From: an uncultured Chloroflexia bacterium
GTDB taxonomy: Bacteria; Chloroflexota; Limnocylindria; Limnocylindrales; CSP1-4
Assembly: GCA_963837825.1 (NCBI GenBank)
Contig: CAWIOR010000006.1
Location: forward strand, 111,954 to 175,953
Direction of reading: 5' to 3'
DNA length: 64,000 nucleotides
Shown here: positions 1-64,000 of the stretch, piece by piece
Layout: each line of letters begins with the position of its first letter
How positions within the stretch are numbered: the first letter of the stretch is position 1
Position numbers and translations under genes: made by a program
The notes under the pieces: model-generated
The model's input: the letters and a program-made list of their open reading frames with translations, nothing else
Databases searched by the model: none
What the model was told of the DNA's origin: nothing

Positions 1-36
1 GTCATCGTCCGCTGAAGCCGGGCGGAGGACGACGGC

Positions 37-2520
37 GTGCCCAGGAGCGGCTGGCTCGCGATCGGCTCGGTCCTCGCGGCGCTGGCCGGGCCGGCGGCGG
101 TCGAGCGGCTCGGGGTCGGCGGCGGGTCGGCGCCTGGTCGCCGGCTCGCGTTGGTCGTGGCCACGATCGGCCTGGCCGGCTCACGATCGCGCGCGACCCG
201 GCTCCAGGCCCGGCCGGCGCCTGCTCGCCGCTCGCGGCGGGCGCGCTCGCGATCGCGCTCCGGCTGCTGCTCGAGCGGCCCGCCCGTCGCCGAGCCCTCC
301 ATCCCGCTCGGCGATGGGCCGTGGACCGCGGACGTCGTCGGAGTCGGCTCGCCGCGCGACGGCCAGCAGTCGGCCACCCTGCGCGCTCGACGCCCGGGGG
401 ACACGCGGGTCGCGGCCACGCTTCCCCGCTACCCGGAGATCGCCCCGGGCGAGCGCGTCGCGACCTCGGGTCGGCTCGAGCCGCTGCCGGCCGACGACGG
501 CGGCTACGGCACGTACCTGCGCCGGATCGGCGTGGCGGCCACCCTGCGCGGCGCGGTCGCTCGACCGGCTCGCGAGCGACGGGTCGGCCGCCGGCGCCGT
601 CGAGAGCCTGCGGCGGTCGTCCGGCGAGGCACTGACCCGCGCCCTGCCCGAGCCGGAGGCGGGCCTGGCTGCCGGGATCCTCATCGGTCTCCGCGACCGG
701 GTCGATCGCGACCTCGCCGGCGCGTTCACGACCGCCGGGGTCAGCCACGTCGTCGCGATCTCCGGCTGGAACATCGCGATCGTCGCGGCCCTGGTCGGCG
801 GGTCTCCTCCGTGGCCGGCTCGGCCGACGCGGCCGGTCGGTCGTGACGCTCGTCGCGATCGTCGCCTACACGGTCGCCGCCGGGGCATCTCCGTCGGTCG
901 TCCGGGCGGCGGTCATGGCCGCGGTCGTCCTGCTCGCCCGGGAATCGGGCCGGGCCGGGGCGGCCGCGACCGCGCTCGGCTGGGCGGTCGTCCTGCTCCT
1001 GCTCGCCGATCCGGGCACCGTCGCCGATCCGGGCTTCCAGCTGTCGGTCCTGGCGACCGCGGGCCTCATCGCCTGGGCGACCCGGATCACCGAGCGGCTC
1101 CGATCGTGGCGCGCCGGCCTGCTGCCCGGCTGGCTGGCCGAGAGCCTCGGCGTCTCGTTCGCCGCCGAGGCCGCCACGTTGCCGGTCGTCCTGGCCGGGT
1201 TCGGGCGGTTCGCGGTCCTCGCCCCGGCGGTGAACCTGCTCGTCGTCCCACTCGTGCCGCCGGCGATGGCCGCCGGCACGCTCGCCCTCATCGGTGGCTG
1301 GCTCAGCCAGGCCGGCGCACCCGCGATCGTGGCGACCATCCTCGGGCTGCCGGGCTGGCTCGTGCTGGCGGCGCTCGTGGCGGTCGTCCGCGGGGCGGCG
1401 TCGCTCCCCTTCGCCAGCGTGGACGCTGCCCCCGCCATGGGGCATCTTGGCCGGGCTCGGTGCGGCCGCAGCGGTCGCCGTCGTCGCGTCCGGGGGCCTC
1501 GGTCCTCTCAGGACGCAGTTGGGTCGCCTCGCGGCGCGGCACGCTCGGCACCCTCGACGCGTCTCCGTCAGACCGCTGCCACGCTCCGCCGAACCGACGA
1601 CCGGCCACCGACCATCGCAGCGTCGTGACCGCCCGTCTCGGGGCGCCCGGGTCCTGGCGGTCGTCGTCGCCCTGTGTCTCGTCGCCGTCGTCGTCGTCGC
1701 GGCGAACCGGCCGGACGGGCGGGTCCGGGTGACGGTCCTCGACGTCGGCCAGGGCGACGCGATCCTCGTCGAGGGCGGCCGCGGCGGTCGGCTGCTGGTC
1801 GACGGCGGGCCGGATCCCGACCGGCTCCTCGTGGCCCTCGACGCGCGGCTCCCGCCGTGGGACCGGCGGATCGACCTGCTCGTCCTGACCCACCCGCACG
1901 AGGATCACGTCGCGGGGCTGGCCCTGCTCCTCAGCCGCTACCGGGTCGGCCGCACGTTCGAGCCCGGGATGATCGGCCCGGGACCGGGTTATCGGGCCTG
2001 GGAGGCGGCGCTCGACCGGCTCGCGCCTGCGACCCGACCGGCTGGCGACCGGCGACCGGTTCGGCCTCGACGAGGTCCGCTTCCGGGTCCTCTGGCCGGA
2101 CCCCGGCGCCGTCCCACGCCAGCCGGCGGACGGCGGCACGGCGATCAACAACGTCTCGATCGTCCTGCTCGGCGAGGTCGGCCGCGAGCGGTTCCTGCTG
2201 GCCGGCGACATCGAGGAGGGGATCGACCCGATCCTCGTCGCCCGTGGCCTGCCCGGGTCGACCTGCTCAAGATCGCCCACCACGGCAGTCGGACGTCGTC
2301 GACCGGGCCGTTCCTCGACGCCGTCCGGCCGCGGGTCGCGGTCGCCTCGGCGGGCAAGGGCAACCCGTACGGCCACCCGACGAAGGCGACCCTCGACCGG
2401 GTGGCCGCACGCGGAGCCGAGGTGCTGCGGACCGACCGGAACGGGAGCGTCGAGGTCACCTTCGACGGCGCGACCGAGCTCGACGTCCGACCCGAGCGGA
2501 GCGACCCAGCCGCGAGCGCG
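37..2520 (+). CDS. comEC: DNA internalization competence protein ComEC/Rec2. It has an N-terminal DUF4131-like membrane region, a polytopic competence domain and a C-terminal metallo-beta-lactamase domain. It can only be read through with at least 2 frame changes (near 846 and near 1300-1630) and may be 5'-truncated by the window edge.
   Basis: Pieces in three frames: 'LAIGSVLAALAG...', 'VLAGFGRFAVLAPAVNLLVVPLVPPAMAAGTLALIGGW' and 'VTVLDVGQGDAILVEGG...LLVLTHPHEDHVAGL...DRNGSVEVTFDGATELDV'. These match ComEC membrane and MBL-domain hallmarks. Confidence 0.75.
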
Positions 2521-2699
2521 GCCGACGATCCTCCGACGGTCGCGCTGCCGCTGACCGCGGGTCGACTCCACCGTCCTCGCCCGACCGCGCCTCGGCTTCA
2601 CCTGCGCGATCCCGGTCTCGAGCGGCTGACGGCGTCCGGCTGGCCCGACGAGGCCGGTCGGCCGAGCCCTTCGGGCGGGTCGCCCGTATCATCGGAGCG

Positions 2700-3340
2700 A
2701 TGTCCGTTCCCGACCGGCTGGCCGCCGCCGCGCTCCTCCTCGAGCTCGATCCGCCGCCGTGGGCGCTCCGCCACGCCCGGGCCGTGGCCGAGATCGCCGC
2801 CTGGCTGGCCGCGCGGATCGACGCACCGCGGGACACCCGTCGACCGGCGGCTGGTCGAGGCGGCCGCCCTCCTCCACGACGTCGACAAGCTCCTGCCCGC
2901 CGGCCGATCCGGCGCGCGCCCTCCCCCACGGCGACGGCTCGGCCGCCTGGCTGACGGCGCGCGGCCACCCCGAGCTCGCGCGGGCCGTCGCCGGACACCC
3001 GGTGACCCGGCTGGGCGACGAGCGCCGCTACCGGACATGGGTCGCCGTTCGCCAGCCGCGAGGAGCGGATCGTCGCCTACGCCGACAAGCGGGCCGGGCA
3101 GCGCCTCGAGTCGATGGACGCCCGGTTCGCGTCGTGGGCGCGGCGCTACCCGGTCGCCGCTCGGACGACGGCGACGGCCCGGCGGGTCCGCGCCCGGGCC
3201 GAGCGCCTCGAGGCCGACGTCTGTCGCGCCGCCGGGGTGCGCGCCGGACGAGCTCCGGCGACTGCGCTGGACCGGCCCGGCACTGCGGGCCGCGCGGACG
3301 CTCGAAGCGGGCAGAGCAGCCCGTCCGACAGCGCGCATCG
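2700..3340 (+). CDS. HD-domain phosphohydrolase-like protein, frameshifted.
   Basis: ATG at 2700. Segments 'LELDPPPWALRHARAVAEIAAWLA', 'LVEAAALLHDVDK' and 'ERIVAYADKRAGQRLESMDARFASWARRY' lie in different frames. These are HD-motif residues (H..HD..D). Confidence 0.5.
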
Positions 3341-3352
3341 GGCGGCCGCCGG

Positions 3353-4486
3353 ATGACGCCTTCGCGGAAGGCGTCCGACCCGGCGGCCCCGCTCGCCTAC
3401 TACTTCGGCGACGACGCCTGGTCGCTCGAGCGCGCCGCCGAGGCCCTCGCCCGACGGGTCGCCGGTGACGGGCGGGCCCGCCGCTCGAACGCTGGCGGGC
3501 GACCGGGGCGGCGACCAGCGCCGCCGTGATCGGCGAGCGGGTCGCGACCGGCGCGCTGTTCGGCGGCGGGACGGTCGCGGTCGTCGCCGACCCCGGCCCG
3601 CTCATCCGCTCGAAGGCCGCCCGCGAGGAGCTGACCGCGATGCTCGCGACCGTCGCCCCGGGCAATGCCCTCGTCTTCCTCGACCCGCTCGACCGGTTCC
3701 CCAAGGACGGACGGCTGACCGGGGATCGGGCGGCCCTGGCCGGCGCGATCGAGACGGCCGGGGGCGAGGTCCGCGGCTTCGCGGCGCCGACCGCGGGCGG
3801 GATGGCCCGCTGGATCGAGGATCGGGCCGCCGAGCGCGGGATGCGCCTCGACCGGGGCGCCGCCCAGGCGCTGGCCGAGCGGGTCGGCGCGTTCGTCCGC
3901 GAGGGCGACGTCGATCGCCGTCGCCAGGGCCAGCTGGCCGTCCAGGAGCTCGACAAGCTCGCCCTCTACCGGCTCGATCAGGCGGTCACGACCGACGACG
4001 TCCGCGCCCTGGTCGCCGAGGCGGTGCCCGCGTCCACGTGGGGGCTGCTCGACGCGATCGCCTGGCGCCGGACGCCGCGACGCAGCCGACCTCCTCGAGC
4101 GGGTCCTCGACGTGACCCCCGAGCCGGTCGTCCTCGTCCAGCTCCACCGTCGCCTGCGCGAGCTCATCGAGGTCGCCGATCTCGTCGCGAGCGGGACGCC
4201 GATCCGCGACCTGCCGCGGGTCCTCAAGCTCCACCCGTTCCGGGCCGAGACCCTGGCCAAGCAGGCCGCGGGCTGGACGCTCGGCGAGCTCGAGGGCGCC
4301 CTCGACGGCCTCCTCGAGCTCGACGCGAAGGTGAAGGGCGCCGGTCGGGCGATGGGCACCGAGCGCACCCGCCGGCTCGACTTCACCCTGTGGCTGGCGA
4401 CCTCGGTGGCGCCCGGCGGCGCGACACCGCGCGCGGATGCGGAGGGGTCGGCAGCGCCTCGCCGACGAGGCGGGCTACGGGCCTAG
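3353..4486 (+). CDS. holA: DNA polymerase III delta subunit (HolA); frame changes near 3530 and 4100.
   Basis: Segments 'PLAYYFGDDAWSLERAAEAL', 'VAVVADPGPLIRSKAAREELTAMLATVAPGNALVFLD...LDKLALYRLDQAVTTDDVRALV' and the C-terminal 'LVQLHRRLRELIEV...LELDAKVKGAG' match the delta-subunit fold. The gene follows comEC, as is typical. Confidence 0.7.
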
Positions 4487-4737
4487 CGGCCCGACGACCA
4501 GGCCTGTTCCTGGACGACGAGGTCGCTCTCGATCGCGAACGTGCAGACGGCGCGGTCGAGGTCGAGCAGGTCGAGCAGGTCCGGGTCCACGAACAGCTGG
4601 ACGCAGCCCTGGCAGAGGCTGCCCGGGATGCCGAAGCACAGGCGCTCGGAGCTGTCGTCGAGTCGGAAGGCCGTGTCGAAGCGGCTGACGACGAGCTTGC
4701 TGCTGCAGCGGGGACAGCGCTCGCGAGTGCGCGACAT
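4483..4737 (-). CDS. Small zinc-ribbon protein (CPRC...CQGC), function unknown.
   Basis: 84-aa ORF with ordinary composition, unlike the surrounding GC-artefact ORFs. It starts 'MSRTRERCPRCSSKLVV' and carries a second 'CQGC' pair. It sits in a locally lower-GC pocket between holA and rsfS. Confidence 0.45.
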   Translation of the reverse strand: MSRTRERCPRCSSKLVVSRFDTAFRLDDSSERLCFGIPGSLCQGCVQLFVDPDLLDLLDLDRAVCTFAIESDLVVQEQAWSSGR

Positions 4738-4881
4738 CCGGTCCTGACCTCTGGAAGTGGCGCCCCACGGCGCCCTCGGACCGGATTCAACGTGGCGCCG
4801 GCCAGTCCCGACATGACCCGACGGTACTACCCCGATCCGGCGGTCGGACGGGAGCCGCGGCAGCGGCCCGCCCGCCGGCGG

Positions 4882-5290
4882 CTACTGGACGCGGAGGATC
4901 GTCTTCGCCTCGGACCAGTACTTCTCGAGCTGGTAGTAGTCGCGCTCGGGCGGGGTGAAGATGTGGACGATCACCCCGCCGAAGTCGAGCAGGACCCAGT
5001 GCGAGGCGGCGACCCCTTCCCGCCCGATCGGGCGGACCCCTTCGTCCCGCAGCCCGGACAGGACCCCGTCGGCGATCGCCTCGAGCTGGCGCTCGGAGCC
5101 ACCGGAGCAGATGACGAACGCGTCGGCCAGGGTGGTCAGCTCGGCGACGTCGAGGAGGACGATGTCGGCCGCCTTCTTGTCCTCGGCCAGCTCGACGACC
5201 CGCCGGGCGACGTCGAGCGAGGCGCGCCCGTCGAGCGGCGCCGGCGTCTCCCGGGCGGGCAGGCCGAGCCTGGCCTTGGCACGGGAGGGC
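4882..5290 (-). CDS. rsfS: Ribosomal silencing factor RsfS (Iojap/DUF143).
   Basis: C-terminal region 'DIVLLDVAELTTLADAFVICSGGSERQLEAIADGV...WVLLDFGGVIVHIFTPPERDYYQLEKYW' is a strong RsfS signature. It lies downstream of nadD, in the conserved order. Confidence 0.8.
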
Positions 5291-5347
5291 CTGGCTCGGG
5301 TCGGCTTCGCTGGCGAGCTGGCGGGATCGGTCACGGTCGGGCGGTCC

Positions 5348-6003
5348 TCACTGCTGGCTGGGTCTGGGGGCGGCGTACAGGCCATGGTCGCCGATGTAGG
5401 CGATGACCGCATCGGGCACGAGGTAGCGGATCGAGCGTCCGGCCGCGACCCGGTCCCGGATCGACGAGCCCGAGATGGCGAGCCGCGGTCCGTCGAGGAC
5501 GATCGTCCGCCGGTCCGCGCCCGGGACGAGCCGGGCCATCGCCGCGAGGTCTGCCGGCGCCGCGCCGGGACGCGGCACGACGGCCATCCGGCACAGCTCG
5601 AGGATCCGTTCCGGCCGGTGCCAGGTCGACAGCCCGGCATAGGCCTCGGCCGACAGGATGAACGTGAGATCCGCCGCCCGACCGGCGGTGCGGGCCTCCG
5701 CGGCCAGGCCCTCGAGCGTGTCGACCGCGTACGACGGACCGTCCCGGTCGACCTCGACCCGGCTGAGCGCGAAGGCCGGGTTGTCGGCGATGGCCAGCGC
5801 GACCATCGCGACCCGGTCCTCGGCCGGGCTGACCGGACGCCCCGGCTTGTGGACGGGCAGCCGGGCCGGCACGAAGAGGATCCGCTCGAGCCCGAGCGCC
5901 TCGCGGACCTCCTCGGCGATCGCCAGGTGCCCGAGGTGGATCGGGTCGAACGTGCCGCCGAGGACGCCGATCGAGCCCGGGACGAGGGTGGTGACGCTCA
6001 CCC
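5348..6003 (-). CDS. nadD: Nicotinate-nucleotide adenylyltransferase NadD.
   Basis: '[21 protein letters not shown]...[16 protein letters not shown]' carries the (H/T)xGH nucleotidyltransferase motif. Confidence 0.85.
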
Positions 6004-7293
6004 GACCTCCCACGCCTCGCGGTCCCACTCGAGCTCGACGGCGCCGATCCGGACCGTGTCGCCCGTCGCGACCCCGGCCCGGCGCAGCTCCGCCTCGACC
6101 CCGAGCCGGGCGAGATCGCGCTGGAAGCGGTCGGCCGACTCGTCGACCTCGAAGTCGGTCTGGGCGGCGATCCGCTCGATCCGCCGGCCCCTGACCCGGA
6201 ACGCACCGTCCGGCTCGCGCTCGACGACGAAGCCGTCCCCGAGCGACTCGATCCGGTGGACGACGACTCCGGCCGGCTCGACCGGGCGGCCGAGCTCGGC
6301 CGCGTCGGGCAGCAGCTCCGCGAGGACCGCCCGCAGCTCGGGGATCCCCTCGCCGGTCGCCGCCGAGATCGCCACGCAGGTCATGCCCTCGCCGCGACGG
6401 GCGTCGCGGAAGGCGGCCCAGGCGACCTTGGCGGTGGACCGGTCGATCTTGTTGAAGGCGACGAGCATCGGCTTCGCGAGGAGCGCCGGGTCGTGGGCCG
6501 CGAGCTCGTCGCGGATGACGCCATACGCCCATTCGGGGTCCCGGTCGGACCCGTCGACGACGTGGACGAGGACCCGCGTCCGCTCGACGTGGCGGAGGAA
6601 GGCATGGCCGAGGCCGGCCCCCTGGCTGGCGCCCTCGATCAGCCCGGGGACGTCGGCGATGGTCGGACGGCGCTCGTCGCCGTCGCCCAGGTCGAGCACG
6701 CCGAGGTTCGGCTCGAGGGTCGTGAACGGGTAGTCGGCGATCTTCGGACGGGCTGCGGTGAGGGCCGCGAGGAGGGTCGACTTGCCGGCGTTCGGCAGCC
6801 CGACCAGGCCGACGTCGGCGATGAGCCGGAGCTCGAGCCGGATCCAGCGCTCCTCGCCGGGCTCGCCCTTCTGAGCGTGCTTCGGGGTCCGGTGGGTCGC
6901 CGTCGCGAAGTGGACGTTGCCGAGGCCGCCGCGGCCGCCCGCGGGCGATCATCGCCAGCTGCTCGCTCGAGACCAGGTCGGCGATCAGCTCGCCCGTCGC
7001 GTCGTCGTGGACCGCGGTCCCCGGGGGGACGGCCAGGACGAGGTCGCCGCCGGCCTTGCCGTGCTTCTTCGAGCCCGTCCCGCGGCCACCCGACTCGGCC
7101 TTGAAGTGGCGATGCTGGCGGTAGTCCCGGAGGGTCGTCTGGCCCGGATCGACCCGGAGGTGGATCGAACCGCCCCGCCCGCCGTCGCCGCCATCCGGGC
7201 CGCCGCGCGGCACGTGGGCCTCACGCCGGAACGTCGCCGCCCCGTCCCCGCCGTCACCGGCGCGGACGTGGATCTTCACCTGGTCGAGGAACA
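5998..7293 (-). CDS. obg: GTPase Obg/CgtA; frame changes around 6700-6900.
   Basis: N-terminal '[44 protein letters not shown]' is the Obg fold. '[10 protein letters not shown]' marks the G domain, and the C-terminal TGS-like region ends '[11 protein letters not shown]'. Confidence 0.85.
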
Positions 7294-7390
7294 TCGACCA
7301 GATCGTCGCACAGTCGGGCTGGGATCGCGGTCGCTGCGCAGGACGGGGGCCCGCGGCGGATCCGCGCGGGTCAGCCGGCCCGACCGCGAC

Positions 7391-8570
7391 CTACAGGTAG
7401 GCGAGCGGGTTGACCCGGTACGACGAGTTGTCCCAGGGATGACCGCGCCAGACCTCGAAGTGGCAGTGCGGACCGGTCGCCCAGCCGGACTGACCGACCC
7501 GACCGACCTGTCCGCCGCGGCCGACGTGTTCGCCGACCCCGACCGTGATCGCCGACATGTGGTTGTACGTCGTGTACAGCCCGGAGCCGTGAGCGATCCA
7601 GACCTGGTAGCCGCCGCCGTTCCCCTTCCAGCCGGCGAAGATGACCGTGCCGCTGGCCGCGGCGACGATCCGGCTGCCGTACGGGGCGGCGATGTCGAGG
7701 GCCGGGTGCCCGTAATGGAAGTACTGGCTGATGTACCCGCCGGGAACGGGCCAGGCGAACTGACCGCCGCCGTACGAGGCGGGTGTCGTGTAGTGGCCGC
7801 CACCGCCGCTGGCCGGACGGGCCTTCGGCTTCGGGGCGGCGGGGATCGGCTTGCCGTGACCGCCCGGCAGGATGAGCGTCTGGCCGACGCTGACCTTGTC
7901 GCTGGCGAGGCCGTTGAACGACAGGATGTCCGCTTCCGGGATGTCCGCGGCGGCGGCGATCTTGGCCAGCGTCTCGCCCGCCTTGACGACGTGGACGGTG
8001 CCGTCGACCGGCGGGATCAGGAGCTTCTGCCCGACCTTGAGGTCGTCCTTGGACTTGAGGTGGTTCGCCCACCACAGCGTCATCATCGAGACACCGAAGT
8101 GGCGGGCGATCCCGGTCAGCGTGTCACCGGATCGGACGCGGTAGGTCCGGATCGCCTCGGAGGCGTCGGCGATCGAGGTGTCGACGGCGATCGGCTTGAG
8201 CAGCGTGCCGTCGGCCAGGTACGGACCCTCGGGCCGCGGCGTCAGGCTGCGCGTCGGCCGACAGGTCGAGCCTGGCGAGCCCGGCAGGGTCGAGACCGCC
8301 GTCGACGCCGACGCCCGAGTCGACCGCTTCCCCGCCGTTCTCGAGCCCGGCCACCGCGAGCCGCGGGGCCTGGCCGCCGCTGGTCGTACCACCCACCGCG
8401 CCGGTCGGGGCGGGGGTGGCGATCGAGCTCAACGAGCCGAACAGGACGAGGAGGGCGACCCCGATCGGGAGGAGCCGCTCGCGGCCGGCGAGCCGCGCTC
8501 GGATCGCCGCCGCTCGTCCGGGCTTGATCCCCAACCTCGCGGCAAGCCGCTCCTGGCGGCTCAGGCGGTG
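7391..8570 (-). CDS. LysM-domain M23 family metallopeptidase with an N-terminal signal/TM region; frameshift near 8390.
   Basis: Two LysM-like segments ('YRVRSGDTLTGIARHFGVS', 'HVVKAGETLAKIAAAADI') are followed by the M23 core 'GGYQVWIAHGSGLYTTYNHMS...GWATGPHCHFEVW'. Confidence 0.8.
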
Positions 8571-8950
8571 GGCGCCGTGGGCGATCACCGGGCGCACCGG
8601 CGCGGCACCGATGGCCGCGAACCGGGCGACGACCGCTCGTACCAGCGCCGAGCTCCGATCGCGGAGGGCGCCGGCCGAGGAAAGCGGCGACGTGGTGCGG
8701 TCAGGCCGGAGACGCCGAAGGGCGTCGCGGCCCCTGACCGTCGCGTTCTGCAATACGGTCTCCTGAAGGAGGTGGACGGGCTTCGCGAGGAAGTGGCGCC
8801 TGGGGGTCGCCGTCCGAGTCGGGGCGCGGTATCGAGCTGGGGGTCTCTTTCGCGCGGGGGATCCGGCGGGGCGCCGGCTGTCCCGATGACGGTCGAACGG
8901 TAGCAGACCAGGGTCCCGGCTGGCAAACCCAGGGGTCGACCGGAACCGGG

Positions 8951-10360
<1,410 letters not shown>

Positions 10361-10888
10361 GAGTGGGTAGGGAGAGGCCGTTGGCTCGCGCGGAATCGCT
10401 CCGCTGCGCAGGCCTCGGTGGGAACAGGGTCAGGATAGAGGGGCGGTGCCCCCTCGTCAATGGGGGTCGCTGGGCGCCAGGTCACGCATGAGGGCGGGCC
10501 GCCAGCGGGTCGCGATGCCTGCGGCCGGCTCGGGGCGCCTGCAGCCCCGCTCGCGTCGCCGTACAGCAACCGCCGTGGTCGTAAGTGACGGATCCGGCCT
10601 GCAGCGCCCCGGTCGGTTCGATCCCCACGCTCGCTCTCGATCGAGGAGGTCGCCAGCGACCCACGAACGCCACCTAAGAGCACGCCGGTCACTATCCGGG
10701 GATCCTCAGGCGGCGGGCCGCCGGACGGGGCCGTCGCCGCGGACAGGGCGCCGGCGTTCCGGTCGGTTCGCCCGGAGCGGTGCTGGGCAGCCATGGAACC
10801 CGATCGGCGGCCCGTGTGCGTGCAGCTGAAGGTCAAGACGGCACGTTCGCCGACAACCCCGGCCGGAGCCGTAGCCCCAAGTGGCCCC

Positions 10889-11549
10889 TCAGCCCTTCGC
10901 CGCGGAGGCGGCCCGGGCCTTCTGCCAGTCGGCCTTGAACTGGGCGATCCCCTTGTCGGTCAGCGGGTGATGGACCATCTGCTGGAGGACCTTGAACGGG
11001 ATCGTCGCGATGTGGGCCCCCGCCAGCGCCGACTGGGTCACGTGGAGCGGGTGGCGGATGGAGGCCGACAGGATCTCCGCCTCGATCTCGTGGATGGCGA
11101 AGATCTCGGCCAGCTCGCGGATGACGATCATCCCGTCCTGGTTGATGTCGTCGAGTCGGCCCACGAACGGCGAGATGAGGCTGGCTCCCGCCTTTGCCGC
11201 AAGGAGGCCCTGGTTGGCGCTGAAGATCAGCGTGCAGTTCGTCCGGATCCCCTCGTCGGCGAGCCGGCTGATCGCCTCGAGGCCGTTCTCGCTCATCGCC
11301 ACCTTGACCACGATGTTCGGGGCGATCTTGGCGAAGTGGCGGGCCTCCGTGAGCATCTCCTCGACATCGTCGCTGACGACCTCGGCTGAGACCGGCCCCG
11401 AGGTGATCCGGCAGACCTCGGCGAGGATCTCGTCGTACGAGCCACCGACCTTGGCGTACAGGGTCGGGTTGGTGGTGACCCCGTCGAGGACGCCCCAGCG
11501 GGCGGCCGTCCGGATCTCATCGATCTCGGCGGTGTCGAGGAAGATCTTC
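10889..11549 (-). CDS. tal: Transaldolase of the short type (fructose-6-phosphate aldolase/Tal subfamily 3B, about 220 aa).
   Basis: 'MKIFLDTAEIDEIRTAARWGVLDGVTTNPTL...IVVKVAMSENGLEAI...TNCTLIFSANQ...SPFVGRLDD' is a full-length match to the Tal/FSA family. Confidence 0.9.
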
Positions 11550-11583
11550 ATCGGGACACTCTCCAGCGGTCGCGCGGGGTGGG

Positions 11584-13308
<1,725 letters not shown>

Positions 13309-13370
13309 TTACTGATGCTATCGGAAGACCGGTCCGGAGGCAACCGGTCAGGGGGGTCGGAGGTCTCTAG

Positions 13371-14372
13371 CGGACGACGATCCCGTCCCCGGCTCGCTCC
13401 ACCGAGGTCACCCGGTCGAGGTCGCCGAACACGGCGAAGGCGACCTCGGCCTCGAGCGCCTCACCTGGCTCAAGTGACCGCGCCCGACCGGCCGCGATCG
13501 CCTCCTCGAGCTGCATCGGATGGCTCGTCCACGGCTCGAGCGCGACGTGATGGTGGCCACGCCAGCCGCCGTAGACCTGCCACAGCCAGGCGTGGCGGAA
13601 GACCTCGGTCGGGAAGACGATGGCGACACCTCGACGGGCCTGCTGTGTCGGTCAGGGCGAGCCACCCGTCGGGCAGGTCGAGCGCCCAATGGCCGCCGAA
13701 GACGGCATCGGTCCGCGGTCGGACGATCCGGCGTGTCCCGCCAGCCGCCCGGCGCCGATGGATCGGGCAGCCTGGCCACTCGTAGGTCTGACCGACCGTG
13801 CCGATCGACGGGTCGGACGAGACCCCGACGAGCATCGTCCGTCCGGGGTGGTCGATCCGATGCCCGGGGCCGACCGCGAAGACCGGGTGGATCCCCCAGA
13901 TGAACGGCAGCGGCCGCACGTCGAGGTTGACGATCCGATAGCTGGCCCGGACCACCGGCTCGTCGTCCCGGACCGACAGCCGGCGCTCCAGCCTGGCCGG
14001 GGCCATCGTCGCGTGGCCGATCGGTGATCACGGCCACCTCGTCCGGATCGGCCTCGACGGTCGCGGTCCACGGCACCGACCACATCTCGCCCATGTAGGG
14101 CAGGAGCTCACCGTGAAGGCGGGCGCGATCGCCGGTCGGGAAGATCTCGTCCCAGCCGCCGCACCACCAGTCGTCGAAGTGGGCGCCGTACGGGGCTCGG
14201 CGGGGTGGCGTCCGCGGGTTGTGCCAGAACACGTCGCGATCGGCCTTCCGATCGATGAGCTCGACGACCTTGGCGCCCAGCTCCGGGAGGACCGTCACGC
14301 GGATCGCCTCGTTCTCGAGGCTGACCGCCTCCAGCCCATCGTCACGCACGGCCCGCTCGACCCGGGGGCTCA
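13371..14372 (-). CDS. Aldose-1-epimerase-like/DUF4432-family protein (galactose-mutarotase fold), with at least 2 frame changes.
   Basis: Segments across three minus frames: 'LENEAIRVTVLPELGAKVVELIDRKADRDVFWHNPR', 'RIVNLDVRPLPFIWGIHPVFAVGPGHRIDHP', 'RFLRHAWLWQVYGGWRGHHHVALEPW'. The pattern resembles the mutarotase superfamily. Confidence 0.5.
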
Positions 14373-15152
14373 TGCCAGGATCACGTCGATGCCCGCCTCC
14401 CGGAGCGGCTCGACCTGGTCGGGGTCGGCGCCGTCGTCGGTGATCAGGACGTCGACGGCGCGCGAGTGGTGACGATCGGCGTGAAGCCCTGGCGGCCGAG
14501 CTTGCTCGAATCGGCCACCGCGACCACCCGCCGGGCGCGCGCCGCCATGGTCGCCCCGACCTCCGCGACGAGCATGTGCGGGCGTCGTCAGGCCGGTCTC
14601 GATCGTGAGCCCGTCGCAACCGAGGAAGACGATGTCGGCCGACAGGTCGCGCAGCGCCGTCGACCGCTCTGCGGGCCGACGACCGCCTGGTAGTCCGGAA
14701 GGTAGAGGCCGCCCAGGAAGATGAGGTGGGGCGACTCCCAGTCGCCGATCTCGTCGACGACCGGCAGCGAGTGGGTCACCGCCGTGATCGCGTTCGCCCT
14801 GCGGAGCGGCCGGCGATGTGGGCCGCGACCTGGGCGACCGTCGTTCCGGAGTCGAAGAAGACGACGTCGCCCGGCTGCACGAGGCGCGGCCGCTGCCGCC
14901 CCGATCCGGGCCTTCTGCTCGCGGTGCTCGCGGAGCTTCGTGGCGTAGACGCCGTGGGTCCGCACGCCCCGGTGCGGCACCGCCCCGCCGTGGATCCGGC
15001 GGAGGCGTCCGGCATCCTCGAGGATCATCAGGTCGCGTCGGATCGAGGCGTCGGTCACCTTGAAGCGGGTCGGTCAGGTCGGCGACCGAGACGCGCTCCT
15101 CCTCATCGACCAGCCGGGCGATCTCCTCGCGTCGGTCGTGGGCCGTCGTCAT
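14370..15152 (-). CDS. DeoR/GlpR-family transcriptional regulator, with a frameshift between the HTH and the sugar-binding domain.
   Basis: HTH 'MTTAHDRREEIARLVDEEERVSVADLTD' followed by 'DASIRRDLMILEDAGRLRRIHGGAV', then the DeoR C-terminal domain '...DIVFLGCDGLTIETGLTT...VDVLITDDGADPDQVEPLREAGIDVILA'. Confidence 0.75.
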   Translation of the reverse strand: MTTAHDRREEIARLVDEEERVSVADLTDPLQGDRRLDPTRPDDPRGCRTPPPDPRRGGAAPGRADPRRLRHEAPRAPRAEGPDRGGSGRASCSRATSSSSTPERRSPRSRPTSPAAPQGERDHGGDPLAAGRRRDRRLGVAPPHLPGRPLPSGLPGGRRPAERSTALRDLSADIVFLGCDGLTIETGLTTPAHARRGGRGDHGGARPAGGRGGRFEQARPPGLHADRHHSRAVDVLITDDGADPDQVEPLREAGIDVILA

Positions 15153-15187
15153 GCTCGGCACCTGCCGTGGCGAACGCCCGCCGGGGC

Positions 15188-16013
15188 TCACTTGCTCACC
15201 CCCATCGTCAGGCCGGCGATCAGGTGCCGCTGGAAGATCAGGTAGACGATGATCGCCGGCAGGGCGCTCACGATCGACCCGGCCATGAGCGCCGGGACGT
15301 GGACGATCGCGCGAGCTCTGGAGCGTCGCCAGGCCGACCGTGATCGTCCGGACGTCGGGTGTCTGGAGGAACAGCAGGCCGATCAGGAGGTCGCCCCAGA
15401 TCTGGATGAACTGGAGGACGGCCACGGTGACGATCGCCGGGATCGCCAGCGGCAGCATGATCGTCCGGAAGATCTGCCAGTAGGACGGCGCCGTCCATCA
15501 GCGAGGCCTCGATGAGCTCGTTCGGGACGCCCCGGAAGTAGGTCGTCATCAGGTAGGTCGCGAACGGGGCCCCGAGGGCCGCGTAGACGAGGATCGCGCC
15601 CGGGGTACTGGTTGATCAGCCCGACGCTGGCGATGTTCACGAACTCCGGGATGATGATCGACTGGACCGGGATCATCATCCCGGCCAGGATCGCCGAGCA
15701 GGACGCAGCGGCGAGCCGCGGAAGCCGAGCTTCGCGAACGCGAAGCCGGCCGTCGTGCTGACGATCACGATGAGGGCCACCGGCGCCGGCGGTCACGATC
15801 GTCGAGTTGACCAGCTGCTGCACGACCGGGCAGCTGGTCGAACAGGGCCTCCCAGCTGTCCAGCGAGAAGCCCTCGCCCGACGAGGTACTGGTCGTGCGA
15901 GCGGAACGCGGTGAGCACCATGAAGACGAACGGGAACAGCATCACGACGACGACGACCGACAGGATCGACGAAGATCAGGGCCGCTGGCGATGCGTCGAC
16001 GGAGTCGGGGCAC
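15188..16013 (-). CDS. CUT1-family sugar ABC transporter permease (MalG-like); frameshifted.
   Basis: 'TYFRGVPNELIEASLMDGA' carries the EAA loop. The C-terminus 'LMAGSIVSALPAIIVYLIFQRHLIAGLTMGVSK*' was reconstructed by manual translation. Confidence 0.7.
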
Positions 16014-16022
16014 GGCGGCTCC

Positions 16023-17010
16023 TCAGTCCAGCCGGCTCGCGGAGGAGCCGCAGCTGGACGAGGCTGATCGCGAACACGATCGACGAACAGGACGACCCCG
16101 ACGGCGGCGCGCATACCCGAACTCGCCCTGCGCGAAGCCGTCTGGTAGACGAAGAACTCGAGCGTCGTCGTGCCGTAGCCGGGGCCGCCGCCGGTCATCA
16201 CGAAGATGAGGCTGAACAGGGCCGTGAAGCGCGGTGATGAGGGTCAGGATGAACGCGAACTGGATGAACCGCATCAGCAGCGGGATGGTGATGTGGCGGA
16301 ACGTCGCGAGCGCCGCTCGCCCCGTCGCACGCGGGCCGCCTCGTAGACGTCGCGGTCGAGCGTCGCCATCCCGGTGATGAAGATGATCGTGTTCGTCCCG
16401 AAGACGGACCAGATGAACGTGATGATGACGGCGATCATCGCCGTCAGCTCGCCGCCGAGCATGTTCAGTCTGGATCGGATCCCCAGCCCGACGCCTCGAG
16501 GAGGCTGTTGAGGATCCCCCGCTGGGCGAAGAAGCGGACCGCCACGATCCCGATGACGACCCACGAGATGGCCGTCGGCAGGAAGTAGACGGACCGGAAG
16601 AACCGCCAGCCGAACACGTGCTCGTTGAGCAGGAAGGCCACGCGCGAGCGGGATGAGGATGCGCGAACGGGATCGACGCCAGGAGCAGGAACAGGTTGTT
16701 GAGGACGACCCGCCAGAACGTCGGGTCGCGTGAACAGCCGCTCGTAGTTGGCGAGCCCGATGCAGGTCGACGTTGATGCCGTTCCAGCGGGTCAGGCTGT
16801 AGTAGAACGGTCTGGACGATCGGCAGCGCCAGGAGCAGCGCGTAGAGGACGACGGCCGGGATGACGAACAGCGACGCCCGGCCCGTCGCTCGGAGCGCCG
16901 GAGCCGGCCCGTCGCGGCGGGGCGGCGTGTGCTCCGCGGCGGCCAGGGCGCTCGTCGAAGGCAGCGGCGTCGCTCACGCCGGGCGGCGTCCAGGCTGCAG
17001 CGGAGTCGGG
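16023..17010 (-). CDS. CUT1-family sugar ABC transporter permease (MalF-like); frameshifted.
   Basis: 'FYYSLTRWNGI', 'LGGELTAMIAVIITFIWSVFGTNTIIFITGMATLDRDVYEAARV' and 'GGGPGYGTTTLEFFVYQTA'. Confidence 0.7.
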
Positions 17011-17055
17011 GCGCACGGTCCGACGGCCCCGACTCCCGCGGCGGTCCTACTTGAG

Positions 17056-18422
17056 CTAGGTTCGCCGCGACTCGGCCGGCAGGCCCTCGAGCGTCTGCTG
17101 CATGCTCTTCAGCGCGTCTGGCCATCGACTGCGAGCCGCCGAACGCCGCGTTGAGCACCTTGGTGCGCGACGTCGCTGACCTCGGGCTGGATCACGTTGT
17201 CGATCATCGGGTAGCGCGTGAAGCCCTGCTTCGCCGCGAAGTCGAGGAGGTCCTATGGCCATCCGCTGGTCGCTGGTGAAGCCCTCACTTGGTCGGGATG
17301 AGCCCGCCGTCGGCGATGATCTTCTGGCCCTCGTCGGACGCCATCGACGGCGAGGAACGTCGGCCGCCTGCGGCCTTGTGCTGGGAGTAGGTGGTCATGC
17401 CGAAGCCGTTGCCGGCGAACTCGACGACGCCCTTGATCGGCTGTGTCGGCGAACGGCGGGACGAAGACCCCGACCTTGTCGCCCATCTTCTCCTGGAACT
17501 CGGCGATGTCCCAGGTCCCCTCCAGGGTCATGGCGGCCTTGCCGGTCTCGAACTGGGCGACGGAGTCGTGGTTGGTGAGGACGTCCGTCGTTCGTGCAGC
17601 CCTTGGTCTGAGGGCGAGCCCACTTGTCGAACTGGGCCTGACGATGGCCGGGTCGGTCCACGGGATCTCGCCCGTTGTAGAGCTTCTTCCAGTCGTCGAC
17701 CGGGTAGGTACATCATCAGGTAGCTGAGGTCGTAGTACGGGTAGAAGCCGGCGCCGAGCGCCTGGCCGCCGGTGCCGTAGGTGAACGGCAGTGATGCCGG
17801 CCGCCTTGAGCTTGTCGCACGCGGCGAACAGCTCGTCCCAGGTCGTCGGGAACGACGTGATCGCCGGCCTCGTCGAACAGCTCCTTGTTGTAGAAGCCGT
17901 TGTAGAACTGGAGGTCGAGCGGCACGAGAGGACGCCGTCGTCCAGCGTTGAGGTCCTTCGAGCACGCAGTCGATGCCCTTGAACTTCTTGAGCTCGTCCA
18001 TCGGGATGTAGTCGTTGAGCGGCTCGAGGTAGTCCTGGTTCTTGAGGGCGAACAGGCCGGTCCACATGCGTCGGCGAGGTCGGGCCCGGTCTTCGAGATC
18101 GCGGCCGCCTTGAGCAGGGCGAAGTAGTTGTCGGCCGGCTGGGTGACGATCTTGATCGTGACGTTCGGGTTCTTGGCCTCGAACGCCGTCGACGAGCGCC
18201 TCGGTCGACCGTGGCGTTGGCCTCGGTGCCGTAGTTGTGCCAGAGGGTGAGCGTGACGGGCGCGGCGGGCGTCGCGCTCGCCGGAGCAGATGCGGCGGGC
18301 GGAGGCACCTCCGGCCGCACTGGCACTCGGCGACGGGGTGCGCGGTCGTCCCGCTGCACGCCTCCGGCGACGAGCGCGACGACCATCAGGGCGGTCGCCA
18401 GCGCGAGCAGCTTACGGTTCAA
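17056..18422 (-). CDS. Extracellular solute-binding protein of the CUT1 sugar ABC transporter (lipoprotein or signal peptide); multiple frame changes.
   Basis: 'MNRKLLALATALMVVALVAGG', '...FPTTWDELFAACDKLKAAGITAV...', 'KNQDYLEPLNDYIPMDELKKFKG' and 'LQFYNGFYNKELFDEAG' are typical family-1 SBP segments. Confidence 0.7.
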
Positions 18423-18653
18423 AGCCCATGACTCCTTTCCGGCGATCGCGCCGCGTGACCTGACGCGACGCGATCCGCGATCCGCGACGGCGCGGCCGGC
18501 CGACTCTCCGGTCGCGCGGCACCGGTACTGGCAGCGATCCTACGCCGGAACGCAAGTCAATCGCAACATCGTCATGCATCAACCCGAAGGATCGGCGTCC
18601 ACGGTCGACGCGCATGGCACGCTCACGGCGAGGCTGAGCCGCGCTCGGTTCGC

Positions 18654-18718
18654 TTGACAATCGAACACGATCCGCTAGCATTGTGTGCAGTATTCCGAAC
18701 ACGATCCGGACATCCGCT
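18654..18718 (+). promoter_or_regulatory. Sigma-70-like promoter (TTGACA-16-TAGCAT) for the plus-strand catabolic operon, overlapped by two 13-bp direct repeats CGAACACGATCCG (18662-18674 and 18696-18708). These are a candidate operator, for example for the adjacent DeoR regulator.
   Basis: Read directly from the sequence in an AT-richer divergent intergenic region between the SBP gene (minus) and the aldolase gene (plus). Confidence 0.55.
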
Positions 18719-18765
18719 CGACGACCTCGAGGCGTCCGTCCGGGTGTCTCGGCGGAGCGGAGGCG

Positions 18766-19594
18766 TGCTGGTGTCGACGGGCGAGGAGATCCGTCTGGCG
18801 CGGCTGTTCGACGGTGGGCCGAACGCCGTGGTCGCCGCGATCGACCACGGCCTGTACAACGGCCCGCGGCCGGGGTTCGAGGACCTCGCCGCCGATCGTC
18901 GACCGGCTCGCGGGCGCCGACGCGATCCTCATCAGCCCCGGCATGGCCGGCCACGTCGCGCTCGGCCTTCAGCGCCGCGGCGCGCCGGCGATGATCGTCC
19001 GCCTCAACTGGGGCACCCAGTACGCGACCCAGTGGGGCTACCACGAGAGCCGGAGCGTGCCGATGATCTCGGCCGCCGAAGCCGTCGCCCTCGGCGCCGA
19101 CATCGTCCTCGTCGGGATGTCGATCAAGACCGGCTCCGAGGCCGTCGACGCCGAGAACGTCGCGGTGGTCGCGCGCTGCGTCGGCCGAGAAGCGCGCGGC
19201 CGGCGTGCCCGATCGTCGGCGAGGTCTACCCGGCCGGCCACGAGGACATCGCGCCGGAGGAGCGCCACGAGGTCATCTCGATCGGCTGCCGGATCGTCGC
19301 CGAGCTGGGCGTGGACCTGGTCAAGACCTTCCACACCGGCGAGCGCTTCGCCGAGATCGTGCGCTCGACCCCCGTGCCCGATCCTGGCCCTCGGGGCGAA
19401 GAAGCTGCCCCACGAGACGCGACGCGCTCGAGCTCGCGGCGACGGCGCGTCGCGGTACGGAGCCCGCGGCGTCGTCTTCGGCCGCAACCTGATCCAGGCC
19501 CGGAGCCCGGAACGGTTCCTCGACGCGCTCCAGGACGTCGTCAAGCGCGGCGTCGACCCGGCCGAGGCGGCCGCGAAGCACGGCATCGAGCTGA
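18766..19594 (+). CDS. Class I aldolase of the DeoC/FbaB/LsrF family, closest in pattern to 3-hydroxy-5-phosphonooxypentane-2,4-dione thiolase LsrF; frameshifted. The start and end are uncertain.
   Basis: Block-by-block similarity to E. coli LsrF: 'RLARLFDGGPNAVVAAIDHGLYNGPRPGFEDL' matches '[33 protein letters not shown]', and 'GVDLVKTFHTGERFAEIV' together with 'PILALGAKKLPHE' matches '[37 protein letters not shown]'. A putative GGAGG and GTG lie at 18758-18768. Confidence 0.7.
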
Positions 19595-19614
19595 CGCCGG
19601 CCGGCGATCGGCAC

Positions 19615-21192
19615 GTGACGCTCCTCGTCGGCCTCGACATCGGGACGACCTCGGTCAAGGCGGGCGTGTTCGACGACGACGGGCGGCTGCTGGCCGTCGC
19701 CGGCGAGGAGTACCGCGCTCGACCACCCGGCGCCCGACCGCGCCGAGCTCGACCCCGAGACGCTACTGGGCGGCGCCTCGTCGCGGCGCGTCCGGCGCGC
19801 GCTCTGAGCGCGGCCGGCGCGGCCCCGGCCGACGTCGCCGCGATCGCCGTCTCCAGCCAGGGCGAGACCGTCATCCCCGTGGACGCTCGACGGCCGCCCG
19901 CTCGGGCCGGCCATCGTCTGGCTCGACAACCGGGCGCGGACCGAGGCGCGCGAGCTGGCCGGGCGCTTCGACGACGCCGCTCGGTCTACGACCGGACCGG
20001 CGTCCCGGCCGTCAACCCGACCTGGACCGCCTGCAAGCTCCTGTGGTGGCGGCGCCACGAGCCCGGCCCTGTTCGCGCGCGGCCGCCCGGTTCCTGCTGG
20101 TCGAGGACTTCCTCCTCCATCGGCTGACCGGCCGGTTCGTGACCGAGGGCGGCGTCCAGTGCACGATCGCTCCTGTACGACATCCGGGCCGACGCCTGGT
20201 GGGCCGCCGATGCTCGACGCCGTCGGCGATCGACGCCGAGCGGCTGCCGGAGCTCGTCCGGCCCGGGCGCCGTGGTCGGGCAGCCTGACCGGCGGCGGCC
20301 GCGACGGCGCTCGGCCTGCCCGCGAGCGTGCACGGTCGTCGCCGGCGGCATGGACCAGGGCGCCGGCGCGGTCGGCGTCGGCAACCTCGGCCCGGGCATC
20401 GTCTCGGAGAGCACCGGCGGCGCGCTGACGCTCCAGGCGTCGGTCGACCGACACGGCGGCGACCCGACCGGCCAGACGCCGGTCTACGTCCACTCCGCGC
20501 CCGGGCCGCTACCTCTACTGCCCGGTCTGCCCGACCGGCGGCATGGCCCTGACCTGGTTCCGCGACCGGTTCGGCGCGCGAGGAGGTCGCGCGCGCGGCC
20601 GCGCGAGGGCCGCGACGCCTACGACCTGCTGACGGAGCTCGCCGCGGCCGTGCCCGCCGGGCTCCGACGGGCTGACCATGCTGCCCCACCTCGACGGGCG
20701 CCTTCAGCCCCGAGTACGAGCCGGAGCGCCCGCGGCGTCTTCTACGGCTTCACCCTCGCACCACGGCAAGGGCCCACTTCGTCCGGGCGGTGCTCGAGGC
20801 GGTGGCGTTCATGCTCCGGCGCAACCTGGAGCTGCTCGCGGGCGCGGGCGCCACGGCGGCCGAGATCCGCTCGCACGGCGGCGGCGCCCGGAGCGCCGCT
20901 GTGGAACCAGATCAAGGCCGACGTCTGCGGCCTGCCGGTCGTCACCCTCGAGGGCGAGGACGCGGCCGTCCGCGGCGACGCGATGCTGGCCGGCGTCGCG
21001 CCGCGGGCGTCTTCCGCGACCTCGACGAGGCCGGGCGGGCGATGGTCGCCCGTCGAGGCGCGCTATCGAGCCCGACCCGGCCGACCCGCGCCGCCTACGA
21101 CGGCGGCCTACGGCCGCTACGTCGCAGCTGTTCGAGGCGCTCCGACCGCTGTTCGCGCGACCGGGCATCCACGGCGATCGCGACCCCGATGA
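19615..21192 (+). CDS. FGGY-family carbohydrate kinase (xylulokinase/LsrK-like); at least 3 frame changes.
   Basis: 'VTLLVGLDIGTTSVKAGVFDDDGRLLAVAGEEY', 'IAVSSQGETVIPVD', 'GGMDQGAGAVGVGNLGPGIVSESTGGALTL' and the C-terminal 'AVLEAVAFMLRRNLELL...GGGARS...WNQIKADVCGLPV'. Confidence 0.75.
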
Positions 21193-21223
21193 GACCAGGC
21201 AGGCGAGCCCAGGAGGCATCCAG

Positions 21224-22627
21224 GTGACGGTGAAGGCGAAGATCGGCGTCCTGGTGATGGCGCTGCTCGAGGACGACTACAACAAGACCGCGCCACATGC
21301 GGCCGGCGGCGACCGCGGCGGCCCAGGAGATCGCCGACGCTCCTCGCCGCGTACGGCGAGGTCGTCCACGCCGGCCTCGTCGAGGAGGAGCACCAGGCGG
21401 CCGCGGCGGCCCGGATGTTCAACGCCGAGGACGTCGACATCATCGTGGCCATGGAGCTGGCCTACACGAAGGGCGTCGTCCCGGCCCGCGCGCTTCTCGA
21501 CACGACGGCGCCGGTCCTCGTCTGGAACGCCCAGAAGATCAGCCGGCTCGGCGAGAGCGACGGCTTCGACGTCGTGATGCTCAACTCCGGCATGGCCGGG
21601 CATGCCCGAGCTGACCGCGCGTCCTGCTCCGGACCGGGCGCGAGTTCGCGATGGTCACCTCGCGGCTTCGACGACCCGGACGGGCCGGCGCAAGGTGGCC
21701 AGGAGGTCGATCGCGGCCGCGGCCGTCCGGCGCCGCCTCGCGGACGCCCGGGTCGCCCTCGTCGGCCACCACTTCGAGGGCATGACCGACCTGATGTTCG
21801 ACGGGCTCTCGCTGCGCCAGGACATCGGCCCGGTGGTCTGGCCGCTGGAGCCCGAGAAGGTCGCCGTCCGCTTCGGCGAGATCCCCCAGGCCGACGTCGA
21901 TGCGACCGATCGCCGAGCGAGCGGGCGAAGTACACGGTCGAGATGGAGCCCGAGCTGTTCGAGCGCTCCGTCCGGCTCGCGCTGGCCCTCGAGTCGGTCG
22001 TCAAGGAGCACGGCTTCGACGCCTTCACCGCGTTCGACCAGGTCTGGCTGACCGACCCGCGGGTCGGGATCATCCCGTCCTACGGCACCGGCCGCCTGTG
22101 CGAGATCGGGATCCCCGCCTCGCCCGAGGGCGACGTCAACATGCGCCGTCGCCCAGCTGATCCTCCAGGAGCTGGCCGGCCAGGCGACGACCGTCGAGAA
22201 CTACGTCATCGACTTCGACAACAACGCGGTGATGTTCTCCCACGACGGCCACGGCAACCCGGCCCTCGGCGACGCCGGGCGAGGTCAAGGTCAAGCACTC
22301 CATCTACTACCAGGGCGTCCACGGCTTCGGGGCCGGCTTCGAGTTCGCCTACGAGCCCGGGCCGATCACCAACCTGGCCCTGGTGACGATGGGCGAGGGC
22401 CAGTGGCGGTTCGTCATCTCCGAGGGCGAGTTCATGCCCGTTCCCGCCGCGCCCGATCTCCGCGCCGCAGACGCTCTTCCGGCACGACACGCCTGCCCAT
22501 CGCCGAGTGGTGCGACGAGTGGTGCGCAGGCCGGCGCACCCACCACATGGGCGCCGCCCAGGGCCGCTGGACCGACCAGCTCCTGTCCTCGCCCAGATGC
22601 TCGGGCATCGAGGCGGTGGTGGTCTGA
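21224..22627 (+). CDS. Sugar isomerase of the L-fucose/L-arabinose isomerase-like family; frameshifted.
   Basis: RBS AGGAGG with a GTG start. Segments 'VTVKAKIGVLVMALLEDDYNK', 'MFNAEDVDIIVAMELAYTKGVVPARALLDTTAPVLVWNAQ', 'RVALVGHHFEGMTDLMFD' and 'YYQGVHGFGAGFEFAYEPGPITNLALVTMGEGQWRFVISEGEF' resemble FucI/AraA-like C-terminal domains. Confidence 0.55.
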
Positions 22628-23401
22628 TGATGGGCACCCGCCCCGGCCTCCGGGCGCCGGTCTTCGAGATCGGCCTCAAGGGCTACGCCTGGGGCGCCGA
22701 GGCCGTCGCGCCTGGCGAAGGCGGCCGATCGGGTGGCCGAGGAGCTCGGCGTGAGCGTCATCTTCGACCCCCAGGCCGTCGACATCCCGGCCGTCGCCCG
22801 CGCGACCCGGCACCTCCACGTCTTCGCCCAGCACATGGATCCGGTCACGCCCGGCCGCGGGGTGGGGGGCGTCCTGGCCGAGGCGCTCCGGGAGGCCGGG
22901 GCGGTCGGCACCATGCTCAACCACTCGGAGCGGCGGATGACCCTCGGCGACATCGACCGGGCCATCGGCGGGCGCGGGAGGTCGGCCTCGGCGACGATGG
23001 TCTTCGCCGACTCGCCGGAGGAGGCCGCGGCCGTCGCGCAGCTCGGCCCGGACATCGTGCTGGCCGAGCCGCCCGAGCTGATCGCGACCGGCCGCTCGGC
23101 CGCCACGGAGATGCGCGGGTTCGTCGAGCGGGCGGTCGAGCTGGTCGGGCGGATCGACCCGGGCATCATCGTCATGTGTGGCGCCGGGGTCCAGACGCCC
23201 GAGGACGTGGCACGGATGATCGGCCTCGGGGTCGGCGGGACCGGGTCCTCCAGCGGCATCCTCAAGGCGGACGACCCGGTCGCCATGATGGAGGCGATGC
23301 TCGCGGCGATGCACCGGGCCTGGCTGACGACGCACCCGGTCGCCGCGCCGGTCGAGGGCCGGTCAGCCCGGACGGATCAACGGAGAGGATCGATCAGATG
23401 A
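22627..23401 (+). CDS. Triosephosphate isomerase-like TIM-barrel protein (archaeal-type short TIM family); one frameshift near 22700.
   Basis: 'APVFEIGLKGYAWG...VSVIFDPQAVDIPAVA...GTMLNHSERRMTL...DIVLAEPPELIATG...IIVMCGAGVQTPEDV'. It overlaps the isomerase stop (ATGATGA) and ends in an ATGA overlap with the next gene. Confidence 0.65.
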
Positions 23402-23902
23402 CCGTCCACCACGCAGACCGTCGAGGTCCACAGCCCGCTCCACAAGCCGATGTTCCACGACGTCACGGCCAGCCGCGGAGGAGGCCGTCGCGCGATCCGG
23501 GATCCGGATGGGCACGATCACGGTCTACTCCGCAGCACACGACGTGCAGCGTGATCATCCAGGAGGAGTCGCACGACCGGCTGTACGACGGCACCGAGCA
23601 CCTCCTCCAGGACATGCTCGACCGGCTCGAGGCGATGGTCCCGACCTGCCGGCACGAGGGCCAGTACCTGCATCCCGGGACCGCTGCACATCCAGCACGC
23701 CGTGGACGACCTCGGCGAGGAGGCGGGCTGGAGCCTGAACACGGACGCCCACATCCGCTCGGGGCTGATCGGGCGCTCGGAGACGATCCCGATCGTCGAC
23801 GGACGGATGGAGCTCGGCGAGTTCGGGCGGATCTACTTCGTCGACTTCGACGGGGTGCGCGCCCGCGATCGCCGGGTCCATCTGCAGCTGCTGGGCGAGT
23901 GA
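23398..23902 (+). CDS. YjbQ/UPF0047 family protein; several frame changes.
   Basis: 'MTVHHQTVEVHS...', 'TCSVIIQEESHDRLYDGTEHLLQDMLDRLEAMVP' and 'GWSLNTDAHIRSGLIGRSETIPIVDGRMELGEFGRIYFVDFDG' correspond to the YjbQ signature. Confidence 0.6.
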
Positions 23903-23910
23903 CCGCGGCG

Positions 23911-24684
23911 ATGACCGCTCCGTCGTCCCTGCCGCTCACCTTCGTCGTCGACTACGACGGGACGATCTGCGCCACCCAGGTGACCGACGTGCTCATGGAG
24001 GTCTACGCCGAGACCGACGCATGGCGAGTCCTCGACGAGCTGTACATGCGCAACGAGATCGGCTCGCGCGAGGAGCTGGCCCAGCTGGTCGCCTGGCTGC
24101 CGCACGAACGCGGACCGGTGGTGGCGACCGCGGCCGCCCAGCCCCACGACGGGACCTTCGTCGACTTCGTCGCCCTGGCCCGGCGACTGGAGGTCGAGGT
24201 CGAGATCGTGAGCGATGGGTACGGCTTCTACGTCGAGCCTGCCCTCGAGGCCCTCGGTGTGACCGGCGTCCCGATCGTCACGGCTCGGACGACCTGGGAG
24301 AGCGGACGCCCCGAGATCTCCTTCCCGGCCGGCCACCCCGACTGCCTCGTGTGCGGGACGTGCAAGCGGGAGCGCGTCCGGGTCCACCAGGACCGCGGTC
24401 GCCACGTCGTCCTGGTCGGCGACGGGCCGAGTGACCGGTTCGCCGCCGCCCACGCCGACACGGTGTTCGCCAAGCCACCCCTCGACGGCTTGTGCGCCGC
24501 GGCCGGCTGGCCATACGAGGCCTGGTCGACGTTCGATGACGTGTCGGGCTGGCTCGAGCGGATCGCCCGTGCCCCGGGCGAGCTCCACCCGCGGCCGGCG
24601 CGCGAGTGGATCTGCGGCCCCGAGGTATGGGGGCCCGGGCGCACCCGACCTCCGAGCCGCGACGAGGACCAGGATCGTCACTGA
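23911..24684 (+). CDS. HAD-superfamily phosphatase of the MtnX-like/phosphoserine-phosphatase-like subfamily; intact.
   Basis: 'LTFVVDYDGTICATQ' carries the DxDG(T) motif I. 'VSDGYGFYVEP' and 'VLVGDGPSD' are motifs III and IV, and a CLVCGTCK cysteine cluster is typical of MtnX-like enzymes. Confidence 0.65.
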   Translation: MTAPSSLPLTFVVDYDGTICATQVTDVLMEVYAETDAWRVLDELYMRNEIGSREELAQLVAWLPHERGPVVATAAAQPHDGTFVDFVALARRLEVEVEIVSDGYGFYVEPALEALGVTGVPIVTARTTWESGRPEISFPAGHPDCLVCGTCKRERVRVHQDRGRHVVLVGDGPSDRFAAAHADTVFAKPPLDGLCAAAGWPYEAWSTFDDVSGWLERIARAPGELHPRPAREWICGPEVWGPGRTRPPSRDEDQDRH

Positions 24685-25682
24685 CCAGCCATCGGGACGC
24701 GGCGCCGGATCGGCCGCCACTCCCGACGGGCGACCAGGACGCCGACGACGATGACCGCCCCGCCGACCACCTGGGTCGGCAGGATCGGCTCCCCGAGGAA
24801 GACGGCGGCCATCAGGATCGCCAGGGCCGGCGGCAGGAACTGGAGGTTCGTGATCCGGGTCGGACCGAGGAGCTTGATCCCGCGGAAGACGATGACGTTC
24901 CCCAGCGCCCCGGCCAGCAGGCCCGAGTACGCCACCGCCGCCAGCTGGGCCGGCCCGACCGACGACAGGTCGGCCGTCGAGAGCTGCCAGATCCCTACCG
25001 GCCCGAGCACGACCGTGCCGGCCAGGATCGCCCAGGCGGAGGTCCGCAGCGGCGAGTGGCGGCGCAGCACGCCGGCCCCGAAGCTGACGTAGACGGCCCA
25101 GCAGATCGCCGCGCCGATCGTCAGGACGTCGCCGAGGGCGGCCCGGTCGAGCGTGAAGCCGTGGCTGGCCGCGACGATCGCGACACCGGCGAAGGCGACC
25201 GTTGCGCCGATCGCCCGGGTCGGCCCGAGCCGGTCCGCCCCGATCCCGGCCGAGATGAGCATCGTGAAGATCGGCGTGGAGGCGATGAGCAGCGCCGAGT
25301 TGCCGACGCTCGTCGTCGACAGGGCGGTCGGCCACAGGAGCTGGTATCCGCCGAATCCGACGAACCCGAGGAGGACGATCCGGACGGCATCGCGGCGCGG
25401 GATCGCGACCGAACCCTCCCGCCAGCGGCAGATCGCCAGGAGCACCCCGCCGGCCAGCAGGAACCGCAGGAACGAGTAGCCGACCGGGGTGAGGATCGGG
25501 ATCGTCGACTTGACGACGATGAAGTTGCCGGCCCAGATCGCCATCACCCCGACGGCGGCGACCTCGGCGAGACGGCGCTCGGCGGAGCCAGCGGCCGGCA
25601 GCGCCTCGACGGGCGGCGACGCGCCCGACGCGACCGGCATGGCGTTCGCTGCGGCGCGCGGTGTCGCCCGAGGCTCACTCAT
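24681..25682 (-). CDS. EamA/DMT-family transporter (10 TM); intact.
   Basis: The hydrophobic duplicated EamA pattern 'AIWAGNFIVVKSTI...LLIASTPIFTMLISAG...' is present throughout. Confidence 0.8.
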
Positions 25683-26148
25683 GGCCGATCGATGATGCGG
25701 GTCCGACCGACGCGATCCGCCGTGGCGAGCGGGTCGGACCGGCCGGCGCGTTCGATCGGGTCGGACCGGCAGGAGGCTCCGATATCGACGCCACCAGTAG
25801 CCGGCCCACGTGTGCGCCTGGAACCAACCGCGAACATCCGTCCGGACGCCATCGAACCCGGATGAGGAGCGTCGGCTCGAGGGTTCCGCCTCCATCCACG
25901 CTGGGCTTGATCCGTCGCCGGCCCCTGGACCCTTCGCATCGCGGCCCGGCGGTCACGGCTGAGCGCCTCGTACTGCTGGGGTCGATATCCCGGGTCCGAT
26001 GAGGCGCGACGCGAGGCACGGCTCGGTCAGGGCCGCCGGGCGCGACCCCGGGGGCCGCCGGACACGAGTGACGCCCGGCGCGGCGGTCGCGTCGGGCGTC
26101 GGTGGTCGGCGTCGGGCATCGGCGGCCGTCGATCGGCCGCCGGGCGGG

Positions 26149-26304
26149 TCAGACGCCTTCCTGGTCGAGCTCGAGCGCTTCCTCGTCGTCCTCCTCGGTG
26201 ACCTTCAGCCAGACGAACAGCCCGGCCAGGACGAGGAGCGGGATGACGATCAGCGCGCCGAGGGTGATCCCGAGGGCGACCGCCACGGTCTTCATCGCCT
26301 TCAT
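26149..26304 (-). CDS. Small single-pass membrane protein (51 aa) with an acidic tail. It is unannotated in the ORF track.
   Basis: Manual translation gives MKAMKTVAVALGITLGALIVIPLLVLAGLFVWLKVTEEDDEEALELDQEGV*. GGAGGA lies 6 nt upstream of the ATG. Confidence 0.5.
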   Translation of the reverse strand: MKAMKTVAVALGITLGALIVIPLLVLAGLFVWLKVTEEDDEEALELDQEGV

Positions 26305-26347
26305 CGTGCTTCCTCCTTCTCGATCGCGCGACCCCCGCGCGACGGGG

Positions 26348-26883
26348 CTAGGCGTCGGCCGAGGCCGCCGGGCCAGGCCCGTGCTCTCGATCGCGCAGGT
26401 TGGGGCCCTGGGCGACCATCGCGTCGATGTCCTCGCGGGTGAACTCCGCCAGGACGTGTCGGCTGCCCGTGGGACTCGGCATCAGGAGCCGGACGACGAA
26501 GGCGCCGTCCTGCTCGAAGAAGAACGTGTCCCGCGGCTTCTGCTCGTCCATGTATCGGCCGAGCACCCGGAACGCCTTCTCATAGTAGCCCGCCTTCGAC
26601 CAGTCGTCGGCGGCGCTGGGCCGGTTCGCGTCGGGCGACCGCCTCGTCCATGAACCGGGCGATGTCGTCGTCGAGGAAGGTCAGCGTCTCCTTCGTCTGG
26701 GCTCCGACCGCCTCGGACCAGGCGCCCTCGTCGACCTGCGGTCGACACCAGGCCCTGGACGATGAACCCGTCGGGCGCCTCGGCCAGGAGGACCTCCTTC
26801 ATCGCCCGCTGATCGAGGAACGCCCCGATCGAGCGGAAGACCTCCTCGAAGTCCTGGCGCGGCGAGCCCTCGTAGATCCGCAC
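26348..26883 (-). CDS. Hypothetical protein of about 175 aa; frameshifted; no recognisable family.
   Basis: GTG start with a GAGGAGGA RBS. 'VRIYEGSPRQDFEEVFRSIGAFLDQRAMKEVLLAEAPDGFIVQGLV...' and '...YYEKAFRVLGRYMDEQKPRDTFFFEQDGAFVVRLLMPSPTGSRHVLAEFTREDIDAMVAQ' have protein-like composition. Confidence 0.4.
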
Positions 26884-26932
26884 GAATCCGGTCCTCCTCG
26901 TGGCGCCCCGGCCGTCGGACGACGGCCGCCGG

Positions 26933-27885
26933 TCAGGATCCTGTCGTCTGGTCGATGAGCCCGCGGTCCTTGGCTCGTCGCTCGCTCCAACGGAACACGA
27001 CGGCCGCTCCGAGTGTAGCGACGGCCCCGGTCACGAGCAAGGCGAGGACGATCGTCGGGGCGTCCGGGGCGAGCCGCCCGGTGAGCTCGGCGAAGAGGGA
27101 GCCGGGCCCGCCGATCGACGTCGCCCCCTTCGGGAACAGGGCGTGGCGGCAGCCTTCCAGCCACCAGGCCAGCGGGTTCGCCAGGCCGATCGCCTGGATC
27201 GGCATCGGCAGGACCGACAGCGGGAAGACGGCCCCCGAGATCAGGAACAGGGCGCCGGCGACGGCCTCCGGGTAGGACCATGCCTCCTGGCGGGTCTGGA
27301 GGCAGATCGCGGCCAGGATCAGCCCGACGAGGACGATCGTGTGCAGACCGAGGGCCATGACGACCGCCAGCAGCGGCCAGCTCACGGCCAGCGGGTCGAA
27401 CGGCACGCCGAGGACGAGCACCCCGATCGCCAGGGTGATCGCCGCGCCCATCGCGCCGACGGCGATCCGGGCGGTCCCGCGGCCGAGCAGGACGACCACG
27501 AAGTCGCTCGGGCTGACGTAGACGTACTTGAGCATCCGGTAGCGCTCGCGGTCGTCGAGGACCGACCAGGCCAGGCCGGCGATCCCGGAGATGACGAACG
27601 ACCAGAGCGCGCTGCCGACGACGACGAAGCCGCGGTAGTCGCGGCTCGACGGCCCCGGCGATGACCTCGAGCATCGCCACGAGGATGAGCGCCGCGCTGA
27701 CCGGCTTGGCCACCGAGTAGATGAAGAACAGGACCGGGTCGGTCCAGTTCGCCTCCATCTTCCAGCCCAGCACGGCCGCGGTCCGGAAGCTGCGGACGAG
27801 GTCGGCCGTCCGCCCGCCGCCGGGTCCGACCCGGGTCGAACAGGGTCCCGGCCGTCGGCTCGAGCGCGGTCGCCGGCGCGGTCAT
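26933..27885 (-). CDS. ABC-2 family transporter permease; frameshifted.
   Basis: 'WKMEANWTDPVLFFIYSVAKPV' and 'DYRGFVVVGSALWSFVISGIAGLAWSVLDDRERYRMLKYVYVSP...' show ABC-2 topology. Confidence 0.65.
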
Positions 27886-27894
27886 CGCCAGCGC

Positions 27895-28637
27895 ATCGTG
27901 AGGCGGCCCTCGCGCCGGGCCCGCTCCTCGAGCGTCCGGAGCATGAACCGGGCGAGCAGCGACGAAGAACGACGGTCATCAGCGACGAGGATCCCCGCCT
28001 CGGCCTCCGGGGGCAGGAAGACCGGGCCGGCCGCTGCCCGCGAAGGCGAGCTGGCGCATCGCGTCGAGCCCGGTGGCCAGCGGGATCGTGGCCAGCGCCA
28101 GCGCGCCGAGCCGCCCGAGCGCGGCGACCGGGAAGTTCAGCCCCGACACGAAGTAGACCGGCTCGGCCAGGAGCTGGGTGAGGTGCCACGCCTCGCGGCC
28201 CCACATCAGGAACAGGCTGGCCAGGACCATCCCGAGGCCGTACAGCGCGGCCAGGGTCAGGAAGAAGACGAACAGGAGCAGACCCCACTGCTCGACCGAG
28301 AACCGGACCCGTAGACGAGCGACGCGACGACCAGGACGACGGCCGCCCGGGTGGCGCTCATCACCAGCCCGCCGACGGCCATCCCGAACAGGACGCTCAT
28401 GACGCCCATCGGGGCGGCGAAGTAGAGCTCGAGGTTGCCCTGGTCCTTCTCCCAGTAGAGCTGGGCGGCCATCATCCACACGACGTTCAGCCAGAACGCG
28501 GTCATCGCCCCGCCGAGGACGACGAACCCGATGTACTCGGGCGGCGCCTTCAGCGCGCGGTAGACGAACACGAACGCCGACGTCGTCAGGAACGGCAGGA
28601 GGATCTCGAAGAACAGCCACGACGGCTCGCGGGCCAT
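27895..28637 (-). CDS. ABC-2 family transporter permease; frameshifted.
   Basis: 'MAREPSWLFFEILLPFLTTSAFVFVYRALKAPPEYIGFVVLGGAMTAFWLNVVWMMAAQLYWEKDQGNLELYFAAPM'. Confidence 0.65.
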
Positions 28638-28649
28638 CCCCGGACCCGC

Positions 28650-29886
28650 GGGTACGCCCGCCCGACGACGCTCCGGAGGTCGTTCGACAGATCCTGCGCC
28701 GGCTCCAGTCGGCCGCCTCGACGCGGCCCGGCGGTGGGACGGCCGACCGACACGCCCGGCCGGCTCATCCGACCTCCTCCGGGCCTCGGGCTCGCCGGGC
28801 CTCGTGCGGTCGTCGCCGGCCGCGAGCCGGCGTGCCGTCGGGCCGACCCCCGTCGGCGCCGTCGGCCGTCGGCGTCGTCGAAGCCGCGCCCGACGAGCTC
28901 GACGAAGACCTCCTCGAGGGTCGGCTCGGACTTGCGCAGGGCGAGGATCCGCGAGCCGAGCGCCGCCGAGCGCGCCGACGACCCCGCCGAGGGCGCCGTC
29001 GTCGTCGAGGACGAGGTTGACCTCGACGGTCTGGCGCGGATCGGCGCCGGCCGTCGGCGCCGTCGCCGGTCGTGGCCGCGGTCGCGCTGACGACGCCCGG
29101 CAGCCGGGCGAGCGCGGTCGGACCGCCGTCGAGCCGGTCGAGCTCGATCCGGAAGATCGACTCGCGCTGGACGCGCTGCTTGAGCTCGGCCGGGCGTGCC
29201 GATGGCGAGGACCCGGCCGCGGTCGACGATCGCGATCCGCTCGCACAGCTCGTCGGCCTCGGCCATGTAGTGGGTCGTCAGGAGGACCGTCCGGCCGGGT
29301 ACCGCCGCCTGCCAGCCGGTGACGAGCTCGCGGACCGGCGCGCGCCGCGGAGACGTCGAGACCGAGCGTCGGCTCGTCGAGGAACAGGATCCACGGGTCG
29401 TTGAGCAGGCCGCGGGCGAAGTTCATCTTCTGGCGCTGGCCGGTCGACAGGGTGCTCACCCGCTGCTGGCGCTGCTCCTCGAGGCCGACCGCCTCGATCA
29501 GCTCGTCGACCCGGCTCCAGCCCTCGCGGCTGCCCAGGCCGTAGAACTGGCTGAACATCCAGAGCTGCTCGCGGACGGTCAGGATCCCGTAGCCCGACTG
29601 CTCCCCGCCGGCGACCATGTTCATGATCCGGCGGATCTTCTTGGTCTCGCTCTCGATGTCGAAGCCGAACACGCGGGCCGTCCCGGCGCTCGGCAGGAGG
29701 AGCGTGGTGAGGATCTTGATCAGCGTCGTCTTGCCGGCGCCGTTCGGTCCGAGCAGGCCGAAGAACTCGCCCGGCTGGACCTCGAGGTCGACGCCGTCGA
29801 GGGCGGTGACCGGCTCTGGCTTGGCGGCTGTAGACGCGGCGGATGCCGCGCGCGTCGATGGCCGGCGCCATGATCTGGGCGGACAT
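28650..29886 (-). CDS. ABC transporter ATP-binding protein; at least 2 frame changes. The 3' end is uncertain.
   Basis: '[20 protein letters not shown]', the Walker A '[17 protein letters not shown]', '[32 protein letters not shown]' and the C-terminal '[16 protein letters not shown]'. Confidence 0.7.
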
Positions 29887-30434
29887 GGGACTCCCGGCGA
29901 GCGGACGTTCGGTGCGGGGCCGGAGTCTACCACCGAGGCCGTGCCCGGGGAAGCCTCCGGTCGTACCGATGGCAGTACATCCGTCGAACACGGCGGCCGA
30001 TGGCCGGCAGCTCGTCGCGGGCCGGTGGGGCCCGGCGGCAGCGGTGGGTCGGGCCGTCGCGCGCCGGTGCCGCGCTCCGCCTCGGGCGCCGCTTCCCGGG
30101 GCGCGCGGCGCGTCCCGCTCGCGCCCGGATCCTGTCAGGCGTACCTCAGGCGAGCGTACGTCCGCGGCCGCGGCGCTCGGCCGGGCCACCGCCCGACCGG
30201 CATTGCATCCCGCGCTGAGCGTGGGCCGGTGAGGGATCCCTGCAGCTGGATCGCTGACGCGGCTGCGCGTCGGCCCTGACGAGTGCTCGCCTGAGGAGCA
30301 TGCTGTCAAGAACCGCGGCCCGGGTCCGCGACCACCGGCGACGTGGACCGCAGGCGTGCCGGGGCCGTACCGGGCGGACGCCCGCAGAGACGCGAGCGTC
30401 TTCGGGCCGACGACCCGGGCGTCGAGCGCGGCCG

Positions 30435-31401
30435 TCAGCCGCCGCCGCCCCCCGCGAGCACGGTCAGCGCCATGGCGAGGCGACCGGCGACCCGGGCGTC
30501 GTTCTCGATGAGCGCCGTGTTCGCCCGGAGGCTCGCGCCGTCGGTCAGCTCGGCGATCCGGGCCAGCAGCCACGGCGTGAGGGCCGGGCCGTGGACCCCG
30601 GCCGCCGTCGGCCTCGGCGGTCGCCCGCTCGACCGCGGCCCGGGCGCGCCTCGAGCGGCAGCGCGGCCTCGGCCGGGACCGGGACGCAGACGAGGATCCC
30701 CGAGCCGAGGCCCGAGCCCGAGGTGGGCCTCGACCAGCCGGGCGGCCGCGGCCTCGTCCGGGACGGACAGCGGCGCCGGCACCCCGCTCCCCCGGCGAGT
30801 AGAAGCCGGGCACCTCGTCCTGGCCGACCGCGACGACCGGCACGCCGCGGGTCTCGAGGTACTCGAGCGTGAGCGGCAGGTCGAGGATCGCCTTCGGCCC
30901 GGCGCACACGACCGCGACCGGCGTCCGGGCCAGCTCCTCGAGGTCGGCCGAGATGTCGAGCGATCCGGGGCGGCCATGCGCCGCCGAGCGCGCCGCGATG
31001 GACCCCGCCGATCCCGCCGGTCGCGAAGACCCGGATCCCGGCGGCGGCCGCGGCGATCATCGTCGCCGACACGGTCGTGGCCGCCCAGCCGTCCCGGGCC
31101 AGCGCCGCGGCCAGGCTCGGGCGGGCGGCCTTCAGGACGGAGCCGGCCGGGGCCGTCGCGAGCGCCTCGAGGTCGGCGTCGGTCAGGCCGACGAGCAGCC
31201 GTCCGTCGCGGATCGCCACCGTGGCCGGGACGGCGCCCGGCCTCCCGGACCGCCGCCTCCGACGCCCGCGCCACCGCGACGTTCTGCGGGGTACGGCAGG
31301 CCGTGGCTGATGAGGGTCGACTCGAGGGCGACGACCGGGCCGCCCGGCGGCGAGGGCGGCCGGCCACCTCCGGGCTCGGGCGCGAGGCGATCGGCGATCG
31401 A
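30435..31401 (-). CDS. psuG: Pseudouridine-5'-phosphate glycosidase; frameshifted.
   Basis: '[17 protein letters not shown]' and '[16 protein letters not shown]' are PsuG/IndA signatures. Confidence 0.75.
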
Positions 31402-32405
31402 CATGGCCGGAGCGTAGCGCACGCGTCGGGCGGGACGCGTCGCGCCGTCAGCCGAGCTGGAGCTCCGGCGCGCGGCCGACGACCTGGCGGGCGGCGACCC
31501 GGTTGCCGGCCACGGCCGCGCGCCGCAGGGCGACGTCGGCGACCGGCCGGCCGCGCGGGACGCCAGCCACTCGGCGAGGAAGCCGGCATCGAACGCGTCG
31601 CCGGCGCCGGTCGTGTCGGCGGCCGCGATCGGCCGGGTCGCGACGTCGAAGCCGCGGCGCGGCCGCTCGCCGCGGGCGAGGACGGTGACCCCGGCCGCGC
31701 CGCGCTTGACGACCACGACCGGGGCGAGCGCGAGCGCCCGGCGTCCGTCCGGCCGCCCAGCCGCCGAGCAGGCCGTCGGAGCTCGCCCGCGGTCGCGAAC
31801 AGCACGTCCGGCGCCACCTCCCGGACGAGCGCTCCGGGCGGCTGCCTGACCCGTCGGCCAGGAGCGGCCCGATCGAGGCGAGGTCGAGGCTGATCAGCGG
31901 CGCCGGCGTCGCGGGCCAGCCGGACCGCCTCGCGGCCGGCCAGCCCGAGCGGCTCGCCGAGGAGCGAGTAGGCGGGCAGGTGGAGGAGCGTCCGACGCCG
32001 CGCGAACCAGGCGGCCCGCAGGTCGCCCGGCGCGAGCGCGTCGGCGGCGCCCCGGTCGGCCACGAACGACCGCTCGCCGTCGGGTGCCGACCATGACACG
32101 CCGATCCGGCCGGTCCGGCGCGCCCCGTCCGGACGGCCCGGGCGATCACGCCGTCGCGACCGGAGCGCCGCGACGAGCGCCCGGCCGGCCGGCGTCGCGC
32201 CCGACCGACGCAGACGAGCTGGGTCCGCGACCCCGAGCCGGGCCAGCCAGCGGGCGGTGTTCGCGGCCGAGCCGCCCTGGTGGATCGAGACCCGGCCCGG
32301 GACGTCCGTCCCGTGCTCGAGCGGTCCGCGCCGGCGCCAGCACGACATCGAGCATGAGGTCGCCGAGGACGACCGACCCGCGCGCTCCGGCGTCGTGGCT
32401 GCGCG
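31398..32405 (-). CDS. psuK: PfkB-family carbohydrate kinase, probably pseudouridine kinase; frameshifted.
   Basis: '[14 protein letters not shown]', '[18 protein letters not shown]' and the C-terminal '[18 protein letters not shown]'. It lies immediately upstream of psuG. Confidence 0.65.
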
Positions 32406-32537
32406 GGCGACGCGGCGGCGCGGCGGGTGGACCCGGGGGATCCGGCGGAGGGTCGGCACGAGACGAGGATAGCCGTGCCGGACCTACAATGGCCGCCCCG
32501 GATCGAGCCCACGACGGAGGCAGCGCCGAGACCACCC

Positions 32538-34669
32538 ATGACGATCGCCACGGACCGGCTCGACCGGCTGGCCATCGACACGATCCGGACCCTCGCGATC
32601 GACGGCGTCCAGCAGGCGAACTCCGGCCACCCCGGCGCCCCGATGGGGATGGCCCCGATGGCCTACACGCTGTGGACCCGCTTCCTCCGCCACGCCCCGA
32701 CCCGGCCCGACTGGCCCGACCGCGACCGGTTCGTCCTGAGCGCCGGGCATGCCTCGATGCTCCTCTACGCGCTCCTCCACCTGACCGGCTACGACCTGCC
32801 CGCTGAGCGAGCTCGAGCGCTTCCGCCAGTGGGGCTCGCGGACGCCGGGCCACCCCGAGTACGGCCTCACGCCGGGTGTCGAGGCGACGACCGGCCCGCT
32901 CGGCCAGGGCGTCGCCAACGCGGTCGGGATGGCGATCGCCGAGCGCCGCCTGGCGGCCGAGTTCAACCGGCCCGGCCACACCGTCGTCGACCACCGGACG
33001 TTCGGCGATCTGCTCCGACGGCGACCTCCAGGAGGGGATCGCGTCGGAGGCCGCCTCGCTCGCCGGCCACCTCCGGCTGGGCAAGCTGACGATGCTCTAC
33101 GACGACAACCACATCCAGCTCGACGGACCGACCGCGATGGCCTTCAGCGAGGACGTCCCGGCCCGCTTCGACGCCTACGGCTGGCACACCCAGCGGGTCG
33201 ACGACGGCAACGACATCGAGGCGATCGCCGCGGCGATCGCGGCGGCGATCGAGCGACGCGCGGCCGAGCCTGATCGCCGTCCGGACCCACATCGGCTACG
33301 GCTCGCCGAACAAGCAGGACAGCCAGAAGGCCCACGGCGCGCCGCTCGGCCCGGACGAGGTCCGGCTGACCAAGGAGGCCTACGGCTGGGACCCGGACCG
33401 GACGTTCTACGTCCCGGACGAGGTCGGCGGCGATGTTCTCGCGGGCGATCCCGCGCGGCGAGTCGCTGGCCGAGGAGTGGGAGGCCCGGCTGGCCCATTA
33501 CCGCGAGGCGTTCCCGGCCGAGGCCGCCGAGCTGCTGCCGCCGGCTCGACGGGGACGCTCCGGCCCGGCGCGACCGACGGCCTGAAGACGTACGCCGTCG
33601 GCGAGGACTTCGCCACCCGCCAGGCGAGCCAGGCCGCGATCCAGGCCCTGGCCGGGGCGGTCCCGGAGCTGTTCGGCGGCGCGGCCGACCTGTCCGAGAT
33701 CGAACCTGACCGACGTCAAGGGCGGCGGCGACTTCGAGGCCGAGGAGCCGGGCCGGAACCTCCGCTTCGGCGTCCGCGAGCACGCGATGGGCGGGATCGC
33801 CAACGGGATCGCCTACCACGGCGGGTTCATCCCGTACGCGGCGACGTTCCTGACCTTCAGCGACTACATGCGCGGCTCGGTCCGGCTGGCGGCCCTGGCC
33901 GGGCTCCACGTCGTCTACGTCTGGACCCACGACTCGGTCGGGCTCGGCGAGGACGGCCCGACCCACCAGCCGGTCGAGCACTACGCCGCCCTCCGGGCGA
34001 TCCCGAACCTGTGGTTCATCCGGCCCGGGCGACGCCAACGAGACGTCGGCGGCCTGGGCGGTCGCCGTCGCGCGGCGCGACGGACCGGTCGCCCTGGCCC
34101 TCACCCGCCAGAAGCTGACGACGCTGCCCGAGACGGCCGAGCGGGCGCGGGACGGGCGTCGCCCGGGGCGGCTACGTCGTGCGCGAGTCGAGCGGCGGTC
34201 CGGGCGCGATCGACCTCATCCTCATCGCGACCGGCTCGGAGCTGCCGCCTCGCCGTGGCGGCGGCCGACGCGCTCGACGGCCGAGGGGATCCGGACCCGG
34301 GTCGTGTCGCTCCCCTGCTGGGAGCTGTTCGAGCGCAGCCGGCCGCCTACCGCGCACGAGGTCCTGCCGCCCGGCCGTCCGGCAAGCGGGTCAGCGTCGA
34401 GGCCGGCGTCTCGCTGGGCTGGGAGCGCTACGCCGGCGACGAGGGGGCGATCGTCGGGATCGACCACTTCGGCGCGCAGCGCCCCGGCGGCGACGATCTT
34501 CGAGCACTTCGGCTTCACGCCCGAGCGGGTCGCCGAGGTCGGCCGGCGGGTCGTCCGGGACGGCCTGCGCGGCCGGATCCCGACCGTCGACCACGGCCAC
34601 CAGCCGGCCGGCCTGGGGCTCGCCGGGCCGAAGCTCGGCCACGGCGGCGACGCCGAGCCGGCTCGCTGA
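32538..34669 (+). CDS. tkt: Transketolase; several frame changes. The 3' end is uncertain (possibly up to 34703).
   Basis: '[34 protein letters not shown]' is the TPP-binding N-terminus, and '[27 protein letters not shown]' is the Pyr domain. A C-terminal domain is present. Confidence 0.85.
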
Positions 34670-34712
34670 CGTGCTTGCGCGACGCGATCAGCCGAAGAGC
34701 TAAGCTTTACTC

Positions 34713-34969
34713 ATGGACGAGACGAGTAAAGCAGAGACGGCGACCGGGGCTTCACCCGAGTCAGTCCGAAGCACCAGGTCGACGATCCCGGCCGAGGCGC
34801 TGGCCAAGGCCGGCGTCAAGGTCGGTGACTCGCTCAAGGTCGAGGCTCGGGCGAACGGCGAGATCATCCTGACTCTCGAGGAGGACCCGACTCGACGAGT
34901 ACGCGGGCACCCTCACCGGGCTGTATCCGCCCGGCGAGCTCGAGCAAGCTGCGCGGCGAATGGGAATGA
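34713..34969 (+). CDS. vapB: AbrB/SpoVT-type antitoxin (VapB-like).
   Basis: '[30 protein letters not shown]' is a swapped-hairpin AbrB fold. It appears to overlap the vapC start by ATGA after one frame correction near 34885. Confidence 0.6.
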
Positions 34970-35301
34970 CCATCCTGGATTCGGGCGTCCTCATCGCCAT
35001 CCTCGACCGGGATGACGTCCATCACGCTGCGGCGCTCGCCGCCGTTTCGACTGCCCGCGAGCGTTGGGACGAGCTCGTGGTCCCCGTGTCGGCGTATGCG
35101 GAGGCTCACGTCACCCCATCGCGGAGCGGTGCCAGGGCGATCCAGGTTTACGATGCCCTGATCGATCGACTGCCCTCGCGGATCGAACCCGCGACACGAC
35201 CGATCGGCGCCGCGGCAGCCGACCTCCGAGCACGATTCGGTCCAGCCTTGAAACTCCCCGATGCCCTCGTCATCGCGACCGCCGACGTCCTTCGAGGCTG
35301 A
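34966..35301 (+). CDS. vapC: PIN-domain ribonuclease toxin VapC.
   Basis: '[23 protein letters not shown]...LVVPVSAYAE...LKLPDALVIATAD' places the PIN acidic residues in the expected positions. Confidence 0.7.
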   Translation: MTILDSGVLIAILDRDDVHHAAALAAVSTARERWDELVVPVSAYAEAHVTPSRSGARAIQVYDALIDRLPSRIEPATRPIGAAAADLRARFGPALKLPDALVIATADVLRG

Positions 35302-35377
35302 CCGCATCATCACCACCGATCAGGGCTGGCCCACCACCGGGATCCCGGTCGAGATCGTCGGCCGGAGCCTGAGCACG

Positions 35378-35858
35378 ATGCGCGTCGCGTTCGCCGCCGA
35401 CCATGCCGGAGCCGAGCTCAAGGACGAGCTGATCGCGCCGGCTGGCCGCCGCCGGCCTGGGCCACGAGCTGATCGACCTGGGCGGCGACGGCTCCGACCC
35501 GACCGACGACTACCCCGACTTCGCCCAGCGGCTCGGCCTGGCCGTCCGCGACGGCGACGGCCGACCGGGGCATCCTCATCTGCGGCTCGGGCGTCGGCGC
35601 GTCGGTGGCGGCCAACAAGATCCGCGGCATCCGGGCCGCCGTCTGCCACGACACGTACTCGGCCCACCAGGGCGTCGAGCACGACGACATGAACGTCCTG
35701 ACCCTCGGCTCGCGGGTCATCGGCCCCGAGCCGGCGTTCGAATGCGCCCTGGCCTTCCTGGCGTGCCGCGTTCTCCGGCGAGCCGCGCCACCGCCGCCGC
35801 CTGGCCAAGGTCCTGGCGATCGAGGCCGGCGAGAGATGGGGGGCTCACAGCCTCCGGA
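35378..35858 (+). CDS. rpiB: Ribose-5-phosphate isomerase B (RpiB/LacAB family); frameshifted.
   Basis: '[20 protein letters not shown]' and '[51 protein letters not shown]'. Confidence 0.75.
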
Positions 35859-35929
35859 TCAACGCGCCCTGGGGTAATCAGGTGACAGGTGTCACGATCA
35901 CCCGAGCCGGCGGACGGAAGGGGAAGAGG

Positions 35930-36883
35930 CCTCGAGAGCGACACGCCTCACGCGCGGCCCGGGAGCCTGTCCAGGCATGGGTGGCAGTCTTCGACACAGC
36001 GGGCCCAGACACTCTCGAGCGAGTGACGCCCAACGGTGTCGAGACTTGGCCCCTCCCGGATACGGATTACAACGGGTACATCGGTCAGGTGAAGATCGCA
36101 CCCGATGGAGGCGTATGGGTGACCGAACCGTACGCGCTAGTTCGATTCGATCCCACGGCGCACGCGGCGTCCGTGCTGCCCTTCGACCGCGACGTCACGG
36201 GTGCCTTCCCAGATGCGTGGAACCCCGACAGCCCTGTGATAGGCACCTGGATCTCCTCGGTCTGTTCTCATCGGACGGGTGGATGCTCGTCGCCCGGACC
36301 AACGTTCCGTTCGTGTCCATCGTGTCGGCGGCCGGACCGATGCTAGGCTCGATCCCGGTGCCGGCTGAATACGCAGGTGCACTCGATCTCGCCGAGGCTC
36401 CCGACGGGAGCGTTTACGTTGCCGGCGGCTACGCAACTTCCGACGCACCGGTCGCTCGGGTTTCGAAGACCGGTGCAGTGGTTGGAACGCTTGCGGGGCC
36501 AGCTTCGCGGTTCAGCCCAGGCTCGGACGGGCTCCTCATATCGGGGTCCGGCTCCACGGGCGTCTGGGGTCGATCCCTCGAATGGGGACGAGGCCGCGCT
36601 GGCCTCAGGCCTGTCGACGAACCCCGACTCTCTTGCTGTCCCCGACCCGAGAGGCGGCGCAATCGCGTACGACGCGAGCACTGGGACAATAAGCCGCCTC
36701 GTTAATGGCGAAATCGTGGATTTGATCACCATGGGCAAGACACGCGGTTTCGTCACGACTCCTCTCGGCGGCAGCGTCGCGGTGACTGGCAGTGCGAGAG
36801 TGACAGACCTCGCCACGGCCAGTGACGGTACGACCTACTTCCTCGACGGGAACTCCCAAAGGCTTCTCGCCGTCAAACTCTGA
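35930..36883 (+). CDS. Hypothetical beta-propeller-like protein (NHL/SMP-30-like repeats suggested) in the lower-GC island; frameshifted.
   Basis: Repeated 'G.VWVTEP / GSVYVAGG / DGTTYFLDG' motifs, each followed by a hydrophobic strand, are seen in three frames. Confidence 0.45.
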
Positions 36884-36914
36884 GTGACGAGTATCCGATC
36901 GGATCGGGGTCGAG

Positions 36915-37367
36915 ATGCGTCTGGCGTTTCTCGCTCTTGCAATTACCTTCTCCCTCTCAGGTTGCATCAACGCGGTGGCCACCAAGCCGGTCGCCACAAC
37001 AACATCGCCGACAGCCACGCCACCGCCAAGCCCCGCTGTGGTCTGTGGCGATCTCAGCCCGAAGGACTGTCGCGCCGGAGCATCGGCAGCCCTATCAGCG
37101 GCGCAAGGCCGGGGCGGATCACCGATCAGGGTCGAGCTCGGTCGCGGCGTCTGGTGCCCAACCCCTGGGCTGCTCTTCGTGGACACCACCTGCCCCGGAG
37201 GAGGCCTCCCTCCTGCCGGGGGTGGGCAGTGGATCGGGCACGCGCTCATCACGTTCGGCGGTTCGCAGGCGCAGGCCTACATCAACCTCGCCAAGAACGG
37301 TGAGGCGATCACTGGCGCGTTCGTAGCCCTCGCGACGCCCCCGGTCGCCACATCGTCGCCATACTGA
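36915..37367 (+). CDS. Lipoprotein (signal peptide with an LSGC lipobox), Pro/Thr-rich linker, cysteine-containing domain.
   Basis: 'MRLAFLALAITFSLSGC' is a textbook type II signal peptide. Confidence 0.6.
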   Translation: MRLAFLALAITFSLSGCINAVATKPVATTTSPTATPPPSPAVVCGDLSPKDCRAGASAALSAAQGRGGSPIRVELGRGVWCPTPGLLFVDTTCPGGGLPPAGGGQWIGHALITFGGSQAQAYINLAKNGEAITGAFVALATPPVATSSPY

Positions 37368-37478
37368 CCGAGGTCGGGCGGGCGTGGCGGACTTCGACGG
37401 CTGACTGCGGATCAAGCCGAAGGTCTGGGACGGACTCTGGCAGCCTTGTCTGGGGGCCCGCCCGCGCAGCCGACGCTA

Positions 37479-37770
37479 CGTGATCACGTACTCCCAGATG
37501 TACCAGCCGTCCTGAAGGTGCCGGTCGGCGCTTTCGCCTTCGTGGAGCCGAGTCACCAGAAAGCTCGAGTCGATGTCGGGCCCGGGGGGCGGACCGTTCG
37601 GGCTAAGTGCGAAGCCCCAGATCACGCTCACGCCGTACGCGACACCGAGGCGATAACCGTAACCCGTCGTCTCATAACAGCACATCGCGTACATCCCGGC
37701 CGGTGTGCGCAGATCGTACGGTGGAGGGTTATCGGCAAGGTCTTCGAAAGCCGACCGGCTCATCGAGAAG
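37479..37770 (-). CDS. Hypothetical small Trp/Tyr-rich protein; the start is uncertain (it could extend to 37973).
   Basis: 'MSRSAFEDLADNPPPYDLRTPAGMYAMCCYETTGYGYRLGVAYGVSVIWGFALSPNG...DGWYIWEYVIT' has non-artefact composition in the lower-GC region. Confidence 0.4.
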
Positions 37771-37981
37771 CGCAGCAGGAGCGGAAGACCACTCCAGATG
37801 GCTGCGACGGCGACGGAGCGGTCGCAACGACACACGGCAACGACTGGAGTGGTTGCTCGTCCCTGTCCTGGCGTGTGGGGCGGGGGATCGGCATGGGCGA
37901 ACACCTCGGCTCGTCCCTCCGAAGCAACGTACGGGCGGACACCGGATACCATCTCGGAGACCGACGCAACCATGAAGGGAG

Positions 37982-39714
37982 AGGCCCGACGGTGACCGAC
38001 CAGGCCGCGCTCGACCGTCTCAACGCCCGGGCCCGCGAGGAGCGCTGGGCGGAGCGGCTGTTCGCCCGTGACGCGAGCCTCTGGTCGGACGACCCGGCCG
38101 TCCAGGCGGCGATCGCCGAGCGGCTCGGCTGGCTCGATGCGCCCGGTCATTTCGCCGAGGAGACCGGACCGCTCGAGGCGTTCGGCGAGGCGATCCGCGA
38201 CGCCGGATTCACGACCGCGATCGTCGCCGGGATGGGCGGCAGCAGCCTGGCCCCGGAGGTGCTCAGGAAGACGTTCGGCGACGGCGGCGACTGGCTCGAG
38301 CTGCGCGTCCTCGACTCGACCGACCCGGCGGCCGTGGCCGCGGCGCGTCGACGACCTCTACCCGCTCGAGACGCTGTTCATCGTCGCCTCGCAAGTCCGG
38401 CACGACCGCCGAGCCGCTGGCCTTCCAGGCCGACGCCTGGGAGCGGATCCGGGCGGCGCTCCACGCCCGCCACCTGCACGACGAGTCACCGGGCGACTTC
38501 ATGGTCGCGATCACCGATCCGGGCCACAGCCTGGAGGCGATCCCCCACCACGACGACCTGCGCGAGGTCTTCCTCAACCCGCCGGACGTCGGCGGGCGCT
38601 ACTCCGCCCTGACCTACGTCGGGCTGGTCCCGGCGCAGCCTCATCGGGCTGGACCTCGACCCGTTCCTCGACAGCGCCCGGGCGATGCTCGACGCCTGCC
38701 GGGCGGCCGACCCGGCGACGAACCCCGGCCTGGGCCTTGGCCTGGTCCTCGGTGCGAACGCCGTGGCCGGGCGGGACAAGCTGACGTTCGTGGTCGACCC
38801 GGAGATCGCCGGCTTCGGCGCCTGGGCGGAGCAGCTCATCGCCGAGAGCACCGGCAAGCAGGGCGTGGGGATCGTCCCGGTCGACCTCGAGCCGCTCGGC
38901 GCGGCGGACGCCTACGGCCCGGACCGCGTCTTCGTGCGGATCAGCCTGGCCGACTCGGCCGGTCCGGCGAAGGCCTCGGACGGCAGTCGGCCGACGAGCT
39001 GCTGAATGCCCTCGAGGCCGCCGGCCACCCGGTGGTCCGGATCGCCCTCGACGACCCGATCGACCTGGCCGGCGAGTTCGTCCGCTGGGAGGTCGCCACG
39101 GCGATCGCCGGGATCGTCCTGGGGATCGACCCGTTCGACCAGCCGAACGTCGAGGAGGCCAAGGAGCACACCCGGCGGGCGCTGGCGGCGATCGAGACCG
39201 GCGACACCGGCCACGATGCCGGCCACGGCAGCGCGGCGGGCTCGGACGTCCCGTCGTACGTCCTGGCGACCGACCCGAACCTCGGCGGCGGAGCTCCGGA
39301 CCCACCTCCGGAACCTCAAGCCGAACGGCTATGCCGCCCTCCAGGCCTACGTCGCCGCCGACGCCCGGGCGGGACGAGGCGCTCGCCCGGATCCGCGCCC
39401 TCCTCCGCGACCGGACCCGTCGGGCGACGACGGCCGGGTACGGGCCGCGCTTCCTCCATTCGACCGGCCAGCTCCACAAGGGCGGCGCGCCGATCGGCTG
39501 GTTCCTCCAGCTGACCGCCGACCATCCGGCCGACCGGCCGATCCCGGGCAAGCCGTACACGCTTCGGCCAGCTCATCGACGCCCAGGCGGCCGGCGACCT
39601 GAGCGTGCTCCATGCGCACGGCCTGCCGGTCCTGCGCGTCCATCTCGGCCCCGACCCCGACGCCGGCCTGGCCGCGCTCGAGCGGGCCCTCGAAGCGGCA
39701 CTCCAGGAGGCCTG
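37982..39714 (+). CDS. pgi: Glucose-6-phosphate isomerase (actinobacterial/bifunctional-type PGI domain); about 3 frame changes.
   Basis: 'IVAGMGGSSLAPEV', 'FIVASKSGTTAEP' (by translation across a shift) and 'DVGGRYSALTYVGLVPA' is the PGI signature 2. RBS GAAGGGAGAGG with GTG. Confidence 0.8.
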
Positions 39715-39720
39715 ACCGTC

Positions 39721-40622
39721 ATGCGCATCGGGTTCATCGGCCTCGGCCGGATGGGGGCGAACATGGTCCGCCGGCTCCTCCGCGACGGCCACGAGATCGT
39801 CGCCTACAACCGGACCGCCGAGAAGACCCGCGAGATCGCCGGCGAGGGGGCGACCCCGTCGTTCAGCCTCGAGGAGCTCGTCGTCGAAGCTGGACAAGCC
39901 GCGCGCGGTCTGGGTGATGGTCCCGGCCGGCGACGCGACCGAGGCCCAGATCGACGAGCTGATGGACCTGCTCGAGCCGGGCGACACGATCGTCGACGGC
40001 GGCAACACGAACTTCCACGACGACGTCCGCCGCCACGCCAAGCTGGCCGACGAAGGGCCTCCGCTACGTCGACGCGGGCGTATCGGGCGGGATCTGGGGC
40101 CTGGCCAACGGCTTCTGCCTGATGGTCGGCGGCGAGGCCGACGCGGTCAGCCCGCTCGAGCCGATCTTCCGCTCGCTCGCCCCGGCCGACGGCTACCTCC
40201 ACGTCGGCGGCCCCGGCTCCGGGCACTACGTGAAGATGGTCCACAACGGGATCGAGTACGGCCTGATGCAGGCCTACGCCGAGGGCTTCGAGATCATGCA
40301 CGCGAGCGACTACACGCTCGACCTGGCGGCGATCTCGGGGCTGTGGAACCACGGCTCGGTCGTCCGCTCGTGGCTGCTCGAGCTGGCCGAGCGGGCGTTC
40401 AGCGCGAACGGCCAGGAGCTCGACCACCTCAAGGGCTGGGTGGCCGACTCGGGCGAGGGCCGCTGGACGGTCCAGGAGGCGATCGACCACGACGTCCCGG
40501 CGCCGGTCATCACCCTGTCCCTGCTCACCCGGTTCCGCTCCCGCCAGGACGACTCCTACGGGGCCAAGGTCCTGGCCGCCCTGCGCAACGAGTTCGGCGG
40601 CCACGCCGTGAAGACCGAGTAG
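39721..40622 (+). CDS. gnd: 6-phosphogluconate dehydrogenase (decarboxylating), short Gnd/YqeC-like form; about 2 frame changes.
   Basis: The Rossmann motif '[19 protein letters not shown]', '[30 protein letters not shown]' and the C-terminal '[31 protein letters not shown]'. Confidence 0.85.
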
Positions 40623-40631
40623 CCGAGCCCG

Positions 40632-42293
40632 ATGACCACGACCGCCGACCCGAAGCCGGGCACGGCGGCGCCCGCCGCGCCGACCGGCCCGGGACGCCCC
40701 GCGGACGATCCGCGAGCTGCGGCTCGCCCGCGACGGGAAGCGGCGCGCGCGCAGCCCCCAAGCTCGACAACCCGCTCCGCGAGGGGCTCCGCCTCGAGCG
40801 CGATGCCCGACCCGGCCTGCCTCGTCCTGTTCGGGGCGACCGGCGACCTCGCCCACCGCAAGGTCATCCCGGCCCTCTACCAGCTGTGGCGGACGAACCT
40901 CCTGCCCCACGAGTTCATGCTCGTCGCGGTCGGCCGCCGGCCGTACGACGACGAGTCCTTCCGGGCCGAGATCGGAGCGTCCCTCGAGGCGTACTCGCGG
41001 GTCCCGGTCGAGGAGCGGCCCGAACGGCGAGTTCCTGGCCCGGATCGTCTACCACCAGGGCGACTTCGCCGACCCGGCCGCGTTCGACCGGCTGGCGGCC
41101 CGCCTCGAGAGCGATCGACGAGGAGCACGGGCACGCGGGGCAACCGGCTCTACTACCTGGCCACCCAGCCGTCGGCCTTCACCGAGGTCATCGCCCAGCT
41201 CGGGCGGGTCGGGCTCGACCACGAGACCCACGGCGGGGGCTGGCGGCGGATCGTCATCGAGAAGCCGTTCGGGCGGGACCTCGACTCGGCCGTCCGGCTC
41301 AACCGCGAGGTCCTCAAGGTCTTCCGCGAGAAGCAGGTCTACCGGATCGACCACTACCTGGGCAAGGAGACCGTCCGCAACCTCCTCGTCTTCCGGTTCG
41401 GCAACGGGATCTTCGAGCCGCTCTGGAACCGGCGCTACGTCGACCATGTCCAGATCACCGTGGCCGAGTCGCTCGGGGTCGAGAGCCGCGGCGCGTTCTA
41501 CGAGGAGACCGGGGCGAGCCGGGACGTCCTCCAGAACCACCTGATGCAGCTGCTGAGCCTGGTCGCCATGGAGCCGCCGGCGACGTTCGAGGCGGACGCC
41601 CTGCGCGACGAGAAGGTCAAGGTCCTCCGGGCGATCGCTCCGCTGACGTCCCGACCAGGTCAGGACCGACGTCGTCCGCGGCCAGTACGGCCCGGGCTGG
41701 GTGGCCGCCCAGGCAGGTCCCGGGCTACCGCGCCGAGCCGGAGGTCGACCCCGAGTCGGAGACCGAGACGTTCGTGGCCGCCCGGTTCGAGATCGACGAC
41801 TGGCGCTGGGCCGGCGTCCCGTTCTACGTCCGGACCGGCAAGCGCCTGCCCGAAGCGCTCGAGCGAGATCGCGATCCAGTTCCGGCCGGTCCCCCATCGC
41901 CTGTTCAAGGACAGCTCGCGTCGACCCCGAGCCGAACCTCCTCGCGCTGCGGATCCAGCCCGACGAGGGGATCCTCCTCCGCTTCGGGGCCAAGGTCCCC
42001 GGGCTGGGCCTCGACGTCCGGGCGGTGAACATGGACTTCACCTACGGCTCGGCGTTCAACGTCGACTCGCCCGACGCCTACGAGACGCTCATCCTCGACG
42101 CCCTCCTCGGCGACGCCTCGCTGTTCACCCGGGCCGACGAGGTCGAGGAGGCGTGGGGCATCGTCACCCCGATCATCGACGCCTGGGTCGACATGCCGGC
42201 CCCCGACTTCCCGAACTACGAGGCGGGCTCGTGGGGACCGGCCGCGGCCGACGAGCTGATGGCCCGCGACGGACGGCGATGGCGACGGATCTG
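40632..42293 (+). CDS. zwf: Glucose-6-phosphate 1-dehydrogenase; frame changes in the N-terminal extension and near 41650 and 41900.
   Basis: '[22 protein letters not shown]', 'RIDHYLGKE' is the active site, and '[29 protein letters not shown]'. An alternative-frame '[11 protein letters not shown]' near the N-terminus is reminiscent of actinobacterial Zwf. Confidence 0.85.
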
Positions 42294-43601
42294 AGCCTCG
42301 CGGCCGCCGCCGGGGGAGCCGACCCTGCGCTGGACGTCGCGCGCGACGACGATCGACGGGATCGAGCGCGAGCTGGCCAGGATCTGGGCCGTCCCCGAGC
42401 TGACCACCGACCGTCGACGGCGTGGAGGCTCGCCACGTCGCCGCCCGGACGAGCGTGATGAACCTGGTCGTCATCGCCCGGCGGCCCGAGCTCGGCGAGC
42501 GCTGCGCGGCGATCATCTCGCAGCTCACCGGCCGCCATCCCTCGCGGACCCTGATCTGCTCGCCGACCGATCCGGACGGTCCGGGCTGGCTCGACGCCCG
42601 GATCACCGCCCAGTGCATGCTCCCGCGCGAGGGCGCGGCCGAGACCTGCGCCGAGACGATCTACGTGACCGCCGGCGGCGACACCGGCCGGCACATCGCC
42701 GCGATCGTCGAGCCGCTCCTCGTCCACGACCTGCCGGTCACCGTCTGGTGGCCGGGCGAGCCGCCGCTCGGGACCGAGCAGGCGAACGACCTGCTCGAGG
42801 ACGCCGACCGGCTCGTCGTCGACGGCTCCGGCTGGAGCGGCGACGGGCTCGAACGGCTGCGCGAGCTGGCCCGCCTGGTCGAGGCCGGCCACCTGGCGGT
42901 GTTCGACTTCGCGCTCGTGCGCCAGTCGCGCTGGCGCGAGGCGATCGCCTCGACGTTCGACATGCCCGAGTTCCTGCCCTACCTCCGCTCGATCCGGCGG
43001 ATCGCCGTGACCTACGGGACCCACGACGAGCTCGGGCGGCCGGGCGGCACGAACATGGTCAAGCCGCTCTATCACGTCGTCGTGGATCGCGTCCCGGCTC
43101 GGGATGTCGGTCAGCCGCTCGCTTGCGCCGCTGACCGGGGCGGCGGGTGGACCCGCCCAGGCGGCCCCCGCGGCCCATGCCGCCCACGCCGCGCACGCGG
43201 CCCACGCGGCCCATGCCGCCGGGAAGCACGTCGGGGCGAAGCCGCTCGCCGGCCGCGGCTACGCGGCGACGCTCCGGAGCGGCTCGAACGAGGTCGCCGT
43301 CGTCATGCGCCCGGTCCTGTCCGGGATGCCCTCGGGCACGACGCTCCGGGTCGAGCTCCTCGCCGAGCGGCGCGGCTCGGAGCTCCGGGTCGACGTCACC
43401 GCCGAGGCCGAGACGGTCGCGGTCCACGCCTGGCAGGACGGCGTCGAGGTCCTCGATCGGCGCTTCCTCGCGGCGCGCCGGACGGAGATGGACCTGCTCG
43501 CGGAGGCGATCGAGACCCCCCAGCGCGACCTCGTGTCCGACGGCTCGATCCGGATGGCCGCCCGGATCGCCCAGGCGCGCGAGACCGGTTCGGGCGGTTG
43601 A
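42279..43601 (+). CDS. opcA: OpcA, the glucose-6-phosphate dehydrogenase assembly/allosteric effector protein; frameshifted.
   Basis: '[15 protein letters not shown]', '[33 protein letters not shown]', '[12 protein letters not shown]' and the C-terminal '[22 protein letters not shown]...'. Confidence 0.8.
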
Positions 43602-44473
43602 CGGACCCGCTCGGCCCGCGGGGAGGGCGTCCCGTCCAGGCGACGCTCGAGGACTTCGCCCGCGCCGGCGAGCCGAGGCTCATCGTGGCCGCCGACCCCG
43701 ACGCCCTCGCCGAGGCTTCGGCGGTCCGGCTGGCCCACGGCCTGGCCGCGGCGATCGAGACCCGGGGGCGGGCCGACGTCGCCCTGACCGGTGGGTCGAC
43801 GCCCGGGGCGATGTACCGCCGTCTCGTCGAGCCGGACCTGCGCGACGGCGTCGACTGGGAGCGAGTCCACCTGTGGTGGGGCGACGACCGGTTCGTGCCC
43901 CGGACCGACCCGCTGTCGAACCTCGTCCTGGCCGACGAGTCGCTGCTCGCGCCCGACGGCGTCCCGATCCCGGCGGCCAACGTCCACCCGTTCCCGACGG
44001 ATCGGGCCATCGAGGACGGGCTCGGCCCGGGCTGGTGCGCCGCGACCTACGCGACCGAGCTCGCCGGTGCGCTCGGGTCGGTCGCCGGCTGGCCATCCTT
44101 CGACCTCGTCCTCGTCGGGATCGGCGCCGACGGGCACCTCCTGTCGGTCTTCCCGGGGAGCCCGGCGCTGGGCAGCGACCGGGTCGGGCTGGCGATCCCG
44201 GCGCCGACCCACATCGAACCGATGGTCGAGCGGGTCACCCTCAACCCGGCGATCCTCGGCGCGGCCGGGCACGTCCTGGCGATGGCCGCCGGGTCGGGCA
44301 AGGCCGGCGTGATCGCCCGGATCCTGACCGGGCCGCGCGACCCGGTCGCCCTTCCGGCGACGCTCGCCCGGCGGGCGAGCGCGACCTGGCTGCTCGATCC
44401 GGCCGCGGCCGCTGGGCTGGTCGAGCGCGACCGGAGTCAGGCGAGCCCCAGGACGAGCGGCTCGGCGCCCTGA
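43598..44473 (+). CDS. pgl: 6-phosphogluconolactonase.
   Basis: 'VALTGGSTPGAMYRRL...WERVHLWWGDDRFVP...FDLVLVGIGADGHLLSVFPGSPAL' matches the DevB/Pgl family. Confidence 0.8.
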   Translation: MTDPLGPRGGRPVQATLEDFARAGEPRLIVAADPDALAEASAVRLAHGLAAAIETRGRADVALTGGSTPGAMYRRLVEPDLRDGVDWERVHLWWGDDRFVPRTDPLSNLVLADESLLAPDGVPIPAANVHPFPTDRAIEDGLGPGWCAATYATELAGALGSVAGWPSFDLVLVGIGADGHLLSVFPGSPALGSDRVGLAIPAPTHIEPMVERVTLNPAILGAAGHVLAMAAGSGKAGVIARILTGPRDPVALPATLARRASATWLLDPAAAAGLVERDRSQASPRTSGSAP

Positions 44474-45121
44474 TCGTCCGCCCCGCCCGGCCCGGACGCC
44501 TCGACGGCCGGCCCGCCGAAGTGGGCCGTCCGGAAGACGGACAACCGGGTCCGCCGGTCGCGCCAGGCGTCGGCCGGGAGACCGGCCTTCCGACAGGCCG
44601 CCTCGATCATCTCGCGACCGCCCCACTGGAAGTGGTCGGCGACCTCGGGCAGGAGCAGCGCCACGGCCGGGCCGCGCTCGACGATCACGCCGTCGATCCC
44701 GGGCCGGAGGTCCGCCGGGGCGCTCGAGCGGGACCGGCGGCCCGAGCACGGAGATCTCGATCCGGACGGCCGGCAGCTCCCGAGCCGAGAGTGGGACGAA
44801 GCGCGGGTCGCGGAGGGCCGCCGTGCAGGCCGCAGCGGCGACCGCCTCGGAGATCGGCCGCTCGGCGACCAGGCCGCCCATGCAGCCGCGCAGCTCGCCG
44901 TCCTCGGTCAGGGTGACGAAGACGGCGGCCGGCTCGTCGAGCGTGGCGGTCGCGCGCAGCGCGTCCTCGAGCGGCTCCATCGACGTCCGCCCGGTCACGG
45001 CCGCGAGCGCCGTCCGGGCCAGCCGCAGGAGGCCCTCCTGCTCGTCGAGCGGGATCGTCACCGGGCCGGGCACGCCCGGCGGCGGGGCGGGTCCAGTCTT
45101 CGGAGCGAGGCGAGTGGTCAT
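44437..45121 (-). CDS. AMMECR1-domain protein (AmmeMemoRadiSam system protein A); frameshifted.
   Basis: 'MTTRLAPKTGPA...LRLARTALAAVTG...AAVFVTLTEDGELRGCMGGLVAERPI...ALRDPRFVPL' carries the LRGCxG motif. The C-terminal 'GVIVERGPAVALLLPEV' is in another frame. Confidence 0.75.
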
Positions 45122-45261
45122 CCCGAACGGCTCCTGAAGCACCGTCCGGATGGTGGCCTCGGAGCGCGCCGCCGGCCAGTGCGGAACGGGCCGGCGATCG
45201 GGGCCGGCCGGCACTGGGCGGGAACGCCGGCCGGGCCCACACTCACCCGAGGAGACTGCCG

Positions 45262-46354
45262 ATGGCCGCCTCGACTGTATCCACGCGCCCGTCCGCCGGG
45301 ACCGTCCCGACGATCCTCGCCGAGGAGCTGGCCGACGGCAGCGTCCGCTGCGGCGTGTGCGCCCATCGCTGCCTCGTCCGCCCGGGGCGGACCGGGATCT
45401 GCGGGGTCCGCCGGAACGAGGGCGGGCACCTCGTCTGCCACGCCTACGGGGCGGTCGTGGCGATCGGGATCGACCCGATCGAGAAGAAGCCGCTCTTCCA
45501 CGTCGCACCCGGCACGCTCGCCTACTCGATCGCCACGGCCGGCTGCCCGTTCCACTGCCGGTTCTGCCAGAACTGGGAGATCGCCCAGGGGCCGCGGCTG
45601 GGGCTGGAGCTGCCGACCACGTCCGCTCCCACCGGCGCGGGTGGTCGAGGAGGCGCTCGCCCACCGGGCGGACGCGGTCGCCTACACCTACGTCGAGCCG
45701 ACCGTCTTCCTCGAGTACGCCCTCGACACCGGTCGGCTCGCCCGCGAGGCGGGCCTGCGCAACCTGTTCATCACCGACGGCTACGCGACGCCCGAGGCGA
45801 TCGGCCTCCTGGCCAGCGTCCTCGACGCCGCCAACGTCGATCTCAAGGCCTTCGACGACGCCTTCTACCGCCGGCTGTGCGGCGCCCGACTCGCCCACGT
45901 CCTCGAGGCGATCGTCGGGCTGCGCCGGGCGGGCATCTGGCTCGAGCTGACGACCCTGATCGTGCCCGGTCAGAACGACGATCCCGCCGAGCTCCGCGCC
46001 CTGACCCGCTGGATCGTCGAGACGCTCGGCGTCGAGACGCCGTGGCACGTCAGCCGGTTCTTCCCCGCCTACCGGATGCTCGACACGCCGCCGACGCCGC
46101 TCGAGGCGCTCCGCCGGGCGGCCGACCTCGGGCGCGAGGCGGGGCTCGTCCACGTCTACGTCGGGAACGCCCCCGAGCTCGACCTCGAGGACACCCACTG
46201 CGCCGGGTGCGGCCGGCGCCTGATCGAGCGGCACGGCTACCGGGTCCGCGACCACCTGGCGGCCGACGGGAGCTGTCCGGGCTGTGGTCGGCCGCTGGCC
46301 GGCGTCGGGCTCGGACGGACCGCCGCGACCCGGGCCGCGGCGCTGTGCGGATGA
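45262..46354 (+). CDS. AmmeMemoRadiSam system radical SAM enzyme; one frameshift near 45620.
   Basis: An N-terminal Cys cluster 'VRCGVCAHRCLVRPGRTGICGVRRNEGGHLV' is followed by the CX3CX2C motif 'GCPFHCRFCQNWEI'. The C-terminus carries CxxC...CxxC ('HCAGCGRRL...CPGCGRPL'). It is divergent from AMMECR1 and overlaps memo by ATGA. Confidence 0.85.
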
Positions 46355-47271
46355 CGGAGGCGATGGCGATGGGCAGCGCGACGATCTCGGCGCCGATCCG
46401 CCGACCGGCGGTCGCCGGCGGCTTCTATCCGGCCGAACGCGATGAGCTGATCGAGCTCGTCGCCGGTCTCCTGGCCGAGGCCGCGCACGCGAGACGGGCG
46501 CCGACCCCGGGGGCCGGGGCGCTCGTCGGGATCCTCGTCCCGCACGCCGGCCTGAGCTACTCGGGCCTGGTCGCGGCCGCCGGCTGGCGGCGCCTCGAGC
46601 GCCCCGACCAGCCCGTGCCGACGATCGTCCTGCTCGGGACGAACCACGTCGCGGGCTGGCTCGACGGGGTCGGGGCGTGGGACGCCGGAGCCTGGCGGAC
46701 GCCGCTCGGCGACGTCGCCATCGACGTCGACCTCGCCGGGGCGATCGTCGGCCTCGGACGGCCGTTCGTCGTCGATCTCGCGGCCCACGGCGGCGAGCAC
46801 TCGATCGAGGTCCAGCTGCCGTTCGTCCAGACCGTCGCGCCGGCGGCCCGGATCGTGCCGCTGGCCGTGGCGAGCGGGACCGGTCCCGATGCCGTCGACG
46901 CCGGCCGCCGTCTCGGCGAGCTCCTCGCCGAGCGACGCCGGGCCGGCGAGTCGATCGTCGTCGCGATCAGCTCGGACATGGCTCACTACCCACCGGCCGG
47001 AGCCTGCTCCGCGGCCACGGAGGCGCTCCTGCCGTCGATCGTCGCCCTGGACGCGATGGGCCTGGCCCGGACCGAGGCCGGCCTCCGCCAGGCCGGGATC
47101 CACGGCCTGGCCTGCGGGATGTGCGGGATCGAGCCGACGGTGCTCGGGCTCGCCGCGCTCGAGGCGATGGGCGTCCGCGGCGGGACCCGCCTCGCCGCCG
47201 CGACCTCCGCCGACGCCGGCGGACCCGCGGATCGGACGGTCGGCTACCTGGCGGTGGAGTTCGACGCCTGA
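46351..47271 (+). CDS. MEMO1-family protein (AmmeMemoRadiSam system protein B); intact.
   Basis: 'PAVAGGFYPAE...GILVPHAGLSYSG...IVLLGTNH...HSIEVQLPFVQ...VAISSDMAHY' matches the Memo/extradiol-dioxygenase-like fold. Confidence 0.85.
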   Translation: MTEAMAMGSATISAPIRRPAVAGGFYPAERDELIELVAGLLAEAAHARRAPTPGAGALVGILVPHAGLSYSGLVAAAGWRRLERPDQPVPTIVLLGTNHVAGWLDGVGAWDAGAWRTPLGDVAIDVDLAGAIVGLGRPFVVDLAAHGGEHSIEVQLPFVQTVAPAARIVPLAVASGTGPDAVDAGRRLGELLAERRRAGESIVVAISSDMAHYPPAGACSAATEALLPSIVALDAMGLARTEAGLRQAGIHGLACGMCGIEPTVLGLAALEAMGVRGGTRLAAATSADAGGPADRTVGYLAVEFDA

Positions 47272-47293
47272 CCGGGCGGATCCGCTCGAGCCG

Positions 47294-47669
47294 TCAGAAC
47301 GACAGGGTCAGCTTCGCCCGGTCGGCCACGTCCAGGAAGTACGCGAAGCCGGCCGGCATGTCCACCTCGGCGGCGAGTCGATCGGTCGAGATGTCGCACG
47401 CCTTCATCGCCCGGGTGCAGGCGTAGACGTGGACGGTCCCATCCTCCTTCAGCTCCCGGAGGCGGCGGGCGACCTCCTCCCTGACCTCGTCCGCACCGGG
47501 CACGGTCGGGCCGAGGGGACCGGGACGGCCGACCCACGCCGACGGCGTCGCCGGTGAAGTAGACGTGTGCCTCCATCTCCATGGCGACGGCCGCCTCCAG
47601 GAGGTTCAGCGCGGTCTGGACGGCCTGCGGCCGCTCGGAGGAGATGACGACGGCGATCGACTCAGCCAT
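47294..47669 (-). CDS. DsrE/DsrF-like sulfur-relay family protein; one frameshift.
   Basis: 'MAESIAVVISSERPQAVQTALNLLEAAVAMEMEAHVYFTGDAV' and 'VHVYACTRAMKACDISTDRLAAEVDMPAGFAYFL' carry the conserved Cys. Confidence 0.6.
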
Positions 47670-47913
47670 CCGGGGTCCGCTCGAGCAGGATGCGGGTCTC
47701 CTTCCCCTCGGTCTGGTCCTCGAGGATCGGCTTGCCCGTCTTCCTGGCCCACGCCCGCACGACGTACGCGTGCTCGGCCACCGTGGCCTTGACCTCGAGG
47801 ATGTCGCCCGGAACGAGCTCCTTCAGGGCTCGCCGAACCATCTGGAGCGCGGAATCCCCGCACTCCTCCTCGGCTCTCGTGAGGTCGATCGTGCGCGCGA
47901 TCGTGTGTGCCAT
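47662..47913 (-). CDS. TusA-like (SirA/YedF/YeeD) sulfur-carrier protein.
   Basis: 83 aa: 'IDLTRAEEECGDSALQMVRRALKELVPGDILEVKATVAEHAYVVRAWARKTG' has the two-layered alpha/beta TusA pattern with an N-terminal Cys. Confidence 0.55.
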   Translation of the reverse strand: MAHTIARTIDLTRAEEECGDSALQMVRRALKELVPGDILEVKATVAEHAYVVRAWARKTGKPILEDQTEGKETRILLERTPDG

Positions 47914-47931
47914 GAGCGACGGGCCTCGACC

Positions 47932-48777
47932 CTAGGGCTTCTCGATCGGGGCGCCGACCATGTTGCCGAACTCGCTCCACGACCCGTCGTAGTTGACCAC
48001 CACCGGGTAGCCCAGCAGGTACTTCAGGACGAACCAGGTGTGCGACGAGCGCTCGCCGATCCGGCAGTAGGTGATGACCGACTTGTCGGGGGTGATCCCC
48101 TTCTCCGCGTACAGGGCGGCGAGGTCGCCGGCCGACTTGAAGGTGTCGTCATCCTCGATCGCCTTGGCCCACGGGATGTTCGCCGCACCGGGGATGTGGC
48201 CGCCACGCTGGGCGGCCTCGTTGGCGTACTCCGGCGGGGCGGTGATCTCGCCCGTGTACTCCGCCGGGGACCGCACGTCCACGTAGGCCACGTCGCTCCG
48301 GCCGAGCGACGAGAGGACTCCGGGCAGAAGGGCCCGCAGGCCGAGGTCGGCGCCGCCGGCCGAGTAGGTCGTCCGAGTGAAGCTCGGCACGTCCTCGGTC
48401 ATCTCCCGGCCCTCGTCGATCCACTTCCGACGGCCGCCGTTCATCAGGCGGACGTCGGCGTGCCGGTAGATCTTGAACGTCCAGAAGGCGAACGCGGCGA
48501 ACCAGTTGCGCATGTCGCCGTACAGGACCAGGGTGGTCTCGGGTGTCACCCCGACGCGGCCCATCAGCTCCTCGAACTGGCTCTTCGAGAGGATGTCGCG
48601 TCGGACCTGGTCGTTGATGTCCTTCTTCCAGTCGACCAGCGCCGCGTTGCGCAGGTGGCCGAGCTCGTAGGCGCTCTCGGGATCGTAGTCGACCTCCAGG
48701 AGGCGGACGCCGGGGTCGTCCTGATGCTCCTTGACCCACTCGGTGCTCACCAGAACCTTGGGATCCGCGTAATCCAT
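47932..48777 (-). CDS. Two-domain rhodanese, thiosulfate/3-mercaptopyruvate sulfurtransferase (SseA/CysA-like); intact.
   Basis: 281 aa. The active-site loop 'VITYCRIGERSSHTWFVLKYLLGYP' carries CRIGER. Confidence 0.85.
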   Translation of the reverse strand: MDYADPKVLVSTEWVKEHQDDPGVRLLEVDYDPESAYELGHLRNAALVDWKKDINDQVRRDILSKSQFEELMGRVGVTPETTLVLYGDMRNWFAAFAFWTFKIYRHADVRLMNGGRRKWIDEGREMTEDVPSFTRTTYSAGGADLGLRALLPGVLSSLGRSDVAYVDVRSPAEYTGEITAPPEYANEAAQRGGHIPGAANIPWAKAIEDDDTFKSAGDLAALYAEKGITPDKSVITYCRIGERSSHTWFVLKYLLGYPVVVNYDGSWSEFGNMVGAPIEKP

Positions 48778-48994
48778 CGTTCGCCTCCTGGCGTCTTGGC
48801 CTGGCTACGCTTGGTTGACCGGTCGCGACCGTGCGTGGATTCTAGCGCGCGGCTACCCCGTCGTTGGCCCATGCTGCGCGGCCCGGGTCGGGCCCCGGCA
48901 CGCACGTCGGGGGTCCGAGGGCGCACCATGTGGGTCGCCGTGCCACGTGGCGGGGTCGACCCTCGACCAGCGACTCGAGGCGGAGTGAGCGTCC

Positions 48995-49810
48995 GTGAGC
49001 GACACGCGTGGGACAACGCTCTCCCGGGACGGGACACCGATCGCCTGGTTCCGCTCGGGGACCGGACCGCCGATCGTCCTCGTCCACGGGGCGACCGCCG
49101 ACCACACCGCCTGGCGGACGGTCGGGCCGCTGCTCGCCCCGTCCCACACGCTCTACGCGCTCGACCGCCGCGGGCGCGGCGCCAGCGGGGACACGCCGCC
49201 GTACGCGATCGCCCGCGAGTACGAGGACGCGGCCGCGGTCGTCGACGCGGTCGCCGCGGACGAGGGCCGCCCGGTCGACCTCGTGGGCCACTCGTACGGC
49301 GGCCGGATCGGACTCGGCGCGGCGCTGCTCAGCCCGAACCTGCGGCGCCTGGTCGTCTACGAGGGGGCGCCCGCGCCGGAGGGTCGGTCGTTCCACGGCG
49401 AGGCGGTGATGGCCCGCCTCGAGGCGCTCGCCGCGGCGGACGATCGGGCCGGTCTCCTGGCCGACTTCCTGGGGACGGTCGTCGGGATGACGGCCGGCGA
49501 GCTCGACGCCTACCGCGCCTCGCCGTCCTGGCCGGCCCGGGTGGCGGCCGCGCCCACGGTCATCCGCGAGATGTGGGCCGAGGCCGGCGAGGAAGCCGGC
49601 CCGGAGCGCTACGCCGGGATCCGGATCCCGGTCCTCCAGATCGTCGGCGGGGAGAGCGGCTCCCTGTTCACCGACGGGACCTGGGCACTCGACCGGCTCC
49701 TGCCGAACGGCCGGGTCGTGGTCATCCCGGGCGCCAGGCACGCCGCCCACCACACCCACCCGGAGCGGTTCGCGGCCGAGCTCCGTGCCTTCCTCGAGTC
49801 GCCCGGGTGA
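48995..49810 (+). CDS. Alpha/beta-fold hydrolase; intact.
   Basis: 'IVLVHGATADHTAW...VDLVGHSYGGRIGL' is the GxSxG nucleophile elbow. Confidence 0.75.
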   Translation: MSDTRGTTLSRDGTPIAWFRSGTGPPIVLVHGATADHTAWRTVGPLLAPSHTLYALDRRGRGASGDTPPYAIAREYEDAAAVVDAVAADEGRPVDLVGHSYGGRIGLGAALLSPNLRRLVVYEGAPAPEGRSFHGEAVMARLEALAAADDRAGLLADFLGTVVGMTAGELDAYRASPSWPARVAAAPTVIREMWAEAGEEAGPERYAGIRIPVLQIVGGESGSLFTDGTWALDRLLPNGRVVVIPGARHAAHHTHPERFAAELRAFLESPG

Positions 49811-49853
49811 GCGTCCGGAGACGGCCCGCAGCCCGGGCCACTACCATCCGACC

Positions 49854-50999
49854 ATGACCGAACGCACGATCCCGATCGCCGACCCGGCCCCGTCGGGGGC
49901 GACCGACTCCGACGCCCGACCGTACTCACCGGGACTGGCCGGCGTGGTCGCCGGCGAGACCGCCCTCGCCCTCGTCGACGGGGAGAACGGCCGGCTCCTC
50001 TACCGCGGCTACCCGATCGGCCAGCTCGTCGAGCACGGGACGTTCGCGGCCGTGGCCGAGCTGCTCTGGACGGGCGAGTGGCATCCGGCCGCCCGGTTGG
50101 CCGCCGCGCCGCTGCCGTCTGCCGTCGAGGCCGTCCTGCGGGCCCTGCCGCGGGAGACGCTCCCGATGGACGCCCTCCGGACGGCGATCAGCGCCTGGGG
50201 TGCTGCCGAGCGCCCCCCGGCGCCACCGACCGTCGAGCAGGCCCGGGCGATCACCACCGTCGCCCCGACCGCGCTCGCCGCCTGGGGCCGGATCCGCGAG
50301 GGTCTCGAACCGGTCGCGCCGGACCCCGACCTGTCGCTCGCCGGCGCCTTCCTCCAGATGCTCACCGGGGAGCGCCCGGACGAGGCCCGCGCCCGCGCGC
50401 TCGACGCCTACTTCATCGTCGCCGCGGAGCACGGCTTCAACGCCTCGACCTTCGCCGCCCGGGTGATCACCTCGACCCGGTCCGACCTGGCCTCGGCGGT
50501 CTGCGGCGCGATCGGGGCGCTCAAGGGCCCGATCCACGGCGGGGCGCCGACCGAGGTCGTCAGCCAGCTCCACGAGATCGGCTCGGCCGACCGGGCCGAG
50601 GCCTGGATCCGGGCCGCGCTCGATCGCCGCGAGCGGTTGATGGGCTTCGGGCACCGGGTCTACCGGGCCTACGACCCTCGGGCGGCCGCGCTCCGCAAGG
50701 TCGCCGAGTCGATGGGCGGGATGGCCGACTGGCTCGACCTCGCGGTCAAGGTCGAGGACATCGCCCTGCGCCTGCTGGCCGAGCGCCATCCCGAGCGGCC
50801 GCTCAAGACGAACGTCGAGTACTACACGGCCGCCGTCCTCCAGGGCATCCAGCTCCAGCCCGAGTTCTATCCGGCGACCTTCGCCCTCGCCCGGAACGCC
50901 GGCTGGACCGCCCACTGCATCGAGCAGGCCGCGGCCGACCGGATCATCCGGCCCGACGTCCGCTACACGGGCCCGGCCGAGCGCGACCTGCCCGTCTGA
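49854..50999 (+). CDS. Citrate synthase family protein (citrate or 2-methylcitrate synthase, short type); intact.
   Basis: 'GFGHRVYRAYDPRA' is the signature region, and 'HGGAPTEVV' the catalytic His. Confidence 0.85.
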   Translation: MTERTIPIADPAPSGATDSDARPYSPGLAGVVAGETALALVDGENGRLLYRGYPIGQLVEHGTFAAVAELLWTGEWHPAARLAAAPLPSAVEAVLRALPRETLPMDALRTAISAWGAAERPPAPPTVEQARAITTVAPTALAAWGRIREGLEPVAPDPDLSLAGAFLQMLTGERPDEARARALDAYFIVAAEHGFNASTFAARVITSTRSDLASAVCGAIGALKGPIHGGAPTEVVSQLHEIGSADRAEAWIRAALDRRERLMGFGHRVYRAYDPRAAALRKVAESMGGMADWLDLAVKVEDIALRLLAERHPERPLKTNVEYYTAAVLQGIQLQPEFYPATFALARNAGWTAHCIEQAAADRIIRPDVRYTGPAERDLPV

Positions 51000-51035
51000 G
51001 CACCGCCCCGGCCGAGCTCCGCAGCCAGGCGAGCG

Positions 51036-52028
51036 TTACAGCCAGCCGCGGCGGCGGAAGACGAGGACCAGGACGACCAGCAGCACCGCCATCGCGGCGA
51101 GGATGGCCCAGAAGGCGCTGATGTCGCCCTCGCCGGGGACCTTGACGTTCATCCCGAAGATGCTCGCGACGAGGGTCAGCGGGAGGAGGACGACGCTGGC
51201 CGCGGTCAGGATCCGGAACGAGTCGTTGAGGCGGTGGGAGAGGACCGACTCGTTGGTCGACTCCAGTCCCTCGACGACCTCCTTGTAGTTCTCGAGGATG
51301 TCCCAGATCCGCTCGGCGGCGTCGCTGATGTCGTCGAAGTAGATCTCGAGCTCCTCGGCCAGGTAGCGCTGCTTGGCCTTCTCGAGATCGGCCAGCACGG
51401 CCTGCTGGGGGCGGACGATCTTGCGGAAGTTGATGATCTCCTGCTTGACGTCCGAGATGTCCCGGACGACCTGGTCGGAGCGACCCTCGAAGATGTCGTC
51501 CTCGATCCGCTCGAGCTTCAGCCCGACCTTGCGGAGCATCGGGAACGACGCGTCGACACTCCCATCGACCAGCTTGTAGAGGAGGTACCCGGAACCCTTC
51601 GAGAACGTCTCCTCACGGAGGTCTTCGCGCGCCTCGTACCGCTCGAAGATCGCCCGCAGCGGGGGGAACGGCTCGTTCGGCAGGGTGATCAGGAAGTCCG
51701 GCCCGACGAACAGGTCGACCTCGGCCGGGAGCAGCCGACGGGTCGTCTTGTCGAAGCTCGGGAACTGGAGAACGATGAACAGGTACTCGTCGTAGGCGTC
51801 GAGCTTCGGGCGCTGGTTGCGCGAGAAGAGGTCCTCGAAGTCGAGCGGGTGGAAGCCGTAGTCCGATTCGAGCCACGCCTGATCGCTCGGGTTCGGTCGC
51901 TCGACGTTCACCCAGCGCAGGCCGGCCGCCTCGATGACCTCGATCCGGGGCGTGCTCGGCAGCGTCTCGAGGACCGTCCGCTCGGCATGCGAGCGGCGCC
52001 GGAGCGTCGGGCGGGGCAGGTTGGGCAT
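51036..52028 (-). CDS. corA: Magnesium/cobalt transporter CorA; intact.
   Basis: The C-terminal TM pair carries the GMN motif 'ASIFGMNVKVPGE'. Confidence 0.9.
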   Translation of the reverse strand: MPNLPRPTLRRRSHAERTVLETLPSTPRIEVIEAAGLRWVNVERPNPSDQAWLESDYGFHPLDFEDLFSRNQRPKLDAYDEYLFIVLQFPSFDKTTRRLLPAEVDLFVGPDFLITLPNEPFPPLRAIFERYEAREDLREETFSKGSGYLLYKLVDGSVDASFPMLRKVGLKLERIEDDIFEGRSDQVVRDISDVKQEIINFRKIVRPQQAVLADLEKAKQRYLAEELEIYFDDISDAAERIWDILENYKEVVEGLESTNESVLSHRLNDSFRILTAASVVLLPLTLVASIFGMNVKVPGEGDISAFWAILAAMAVLLVVLVLVFRRRGWL

Positions 52029-52381
52029 CGGGCACCTCGACGGGACCCCAGCATTCTACGAGCGGGCGGGCACGTTTCTGGGGCCTACATGCGGCCCGTG
52101 GCGCGCGCGAGCGGCCCGACGGCGGCGCCCAGGGTCGAGCCGCCGCGCGCCGGACTTCGTCGTTCAGCAGTGGGTGTGGTGCGGGACCGCCGCGCCGGCG
52201 GCCGCCAGGCCGTCAGGCCGCCGCGGCCGGCACTCGTCGGCCCCGGACAGCGTTCCCGCTGCTAGGCGGTGACGTGCGACTGACGATCGGCTGTCCCGGA
52301 CCACGGGCGTTGCTGAGTGACGGGGAGCGGTCCGCGGATCGGGCAGGCGGCGCGGCGCGGCGGCCGTGCCGGACCACGTTC

Positions 52382-53704
52382 TCAGCCCGCGGCGCGCGCC
52401 GGCGGCCGGGTGCGGGCGGAGCGCCAGACGACCAGCGCCCCCATGAGGTAGATCGCGGCGCCGACCCAGAAGGGCGCCCACAACCCGAAGCCGACGACGA
52501 GCGCTCCGATCGTCGGGCCGACGATCCCCGCCGCATAGAGCGGCAGGTAGACGAGGTTCAGGGTCGCCGACCGCCGCTCGGCCGGGACCTCCATCGCGAG
52601 CAGCCCGAAGACCATCGCGCTGATCGCGGCCCCGAAGGCGGCCAGGGCGACCGCCACCAGGGCCAGGAGCGGGATCGACCCGACGACCGGCATCGCCAGC
52701 AAGGCGACACCCGCCCCCGCGAGCGCCGCGACGAGGACCGGCCGGAAGCCGATCCGGTCGCCGATCCAGCCGCCGACCGGGGAGACGAGCGCACCGACCA
52801 GGGCCGCCGTCCCCGTCACCAGGGCGATCGCGCTGGCCAACCCGGCGGCGTCGGTCGACACCCGCTCGACCACGACCGGGATGTACGACCGGCTCAGCTG
52901 GGTGCCGAGGAAGGCGACCCCGAAGATGGCGAAGATCCGGCGGACGGCGGGATCGGCCAGCACCCCGCGGACCGCCCCGAACGCCAGGTGCAGCACTCGC
53001 CCCTCGGGCACGACCTCCGGCCGGACCTCGCGCGAGCCCACGGCGACCAGCAGCGCCGTCGCGACCGACAGCCCCGCCGAGACCCAGAAGACCACGGCCA
53101 GGGGCAGGCCCAGACCGTCGACGATGAGCCCGCCGAGGACCGGCCCGACCGCGAAGCCGATCGGCCCGCTGGCCCCGAAGATCGCGATCAGCGTGCCGAG
53201 GCGCCACCGCGGGACGACGTCCCGGATCGCGGCGAGCATGACCCCGGTGTTGCCGAGCTGGAGCCCGACGAGGAGCATGCTCCCGGCGAGCTGCCACGGC
53301 TCGCGGCTGAGGGCGACGCAGGCGAAGACGACGGCCTCGACCACGGCGCTCCGGATGATCACCGCCTTGCGGCTGTACTTGTCGGCCCAGACGCCCCACA
53401 GCGGGACGAGCGGCGCACCGACGATGAAGATGAGCGAGCCGAAGATCCCCACGAACCGGAGCCGGTCGGGCTCGGCCACCCCCATCTCCCGCAGGTAGAG
53501 CGGCGCGAAGGCGAAGATCTGGCTGACCCCGAGGCCCTCGACCATCGAGGTGACCCAGAAGACCAGGAGGATGACCCGCCAGTCCGCGGCCGGGCGCTGG
53601 TCGGTGGCCGGAGGCTGGACGGGGCCCGACGAGGCGGGGGCCGGAGTCGTCGGCGCTGCGGGTGCGGGTGGCGTCGGGGTCGGGTCGGGAACGGTCGCGG
53701 CCAC
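52382..53704 (-). CDS. MFS transporter; intact.
   Basis: 12 TM pattern, Pro/Ala-rich N-terminus. Confidence 0.8.
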   Translation of the reverse strand: MAATVPDPTPTPPAPAAPTTPAPASSGPVQPPATDQRPAADWRVILLVFWVTSMVEGLGVSQIFAFAPLYLREMGVAEPDRLRFVGIFGSLIFIVGAPLVPLWGVWADKYSRKAVIIRSAVVEAVVFACVALSREPWQLAGSMLLVGLQLGNTGVMLAAIRDVVPRWRLGTLIAIFGASGPIGFAVGPVLGGLIVDGLGLPLAVVFWVSAGLSVATALLVAVGSREVRPEVVPEGRVLHLAFGAVRGVLADPAVRRIFAIFGVAFLGTQLSRSYIPVVVERVSTDAAGLASAIALVTGTAALVGALVSPVGGWIGDRIGFRPVLVAALAGAGVALLAMPVVGSIPLLALVAVALAAFGAAISAMVFGLLAMEVPAERRSATLNLVYLPLYAAGIVGPTIGALVVGFGLWAPFWVGAAIYLMGALVVWRSARTRPPARAAG

Positions 53705-53804
53705 CGCGACAGGCTAGCGGACGCGGGCCGTCCGGTGCGGTCGACCGCCGGCCGGGCCCTGGCCATCGACCCAGGGTTCACGCGGCGACGACCTTCGGAC
53801 GTGC

Positions 53805-54422
53805 ATGATGGCGGCGATGGATCGGATCGCCCTGCCGTCCGGCGCCCTCGTCGTCCTCGTCGGCGTGTCGGGCGCGGGGAAGTCGACGTTCGCCGCGCGG
53901 CACTTCCGCCCGACCGAGGTGCTGTCGTCGGATGCCTTCCGGGCCATCGTGGCCGACGACGCCGCCGACCAGCGGGCCAGCAGCGCGGCGTTCGAGCTCC
54001 TCTACCTGGCCGCCCGGCGGCGCCTCGAGCGCGGCCGGCTGACCGTGATCGACGCCACGAACGTGACGCGCTCCGCCCGGGTCGAGCTCGTCGCGCTCGC
54101 GCTCGCGGCCCGCCGGCCGGCCGTCGCGATCGTCCTCGATCCGCCGCTCGAGGTGTGCCTCGACCGGAACGCCGGCCGCGCGGGCCGGATCGTCGGAGTG
54201 GGGGTCGTCGGTCGCCAGGCGGACGAGCTGCAGCGCTCGCTCGGCGATCCGGACGGACTGGCGAGCGAAGGGTTCGCCGCGGTCCACCGGCTGCCGGATC
54301 CGGGCGTCGTCACCGAGGTGACCATCGTCCGCGCCGCCCGCCGAGGCGCGGAGGGTGCCGGGCCGGGTACGATTCCCGCCACGTGGGCCCGCTCGCCCGA
54401 CGACAGGAGGACCGCCCGATGA
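53805..54422 (+). CDS. P-loop kinase of the polynucleotide-kinase/AAA_33-like family; intact.
   Basis: 'VVLVGVSGAGKSTFAARHFRPTEVLSSD...LTVIDATN...VAIVLDPPLEVCLDRNAGR' matches the Walker A and the Pnkp-kinase-like layout. Confidence 0.65.
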   Translation: MMAAMDRIALPSGALVVLVGVSGAGKSTFAARHFRPTEVLSSDAFRAIVADDAADQRASSAAFELLYLAARRRLERGRLTVIDATNVTRSARVELVALALAARRPAVAIVLDPPLEVCLDRNAGRAGRIVGVGVVGRQADELQRSLGDPDGLASEGFAAVHRLPDPGVVTEVTIVRAARRGAEGAGPGTIPATWARSPDDRRTAR

Positions 54423-55330
54423 CCGAGGCCCAGTGGCGCACCGTCGCGATCGTCCTGGCCGTCGTCCTGGCGGGCCTGGTCGGCGTCATCTTCGTGACCG
54501 GCCTGCCGGGCGGTTCGTCCGGGCCGACCGCGTCGCCGTCGATCGCGAACGCCTCCCCGTCGGCGGGAGCCGCGTCCGGATCCCCGGCCGGCTCGGCGGT
54601 GCCATCGGTCGCGCCGAGCGCCATCGGGTCGACCGCCCCGAGCGCCTCCGCCTCGACCGGGCCGAGCGCCAGCCCGACCGTCGCGCCGACGGCCGGCCTG
54701 GCCCAGATCACGTTCACCGACTTCCGCCTCGACGCCGCCGCCGATGCCGGGGGCAAGGCCCGCACGTTCACGTTCAAGACCGACGGACCCGGCACGGTGA
54801 CCGCCAAGCTGACCGCCAAGAGCCCGCAGGGGACGACCAGGTTCTGCCTCCGCGTCGGCGCCTCGACGCCGCTCTGCCGGAACTGGTCGGGCGGGACGCT
54901 GAAGGGGATCACGTCGGCGAAGGGCCAGACCACGTTCGTGGTCACGCTGCGAGGCGTCGGGATCGCCACCCCGACGGTGAACCTCGGCCTGACCTTCCGG
55001 ACCAAGACACCGTCGGTGACGGTGACGAACGCCCGATTCGATGGCACGGCCAGCGAGGCCAAGGGCTACAACGGATTGAACGGCCGGGCCAAGATCCGGT
55101 CGGGCGGCGTGATCTCGGTCCGGGCCGACTGGGGTGGCAAGCCGTTCGACTACACCTACTCGCTGGTCGACCTGGTCGAGCCGTCGGCCGGCGGCGTCTT
55201 CCCCGGCAACTCGACCGGGATCGACCGGACCGACCCGGCGACGCCGACCCACAACTACGGGTTCAGCCTGGTCAACGCGGAGTCCGGCTTCGGGCGGACT
55301 CCGATGACGATGACCGTCGCCTGGAAGTAG
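54419..55330 (+). CDS. Membrane-anchored extracytoplasmic protein of unknown function with an Ala/Ser/Pro linker and a beta-rich domain. It is translationally coupled to the kinase by an ATGA overlap.
   Basis: 'MTEAQWRTVAIVLAVVLAGLVGVIFV' is a signal anchor. It is followed by an about 70-aa low-complexity linker, then 'ITFTDFRLDAAADAGGKARTFTFKTDGPGTVTAKLTAK...'. Confidence 0.55.
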   Translation: MTEAQWRTVAIVLAVVLAGLVGVIFVTGLPGGSSGPTASPSIANASPSAGAASGSPAGSAVPSVAPSAIGSTAPSASASTGPSASPTVAPTAGLAQITFTDFRLDAAADAGGKARTFTFKTDGPGTVTAKLTAKSPQGTTRFCLRVGASTPLCRNWSGGTLKGITSAKGQTTFVVTLRGVGIATPTVNLGLTFRTKTPSVTVTNARFDGTASEAKGYNGLNGRAKIRSGGVISVRADWGGKPFDYTYSLVDLVEPSAGGVFPGNSTGIDRTDPATPTHNYGFSLVNAESGFGRTPMTMTVAWK

Positions 55331-55336
55331 GACGGC

Positions 55337-56212
55337 TCAGCCGAGGCGGACAAGGACGATCGCCACGAGCGCCGCGGCGACGCCGATAGCGTGGACGCCG
55401 ACGACCCGCTCCTTGAGGACGATCGCCGCCAGGATGAGGGTGGTCACCGGGTAGAGCGAGGACAGGATCGCCGCGATGTCGAGGCGGCCGGCCTGGGCGG
55501 CGAGGATGAAGAAGCCGTTGCCGGCCATGTCCAACCCGCCGACGAGCACGGCCAGCGGCCAGACCGGCCGCGGCACGCGCCAGGCCCGTCGGGCGGTCAC
55601 GATGACCGTTCCGATCAGCGCGGCTTCGGTCAGCCGGACGAAGACGAGCGGGGCGAACACCGAGCCCGGCGTCAGCCGGCTGATGATCAGGTTGAGCAAC
55701 CCGAGCGAGACGCCGGCCAGCAGGCCGATCGCGACGTCGGCCGGGATCCCCGCGACCCGGTCGATCCGGCCGGTCGCCGAGCCACCCCCACCCGGGCTGG
55801 CCGAGACGAGCACGACGGCGACGAGCGCCAGCGCGATCCCGGCCAGGGCCGCCGGGCCGGGCAGGCCCTGGAGGACGATCCCGGCGCTGACCGGGACGAC
55901 CGCCGAGAGGACCCCGCTGATCGGGGCGACGACCCCCATCCGCCCCGTCGACAGGCCGCGGTAGAGGGCCCAGATCCCGGTCCCGCCGACGACGCCCCCG
56001 GCGACCGCGATCGCCAGGTCGCGCGGCGCGGGCGCCGGCTCGCCGCGGACGACGGCCAGCCCGAGGGCCAGGCCGCAGCCGATGAGCTGGGTGAACAGGA
56101 TCACCCCGAACAGGGGCGCCCGGCGGCCGGCGATCCCGCCGCCGAAGTCGGCCGAGCCCCACGCCGCGGCCGAGGCGAGCCCGAGGACGACGACAGCGGT
56201 CTGGGGATCCAT
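55337..56212 (-). CDS. EamA/DMT-family transporter; intact.
   Basis: 10 TM duplicated EamA pattern. Confidence 0.8.
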   Translation of the reverse strand: MDPQTAVVVLGLASAAAWGSADFGGGIAGRRAPLFGVILFTQLIGCGLALGLAVVRGEPAPAPRDLAIAVAGGVVGGTGIWALYRGLSTGRMGVVAPISGVLSAVVPVSAGIVLQGLPGPAALAGIALALVAVVLVSASPGGGGSATGRIDRVAGIPADVAIGLLAGVSLGLLNLIISRLTPGSVFAPLVFVRLTEAALIGTVIVTARRAWRVPRPVWPLAVLVGGLDMAGNGFFILAAQAGRLDIAAILSSLYPVTTLILAAIVLKERVVGVHAIGVAAALVAIVLVRLG

Positions 56213-56233
56213 CGCGCCGAGCGGGCGGCCGGG

Positions 56234-58459
56234 TCAGGCGGACGCCGGGAGGCTCGCTCCGTCCAGGGCGAGGTCGACGGCGGTCGGGCCGGGCAGCTCG
56301 ACGACCGCGTCGGCGGCAGGGTCGTAGCGGTCCGTCGCGGTGAGGTAGATGACCTGGTGGTCGAGGGTCAGCTCGCGCAACAGGCCGAAGGCACGGGCCG
56401 CGTGCTCGTCGTCGAAGCTGACGAACGGGTCGTCGAGGACGAGCGGCGGCCGCCCGGCCCCGGTGGCGTAGCGGACGAGCCCGAGTCGAGCGGCCAGGTA
56501 GACCTGCCCGAGGGTCCCGTCGGACAGCTCGCGAACGTCGACCCAGTCGCCCTTCTCGGGCGCGACGACCGAGATGGCGAGCGTCGCGTCGTCGATCCGG
56601 ACCCGCCGGTATCGCCCATCGGTGATCCGGGCGATCGCGCCGGCCATCCGCTTCTCCAGGTAGCGGGTGGCGCGCGCCAGCGTCGATGTGGTCGCCCGCT
56701 CGAGCCCATCGAGGGTCGTCTGGTACACCCTGGCCCGGCGCTGGAGCGAGGCGAGCTGCTCGCGCCAGACGGCGAGCCGTTCGGTCTCGCCGGCGACCCG
56801 CTCGGCGTCGACCGGGTTCGCCTCGACCTGGGCGCGCGCCTGGGCCTCCGCGACCCTCGCCCCGTCGAGCGCGGCCTGGGCGGTCTTCACGTCGGCCTCG
56901 AAGCGCTCGCGAGCCCCGAGCTCGCGGACCTCGGCCGGCAGGTCTGCCAGCTTGGCCGTCGTCTCGGCAGCCTCGCGGGCCGCCGCGTCCCGGCTGGGGG
57001 CGAGCGATTCGACCGGCTCACGACCGACCAGGCCTTCGAGCCGGGCATCGAGCTGGTCGATCGCCGCGACGTGCTCCTCCTCGCGCCGGAGGAGCTCCTC
57101 GGCCGCGGCGAGGTCGGGCAGGCCGAGCCCCTGGAGCTGGGCGGCGCTGTCCTCCTCGGCCTGGCGCAGCTCGGCCTCCATCTGCGATCGACCGCGGAGA
57201 CGGCGCTCGACCTCGTTCTCGGCGAGCTCCTTCTGCTTCCGGAAGTCCTGGGCGGCCTTGCGCCCCCGATAGGCGAGCAGCCCGAGGACGAGACCGAGGA
57301 CGCCGGCGCCGAGACCGACGAGGGTCAGGACGCTCATCCCGGCGACCACCTGACCGTCGACCACCTGACCGGCGACCACCTGACCGGCGACGGCCAGGCC
57401 GATCCCGACCAGGACGGTCACCAGCGCGGCGATCGCGATCGGCCGCCAGGTGGTCCGCGGCGTGGTCAGCTCGTAGTCGACCTTGACCTCGCCCGAGAGC
57501 AGCGCCCGCAGCTCGACCATCTTCGTGTCGAGGGTCCGGAGACGGTCGACCGTCTGGCGGACGACCGGGAGCGGGTTCGGCGATGGGTGGGAGTCGTGGA
57601 GCCTGGCCAGCTCGGCGGCCGCGCTGACCGCCTCCGCGTAACGCGCCTGGCGCTCGGTCGCGGCGGCGTGCTCGGTGACCATCTGCTCGGCGCCCCGGGC
57701 CTGGTCGAGGAGCGCCCGCCGGTCGTCGAGGGTCCCCGCGGCCGCCCGGCTGGCGTCCTCGGCGCGCGCCAGCGCCTGGCGATCCGCGACCAGCCTGGCC
57801 AGGGCCGCCTCGCCGGCATCCGCGGCGGCCTCGGATCGGCTCACCGCCTCCTCGGCGATCCGCAGCCGCCCGGGATCCCGCTCACCGCGAGCGTTGAGGT
57901 CGGCCAGGACGCGCCTGAGCTCGCCGATCGCGGCGGTCGTGCTCCGATCCGCCGCGCTGATCGAGGCTGCCAGCCGCTCGCGGAGGGTCGCCTCGTCGCG
58001 GTCCAGGTCCTCCAGCTCGCCGTGGCCGACGAAGGCGGTCGACCGGAAGAAGGCGGCCGTCGGCACCCCGGTCAGGTCGGCCAGCTCGGCCTGGACCTCG
58101 GCCGGGTCGGTGACCGTCCGGTCATCGATCGTCAGCGTCGCCGAGCCGTCCGGACCGAACGTCTTCTCGATCGACCCGCTCCGGGCGGCGACGCCCGGCT
58201 CCGTCCCATCGAGCGTGAAGTCGAGCACGACCGTCGGTCGCGCGGTCGGCTCGGCGTCCCATGAGCGGAGGCCGGCGAGCCCGGCCGCGCCGGCCTCCCC
58301 GTCGACGGGCGAGCCGGTCAACCCGAGCTCGACGGCCCGAGCGATCGTCGATTTCCCGGACTCGTTCGGGCCACGGATGATCGTCAGGCCCGGAGCCAGG
58401 TCGATCTGGAGGTCGCGGTAGCGCTTGACGTCGCGGAGCTGGAGCCGGGAGATCCTCAT
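56234..58459 (-). CDS. SbcC/YhaN-like AAA ATPase with coiled-coil arms and an internal transmembrane hairpin; intact.
   Basis: The N-terminal Walker A 'IIRGPNESGKST', long Ala/Glu/Arg coiled coils and the central hydrophobic 'IAIAALVTVLVGIGLAVAGQVV...VLTLVGLGAGVLGLVLGLLAY'. The C-terminal signature/Walker B-D-loop is 'LSDGTLGQVYLAARL...LVLDDPFVSFD'. Confidence 0.75.
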   Translation of the reverse strand: MRISRLQLRDVKRYRDLQIDLAPGLTIIRGPNESGKSTIARAVELGLTGSPVDGEAGAAGLAGLRSWDAEPTARPTVVLDFTLDGTEPGVAARSGSIEKTFGPDGSATLTIDDRTVTDPAEVQAELADLTGVPTAAFFRSTAFVGHGELEDLDRDEATLRERLAASISAADRSTTAAIGELRRVLADLNARGERDPGRLRIAEEAVSRSEAAADAGEAALARLVADRQALARAEDASRAAAGTLDDRRALLDQARGAEQMVTEHAAATERQARYAEAVSAAAELARLHDSHPSPNPLPVVRQTVDRLRTLDTKMVELRALLSGEVKVDYELTTPRTTWRPIAIAALVTVLVGIGLAVAGQVVAGQVVDGQVVAGMSVLTLVGLGAGVLGLVLGLLAYRGRKAAQDFRKQKELAENEVERRLRGRSQMEAELRQAEEDSAAQLQGLGLPDLAAAEELLRREEEHVAAIDQLDARLEGLVGREPVESLAPSRDAAAREAAETTAKLADLPAEVRELGARERFEADVKTAQAALDGARVAEAQARAQVEANPVDAERVAGETERLAVWREQLASLQRRARVYQTTLDGLERATTSTLARATRYLEKRMAGAIARITDGRYRRVRIDDATLAISVVAPEKGDWVDVRELSDGTLGQVYLAARLGLVRYATGAGRPPLVLDDPFVSFDDEHAARAFGLLRELTLDHQVIYLTATDRYDPAADAVVELPGPTAVDLALDGASLPASA

Positions 58460-59541
58460 CCGCCGATCCCCCGACCGGCCAGCAGGCGACGGCCGAGTCG
58501 AAGGGCCTCGCGCAGCTCGCCCGCGGTCTCGCCACCCCCGACCGACTCGACCTCGGCGATCCGGGCCTCGAGATCGCGCAGGAAGGCGCCGGCGATCGTG
58601 TCCGGCGGCGGAAGCGGCCCGGACGTGAGCGCCGGCCGGCCGGCGTTGCGGACGCGCGATCGGAGGAACCGATCCGCCAGGTCGGTCTCGGCCGCCTCCG
58701 GGTCCAGCTCGAGATCGTCCCGCTGATCCCCGGTCAGTCGGACGTCGAGGACGAGGTCGGGGTCCGCTCGCGCCGCCAGCAGCTTGACCAGCCCGGCCTG
58801 GTCGGCCAGGCCGGCGAGGTCGAGCTCGAGCCGCTCGAAGCGGGTCCGACCGACCCGCTGCCGTTCCACCGTCGGGCGGGCGGCCGCCTCGTCAAGGGTC
58901 ACGAGGAGCACCTCGCCGAGGCCGTCGCGTTCCACGTCGACGAGCTCCGGGGCCCCGCTGGCGCCCCAGCTGACGTTGGCCGCGCGGCCGGTCGCCGCCG
59001 CGATCGGCCCGCCGATCGCCAGGTAGTCGACGCCGGCGGCCGCGATCTCGTCATCCCGGGGTCGGGCCTCGCGGTGGATGACGCCGATCCGCCAGCCCTC
59101 CTCCGGCAGGTCGCTGGCCGGGAAGCGGCTGGTCACCCGGGCGCGGAGGGTCGGGATGTCGACCTCCGAGGCGTCGTCGGCCAGGACGATCAGCGTGCCG
59201 GCTCCCGGCCCTTCCCCGACCAGGCCGGCCAGGTCGTGGGCGTGGTAGATCGAGGCACGACCGGGCGCGTCGCGGGCGCCCGGGACCAGGACGATCGGGA
59301 TGCCTGCCTTGACCAGCTTGTGGAGCGAGCCCGCGACCCGCTCGACCGCGGCGCGCGGCATGACGCTCGAGTCGAACAGGTCGCCGGCGACGACGAACAG
59401 CTCGGCCGGGGTCGTCAGGGCCAGCTCGACGGTTCGATCGAACGCCTCGAACTGGCGCTCGCGCTGGTCGCTCGCCCGCTCGCCGAGGAAGGGATGACGG
59501 GCGCCGAGTCGGACGTCTGACGTCTGGACGAGACGGAGCAT
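58456..59541 (-). CDS. SbcD/YhaO-like calcineurin-type metallophosphoesterase (nuclease). It is overlap-coupled to the ATPase gene.
   Basis: 'MLRLVQTSDVRLGARHP...LFVVAGDLFD...VLVPGARD' are phosphoesterase motifs I-III. Confidence 0.75.
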   Translation of the reverse strand: MLRLVQTSDVRLGARHPFLGERASDQRERQFEAFDRTVELALTTPAELFVVAGDLFDSSVMPRAAVERVAGSLHKLVKAGIPIVLVPGARDAPGRASIYHAHDLAGLVGEGPGAGTLIVLADDASEVDIPTLRARVTSRFPASDLPEEGWRIGVIHREARPRDDEIAAAGVDYLAIGGPIAAATGRAANVSWGASGAPELVDVERDGLGEVLLVTLDEAAARPTVERQRVGRTRFERLELDLAGLADQAGLVKLLAARADPDLVLDVRLTGDQRDDLELDPEAAETDLADRFLRSRVRNAGRPALTSGPLPPPDTIAGAFLRDLEARIAEVESVGGGETAGELREALRLGRRLLAGRGIGG

Positions 59542-59962
59542 CGCCGGTTCGGGACCTCCTGCTCGGCTCGTGGGCAAGCGCACCGATACCGGGTCGTGGG
59601 CCCCGTCGACCGGCCGTCCAGGTCGCCGGCCTGGGCCGCCTCGGCGCGGATCCGGTGCGAGCGAGGAGCCCCCTTGACCCTCGCTCGCCGACCCGAGTCT
59701 CGGGCCGCATTGTGACAGGTTCGCTGGCACGTCGGCGCTCGGTCCGGGCGGCGCCCGGCGGGCCTCCACGGGGCGTCCACGGCCCGTTCTGCGAGTCGGT
59801 GCTATCCTGCCCAGCACATCACCGGTGCGCCCGAAACAGGCACCTCGAAGAATCGACACCTGGGTCGCGCGGCGCCCGGCCTCTCCCGCCACCCGCCCTC
59901 CCGTCCGTCGTTCGGCCTGCCCAGGACGCACCTCGAGAGCTGCAAGTCCCGGGAGGACTGGG

Positions 59963-60301
59963 TTGACCTACACCGATCGGACCCTCACCTGCGTCGACTG
60001 CGGCGTCGAGTTCATCCACTCGGCCGCCGACCAGGAGTTCTACGTCGAGAAGGGGTTCGTCTCCGACCCCAAGCGCTGCACGAGCTGCCGGGCCAGCCGT
60101 CGAGCCGCCCGCGACAGCGGCGAGAGCGACCTTCGCGACATCGGCGGCCCGCGCGGCTACGAGCGCGGGGATCGGCCGGCCCGCGAGTACTTCGCGGTCC
60201 TCTGCTCATCGTGCGGCAACCAGGCCCAGGTCCCGTTCAAGCCGCGGATGGACCGCCCCGTCTACTGCTCGGACTGCTTCCGCTCCCACTCGGCCGGCTG
60301 A
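59963..60301 (+). CDS. Double zinc-ribbon protein with four CxxC pairs; unknown function.
   Basis: TTG start 8 nt after GGGAGG. 'CVDC...CTSC...CSSC...CSDC' are spaced as two ribbons. Confidence 0.55.
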   Translation: MTYTDRTLTCVDCGVEFIHSAADQEFYVEKGFVSDPKRCTSCRASRRAARDSGESDLRDIGGPRGYERGDRPAREYFAVLCSSCGNQAQVPFKPRMDRPVYCSDCFRSHSAG

Positions 60302-60547
60302 CCCACGCCGGACCGACGGACCGACGCCGGCGCCCCCGTGGGGAGCCGGCCTGTTCGATCCGCCACCCGAGAGACGCGATGGCCGGTCGGTTCGGAGTCG
60401 CTCACCGGTGAACGACCGACGATCCGCCCGGCCCTCGCCAACGAGCCGACCCGGTGCCGGCCGTCCCGACTCGTTGCCCCTTGATACCGTCATCGCGCCG
60501 CCGGGGTTCAACCGGCGACTCGGCCGTGGGCCGGATGTCGGGACCCG

Positions 60548-60910
60548 ATGCGACCTCTGCCGTGATGCGAGTCGACGCATCGTCGGGAGCGCTCAACGGG
60601 CGGCCGCGGTCCCTGGATCCGCGGGCCATCCCGTCCTTGATGCGAGTCGACGCATCGTCGGGAGCGCTCACGGAACCTTCGTGATCACCCACGACCGAAG
60701 CGGCGGATCGCCGAGACGATGAGTCGCGCGCTCGCATCGCCTGACGGGCTGCGGCGTGATGCGGCGACTCGCATCACAGACAGGACCCCGCGCCGGTCGG
60801 CGCGAGACGGACCGGACGCGGCGAGACCCCGACGCAGCATCGGGGTCTCGCAGAGGTCCGATCCGGGAGGAGGCCGGATCGGCCGAGTGGAGTCGCATCC
60901 GCTGACGAGT
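60548..60910. repeat. Cluster of palindromic repeats. Two identical 33-bp direct repeats (60563-60595 and 60638-60670, 'TGATGCGAGTCGACGCATCGTCGGGAGCGCTCA') are spaced 75 bp apart. A degenerate third copy lies near 60716 and inverted copies of the core GATGCG-N6-CGCATC at 60758-60775 and near 60891. There is a GC hairpin at 60821-60850.
   Basis: Read directly from the sequence. The repeats lie in a 670-bp convergent intergenic region between the zinc-ribbon gene and the S51 peptidase gene. Confidence 0.6.
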
Positions 60911-60974
60911 CTCGTCGGCTGGCGTTTCCGGGTCATCATCGACGGGTAAACCCTGCCGGTCGACCGGCTGGCGA

Positions 60975-61682
60975 TCAGAGGCGGAAGGCGTCGCCGTCGC
61001 GGAAGCGCTCCCGGTGGCGCCCCCGCCAGACGGTCACCCGGCCACGGCCGCGGACTGACCAACCGCCGTCGCGCCCGATCGCCGCGGTCCCGTCATCGAG
61101 CCCGAGCACGACCGTCCCGCGCGGCGCCCGCAGGATCATCAGCGCCGCCAGCGGCTCCGGGATCTTGTCGTAGTGGGGGAACGCGGCGACCCCGGGCACG
61201 ACCCCGAGCGCCGCGCTCGTAGCGCAGCGGCAGGTGCGGTGGCCGGCGGACGAGCGCCTGACAGGCGCACAGGACCATCGCCCCGGCCGAGCAGCCGGCC
61301 AGGACGCCGCCCCGCTCGTGGACGGCCTGGGCGGCGGACCAGACCGCGCTGCCCGACAGCGGTCCGGAGGAGGTGGCCAGGGTCGCCGCCGGACAGGTAG
61401 ACGAGGTCGGCCTCGGCGACCGCCTGGACGCTGGCCGGGTCGTCGGCATCGGCGCGGTCGCGGACGAGGACCGCCTCGACCTCCGCGCCGAGAGCCTCGA
61501 AGTGCTCGATGCCCATCGCCGCCCAGCGCCGGAAGACGTCCTCGCCGTCCGGGGCGGAGGCGGTCGGCAGGATGGCCACCCTGCGGTCGGGCCCGACCGG
61601 TCGCCGCGAGCAGCTCGGCGTCGAGCGCGGCGACCGCCGGCAGGAATTCGTCGGCTCCGAGAAGCGCCACGGGTCCGCTCAT
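60975..61682 (-). CDS. Peptidase S51/cyanophycinase-like (type 1 glutamine-amidotransferase-like) protein; at least 2 frame changes.
   Basis: 'TVAILPTASAPDGEDVFRRWAAMGIEHFEALGAEVEAVLVRDRADADDPASVQAVAEADLVYLSGGDPG', '...AGCSAGAMVLCA' and 'VAAFPHYDKIPEPLAALM'. Confidence 0.6.
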   Translation of the reverse strand: MSGPVALLGADEFLPAVAALDAELLAATGRARPQGGHPADRLRPGRRGRLPALGGDGHRALRGSRRGGRGGPRPRPRRCRRPGQRPGGRRGRPRLPVRRRPWPPPPDRCRAARSGPPPRPSTSGAASWPAARPGRWSCAPVRRSSAGHRTCRCATSAALGVVPGVAAFPHYDKIPEPLAALMILRAPRGTVVLGLDDGTAAIGRDGGWSVRGRGRVTVWRGRHRERFRDGDAFRL

Positions 61683-61798
61683 CGGGCGGAGTCTAGCGAC
61701 GATCGGTCGATCGAGCCGTGGACCCTCCGCGACCGGGCGGTCGGGTCGGCGCTGGCGAGCGTCTTGCCTCGCTTCGCCGGCGGCGGCAGACTGCCCCG

Positions 61799-63391
61799 AT
61801 GACGGTCCGCCAGCGCTGGACGATGCTCGCCGCGATCCTCGGCTCGTCGGTCGTCTTCCTCGACGGCACGATCGTCAACATCGCCCTGCCGAAGATCGGC
61901 CAGGAGCTGCCGGCCGACCTCCTCGGCGTCCTCGAGGGCCAGACCTACGTCAACACTGGCTACCTTGCCGTCCTCGCCGCCCTGCTGATCCTCGGCGGCG
62001 CGATCTCGGATCGCTACGGCCGCAAGCGCGTGTTCACGATCGGCCTGCTCGGCTTCGGGGCCACCAGCGTCATGTGCGGCCTGGCCCCGACCCTCGAGGC
62101 GCTCGTCGTCTTCCGGCTGCTCCAGGGGGCCGCGGCGGCGCTGCTCGTCCCCGGATCGCTCGCCCTGATCACCGCGACGTTCGAAGGGCAGGCCCTCGCC
62201 GAGGCGTTCGGGCTGTGGGCGGCGGCCACCTCGGCGGCGACCCTGCTCGGTCCGGTCGTCGGCGGGGTCCTCGTCCAGGATCTGACCTGGCGGTTGGCCT
62301 TCCTGGTCAACGTCCCGCTGGTCGCCGTGGCCCTGCTCGGGCTCGCCCGCGGTGTCGGGGAGACGGTCGTCGAGGCCGCCGGCGGACGGTTCGACTGGCT
62401 CGGCTCGCTCGACGTCGTCCTCGCTGATCGGTGGCCTGTCGTTCGGGCTGATCCGCGGCCAGCAGCAGGCCTGGGCGGACCCGGTCGCCTGGATCGCGAT
62501 CGGCGTCGGGCTGGTCGCGGCGGCGCTCTTCCCGATCCTGATGTCGCGCCGGAGCGACCCGCTGGTGCCGCTCGGCCTGTTCCGGAACCGCCGCTTCGCG
62601 GTCATCAACCTGTCGACGTTCCTGATCTACGGCGCGCTCTACGTCTACCTCGGCTACCAGGCGATCTTCCTCCAGGGGACCCTCGGCTACAGCGCCCTGG
62701 CGGCGTCGGTCGCCGGCCTGCCGGTGGGCATCCTGCTGACGGTCCTGTCGACCCGGGTCGGCTCGATCGCCGGGCGGAGCGGGCCGCGCCGGTTCCTGGT
62801 CGTCGGCCCCCTGGTCATGGCCGGCGGCCTGCTCTGGTACGCCCGGGTCCCGGCGACCAGCGCGGCCTGGCGAGCGGAGCTGGCCCAGCCGTCGACGCTC
62901 GTCCCGCCGGTCTCGACGCTGATCGACATCCTGCCGGCGATGGTCGCCTTCGGGATCGGGATCTCGCTCGTCGTGGCTCCCCTGACGAGCACCCTGATGA
63001 GCTCGATCCCGGTCGCCCGGGCCGGGCTCGGGTCGGCCATCAACAACGCGATCTCGCGGGTCGGCTATCCGCTCCTCGGCGCGCTCGTGTTCATCGCCAT
63101 CACCGTCAGCTTCTACGGCGGCCTCGCCGACGCGGACCGGGCGTCGACCCGAACGATCCGCAGGTCCGCGCCTCGATCGCCCCGCTCAATCCTCCGCCAG
63201 CCGGCTCATCGGCGGCCGTGATCGAGGCGACGAAGGCGGCGTCGACCGACGCCTTCCGGCTGGCCCTCCTGGTCAGCGCCGTCCTGCTGGCCGTGGGCGC
63301 CGCCGTGAACCGGGTCGGTCTGGGCGAGGCCGACGCCACCGCCACCGACGAGCTGCCAGCCACGGAGTCGCCGCCGGAGCCGGCCGAATGA
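61799..63391 (+). CDS. MFS transporter of the DHA2 (EmrB/QacA)-like family; about 2 frame changes.
   Basis: 'MLAAILGSSVVFLDGTIVNIALPKIGQEL' and 'GGAISDRYGRKRVFTIGLLGFGATSVMCGLAPT' match the 14-TM layout. Confidence 0.8.
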   Translation: MTVRQRWTMLAAILGSSVVFLDGTIVNIALPKIGQELPADLLGVLEGQTYVNTGYLAVLAALLILGGAISDRYGRKRVFTIGLLGFGATSVMCGLAPTLEALVVFRLLQGAAAALLVPGSLALITATFEGQALAEAFGLWAAATSAATLLGPVVGGVLVQDLTWRLAFLVNVPLVAVALLGLARGVGETVVEAAGGRFDWLGSLDVVLADRWPVVRADPRPAAGLGGPGRLDRDRRRAGRGGALPDPDVAPERPAGAARPVPEPPLRGHQPVDVPDLRRALRLPRLPGDLPPGDPRLQRPGGVGRRPAGGHPADGPVDPGRLDRRAERAAPVPGRRPPGHGRRPALVRPGPGDQRGLASGAGPAVDARPAGLDADRHPAGDGRLRDRDLARRGSPDEHPDELDPGRPGRARVGHQQRDLAGRLSAPRRARVHRHHRQLLRRPRRRGPGVDPNDPQVRASIAPLNPPPAGSSAAVIEATKAASTDAFRLALLVSAVLLAVGAAVNRVGLGEADATATDELPATESPPEPAE

Positions 63392-63557
63392 CCTGGACGA
63401 GCGGCGGGCCGACCCGGGAGTGGGACGCCGCCACCTGAGGGCCGGGCGCCCGCGGGTGCGCCATCCGTCGCCCGAAACCGCGGACGGGAGCGCGGCGTAC
63501 CCGTTGTGCGGCGCGCTCGCTCGGGTGGAGCGCGGGCCGTGTGCAACGGAGGGACAC

Positions 63558-64000
63558 GGATGACCCGGCTCCGAGCGATCCTGGCCGGTGGTCTCATCGG
63601 CTTCGTGGTCGCTGCCTGCACCGGGAGCGGGGCCGGTGGCTACGGCTACGGCGGCGGCGGGGCCGCGGTGGGGACGGCCACGCCGGCACCGACGATCGCC
63701 CCGACCCCGGCTCCGACCGCCGCCGGCTCAGCGAGCGGCGGTCGGAGCGACTACGGCTACGGCGGCGGCGACGGAGGCGGCGACGGCGCGGCCGGGTCGC
63801 CGATCGGATCGGCCGCTCCCGGCACGGTCCACCTGACCGGCTTCGCCTTCCAGCCGGGCAGCCTGACCGTGGCCGCCGGCACGACCGTCAGCTTCGTCAA
63901 CGACGACCCGGCCGAGCACCGGCTGGTCGAGGGGGAGAACGGATCGCCCGCCGCCGGGTCCGCGATCGAGCGCAGCCGGCGCCCCGGGCGCGACGGCGAC
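63558..64000 (+). CDS. Lipoprotein with a Gly/Tyr-rich linker and a cupredoxin-like C-terminal domain beginning. It is 3'-truncated by the window edge.
   Basis: 'MTRLRAILAGGLIGFVVAAC' is a lipobox. 'VHLTGFAFQPGSLTVAAGTTVSFVNDDPAEH' resembles a plastocyanin-like copper-binding fold. Confidence 0.45.

Follow-up and report, generated by a model that had tools for sequence, protein, structure and literature searches.

A typical AmmeMemoRadiSam locus of Limnocylindria Chloroflexota in which the gene breaks are very probably insertion errors of the assembly

We analyzed a stretch of DNA of 64,000 nucleotides (the window) and found that it very probably carries a typical AmmeMemoRadiSam system of an uncultured Limnocylindria Chloroflexota bacterium, in which AMMECR1 and the radical SAM gene are each broken by a single-base insertion error of the assembly. 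AMMECR1 and MEMO1, whose conservation extends from archaea to humans, are linked to human disease, and their biochemical function can most promisingly be approached through the prokaryotic three-gene system. The eukaryotic proteins are not known to have a dedicated radical SAM partner. A reading made from the sequence only had recognized the system here and described its function as undefined, on which the literature agrees. This recognition is correct and the system is already catalogued, but no feature specific to this locus makes the function more testable: equivalent instances number in the thousands, and this one adds no new handle. The triad is contiguous within positions 44437-47271 of the window.

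44437-45121, minus strand: AMMECR1 (AmmeMemoRadiSam system protein A), 227 aa after repair; TIGR04335, PF01871
~44726: extra base in AMMECR1, GCGCTC[G]AGCGGG in plus-strand orientation
45122-45261: spacer between the divergent AMMECR1 and rSAM genes, 140 nt
45262-46354, plus strand: AmmeMemoRadiSam system radical SAM enzyme (rSAM), 363 aa after repair; TIGR04337
~45619: extra base in the rSAM gene, CCGACC[A]CGTCCG
46351-47271, plus strand: Memo (AmmeMemoRadiSam system protein B), 306 aa, intact; TIGR04336, PF01875

All three genes lie at the coordinates that the sequence-only reading had given, and the arrangement it described was confirmed. AMMECR1 lies on the minus strand and diverges from the rSAM-Memo pair across the 140-nt spacer, and the TGA of rSAM and the ATG of Memo share an ATGA (GGATGACG at 46350-46357). 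GGAG-type ribosome-binding sites are found in the spacer sequence 7 to 8 nt 5' of both the AMMECR1 and the rSAM ATG; searches of the spacer revealed neither an Rfam family nor the consensus of a sigma-70-like promoter or an intrinsic terminator. The triad had, however, been called complete, and here the reading missed that the AMMECR1 and rSAM frames are each split by one extra base.

As given, AMMECR1 is spread over two frames, with an N-terminal part from 45121 to ~44714 and a C-terminal part from 44718 to 44440. The rSAM gene is in frame 0 for codons 1 to ~120 and in frame +1 for the remainder. Its N-terminal 120 codons read on in frame 0 through meaningless sequence into Memo, producing a spurious ORF of 669 aa (45262-47271), and the CX3CX2C motif and the barrel never occur together in one unrepaired piece. 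Removal of one base yields ORFs of 227 aa for AMMECR1 and 363 aa for rSAM, the latter being the length of the orthologs P0001 to P0008. A DsrE-like gene downstream is likewise frameshifted by one extra base, at ~47540.

Comparison with relatives showed that the extra base at ~44726 is missing in L081, L082, L084, L085, L086, L001, and L002, and the one at ~45619 in L081 to L086, L001, and L002. All three extra bases, including the one at 47540, are missing from L081, L001, and L002 and, wherever these cover the site, from the ~92%-identical short-read contigs L082 to L086. Furthermore, the dN/dS of rSAM against L082 is 0.14 upstream of the break and 0.17 downstream. Because eight independent relatives are free of the insertions and constraint stays the same on both sides of the break, the extra bases in AMMECR1 and rSAM are, judging from these comparisons, almost certainly assembly or consensus errors and not the marks of pseudogenes. 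Against this speak that the sequence as given has no full-length frame for AMMECR1 or rSAM and that the inserted bases are regionally clustered and do not extend homopolymers.

If the frameshifts were real, AMMECR1, rSAM, and a large part of the pentose-phosphate cluster next to them would be recent pseudogenes. The breaks are indeed present in the window as given, and their grouping in some regions and absence from others would in principle allow for regional decay. Nevertheless, we regard this as unlikely. Within 33.5-47.6 kb of the window, one-base insertions in conserved coding sequence outnumber one-base deletions by 39 to 2, which is a technical rather than a mutational signature. The insertions also strike tkt, rpiB, pgi, gnd, zwf, and opcA, with several breaks per gene in the central-metabolism genes tkt, pgi, gnd, and zwf. 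A frame-plot heuristic counted 44 such junctions in the whole window and none in 48-60 kb. Premature stops are absent, GC3 periodicity is kept, and the dN/dS of rSAM is equally low on either side of its break. In addition, the repaired rSAM protein is 95% identical to P0001, and all relatives are intact, including the contigs of ~92% DNA identity, which come from five different samples.

Programmed ribosomal frameshifting, by which the frame changes would be decoded during translation, has nothing in its favor beyond the frame changes themselves. Neither the 44726 nor the 45619 site has a slippery heptamer, dozens of like events occur in unrelated genes, and all relatives, which are without the extra base, specify the same protein from a single frame. 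The comparison with relatives effectively excludes it.

With the breaks read as consensus errors, all three genes would most likely be intact in the organism and expressed from the divergent promoter region, and rSAM and Memo would most likely be translationally coupled. The AMMECR1 and rSAM sequences need correction before cloning. More generally, the one-base insertion errors are dense in the window, so that "split," "fused," or "truncated" genes taken from it need to be checked against relatives beforehand.

The assignment of the three products to AmmeMemoSam-specific subfamilies was borne out by profile searches, in which all three, two of them after repair, exceeded the curated NCBIfam cut-offs. 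Repaired AMMECR1 scored 154.6 bits with TIGR04335 (profile positions 3-175 of 175; cut-off, 99) and 159.9 bits with PF01871, while its unrepaired pieces reached 93.4 and 36.9 bits with TIGR04335, both below 99. Repaired rSAM scored 347.2 bits with TIGR04337 (positions 5-332 of 349; cut-off, 220) and 75.5 bits versus 29.5 with PF04055; unrepaired, its N-terminal part gave 95.1 bits with TIGR04337 and its C-terminal part, which is without CX3CX2C, gave 239.1 bits. The intact Memo ORF scored 196.3 bits with TIGR04336 (positions 1-268 of 270; cut-off, 26) and 156.3 bits with PF01875.

The rSAM protein could instead be a generic glycyl-radical-enzyme activase (PFL-AE-like), with AMMECR1 and Memo adjacent by chance. 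PFL-AE is its best solved structural match, and JGI pipelines call the orthologs "pyruvate formate lyase activating enzyme." However, repaired rSAM stayed below every glycyl-radical activase cut-off: 39.6 bits against 231.75 for TIGR02493, 42.0 against 174.35 for TIGR02494, 34.7 against 131.15 for TIGR02495, and 39.8 against 250.2 for TIGR04041. Over the glycyl-radical activase models as a whole, scores were 20 to 42 bits for cut-offs of 131 to 500, compared to 347 bits for a cut-off of 220 with TIGR04337. Moreover, no glycyl-radical enzyme gene is among the recurrent neighbors of 86 related loci, the triad is syntenic in at least three phyla, and in other organisms a single polypeptide combines all three. 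We therefore give the activase reading almost no probability. The NCBI name of the orthologs P0035, P0055, and P0060, at 77 to 79% identity, is "AmmeMemoRadiSam system radical SAM enzyme."

The cysteines of rSAM form three groups: an N-terminal CX2CX3CX9C module (C30, C33, C37, and C47), the CX3CX2C motif (C95, C99, and C102), and a C-terminal CX2C-X21-CX2C module (C313, C316, C338, and C341). The CX3CX2C motif is invariant in 67/67 and 129/129 sequences. Each of the eight cysteines of the two terminal modules is at least 99% kept in 128 representatives (50%-identity clusters, with 38 to 55% identity to P0001) and in all 67 locus-derived orthologs, which makes eleven invariant motif cysteines. 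The terminal clusters, which had been singled out as additional, are thus present, but they are not special: they belong to the invariant TIGR04337 signature and are extra only relative to the PFL-activating enzyme. We take the N-terminal four-cysteine module as a probable auxiliary Fe-S site and its C-terminal counterpart as a probable zinc-ribbon-like hairpin.

An AF2 model of P0001, the ortholog with 95% identity, has a pLDDT of 84.8, and its best solved match is PFL-AE (E of 2e-13; TM of 0.81 over the target, for the core only). The rSAM protein is shown to have a PFL-activase-like core together with the canonical CX3CX2C motif at which the SAM-cleaving [4Fe-4S] cluster is predicted to sit. 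Compared to Escherichia coli PflA (PDB 3c8f, 3cb8, and 8fo0), the partial-TIM-barrel core with CX3CX2C is alike, with an rmsd of about 3 Å, but identity is only 17%. In contrast to rSAM, PflA (245 aa) has neither the ~75-residue N-terminal CX2CX3CX9C module nor the ~50-residue C-terminal CX2C...CX2C hairpin, and unlike PflA, rSAM has no glycyl-radical enzyme partner.

The two other proteins have also kept their family signatures. The LRGCxG residues of AMMECR1 (L77, R78, G79, C80, and G82) are at least 97% kept in 59 orthologs and align with the LRGCIG of PH0010 (E of 2e-24), whose structure (1vaj) is the closest PDB relative. Relative to the archaeal AMMECR1 structures (PH0010, 1vaj; MM0484, 1zq7; ST0229, 1wsc), the protein encoded here retains LRGCxG. 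In Memo, the putative metal-site residues H65, H99, D209, H212, and C258 are at least 97% kept in 77 orthologs. The putative metal site of MEMO1 consists of His49, His81, Asp189, His192, and Cys244 (PMC9477392); the first four of these align with H65, H99, D209, and H212, while C258, which falls outside the HMMER alignment, was matched to Cys244 from its motif only. Memo belongs to the same family as human MEMO1 (PDB 3bcz, 7kq8, and 7l5c), and its motifs PHAG, GxxH, EHS, and SSDxxH align to His49, His81, His131, Asp189, and His192; identity to MEMO1 is low (E of 2e-9).

Actinomycetota, which had been proposed as the group for comparison, turned out to be the wrong phylum, the close relatives all being Chloroflexota/Limnocylindria metagenome-assembled genomes. 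The trio is adjacent in 71 of the 86 related loci, 65 of them in the divergent order AMMECR1(-)|rSAM(+)Memo(+) and 6 colinear. In three Limnocylindria loci, no rSAM gene separates AMMECR1 from Memo, indicating that rSAM is not always adjacent. Synteny of the triad spans at least three phyla. The divergent AMMECR1 is a habit of the class Limnocylindria, whereas Eisenbacteria and Acidobacteriota have a colinear rSAM-Memo-AMMECR1 order. Compared to the AmmeMemoRadiSam system in general (TIGR04335/TIGR04336/TIGR04337; the "Memo-Ammecr1 systems" of Aravind and colleagues, cited in PMC7159879), the families, their adjacency, the cysteine and metal-ligand signatures, and the rSAM-Memo translational coupling are alike, and nothing of substance differs. 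There are more than 7,900 close homologs, and clustering at 50% identity gives 1,471 clusters with an E of 1e-30 or lower.

The genes flanking the triad are the following.

43634-44473 (start approximate), plus strand: 6-phosphogluconolactonase (pgl), located by tblastn; the L081 ortholog is PF01182
47294-47669, minus strand: DsrE-like, 124 aa after repair near 47540, convergent with Memo; the L083 ortholog scores 39.3 bits with PF02635
47662-47913, minus strand: TusA-like small protein, 83 aa; weak, 27.5 bits with PF01206, below the gathering threshold of 28.6
47932-48777, minus strand: two-domain rhodanese, 281 aa, intact; 102.8 bits with PF00581 in two stretches

The pgl gene closes a tkt-rpiB-pgi-gnd-zwf-opcA-pgl cluster and adjoins AMMECR1 convergently; its L081 ortholog likewise sits after the G6PD and OpcA genes. 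The rhodanese has orthologs in L082 to L086. The pentose-phosphate and sulfur-relay genes thus do adjoin the triad, as the sequence-only reading had pointed out, but this context is convergent and narrowly conserved. The pentose-phosphate flank is kept only among the nearest relatives, at about genus level, and the sulfur-relay flank only in the contigs that are ~92% identical in DNA.

One may propose a functional tie of the NADPH-generating pentose-phosphate operon and the DsrE/TusA/rhodanese relay to the triad. The relay, for example, would supply persulfide sulfur, which rSAM would insert into the substrate, and the N-terminal four-cysteine module of this enzyme would form an auxiliary Fe-S cluster that is reloadable or is sacrificed as in LipA, BioB, and MiaB. 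Such a coupling would give AMMECR1/Memo function its first chemical handle. The genes are physically adjacent in the window and in L082 to L086, the invariant extra module could hold an auxiliary cluster, and lipoyl and biotin synthases are among the weaker structural matches of the P0001 model. Nevertheless, we consider the coupling very unlikely. Both flanks are convergent with the triad and hence not co-transcribed with it. L001, L002, and L081 are without the sulfur-relay genes and have an alpha/beta hydrolase gene directly after Memo, and the pentose-phosphate flank does not extend beyond the nearest relatives. Even the commonest neighbor over the 86 loci, an MFS transporter, occurs in only 26, the other recurrent neighbors being unrelated housekeeping genes, and no fourth gene was found to accompany the triad among these neighbors. 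Being convergent and conserved only in close relatives, the flanks carry no functional signal; the pentose-phosphate and sulfur-relay genes are neighbors by lineage history and not partners.

The association of AMMECR1, rSAM, and Memo in gene neighborhoods, along with the hypothesis of RNA-base modification, has been described (PMC2034487). We found single-chain fusions in the orders rSAM-AMMECR1-Memo (P0206) and rSAM-Memo-AMMECR1 (P0152), in which all domains exceed their cut-offs. Other proteins join the rSAM domain to a CysJ-like flavodoxin-FAD-NAD(P) reductase (P0199) or to membrane modules of the DsbD_2, FMN_bind, or NosR/NapH-type ferredoxin kind (P0130, P0138, and P0155). These architectures show that the three proteins act as one functional unit, and the triple fusions together with the reductase-module fusions support a single reductant-dependent modification machine.

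On the basis of homology, the fusions, and published predictions, we propose the following course of events. Reduced flavodoxin or ferredoxin would donate an electron to rSAM, which would cleave SAM to give a 5'-deoxyadenosyl radical, and this radical would take a hydrogen from a substrate bound to AMMECR1. In this scheme, AMMECR1 would serve as a RAGNYA-fold ligand-binding domain, with the invariant cysteine of LRGCxG as a candidate nucleophile or thiyl relay. Memo, as a LigB-type non-heme metal center with His/His/Asp/His/Cys ligands, may perform the accompanying redox or ring chemistry. Predictions of the substrate in the literature name either a base, in RNA or as a nucleotide, or an isoprenoid.

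In the survey of fusions, the electron-input modules were either CysJ-like or NosR/RnfG/DsbD-like, an observation that is general and not specific to the window.

The sequence-only reading had placed three genes, encoding AMMECR1 (protein A), a radical SAM enzyme (rSAM) and Memo (protein B), in this region and had taken them for the AmmeMemoRadiSam triad. Three-frame translation and tblastn returned the same coordinates and layout, and all three products exceeded the curated cut-offs of the system-specific NCBIfam models once AMMECR1 and rSAM had been repaired, that is, once one extra base had been deleted from each gene.

Genes of the triad, placed by three-frame translation and tblastn, with their NCBIfam scores
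44437-45121, minus strand: AMMECR1; TIGR04335 (protein A), 154.6 bits, cut-off 99, repaired product
45262-46354, plus strand: rSAM gene; TIGR04337 (radical SAM), 347.2 bits, cut-off 220, repaired product
46351-47271, plus strand: Memo gene; TIGR04336 (protein B), 196.3 bits, cut-off 26

The rSAM stop codon (TGA) and the Memo start codon share an ATGA overlap, while a 140-nt spacer separates the divergent AMMECR1 and rSAM genes, each with a GGAG-type ribosome-binding site ahead of its start codon. Rfam, promoter and terminator scans of 43.0-49.5 kb gave no credible element, consensus promoter or terminator. The products also matched the Pfam families AMMECR1, Radical_SAM and Memo. A generic AMMECR1 next to an rSAM of the pyruvate formate-lyase (PFL) activase type was ruled out, since the glycyl-radical activase models scored only 20-42 bits on rSAM against cut-offs of 131-500. 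The locus is thus almost certainly an AmmeMemoRadiSam system. It is an already catalogued one, and its gene arrangement is the usual one of the class: the NCBI name "AmmeMemoRadiSam system radical SAM enzyme" is already carried by orthologues from Limnocylindrales MAGs (77-79% identity), and the family counts more than 7,900 close homologues, or 1,471 clusters at 50% identity (E ≤ 1e-30). The close relatives are all Chloroflexota MAGs, labeled Limnocylindria, Limnocylindrales or "uncultured Chloroflexia", and not Actinomycetota, the phylum that the high GC content had initially suggested.

The initial description of the triad as complete overlooked that AMMECR1 and rSAM are each split across two frames in the sequence as given. 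The frame of AMMECR1 changes past approximately codon 133. In rSAM, the N-terminal ~120 codons, including the CX3CX2C motif, lie in frame 0 and the other ~243 codons in frame +1. Because the region has ~75% G+C, long spurious ORFs are abundant and stop-to-stop ORF tables are misleading; out-of-frame stops are so scarce that frame 0 is uninterrupted between 45262 and 47271, mimicking a 669-aa protein made of the rSAM N terminus, junk and Memo. Without repair, the AMMECR1 pieces scored 93.4 and 36.9 bits (cut-off 99) and the N-terminal rSAM piece 95.1 bits (cut-off 220); the C-terminal rSAM piece, which lacks the CX3CX2C motif, was the sole one above its cut-off (239.1 bits).

We aligned the DNA to related loci L001 and L002, to the 27-kb contig L081 (85% nucleotide identity) and to L082-L086, five contigs from separate short-read metagenome samples (~92%). 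Each break corresponded to one extra base in the window, near 44726 in AMMECR1 (GCGCTC[G]AGCGGG) and near 45619 in rSAM (CCGACC[A]CGTCCG). Aligned to relatives, conserved coding sequence at 33.5-47.6 kb showed 39 insertions of a single base but only 2 such deletions, the insertions affecting transketolase, rpiB, pgi, gnd, zwf, opcA and a DsrE-like gene, and coding sequence between 47.6 and 51.4 kb had none. Over the whole window, a frame-plot heuristic that recovers all three alignment-confirmed sites (44726, 45619 and 47540) detected 44 same-strand frame changes without an in-frame stop, none of them at 48-60 kb. The frame-breaking insertions are spread over 1-47600 and 60000-64000, leaving 8000-12000 and 48000-60000 clean; the extra bases are regionally clustered and are not homopolymer extensions.

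Real pseudogenisation of both genes is quite unlikely. Deleting one base restores a 227-aa AMMECR1 and an rSAM of 363 aa; orthologues with identities of up to 95% have exactly this length. Furthermore, the dN/dS of rSAM is similarly low upstream and downstream of the break (0.14 and 0.17 against L082; 0.15 and 0.12 against L081), indicating that there is no decay past the apparent frameshift. We give practically no credence to decoding of the frame changes through programmed frameshifting, since a slippery site is absent and, in relatives, a single frame yields the same protein. On comparative rather than direct grounds, we concluded that the breaks in AMMECR1 and rSAM are very probably consensus errors of the assembly. 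The triad sequence needs correcting ahead of use, and given the density of one-base insertions, any gene called split or fused from this window should first be checked. Two longer differences from the ~92%-identical contigs, an in-frame 42-nt deletion in the proline-rich N-terminal tail of AMMECR1 (45081-45083) and a 51-nt deletion in the Memo/DsrE intergenic spacer (47285-47293), look like natural variation rather than errors.

The rSAM protein had been singled out for extra cysteine clusters at both ends. These are present, in addition to the radical SAM motif.

Cysteine motifs of rSAM
C30, C33, C37 and C47: N-terminal module, CX2CX3CX9C
C95, C99 and C102: radical SAM motif, CX3CX2C
C313, C316, C338 and C341: C-terminal module, CX2C-X21-CX2C

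All eleven cysteines are invariant in the 67 locus-derived orthologues, seven of which come from Eisenbacteria, Acidobacteriota and an unclassified bacterium (38-42% identity). Each is at least 99% conserved among 128 representatives of different 50%-identity clusters (38-55% identity), and the TIGR04337 profile alignment spans both extra-cysteine regions. The two modules, which may bind Fe-S or zinc, are thus a defining signature of the family, and nothing about them is special to this locus. The AlphaFold2 model of P0001, an orthologue 95% identical to the repaired rSAM, was confident (pLDDT 84.8, pTM 0.85), and this extends to the N-terminal module, which is rich in β-structure, and to the C-terminal hairpin. 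Its best solved match was the Escherichia coli PFL-activating enzyme (E 2e-13, TM 0.81 over the target, 17% identity), which was also found by sequence search. This match is limited to the ~250-residue core; compared to the activating enzyme, both cysteine modules are additions of rSAM. Limnocylindria orthologues share a low-confidence C-terminal tail of ~20 residues (~46300-46354 in the window) that often ends in Cys-Gly (…ALCG in the window, consensus PCG) and is missing in other phyla; C362 is a cysteine in 29/67 locus-derived orthologues and in ~1% of the broad set. This tail may merely be a consequence of overlapping the Memo start region.

As for the partner proteins, Memo retains H65, H99, E149/H150, D209, H212 and C258. 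Compared with the putative metal site of human MEMO1 (PMC9477392), H65, H99, D209 and H212 align with His49, His81, Asp189 and His192, and C258 is the counterpart of Cys244 by motif assignment. AMMECR1 retains LRGCxG and matched PH0010 (E 2e-24).

The triad does adjoin pentose-phosphate and sulfur-relay genes, as had been described, but both flanks are convergent with it, and their presence is conserved only in the nearest relatives.

Flanking blocks
33500-44473, plus strand: pentose-phosphate cluster, tkt, rpiB, (one minus-strand gene), pgi, gnd, zwf, opcA, pgl
47294-48777, minus strand: DsrE-like, TusA-like and rhodanese genes, between Memo and an alpha/beta-hydrolase gene

Since pgl converges with AMMECR1 and the sulfur-relay genes with Memo, neither flank is co-transcribed with the triad. 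The pentose-phosphate cluster is syntenic with L081, where all genes are intact; in the window, every gene but pgl is affected, tkt by at least 11 one-base insertions, rpiB by 3 and the stretch from pgi to opcA by ~22. The zwf-opcA-pgl flank is limited to the nearest relatives. The sulfur-relay block was found only in L082-L086 and is missing from L001, L002 and L081, where the alpha/beta-hydrolase gene directly follows Memo; this distribution indicates a recent lineage-specific insertion or loss. Its DsrE-like gene has a one-base insertion near 47540, and its TusA-like protein scored 27.5 bits against a Pfam gathering threshold of 28.6. A functional link between these genes and the triad, implying sulfur insertion, is highly improbable, given the convergent orientation and an adjacency seen only in near-identical relatives. 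Clustering the flanking coding segments of 86 loci did not reveal a fourth conserved gene; segments were taken from frame plots, since stop-to-stop ORF calling favors antisense ORFs at 75% GC. The commonest neighbor was an MFS transporter (26/86 loci); an ABC exporter, phosphoglucomutase, glutamine synthetase, a phosphoesterase, an HtrA-like protease and xanthine-dehydrogenase subunits also recurred.

The three families co-occur across phyla and are also found as single-chain triple fusions in both orders, rSAM-AMMECR1-Memo (P0206) and rSAM-Memo-AMMECR1 (P0152), with each domain above its system-specific cut-off. Pairwise fusions exist as well (P0265 and P0207). Furthermore, the rSAM domain is fused to a CysJ-like flavodoxin-FAD-NAD(P) reductase in P0199 and to DsbD_2, FMN_bind and NosR/NapH-type ferredoxin membrane modules in P0130, P0138 and P0155; the rSAM domains of these proteins and of P0161 scored 344-416 bits on TIGR04337. 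Such fusions to electron-input modules point to low-potential electrons as a real need of rSAM. Family members with built-in modules of this kind, several of them membrane anchored, could help in picking an experimentally tractable one. The fusion partners in this set of five were a DsbD_2 membrane domain; DsbD_2 with FMN_bind and a NosR/NapH-type polyferredoxin; RnfG-like FMN_bind with Fer4_5; a CysJ-like diflavin reductase; and a beta-propeller.

In a putative mechanism, an electron from flavodoxin or ferredoxin would reduce the CX3CX2C cluster, SAM would be cleaved, and the resulting 5'-deoxyadenosyl radical would abstract hydrogen from a substrate that AMMECR1 presents. The invariant cysteine of AMMECR1 could act as nucleophile or radical relay, a candidate role proposed previously (PMC2034487). 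The Memo metal center might finish a redox or ring-modifying step. As a whole, we regard this outline as tentative. A comparative study of Memo systems by Burroughs et al. in 2019 reportedly predicted nucleotide-base or isoprenoid modification. That study is cited in PMC7159879. An RNA base has been predicted as the substrate (PMC2034487). The literature searched contained incidental annotations, human genetics and Aravind-group papers and no experimental function for the system, and this locus makes the function of AMMECR1 and Memo no more testable than other instances do.

Among the 86 loci, 65 had the AMMECR1(-)/rSAM(+)Memo(+) order, seen in Limnocylindria, and Eisenbacteria and Acidobacteriota had a colinear rSAM-Memo-AMMECR1 order. 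Three Limnocylindria loci (L003 9167-10894, L030 9222-10942 and L065 8825-10852) harbored a divergent AMMECR1(-)/Memo(+) pair with no rSAM gene between the two or elsewhere within ~20 kb, and four others (L045, L049, L052 and L063) had rSAM-Memo without an AMMECR1 match nearby. The triad is thus not always contiguous in Limnocylindria. In the Eisenbacteria loci L071 (2546-6067), L072 (8998-12555) and L076 (9055-12504), two Memo paralogues stood in tandem, giving the gene order rSAM-Memo-Memo'-AMMECR1. In L076, one frame holds both the second Memo and AMMECR1, which may therefore be fused. This second Memo of Eisenbacteria starts with a segment (…AALLFGSATCSSP…) that is hydrophobic and lipobox-like and would be unexpected in a partner of a cytoplasmic radical SAM enzyme.

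Follow-up and report, generated by a model that had tools for sequence, protein, structure and literature searches.

Classical REPs are present in tens to hundreds of copies per genome, those of E. coli need a bulged stem, and REP/RAYT systems have been described mainly in Proteobacteria. The traits that define REP, BIME and REPIN elements are a conserved stretch at the 5′ foot of the hairpin and an arrangement in inverted doublets (PMC3479197; PMC3337134); in E. coli, the stretch at the 5′ foot is GTAG (PMC3479197). The motif described here, from a stretch of 64,000 nucleotides that we call the window, is likewise a short extragenic palindrome that can form a hairpin, with a stem of 8 bp and a loop of 6 nt. 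At the 5′ foot of this hairpin lies an asymmetric stretch, CCyGTCc, that is comparable to the GTAG of E. coli but differs from it in sequence. As with REPs and BIMEs, singlets, direct copies and inverted doublets all occur, inverted copies form the boundaries of the clusters, copies are gained and lost between related genomes and lie in any intergenic context, and the motif is dispersed at non-orthologous loci of one genome (L002 and L004, on different contigs of one MAG). By contrast with the described elements, the copy number is apparently low, with one cluster in 64 kb and exact-core matches of 4 and 1 per representative MAG, which is an undercount (variants exist). The stem is near-perfect and the loop conserved, whereas the E. 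coli REP stem is bulged and imperfect; inverted copies are separated by a linker of variable length, unlike in a canonical REPIN; and the hosts belong to the Chloroflexota. A small, non-coding and intergenic nature, inverted terminal sequences and insertion polymorphism link the motif to MITEs and similar small non-autonomous elements (for example Correia/NEMIS, RUP, ERIC). However, neither a target-site duplication nor a fixed length was detected for the motif, and its unit is about 30 nt rather than an element of 100–300 bp with defined ends. We hold with moderate confidence that the cluster in the window is made up of copies of a REP/BIME-type (REPIN-like) element, a short palindromic repeat dispersed over intergenic regions, and that it has expanded locally. 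The repeat is new, apparently low in copy number and lineage-restricted, and it belongs to an ordinary kind of element.

The cluster is flanked by two genes that face each other, zf_Tbcl and peptidase S51 (Table 1), in a window with a G+C content of about 73%. A sequence-only reading had described this place as a long convergent non-coding gap of about 670 bp, and that description holds: the gap is 673 bp, and the GC3 frame plot contains no coding signal from about 60330 to 60950, with no frame showing the GC3 excess typical of real genes. The hexamers GATGCG and CGCATC occur nine times in the gap, compared with a mean of 0.36 per 673 bp, and GAGTC and GACTC occur nine times, compared with a mean of 1.0; for both pairs, the gap is the maximum of the window. 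The repeat pattern in the gap is above chance expectation. Promoter and terminator consensus scans called nothing. The left-flanking zf_Tbcl protein is 98% identical to its L037 ortholog across 113 amino acids, and the names attached to orthologs of the neighbouring SbcD-like protein include Chloroflexota and Candidatus Limnocylindrales. When the intact L037 ortholog was used as the tblastn query, the S51 gene was recovered in frames −3, −1, −2 and −3, and thus has three frame changes relative to intact orthologs; the MFS transporter gene beyond it (61799–63358) has two. SbcC, SbcD and zf_Tbcl are intact next to these frame-shifted genes, and further genes of the window likewise appear fragmented. 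The frame shifts in the S51 and MFS genes are probably indels of an error-prone long-read assembly, the alternative being decaying genes or pseudogenes. Therefore, the repeat family was checked in independent assemblies.

Table 1. Features of the gap and its flanks, in window coordinates
Feature	Position	Strand	Remarks
zf_Tbcl (treble-clef zinc-finger) gene, left flank	59963–60301	+	Pfam PF13451 and PF23477
Terminator-like GC hairpin GCCGGCGCCCC...GGGGAGCCGGC, then TGTTCGAT	60326–60351	+	Directly after the zf_Tbcl stop; read from the sequence
Conserved block A	60371–60511	−	Promoter-like TTGAAC (60511..60506) and TATCAA (60486..60481), then a structured segment of ~110 nt
Window-specific insertion or expansion	60514–60750	.	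237 bp; contains both direct repeats and the degenerate copy
Motif copy 1	60555–60595	+	Core GTGATGCGAGTCGACGCATCGT at 60562–60583; 36-nt repeat at 60560–60595
Motif copy 2	60630–60670	+	5′ flank CCCGTCC; core TTGATGCGAGTCGACGCATCGT at 60637–60658; 36-nt repeat at 60635–60670
Degenerate or hybrid copy GATGAGTCGCGCGCTCGCATC	60718–60738	not assigned	Read from the sequence; half-site positions
Motif copy 3, inverted	60756–60798	−	Core GTGATGCGAGTCGCCGCATCAC at 60777..60756; 5′ flank GGGGTCCTGTCT reaching 60789
H1, GC hairpin GCGAGACCCCGACGC/GCATCGGGGTCTCGC	60821–60851	−	In the conserved module, outside the repeat family
H2 hairpin	60855–60884	−	Invariant loop GGGAGGAGG (+) / CCUCCUCCC (−)
Conserved block D	60885–60952	−	Ends in GGTAAACC
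Peptidase S51 gene, right flank	60975–61682	−	Three frames read in the window; PF03575 recorded for orthologs

Within the gap, two identical 33-bp direct repeats, 75 bp apart with a 42-bp spacer, had been reported, and our coordinates agree (60563–60595 and 60638–60670). These are the perfectly matching part of two 36-nt direct repeats that are identical at 35 of 36 positions (97%), and the 18-nt core GATGCGAGTCGACGCATC begins at 60564 and 60639 on the plus strand. The degenerate third copy that had also been seen is present about 40 nt further on, at roughly the spacing of the direct repeats. Only one of the two inverted core copies claimed alongside them is clear, as the 18-mer variant GATGCGGCGACTCGCATC at 60758–60775; what had been taken for the second amounts to CGCATC half-sites at 60733 and 60894. 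The stretches 60616–60656 and 60758–60798 form an inverted repeat with arms of 41 nt that match at 76%. Beyond the cluster in the gap, the 64-kb window contains no further match to the 18-mer at up to three mismatches. Tandem Repeats Finder did not call a 75-bp array because the 39–40-nt stretches between the repeats are unrelated. Two 36-mers that are 97% identical but separated by unrelated spacers would fit better with two insertions, or with gene conversion, than with simple tandem duplication. A 10-nt sequence belonging to the motif, CGGCGACTCG, is present at 60513 and again at 60762; apart from this motif-internal sequence, no target-site duplication was recognisable at the borders of the window-specific insertion. 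At 60680–60690, the second inter-repeat stretch holds a perfect 8-bp palindrome, GTGATCAC, that resembles the outer stem of the motif (GTGAT...ATCAC) minus its middle; it may be the trace left by a motif copy that was excised or collapsed.

The history of the gap was followed in nine orthologous loci that retain the order S51, gap, zf_Tbcl, SbcD, SbcC; they were retrieved through orthologs of SbcD with identities from 93% to 63%. The orthologous gaps range in length from 267 to 1099 bp, and the site appears to be a hot spot for unrelated insertions. The window-specific segment with both direct repeats is missing from the gaps of L037 (93%), L040 (89%) and L041 (85%) in alignment A1. The inverted copy at 60756 is common to the window and L037, where it has a stem-breaking change, and is decayed in L040, which carries another motif copy that replaces gap sequence elsewhere. 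In L046 (73%), there are three copies, of which two share an orientation and the third is inverted; they are located between block D and the stop codon of S51, a position unlike that in the window. The motif is absent from five of the nine orthologous gaps, with no copies in L041, L042, L043/45, L047 and L048. In the gap of the window and in the orthologous gaps, the palindromic motif is confined to the variable spacers between conserved blocks. At a second locus, the L002 cluster, which lies upstream of an aldehyde dehydrogenase gene, is missing from the 89% orthologs L050 and L051. Gain or loss of copies between related genomes is thus seen at two independent loci.

The orthologous gap of L042 (8145–9243) contains tandem repeats of 18 bp (three copies), 15 bp (five copies) and 60 bp (three to four copies), and the start of block A is partly duplicated there. 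That of L046 (4303–5264) contains about 330 bp of lower-GC DNA. In both relatives, this unrelated sequence occupies the variable spacers to which the motif is confined. By eye, a sequence resembling a TPP riboswitch (CUGAGA ... ACCCGCCGAACCUGAUC) is located upstream of an NMT1-type gene at L002 5590–5700 and L051 3560–3690 (minus strand).

The exact 18-mer was found at 14 loci in a scan of one genome per species (596 Gb), a number close to the chance expectation of about 18 by our own estimate. Three of these loci stand out (L001, L002 and L004); they come from two uncultured Chloroflexia MAGs, and variant copies are found near L001 and L002. At L002, three copies make up a perfect 44-bp tandem array, with one inverted variant 260 nt away. 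L004, on another contig of the same MAG, is a single copy 25 nt past a gene. In L001, four copies and a degenerate fifth are spread over three gaps within 8 kb. Family members are present in two further Chloroflexota MAGs, so the motif is not confined to the window. A scan of 241 million metagenome records, using a slightly degenerate pattern with 18 specified bases, gave 22 matches, which is about chance level; almost all are single and in coding-like sequence, and only L026, and possibly L021, are family-like. Because the metagenome matches are single and nearly all coding-like, the motif family is rare and taxonomically narrow. Viral contigs gave zero matches to the motif when scanned, and a literature search for the motif string returned unrelated primers only.

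An alignment of 18 copies defines a motif unit of about 29–32 nt, which consists of the 5′ flank CCyGTCc, an 8-bp stem (GTGATGCG/CGCATCAC) and a 6-nt loop that opens with a conserved AGTC; the consensus is CCyGTCc-GTGATGCGAGTCGnCGCATCa. The 5′ flank is moderately conserved and asymmetric, and no conserved 3′ flank was found in this alignment. The centre of the motif is non-palindromic, with AGTC fixed and the following bases variable. The conservation of this centre and of the 5′ flank at unrelated loci indicates that the copies share descent, as opposed to being convergent binding sites. Every copy is intergenic, and convergent, divergent and co-directional contexts as well as both orientations are represented. 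Clusters are bounded by inward-facing copies in all four cases (the window, L046, L002 and L001), with plus copies to the left of minus copies and the 5′ flanks outward; by our own calculation, the chance of this pattern of outermost copies under random orientation is about 0.004, in a small sample of four clusters. The distance between inverted copies ranges from 97 to about 540 nt, and cluster length from 200 to 700 bp. Of the four possibilities that had been listed for the cluster, a REP/MITE-like family is the best fit: copies of the unit are found in intergenic regions that are not orthologous, and orthologous gaps differ in whether they contain it.

In L001, a small cupin gene (about 1433–1818, minus strand) is bracketed, within 1311–1998, by inward-facing motif copies: a degenerate copy at 1311 and a copy at 1392 on the plus strand, and copies at 1930 and 1977 on the minus strand. 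The bracketed gene could be a coincidence or a passenger inside a composite element.

The dispersed repeat would spread or multiply via a single-stranded hairpin form. The route might be a hairpin-specific (HUH/Y1-type) transposase, as for REPs, or, alternatively, local hairpin-promoted slippage, recombination or gene conversion. In the window, the outcome would have been the addition of two 36-nt copies beside an older inverted copy. The persistence of the copies may be due to the location of their site, apparently with a likely 3′ end on one side (H1) and a likely promoter on the other (block A), a setting in which additional sequence would be tolerated. Their effect, if any, would be incidental, for example as hairpins that act as barriers to transcription or RNA decay between convergent units. 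Neither a RAYT nor an IS200-like or other transposase was found in the surveyed window ORFs (GC3-filtered) or, as far as L001 and the precomputed Pfam records cover them, beside the copies.

The same palindrome could instead be an operator, an explanation that had been put forward as a tandem array for a transcription factor or nucleoid protein and that we consider unlikely. Here, 8 + 8 bp around a 6-bp centre would be bound by a dimeric protein of either kind, within a small regulon that includes the adjacent putative sRNA promoter. The motif shares with palindromic transcription-factor operators a dyad symmetry of 16–22 bp, an intergenic site and the occasional occurrence of several sites in a row; its half-sites are near-perfect palindromes, its copies are apparently few and all intergenic, and most lie 50–250 nt upstream of some start or putative promoter, including the L004 copy (about 110 nt upstream), the L001 copies upstream of cupin, ECF-sigma and dnaG genes, and copy 1 of the window, which is separated by about 50 nt from the promoter-like part of block A. 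However, the copies keep no constant position with respect to any gene or promoter: their placement varies among orthologous gaps, and the site is missing from most orthologs, although these keep the flanking genes and the conserved blocks. The homology that extends into the asymmetric 5′ flank, the non-palindromic centre (AGTC...) shared across unrelated loci and the perfect 44-bp tandem duplication in L002 also argue against operators, and no regulator gene is consistently adjacent. We think it slightly less likely still that the copies function as RNA, that is, as hairpins transcribed in the 3′ regions of the convergent transcripts, where they would terminate transcription, signal RNA stability or processing, or be bound by proteins. 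Sense-orientation copies do occur downstream of a gene in the window, L037, L040 and L004, and the region folds better than shuffled controls (z of −2.4 and −2.9). Moreover, tolerance of G–U is slightly better on the motif strand, where Watson–Crick or G–U pairing is possible at 109 of 120 stem positions, as opposed to 103 of 120 on the opposite strand (15 non-redundant copies). Yet the copies lie in either orientation with respect to transcription (those at L001:5293 and L001:1392 are antisense), the T tract after the stem is absent and a terminator was not called, the hairpins are without an Rfam match, their sequence is conserved rather than covarying, and most orthologs have no copies. The proposal of a small structured ncRNA does not hold for the repeats, and probably does hold for the neighbouring conserved blocks.

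A degenerate CRISPR-like remnant had been suggested as well. Such an orphan mini-array would have 36-nt repeats, unique spacers of 39–40 nt and a decayed terminal repeat, and the window does contain two 97%-identical palindromic 36-nt repeats with an unrelated 39 nt between them and a degenerate third copy about 40 nt on, in outward likeness to the direct repeats and unique stretches of similar length in CRISPR arrays. Unlike CRISPR repeats, however, the motif also occurs as an inverted copy within the same cluster and as solitary copies elsewhere, the 44-bp tandem array of L002 has identical inter-repeat sequence, and there is no leader. The surveyed window ORFs (GC3-filtered) and the genes around the nine orthologous loci yielded no cas domain, and both inter-repeat 'spacers' have zero exact matches in viral contigs. 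A CRISPR remnant is excluded for practical purposes. It is also very unlikely, in our judgement, that the second direct copy is an artefact of error-prone long-read assembly, in which case the family would still be real. The many frame-shifted genes of the window (three changes in S51 and two in MFS) would suit such an artefact, and the exact two-copy arrangement occurs in no other assembly; but the units share 36 nt only, with unrelated 39–40-nt spacers between them, unlike a collapsed or expanded tandem repeat, and similar multi-copy clusters occur in the independent assemblies L046, L001 and L002. Accumulation of a dispersed REP/BIME-like repeat is the reading that we retain for the cluster.

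The length of the gap is explained by conserved, probably transcribed, non-coding blocks together with lineage-specific repeat insertions. Directly after zf_Tbcl, the hairpin at 60326 is kept in L037, L042, L047 and L048; it was not called by the simple terminator scan because a long T run is missing, and it may act as the terminator of this gene. Block A is present in eight of the nine orthologous gaps, with a variable spacer of 17–19 nt between its promoter-like hexamers. Its segment of about 110 nt is very conserved and has a predicted structure of 38–41 pairs that is 97% paired, in which 12 one-sided changes remain paired, as G–U, on the minus strand only. Covariation in block A is weak (60 of 500 shuffles are as good), and the block is a candidate for an undescribed sRNA on the minus strand.

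On the other side of the repeats, the GC hairpin that the sequence-only reading had attached to them is indeed present (H1), but it belongs to a separate, strongly conserved non-coding module and not to the repeat family. H1 hardly varies among the eight gaps in which it occurs, and the entire hairpin is absent from L041; its two variant positions are A–C on the plus strand and G–U on the minus strand. H2 contains three compensatory pairs, and its covariation score was reached by 0 of 500 shuffles. The module from H1 to GGTAAACC (60821–60952) has a constant length of 137–140 nt in the window and in the seven orthologous gaps in which both anchors were matched. Because three of the four mismatches in H1 and H2 are A–C on the plus strand but G–U on the minus strand, the module of H1, H2 and block D is read as the 3′ region of the S51 transcript, probably a 3′ UTR or a 3′-derived sRNA. 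The minus-strand loop of H2, CCUCCUCCC, is probably anti-Shine–Dalgarno-like. An ORF of 20 codons that ends at a conserved TAA (60887–60949) was rejected as a coding sequence; its substitutions have no third-position bias, there is a 1-nt indel in L037, and the start codon is missing in L043. The search with covariance models that had been proposed gave no support: no Rfam 15 family reached its gathering score anywhere in the window, and a search of the gap relaxed to E ≤ 10 returned no credible match, the best hit being a microRNA model with an E-value of 0.18. For functional work, these conserved blocks are more promising than the repeats.

A more elaborate view of the locus seems to us a tentative possibility and rather doubtful as a whole. 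The locus would be compound, with two undescribed conserved RNAs, namely a promoter-driven minus-strand sRNA of about 110 nt and an S51 3′-UTR-type module whose loop CCUCCUCCC mimics an anti-Shine–Dalgarno sequence, alongside a new REPIN-like family of mobile hairpins with a CCyGTCc guide and a hairpin-specific transposase, which would extend REP-type elements to Chloroflexota.

For annotation, the practical consequence, if our reading is right, is that clusters of this kind should not be labelled as CRISPR arrays or operators. The analysis also provides, as a by-product, a map of the long convergent gap, in which the flanking pair of conserved, probably transcribed, non-coding modules is more interesting than the repeats themselves. 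The motif family would also be a handle for finding the enzyme that mobilises it. If the REP/BIME-like reading is true, selfish hairpin repeats of the REP/BIME type populate uncultured soil Chloroflexota too, at low copy number and with a 5′ recognition sequence of their own.
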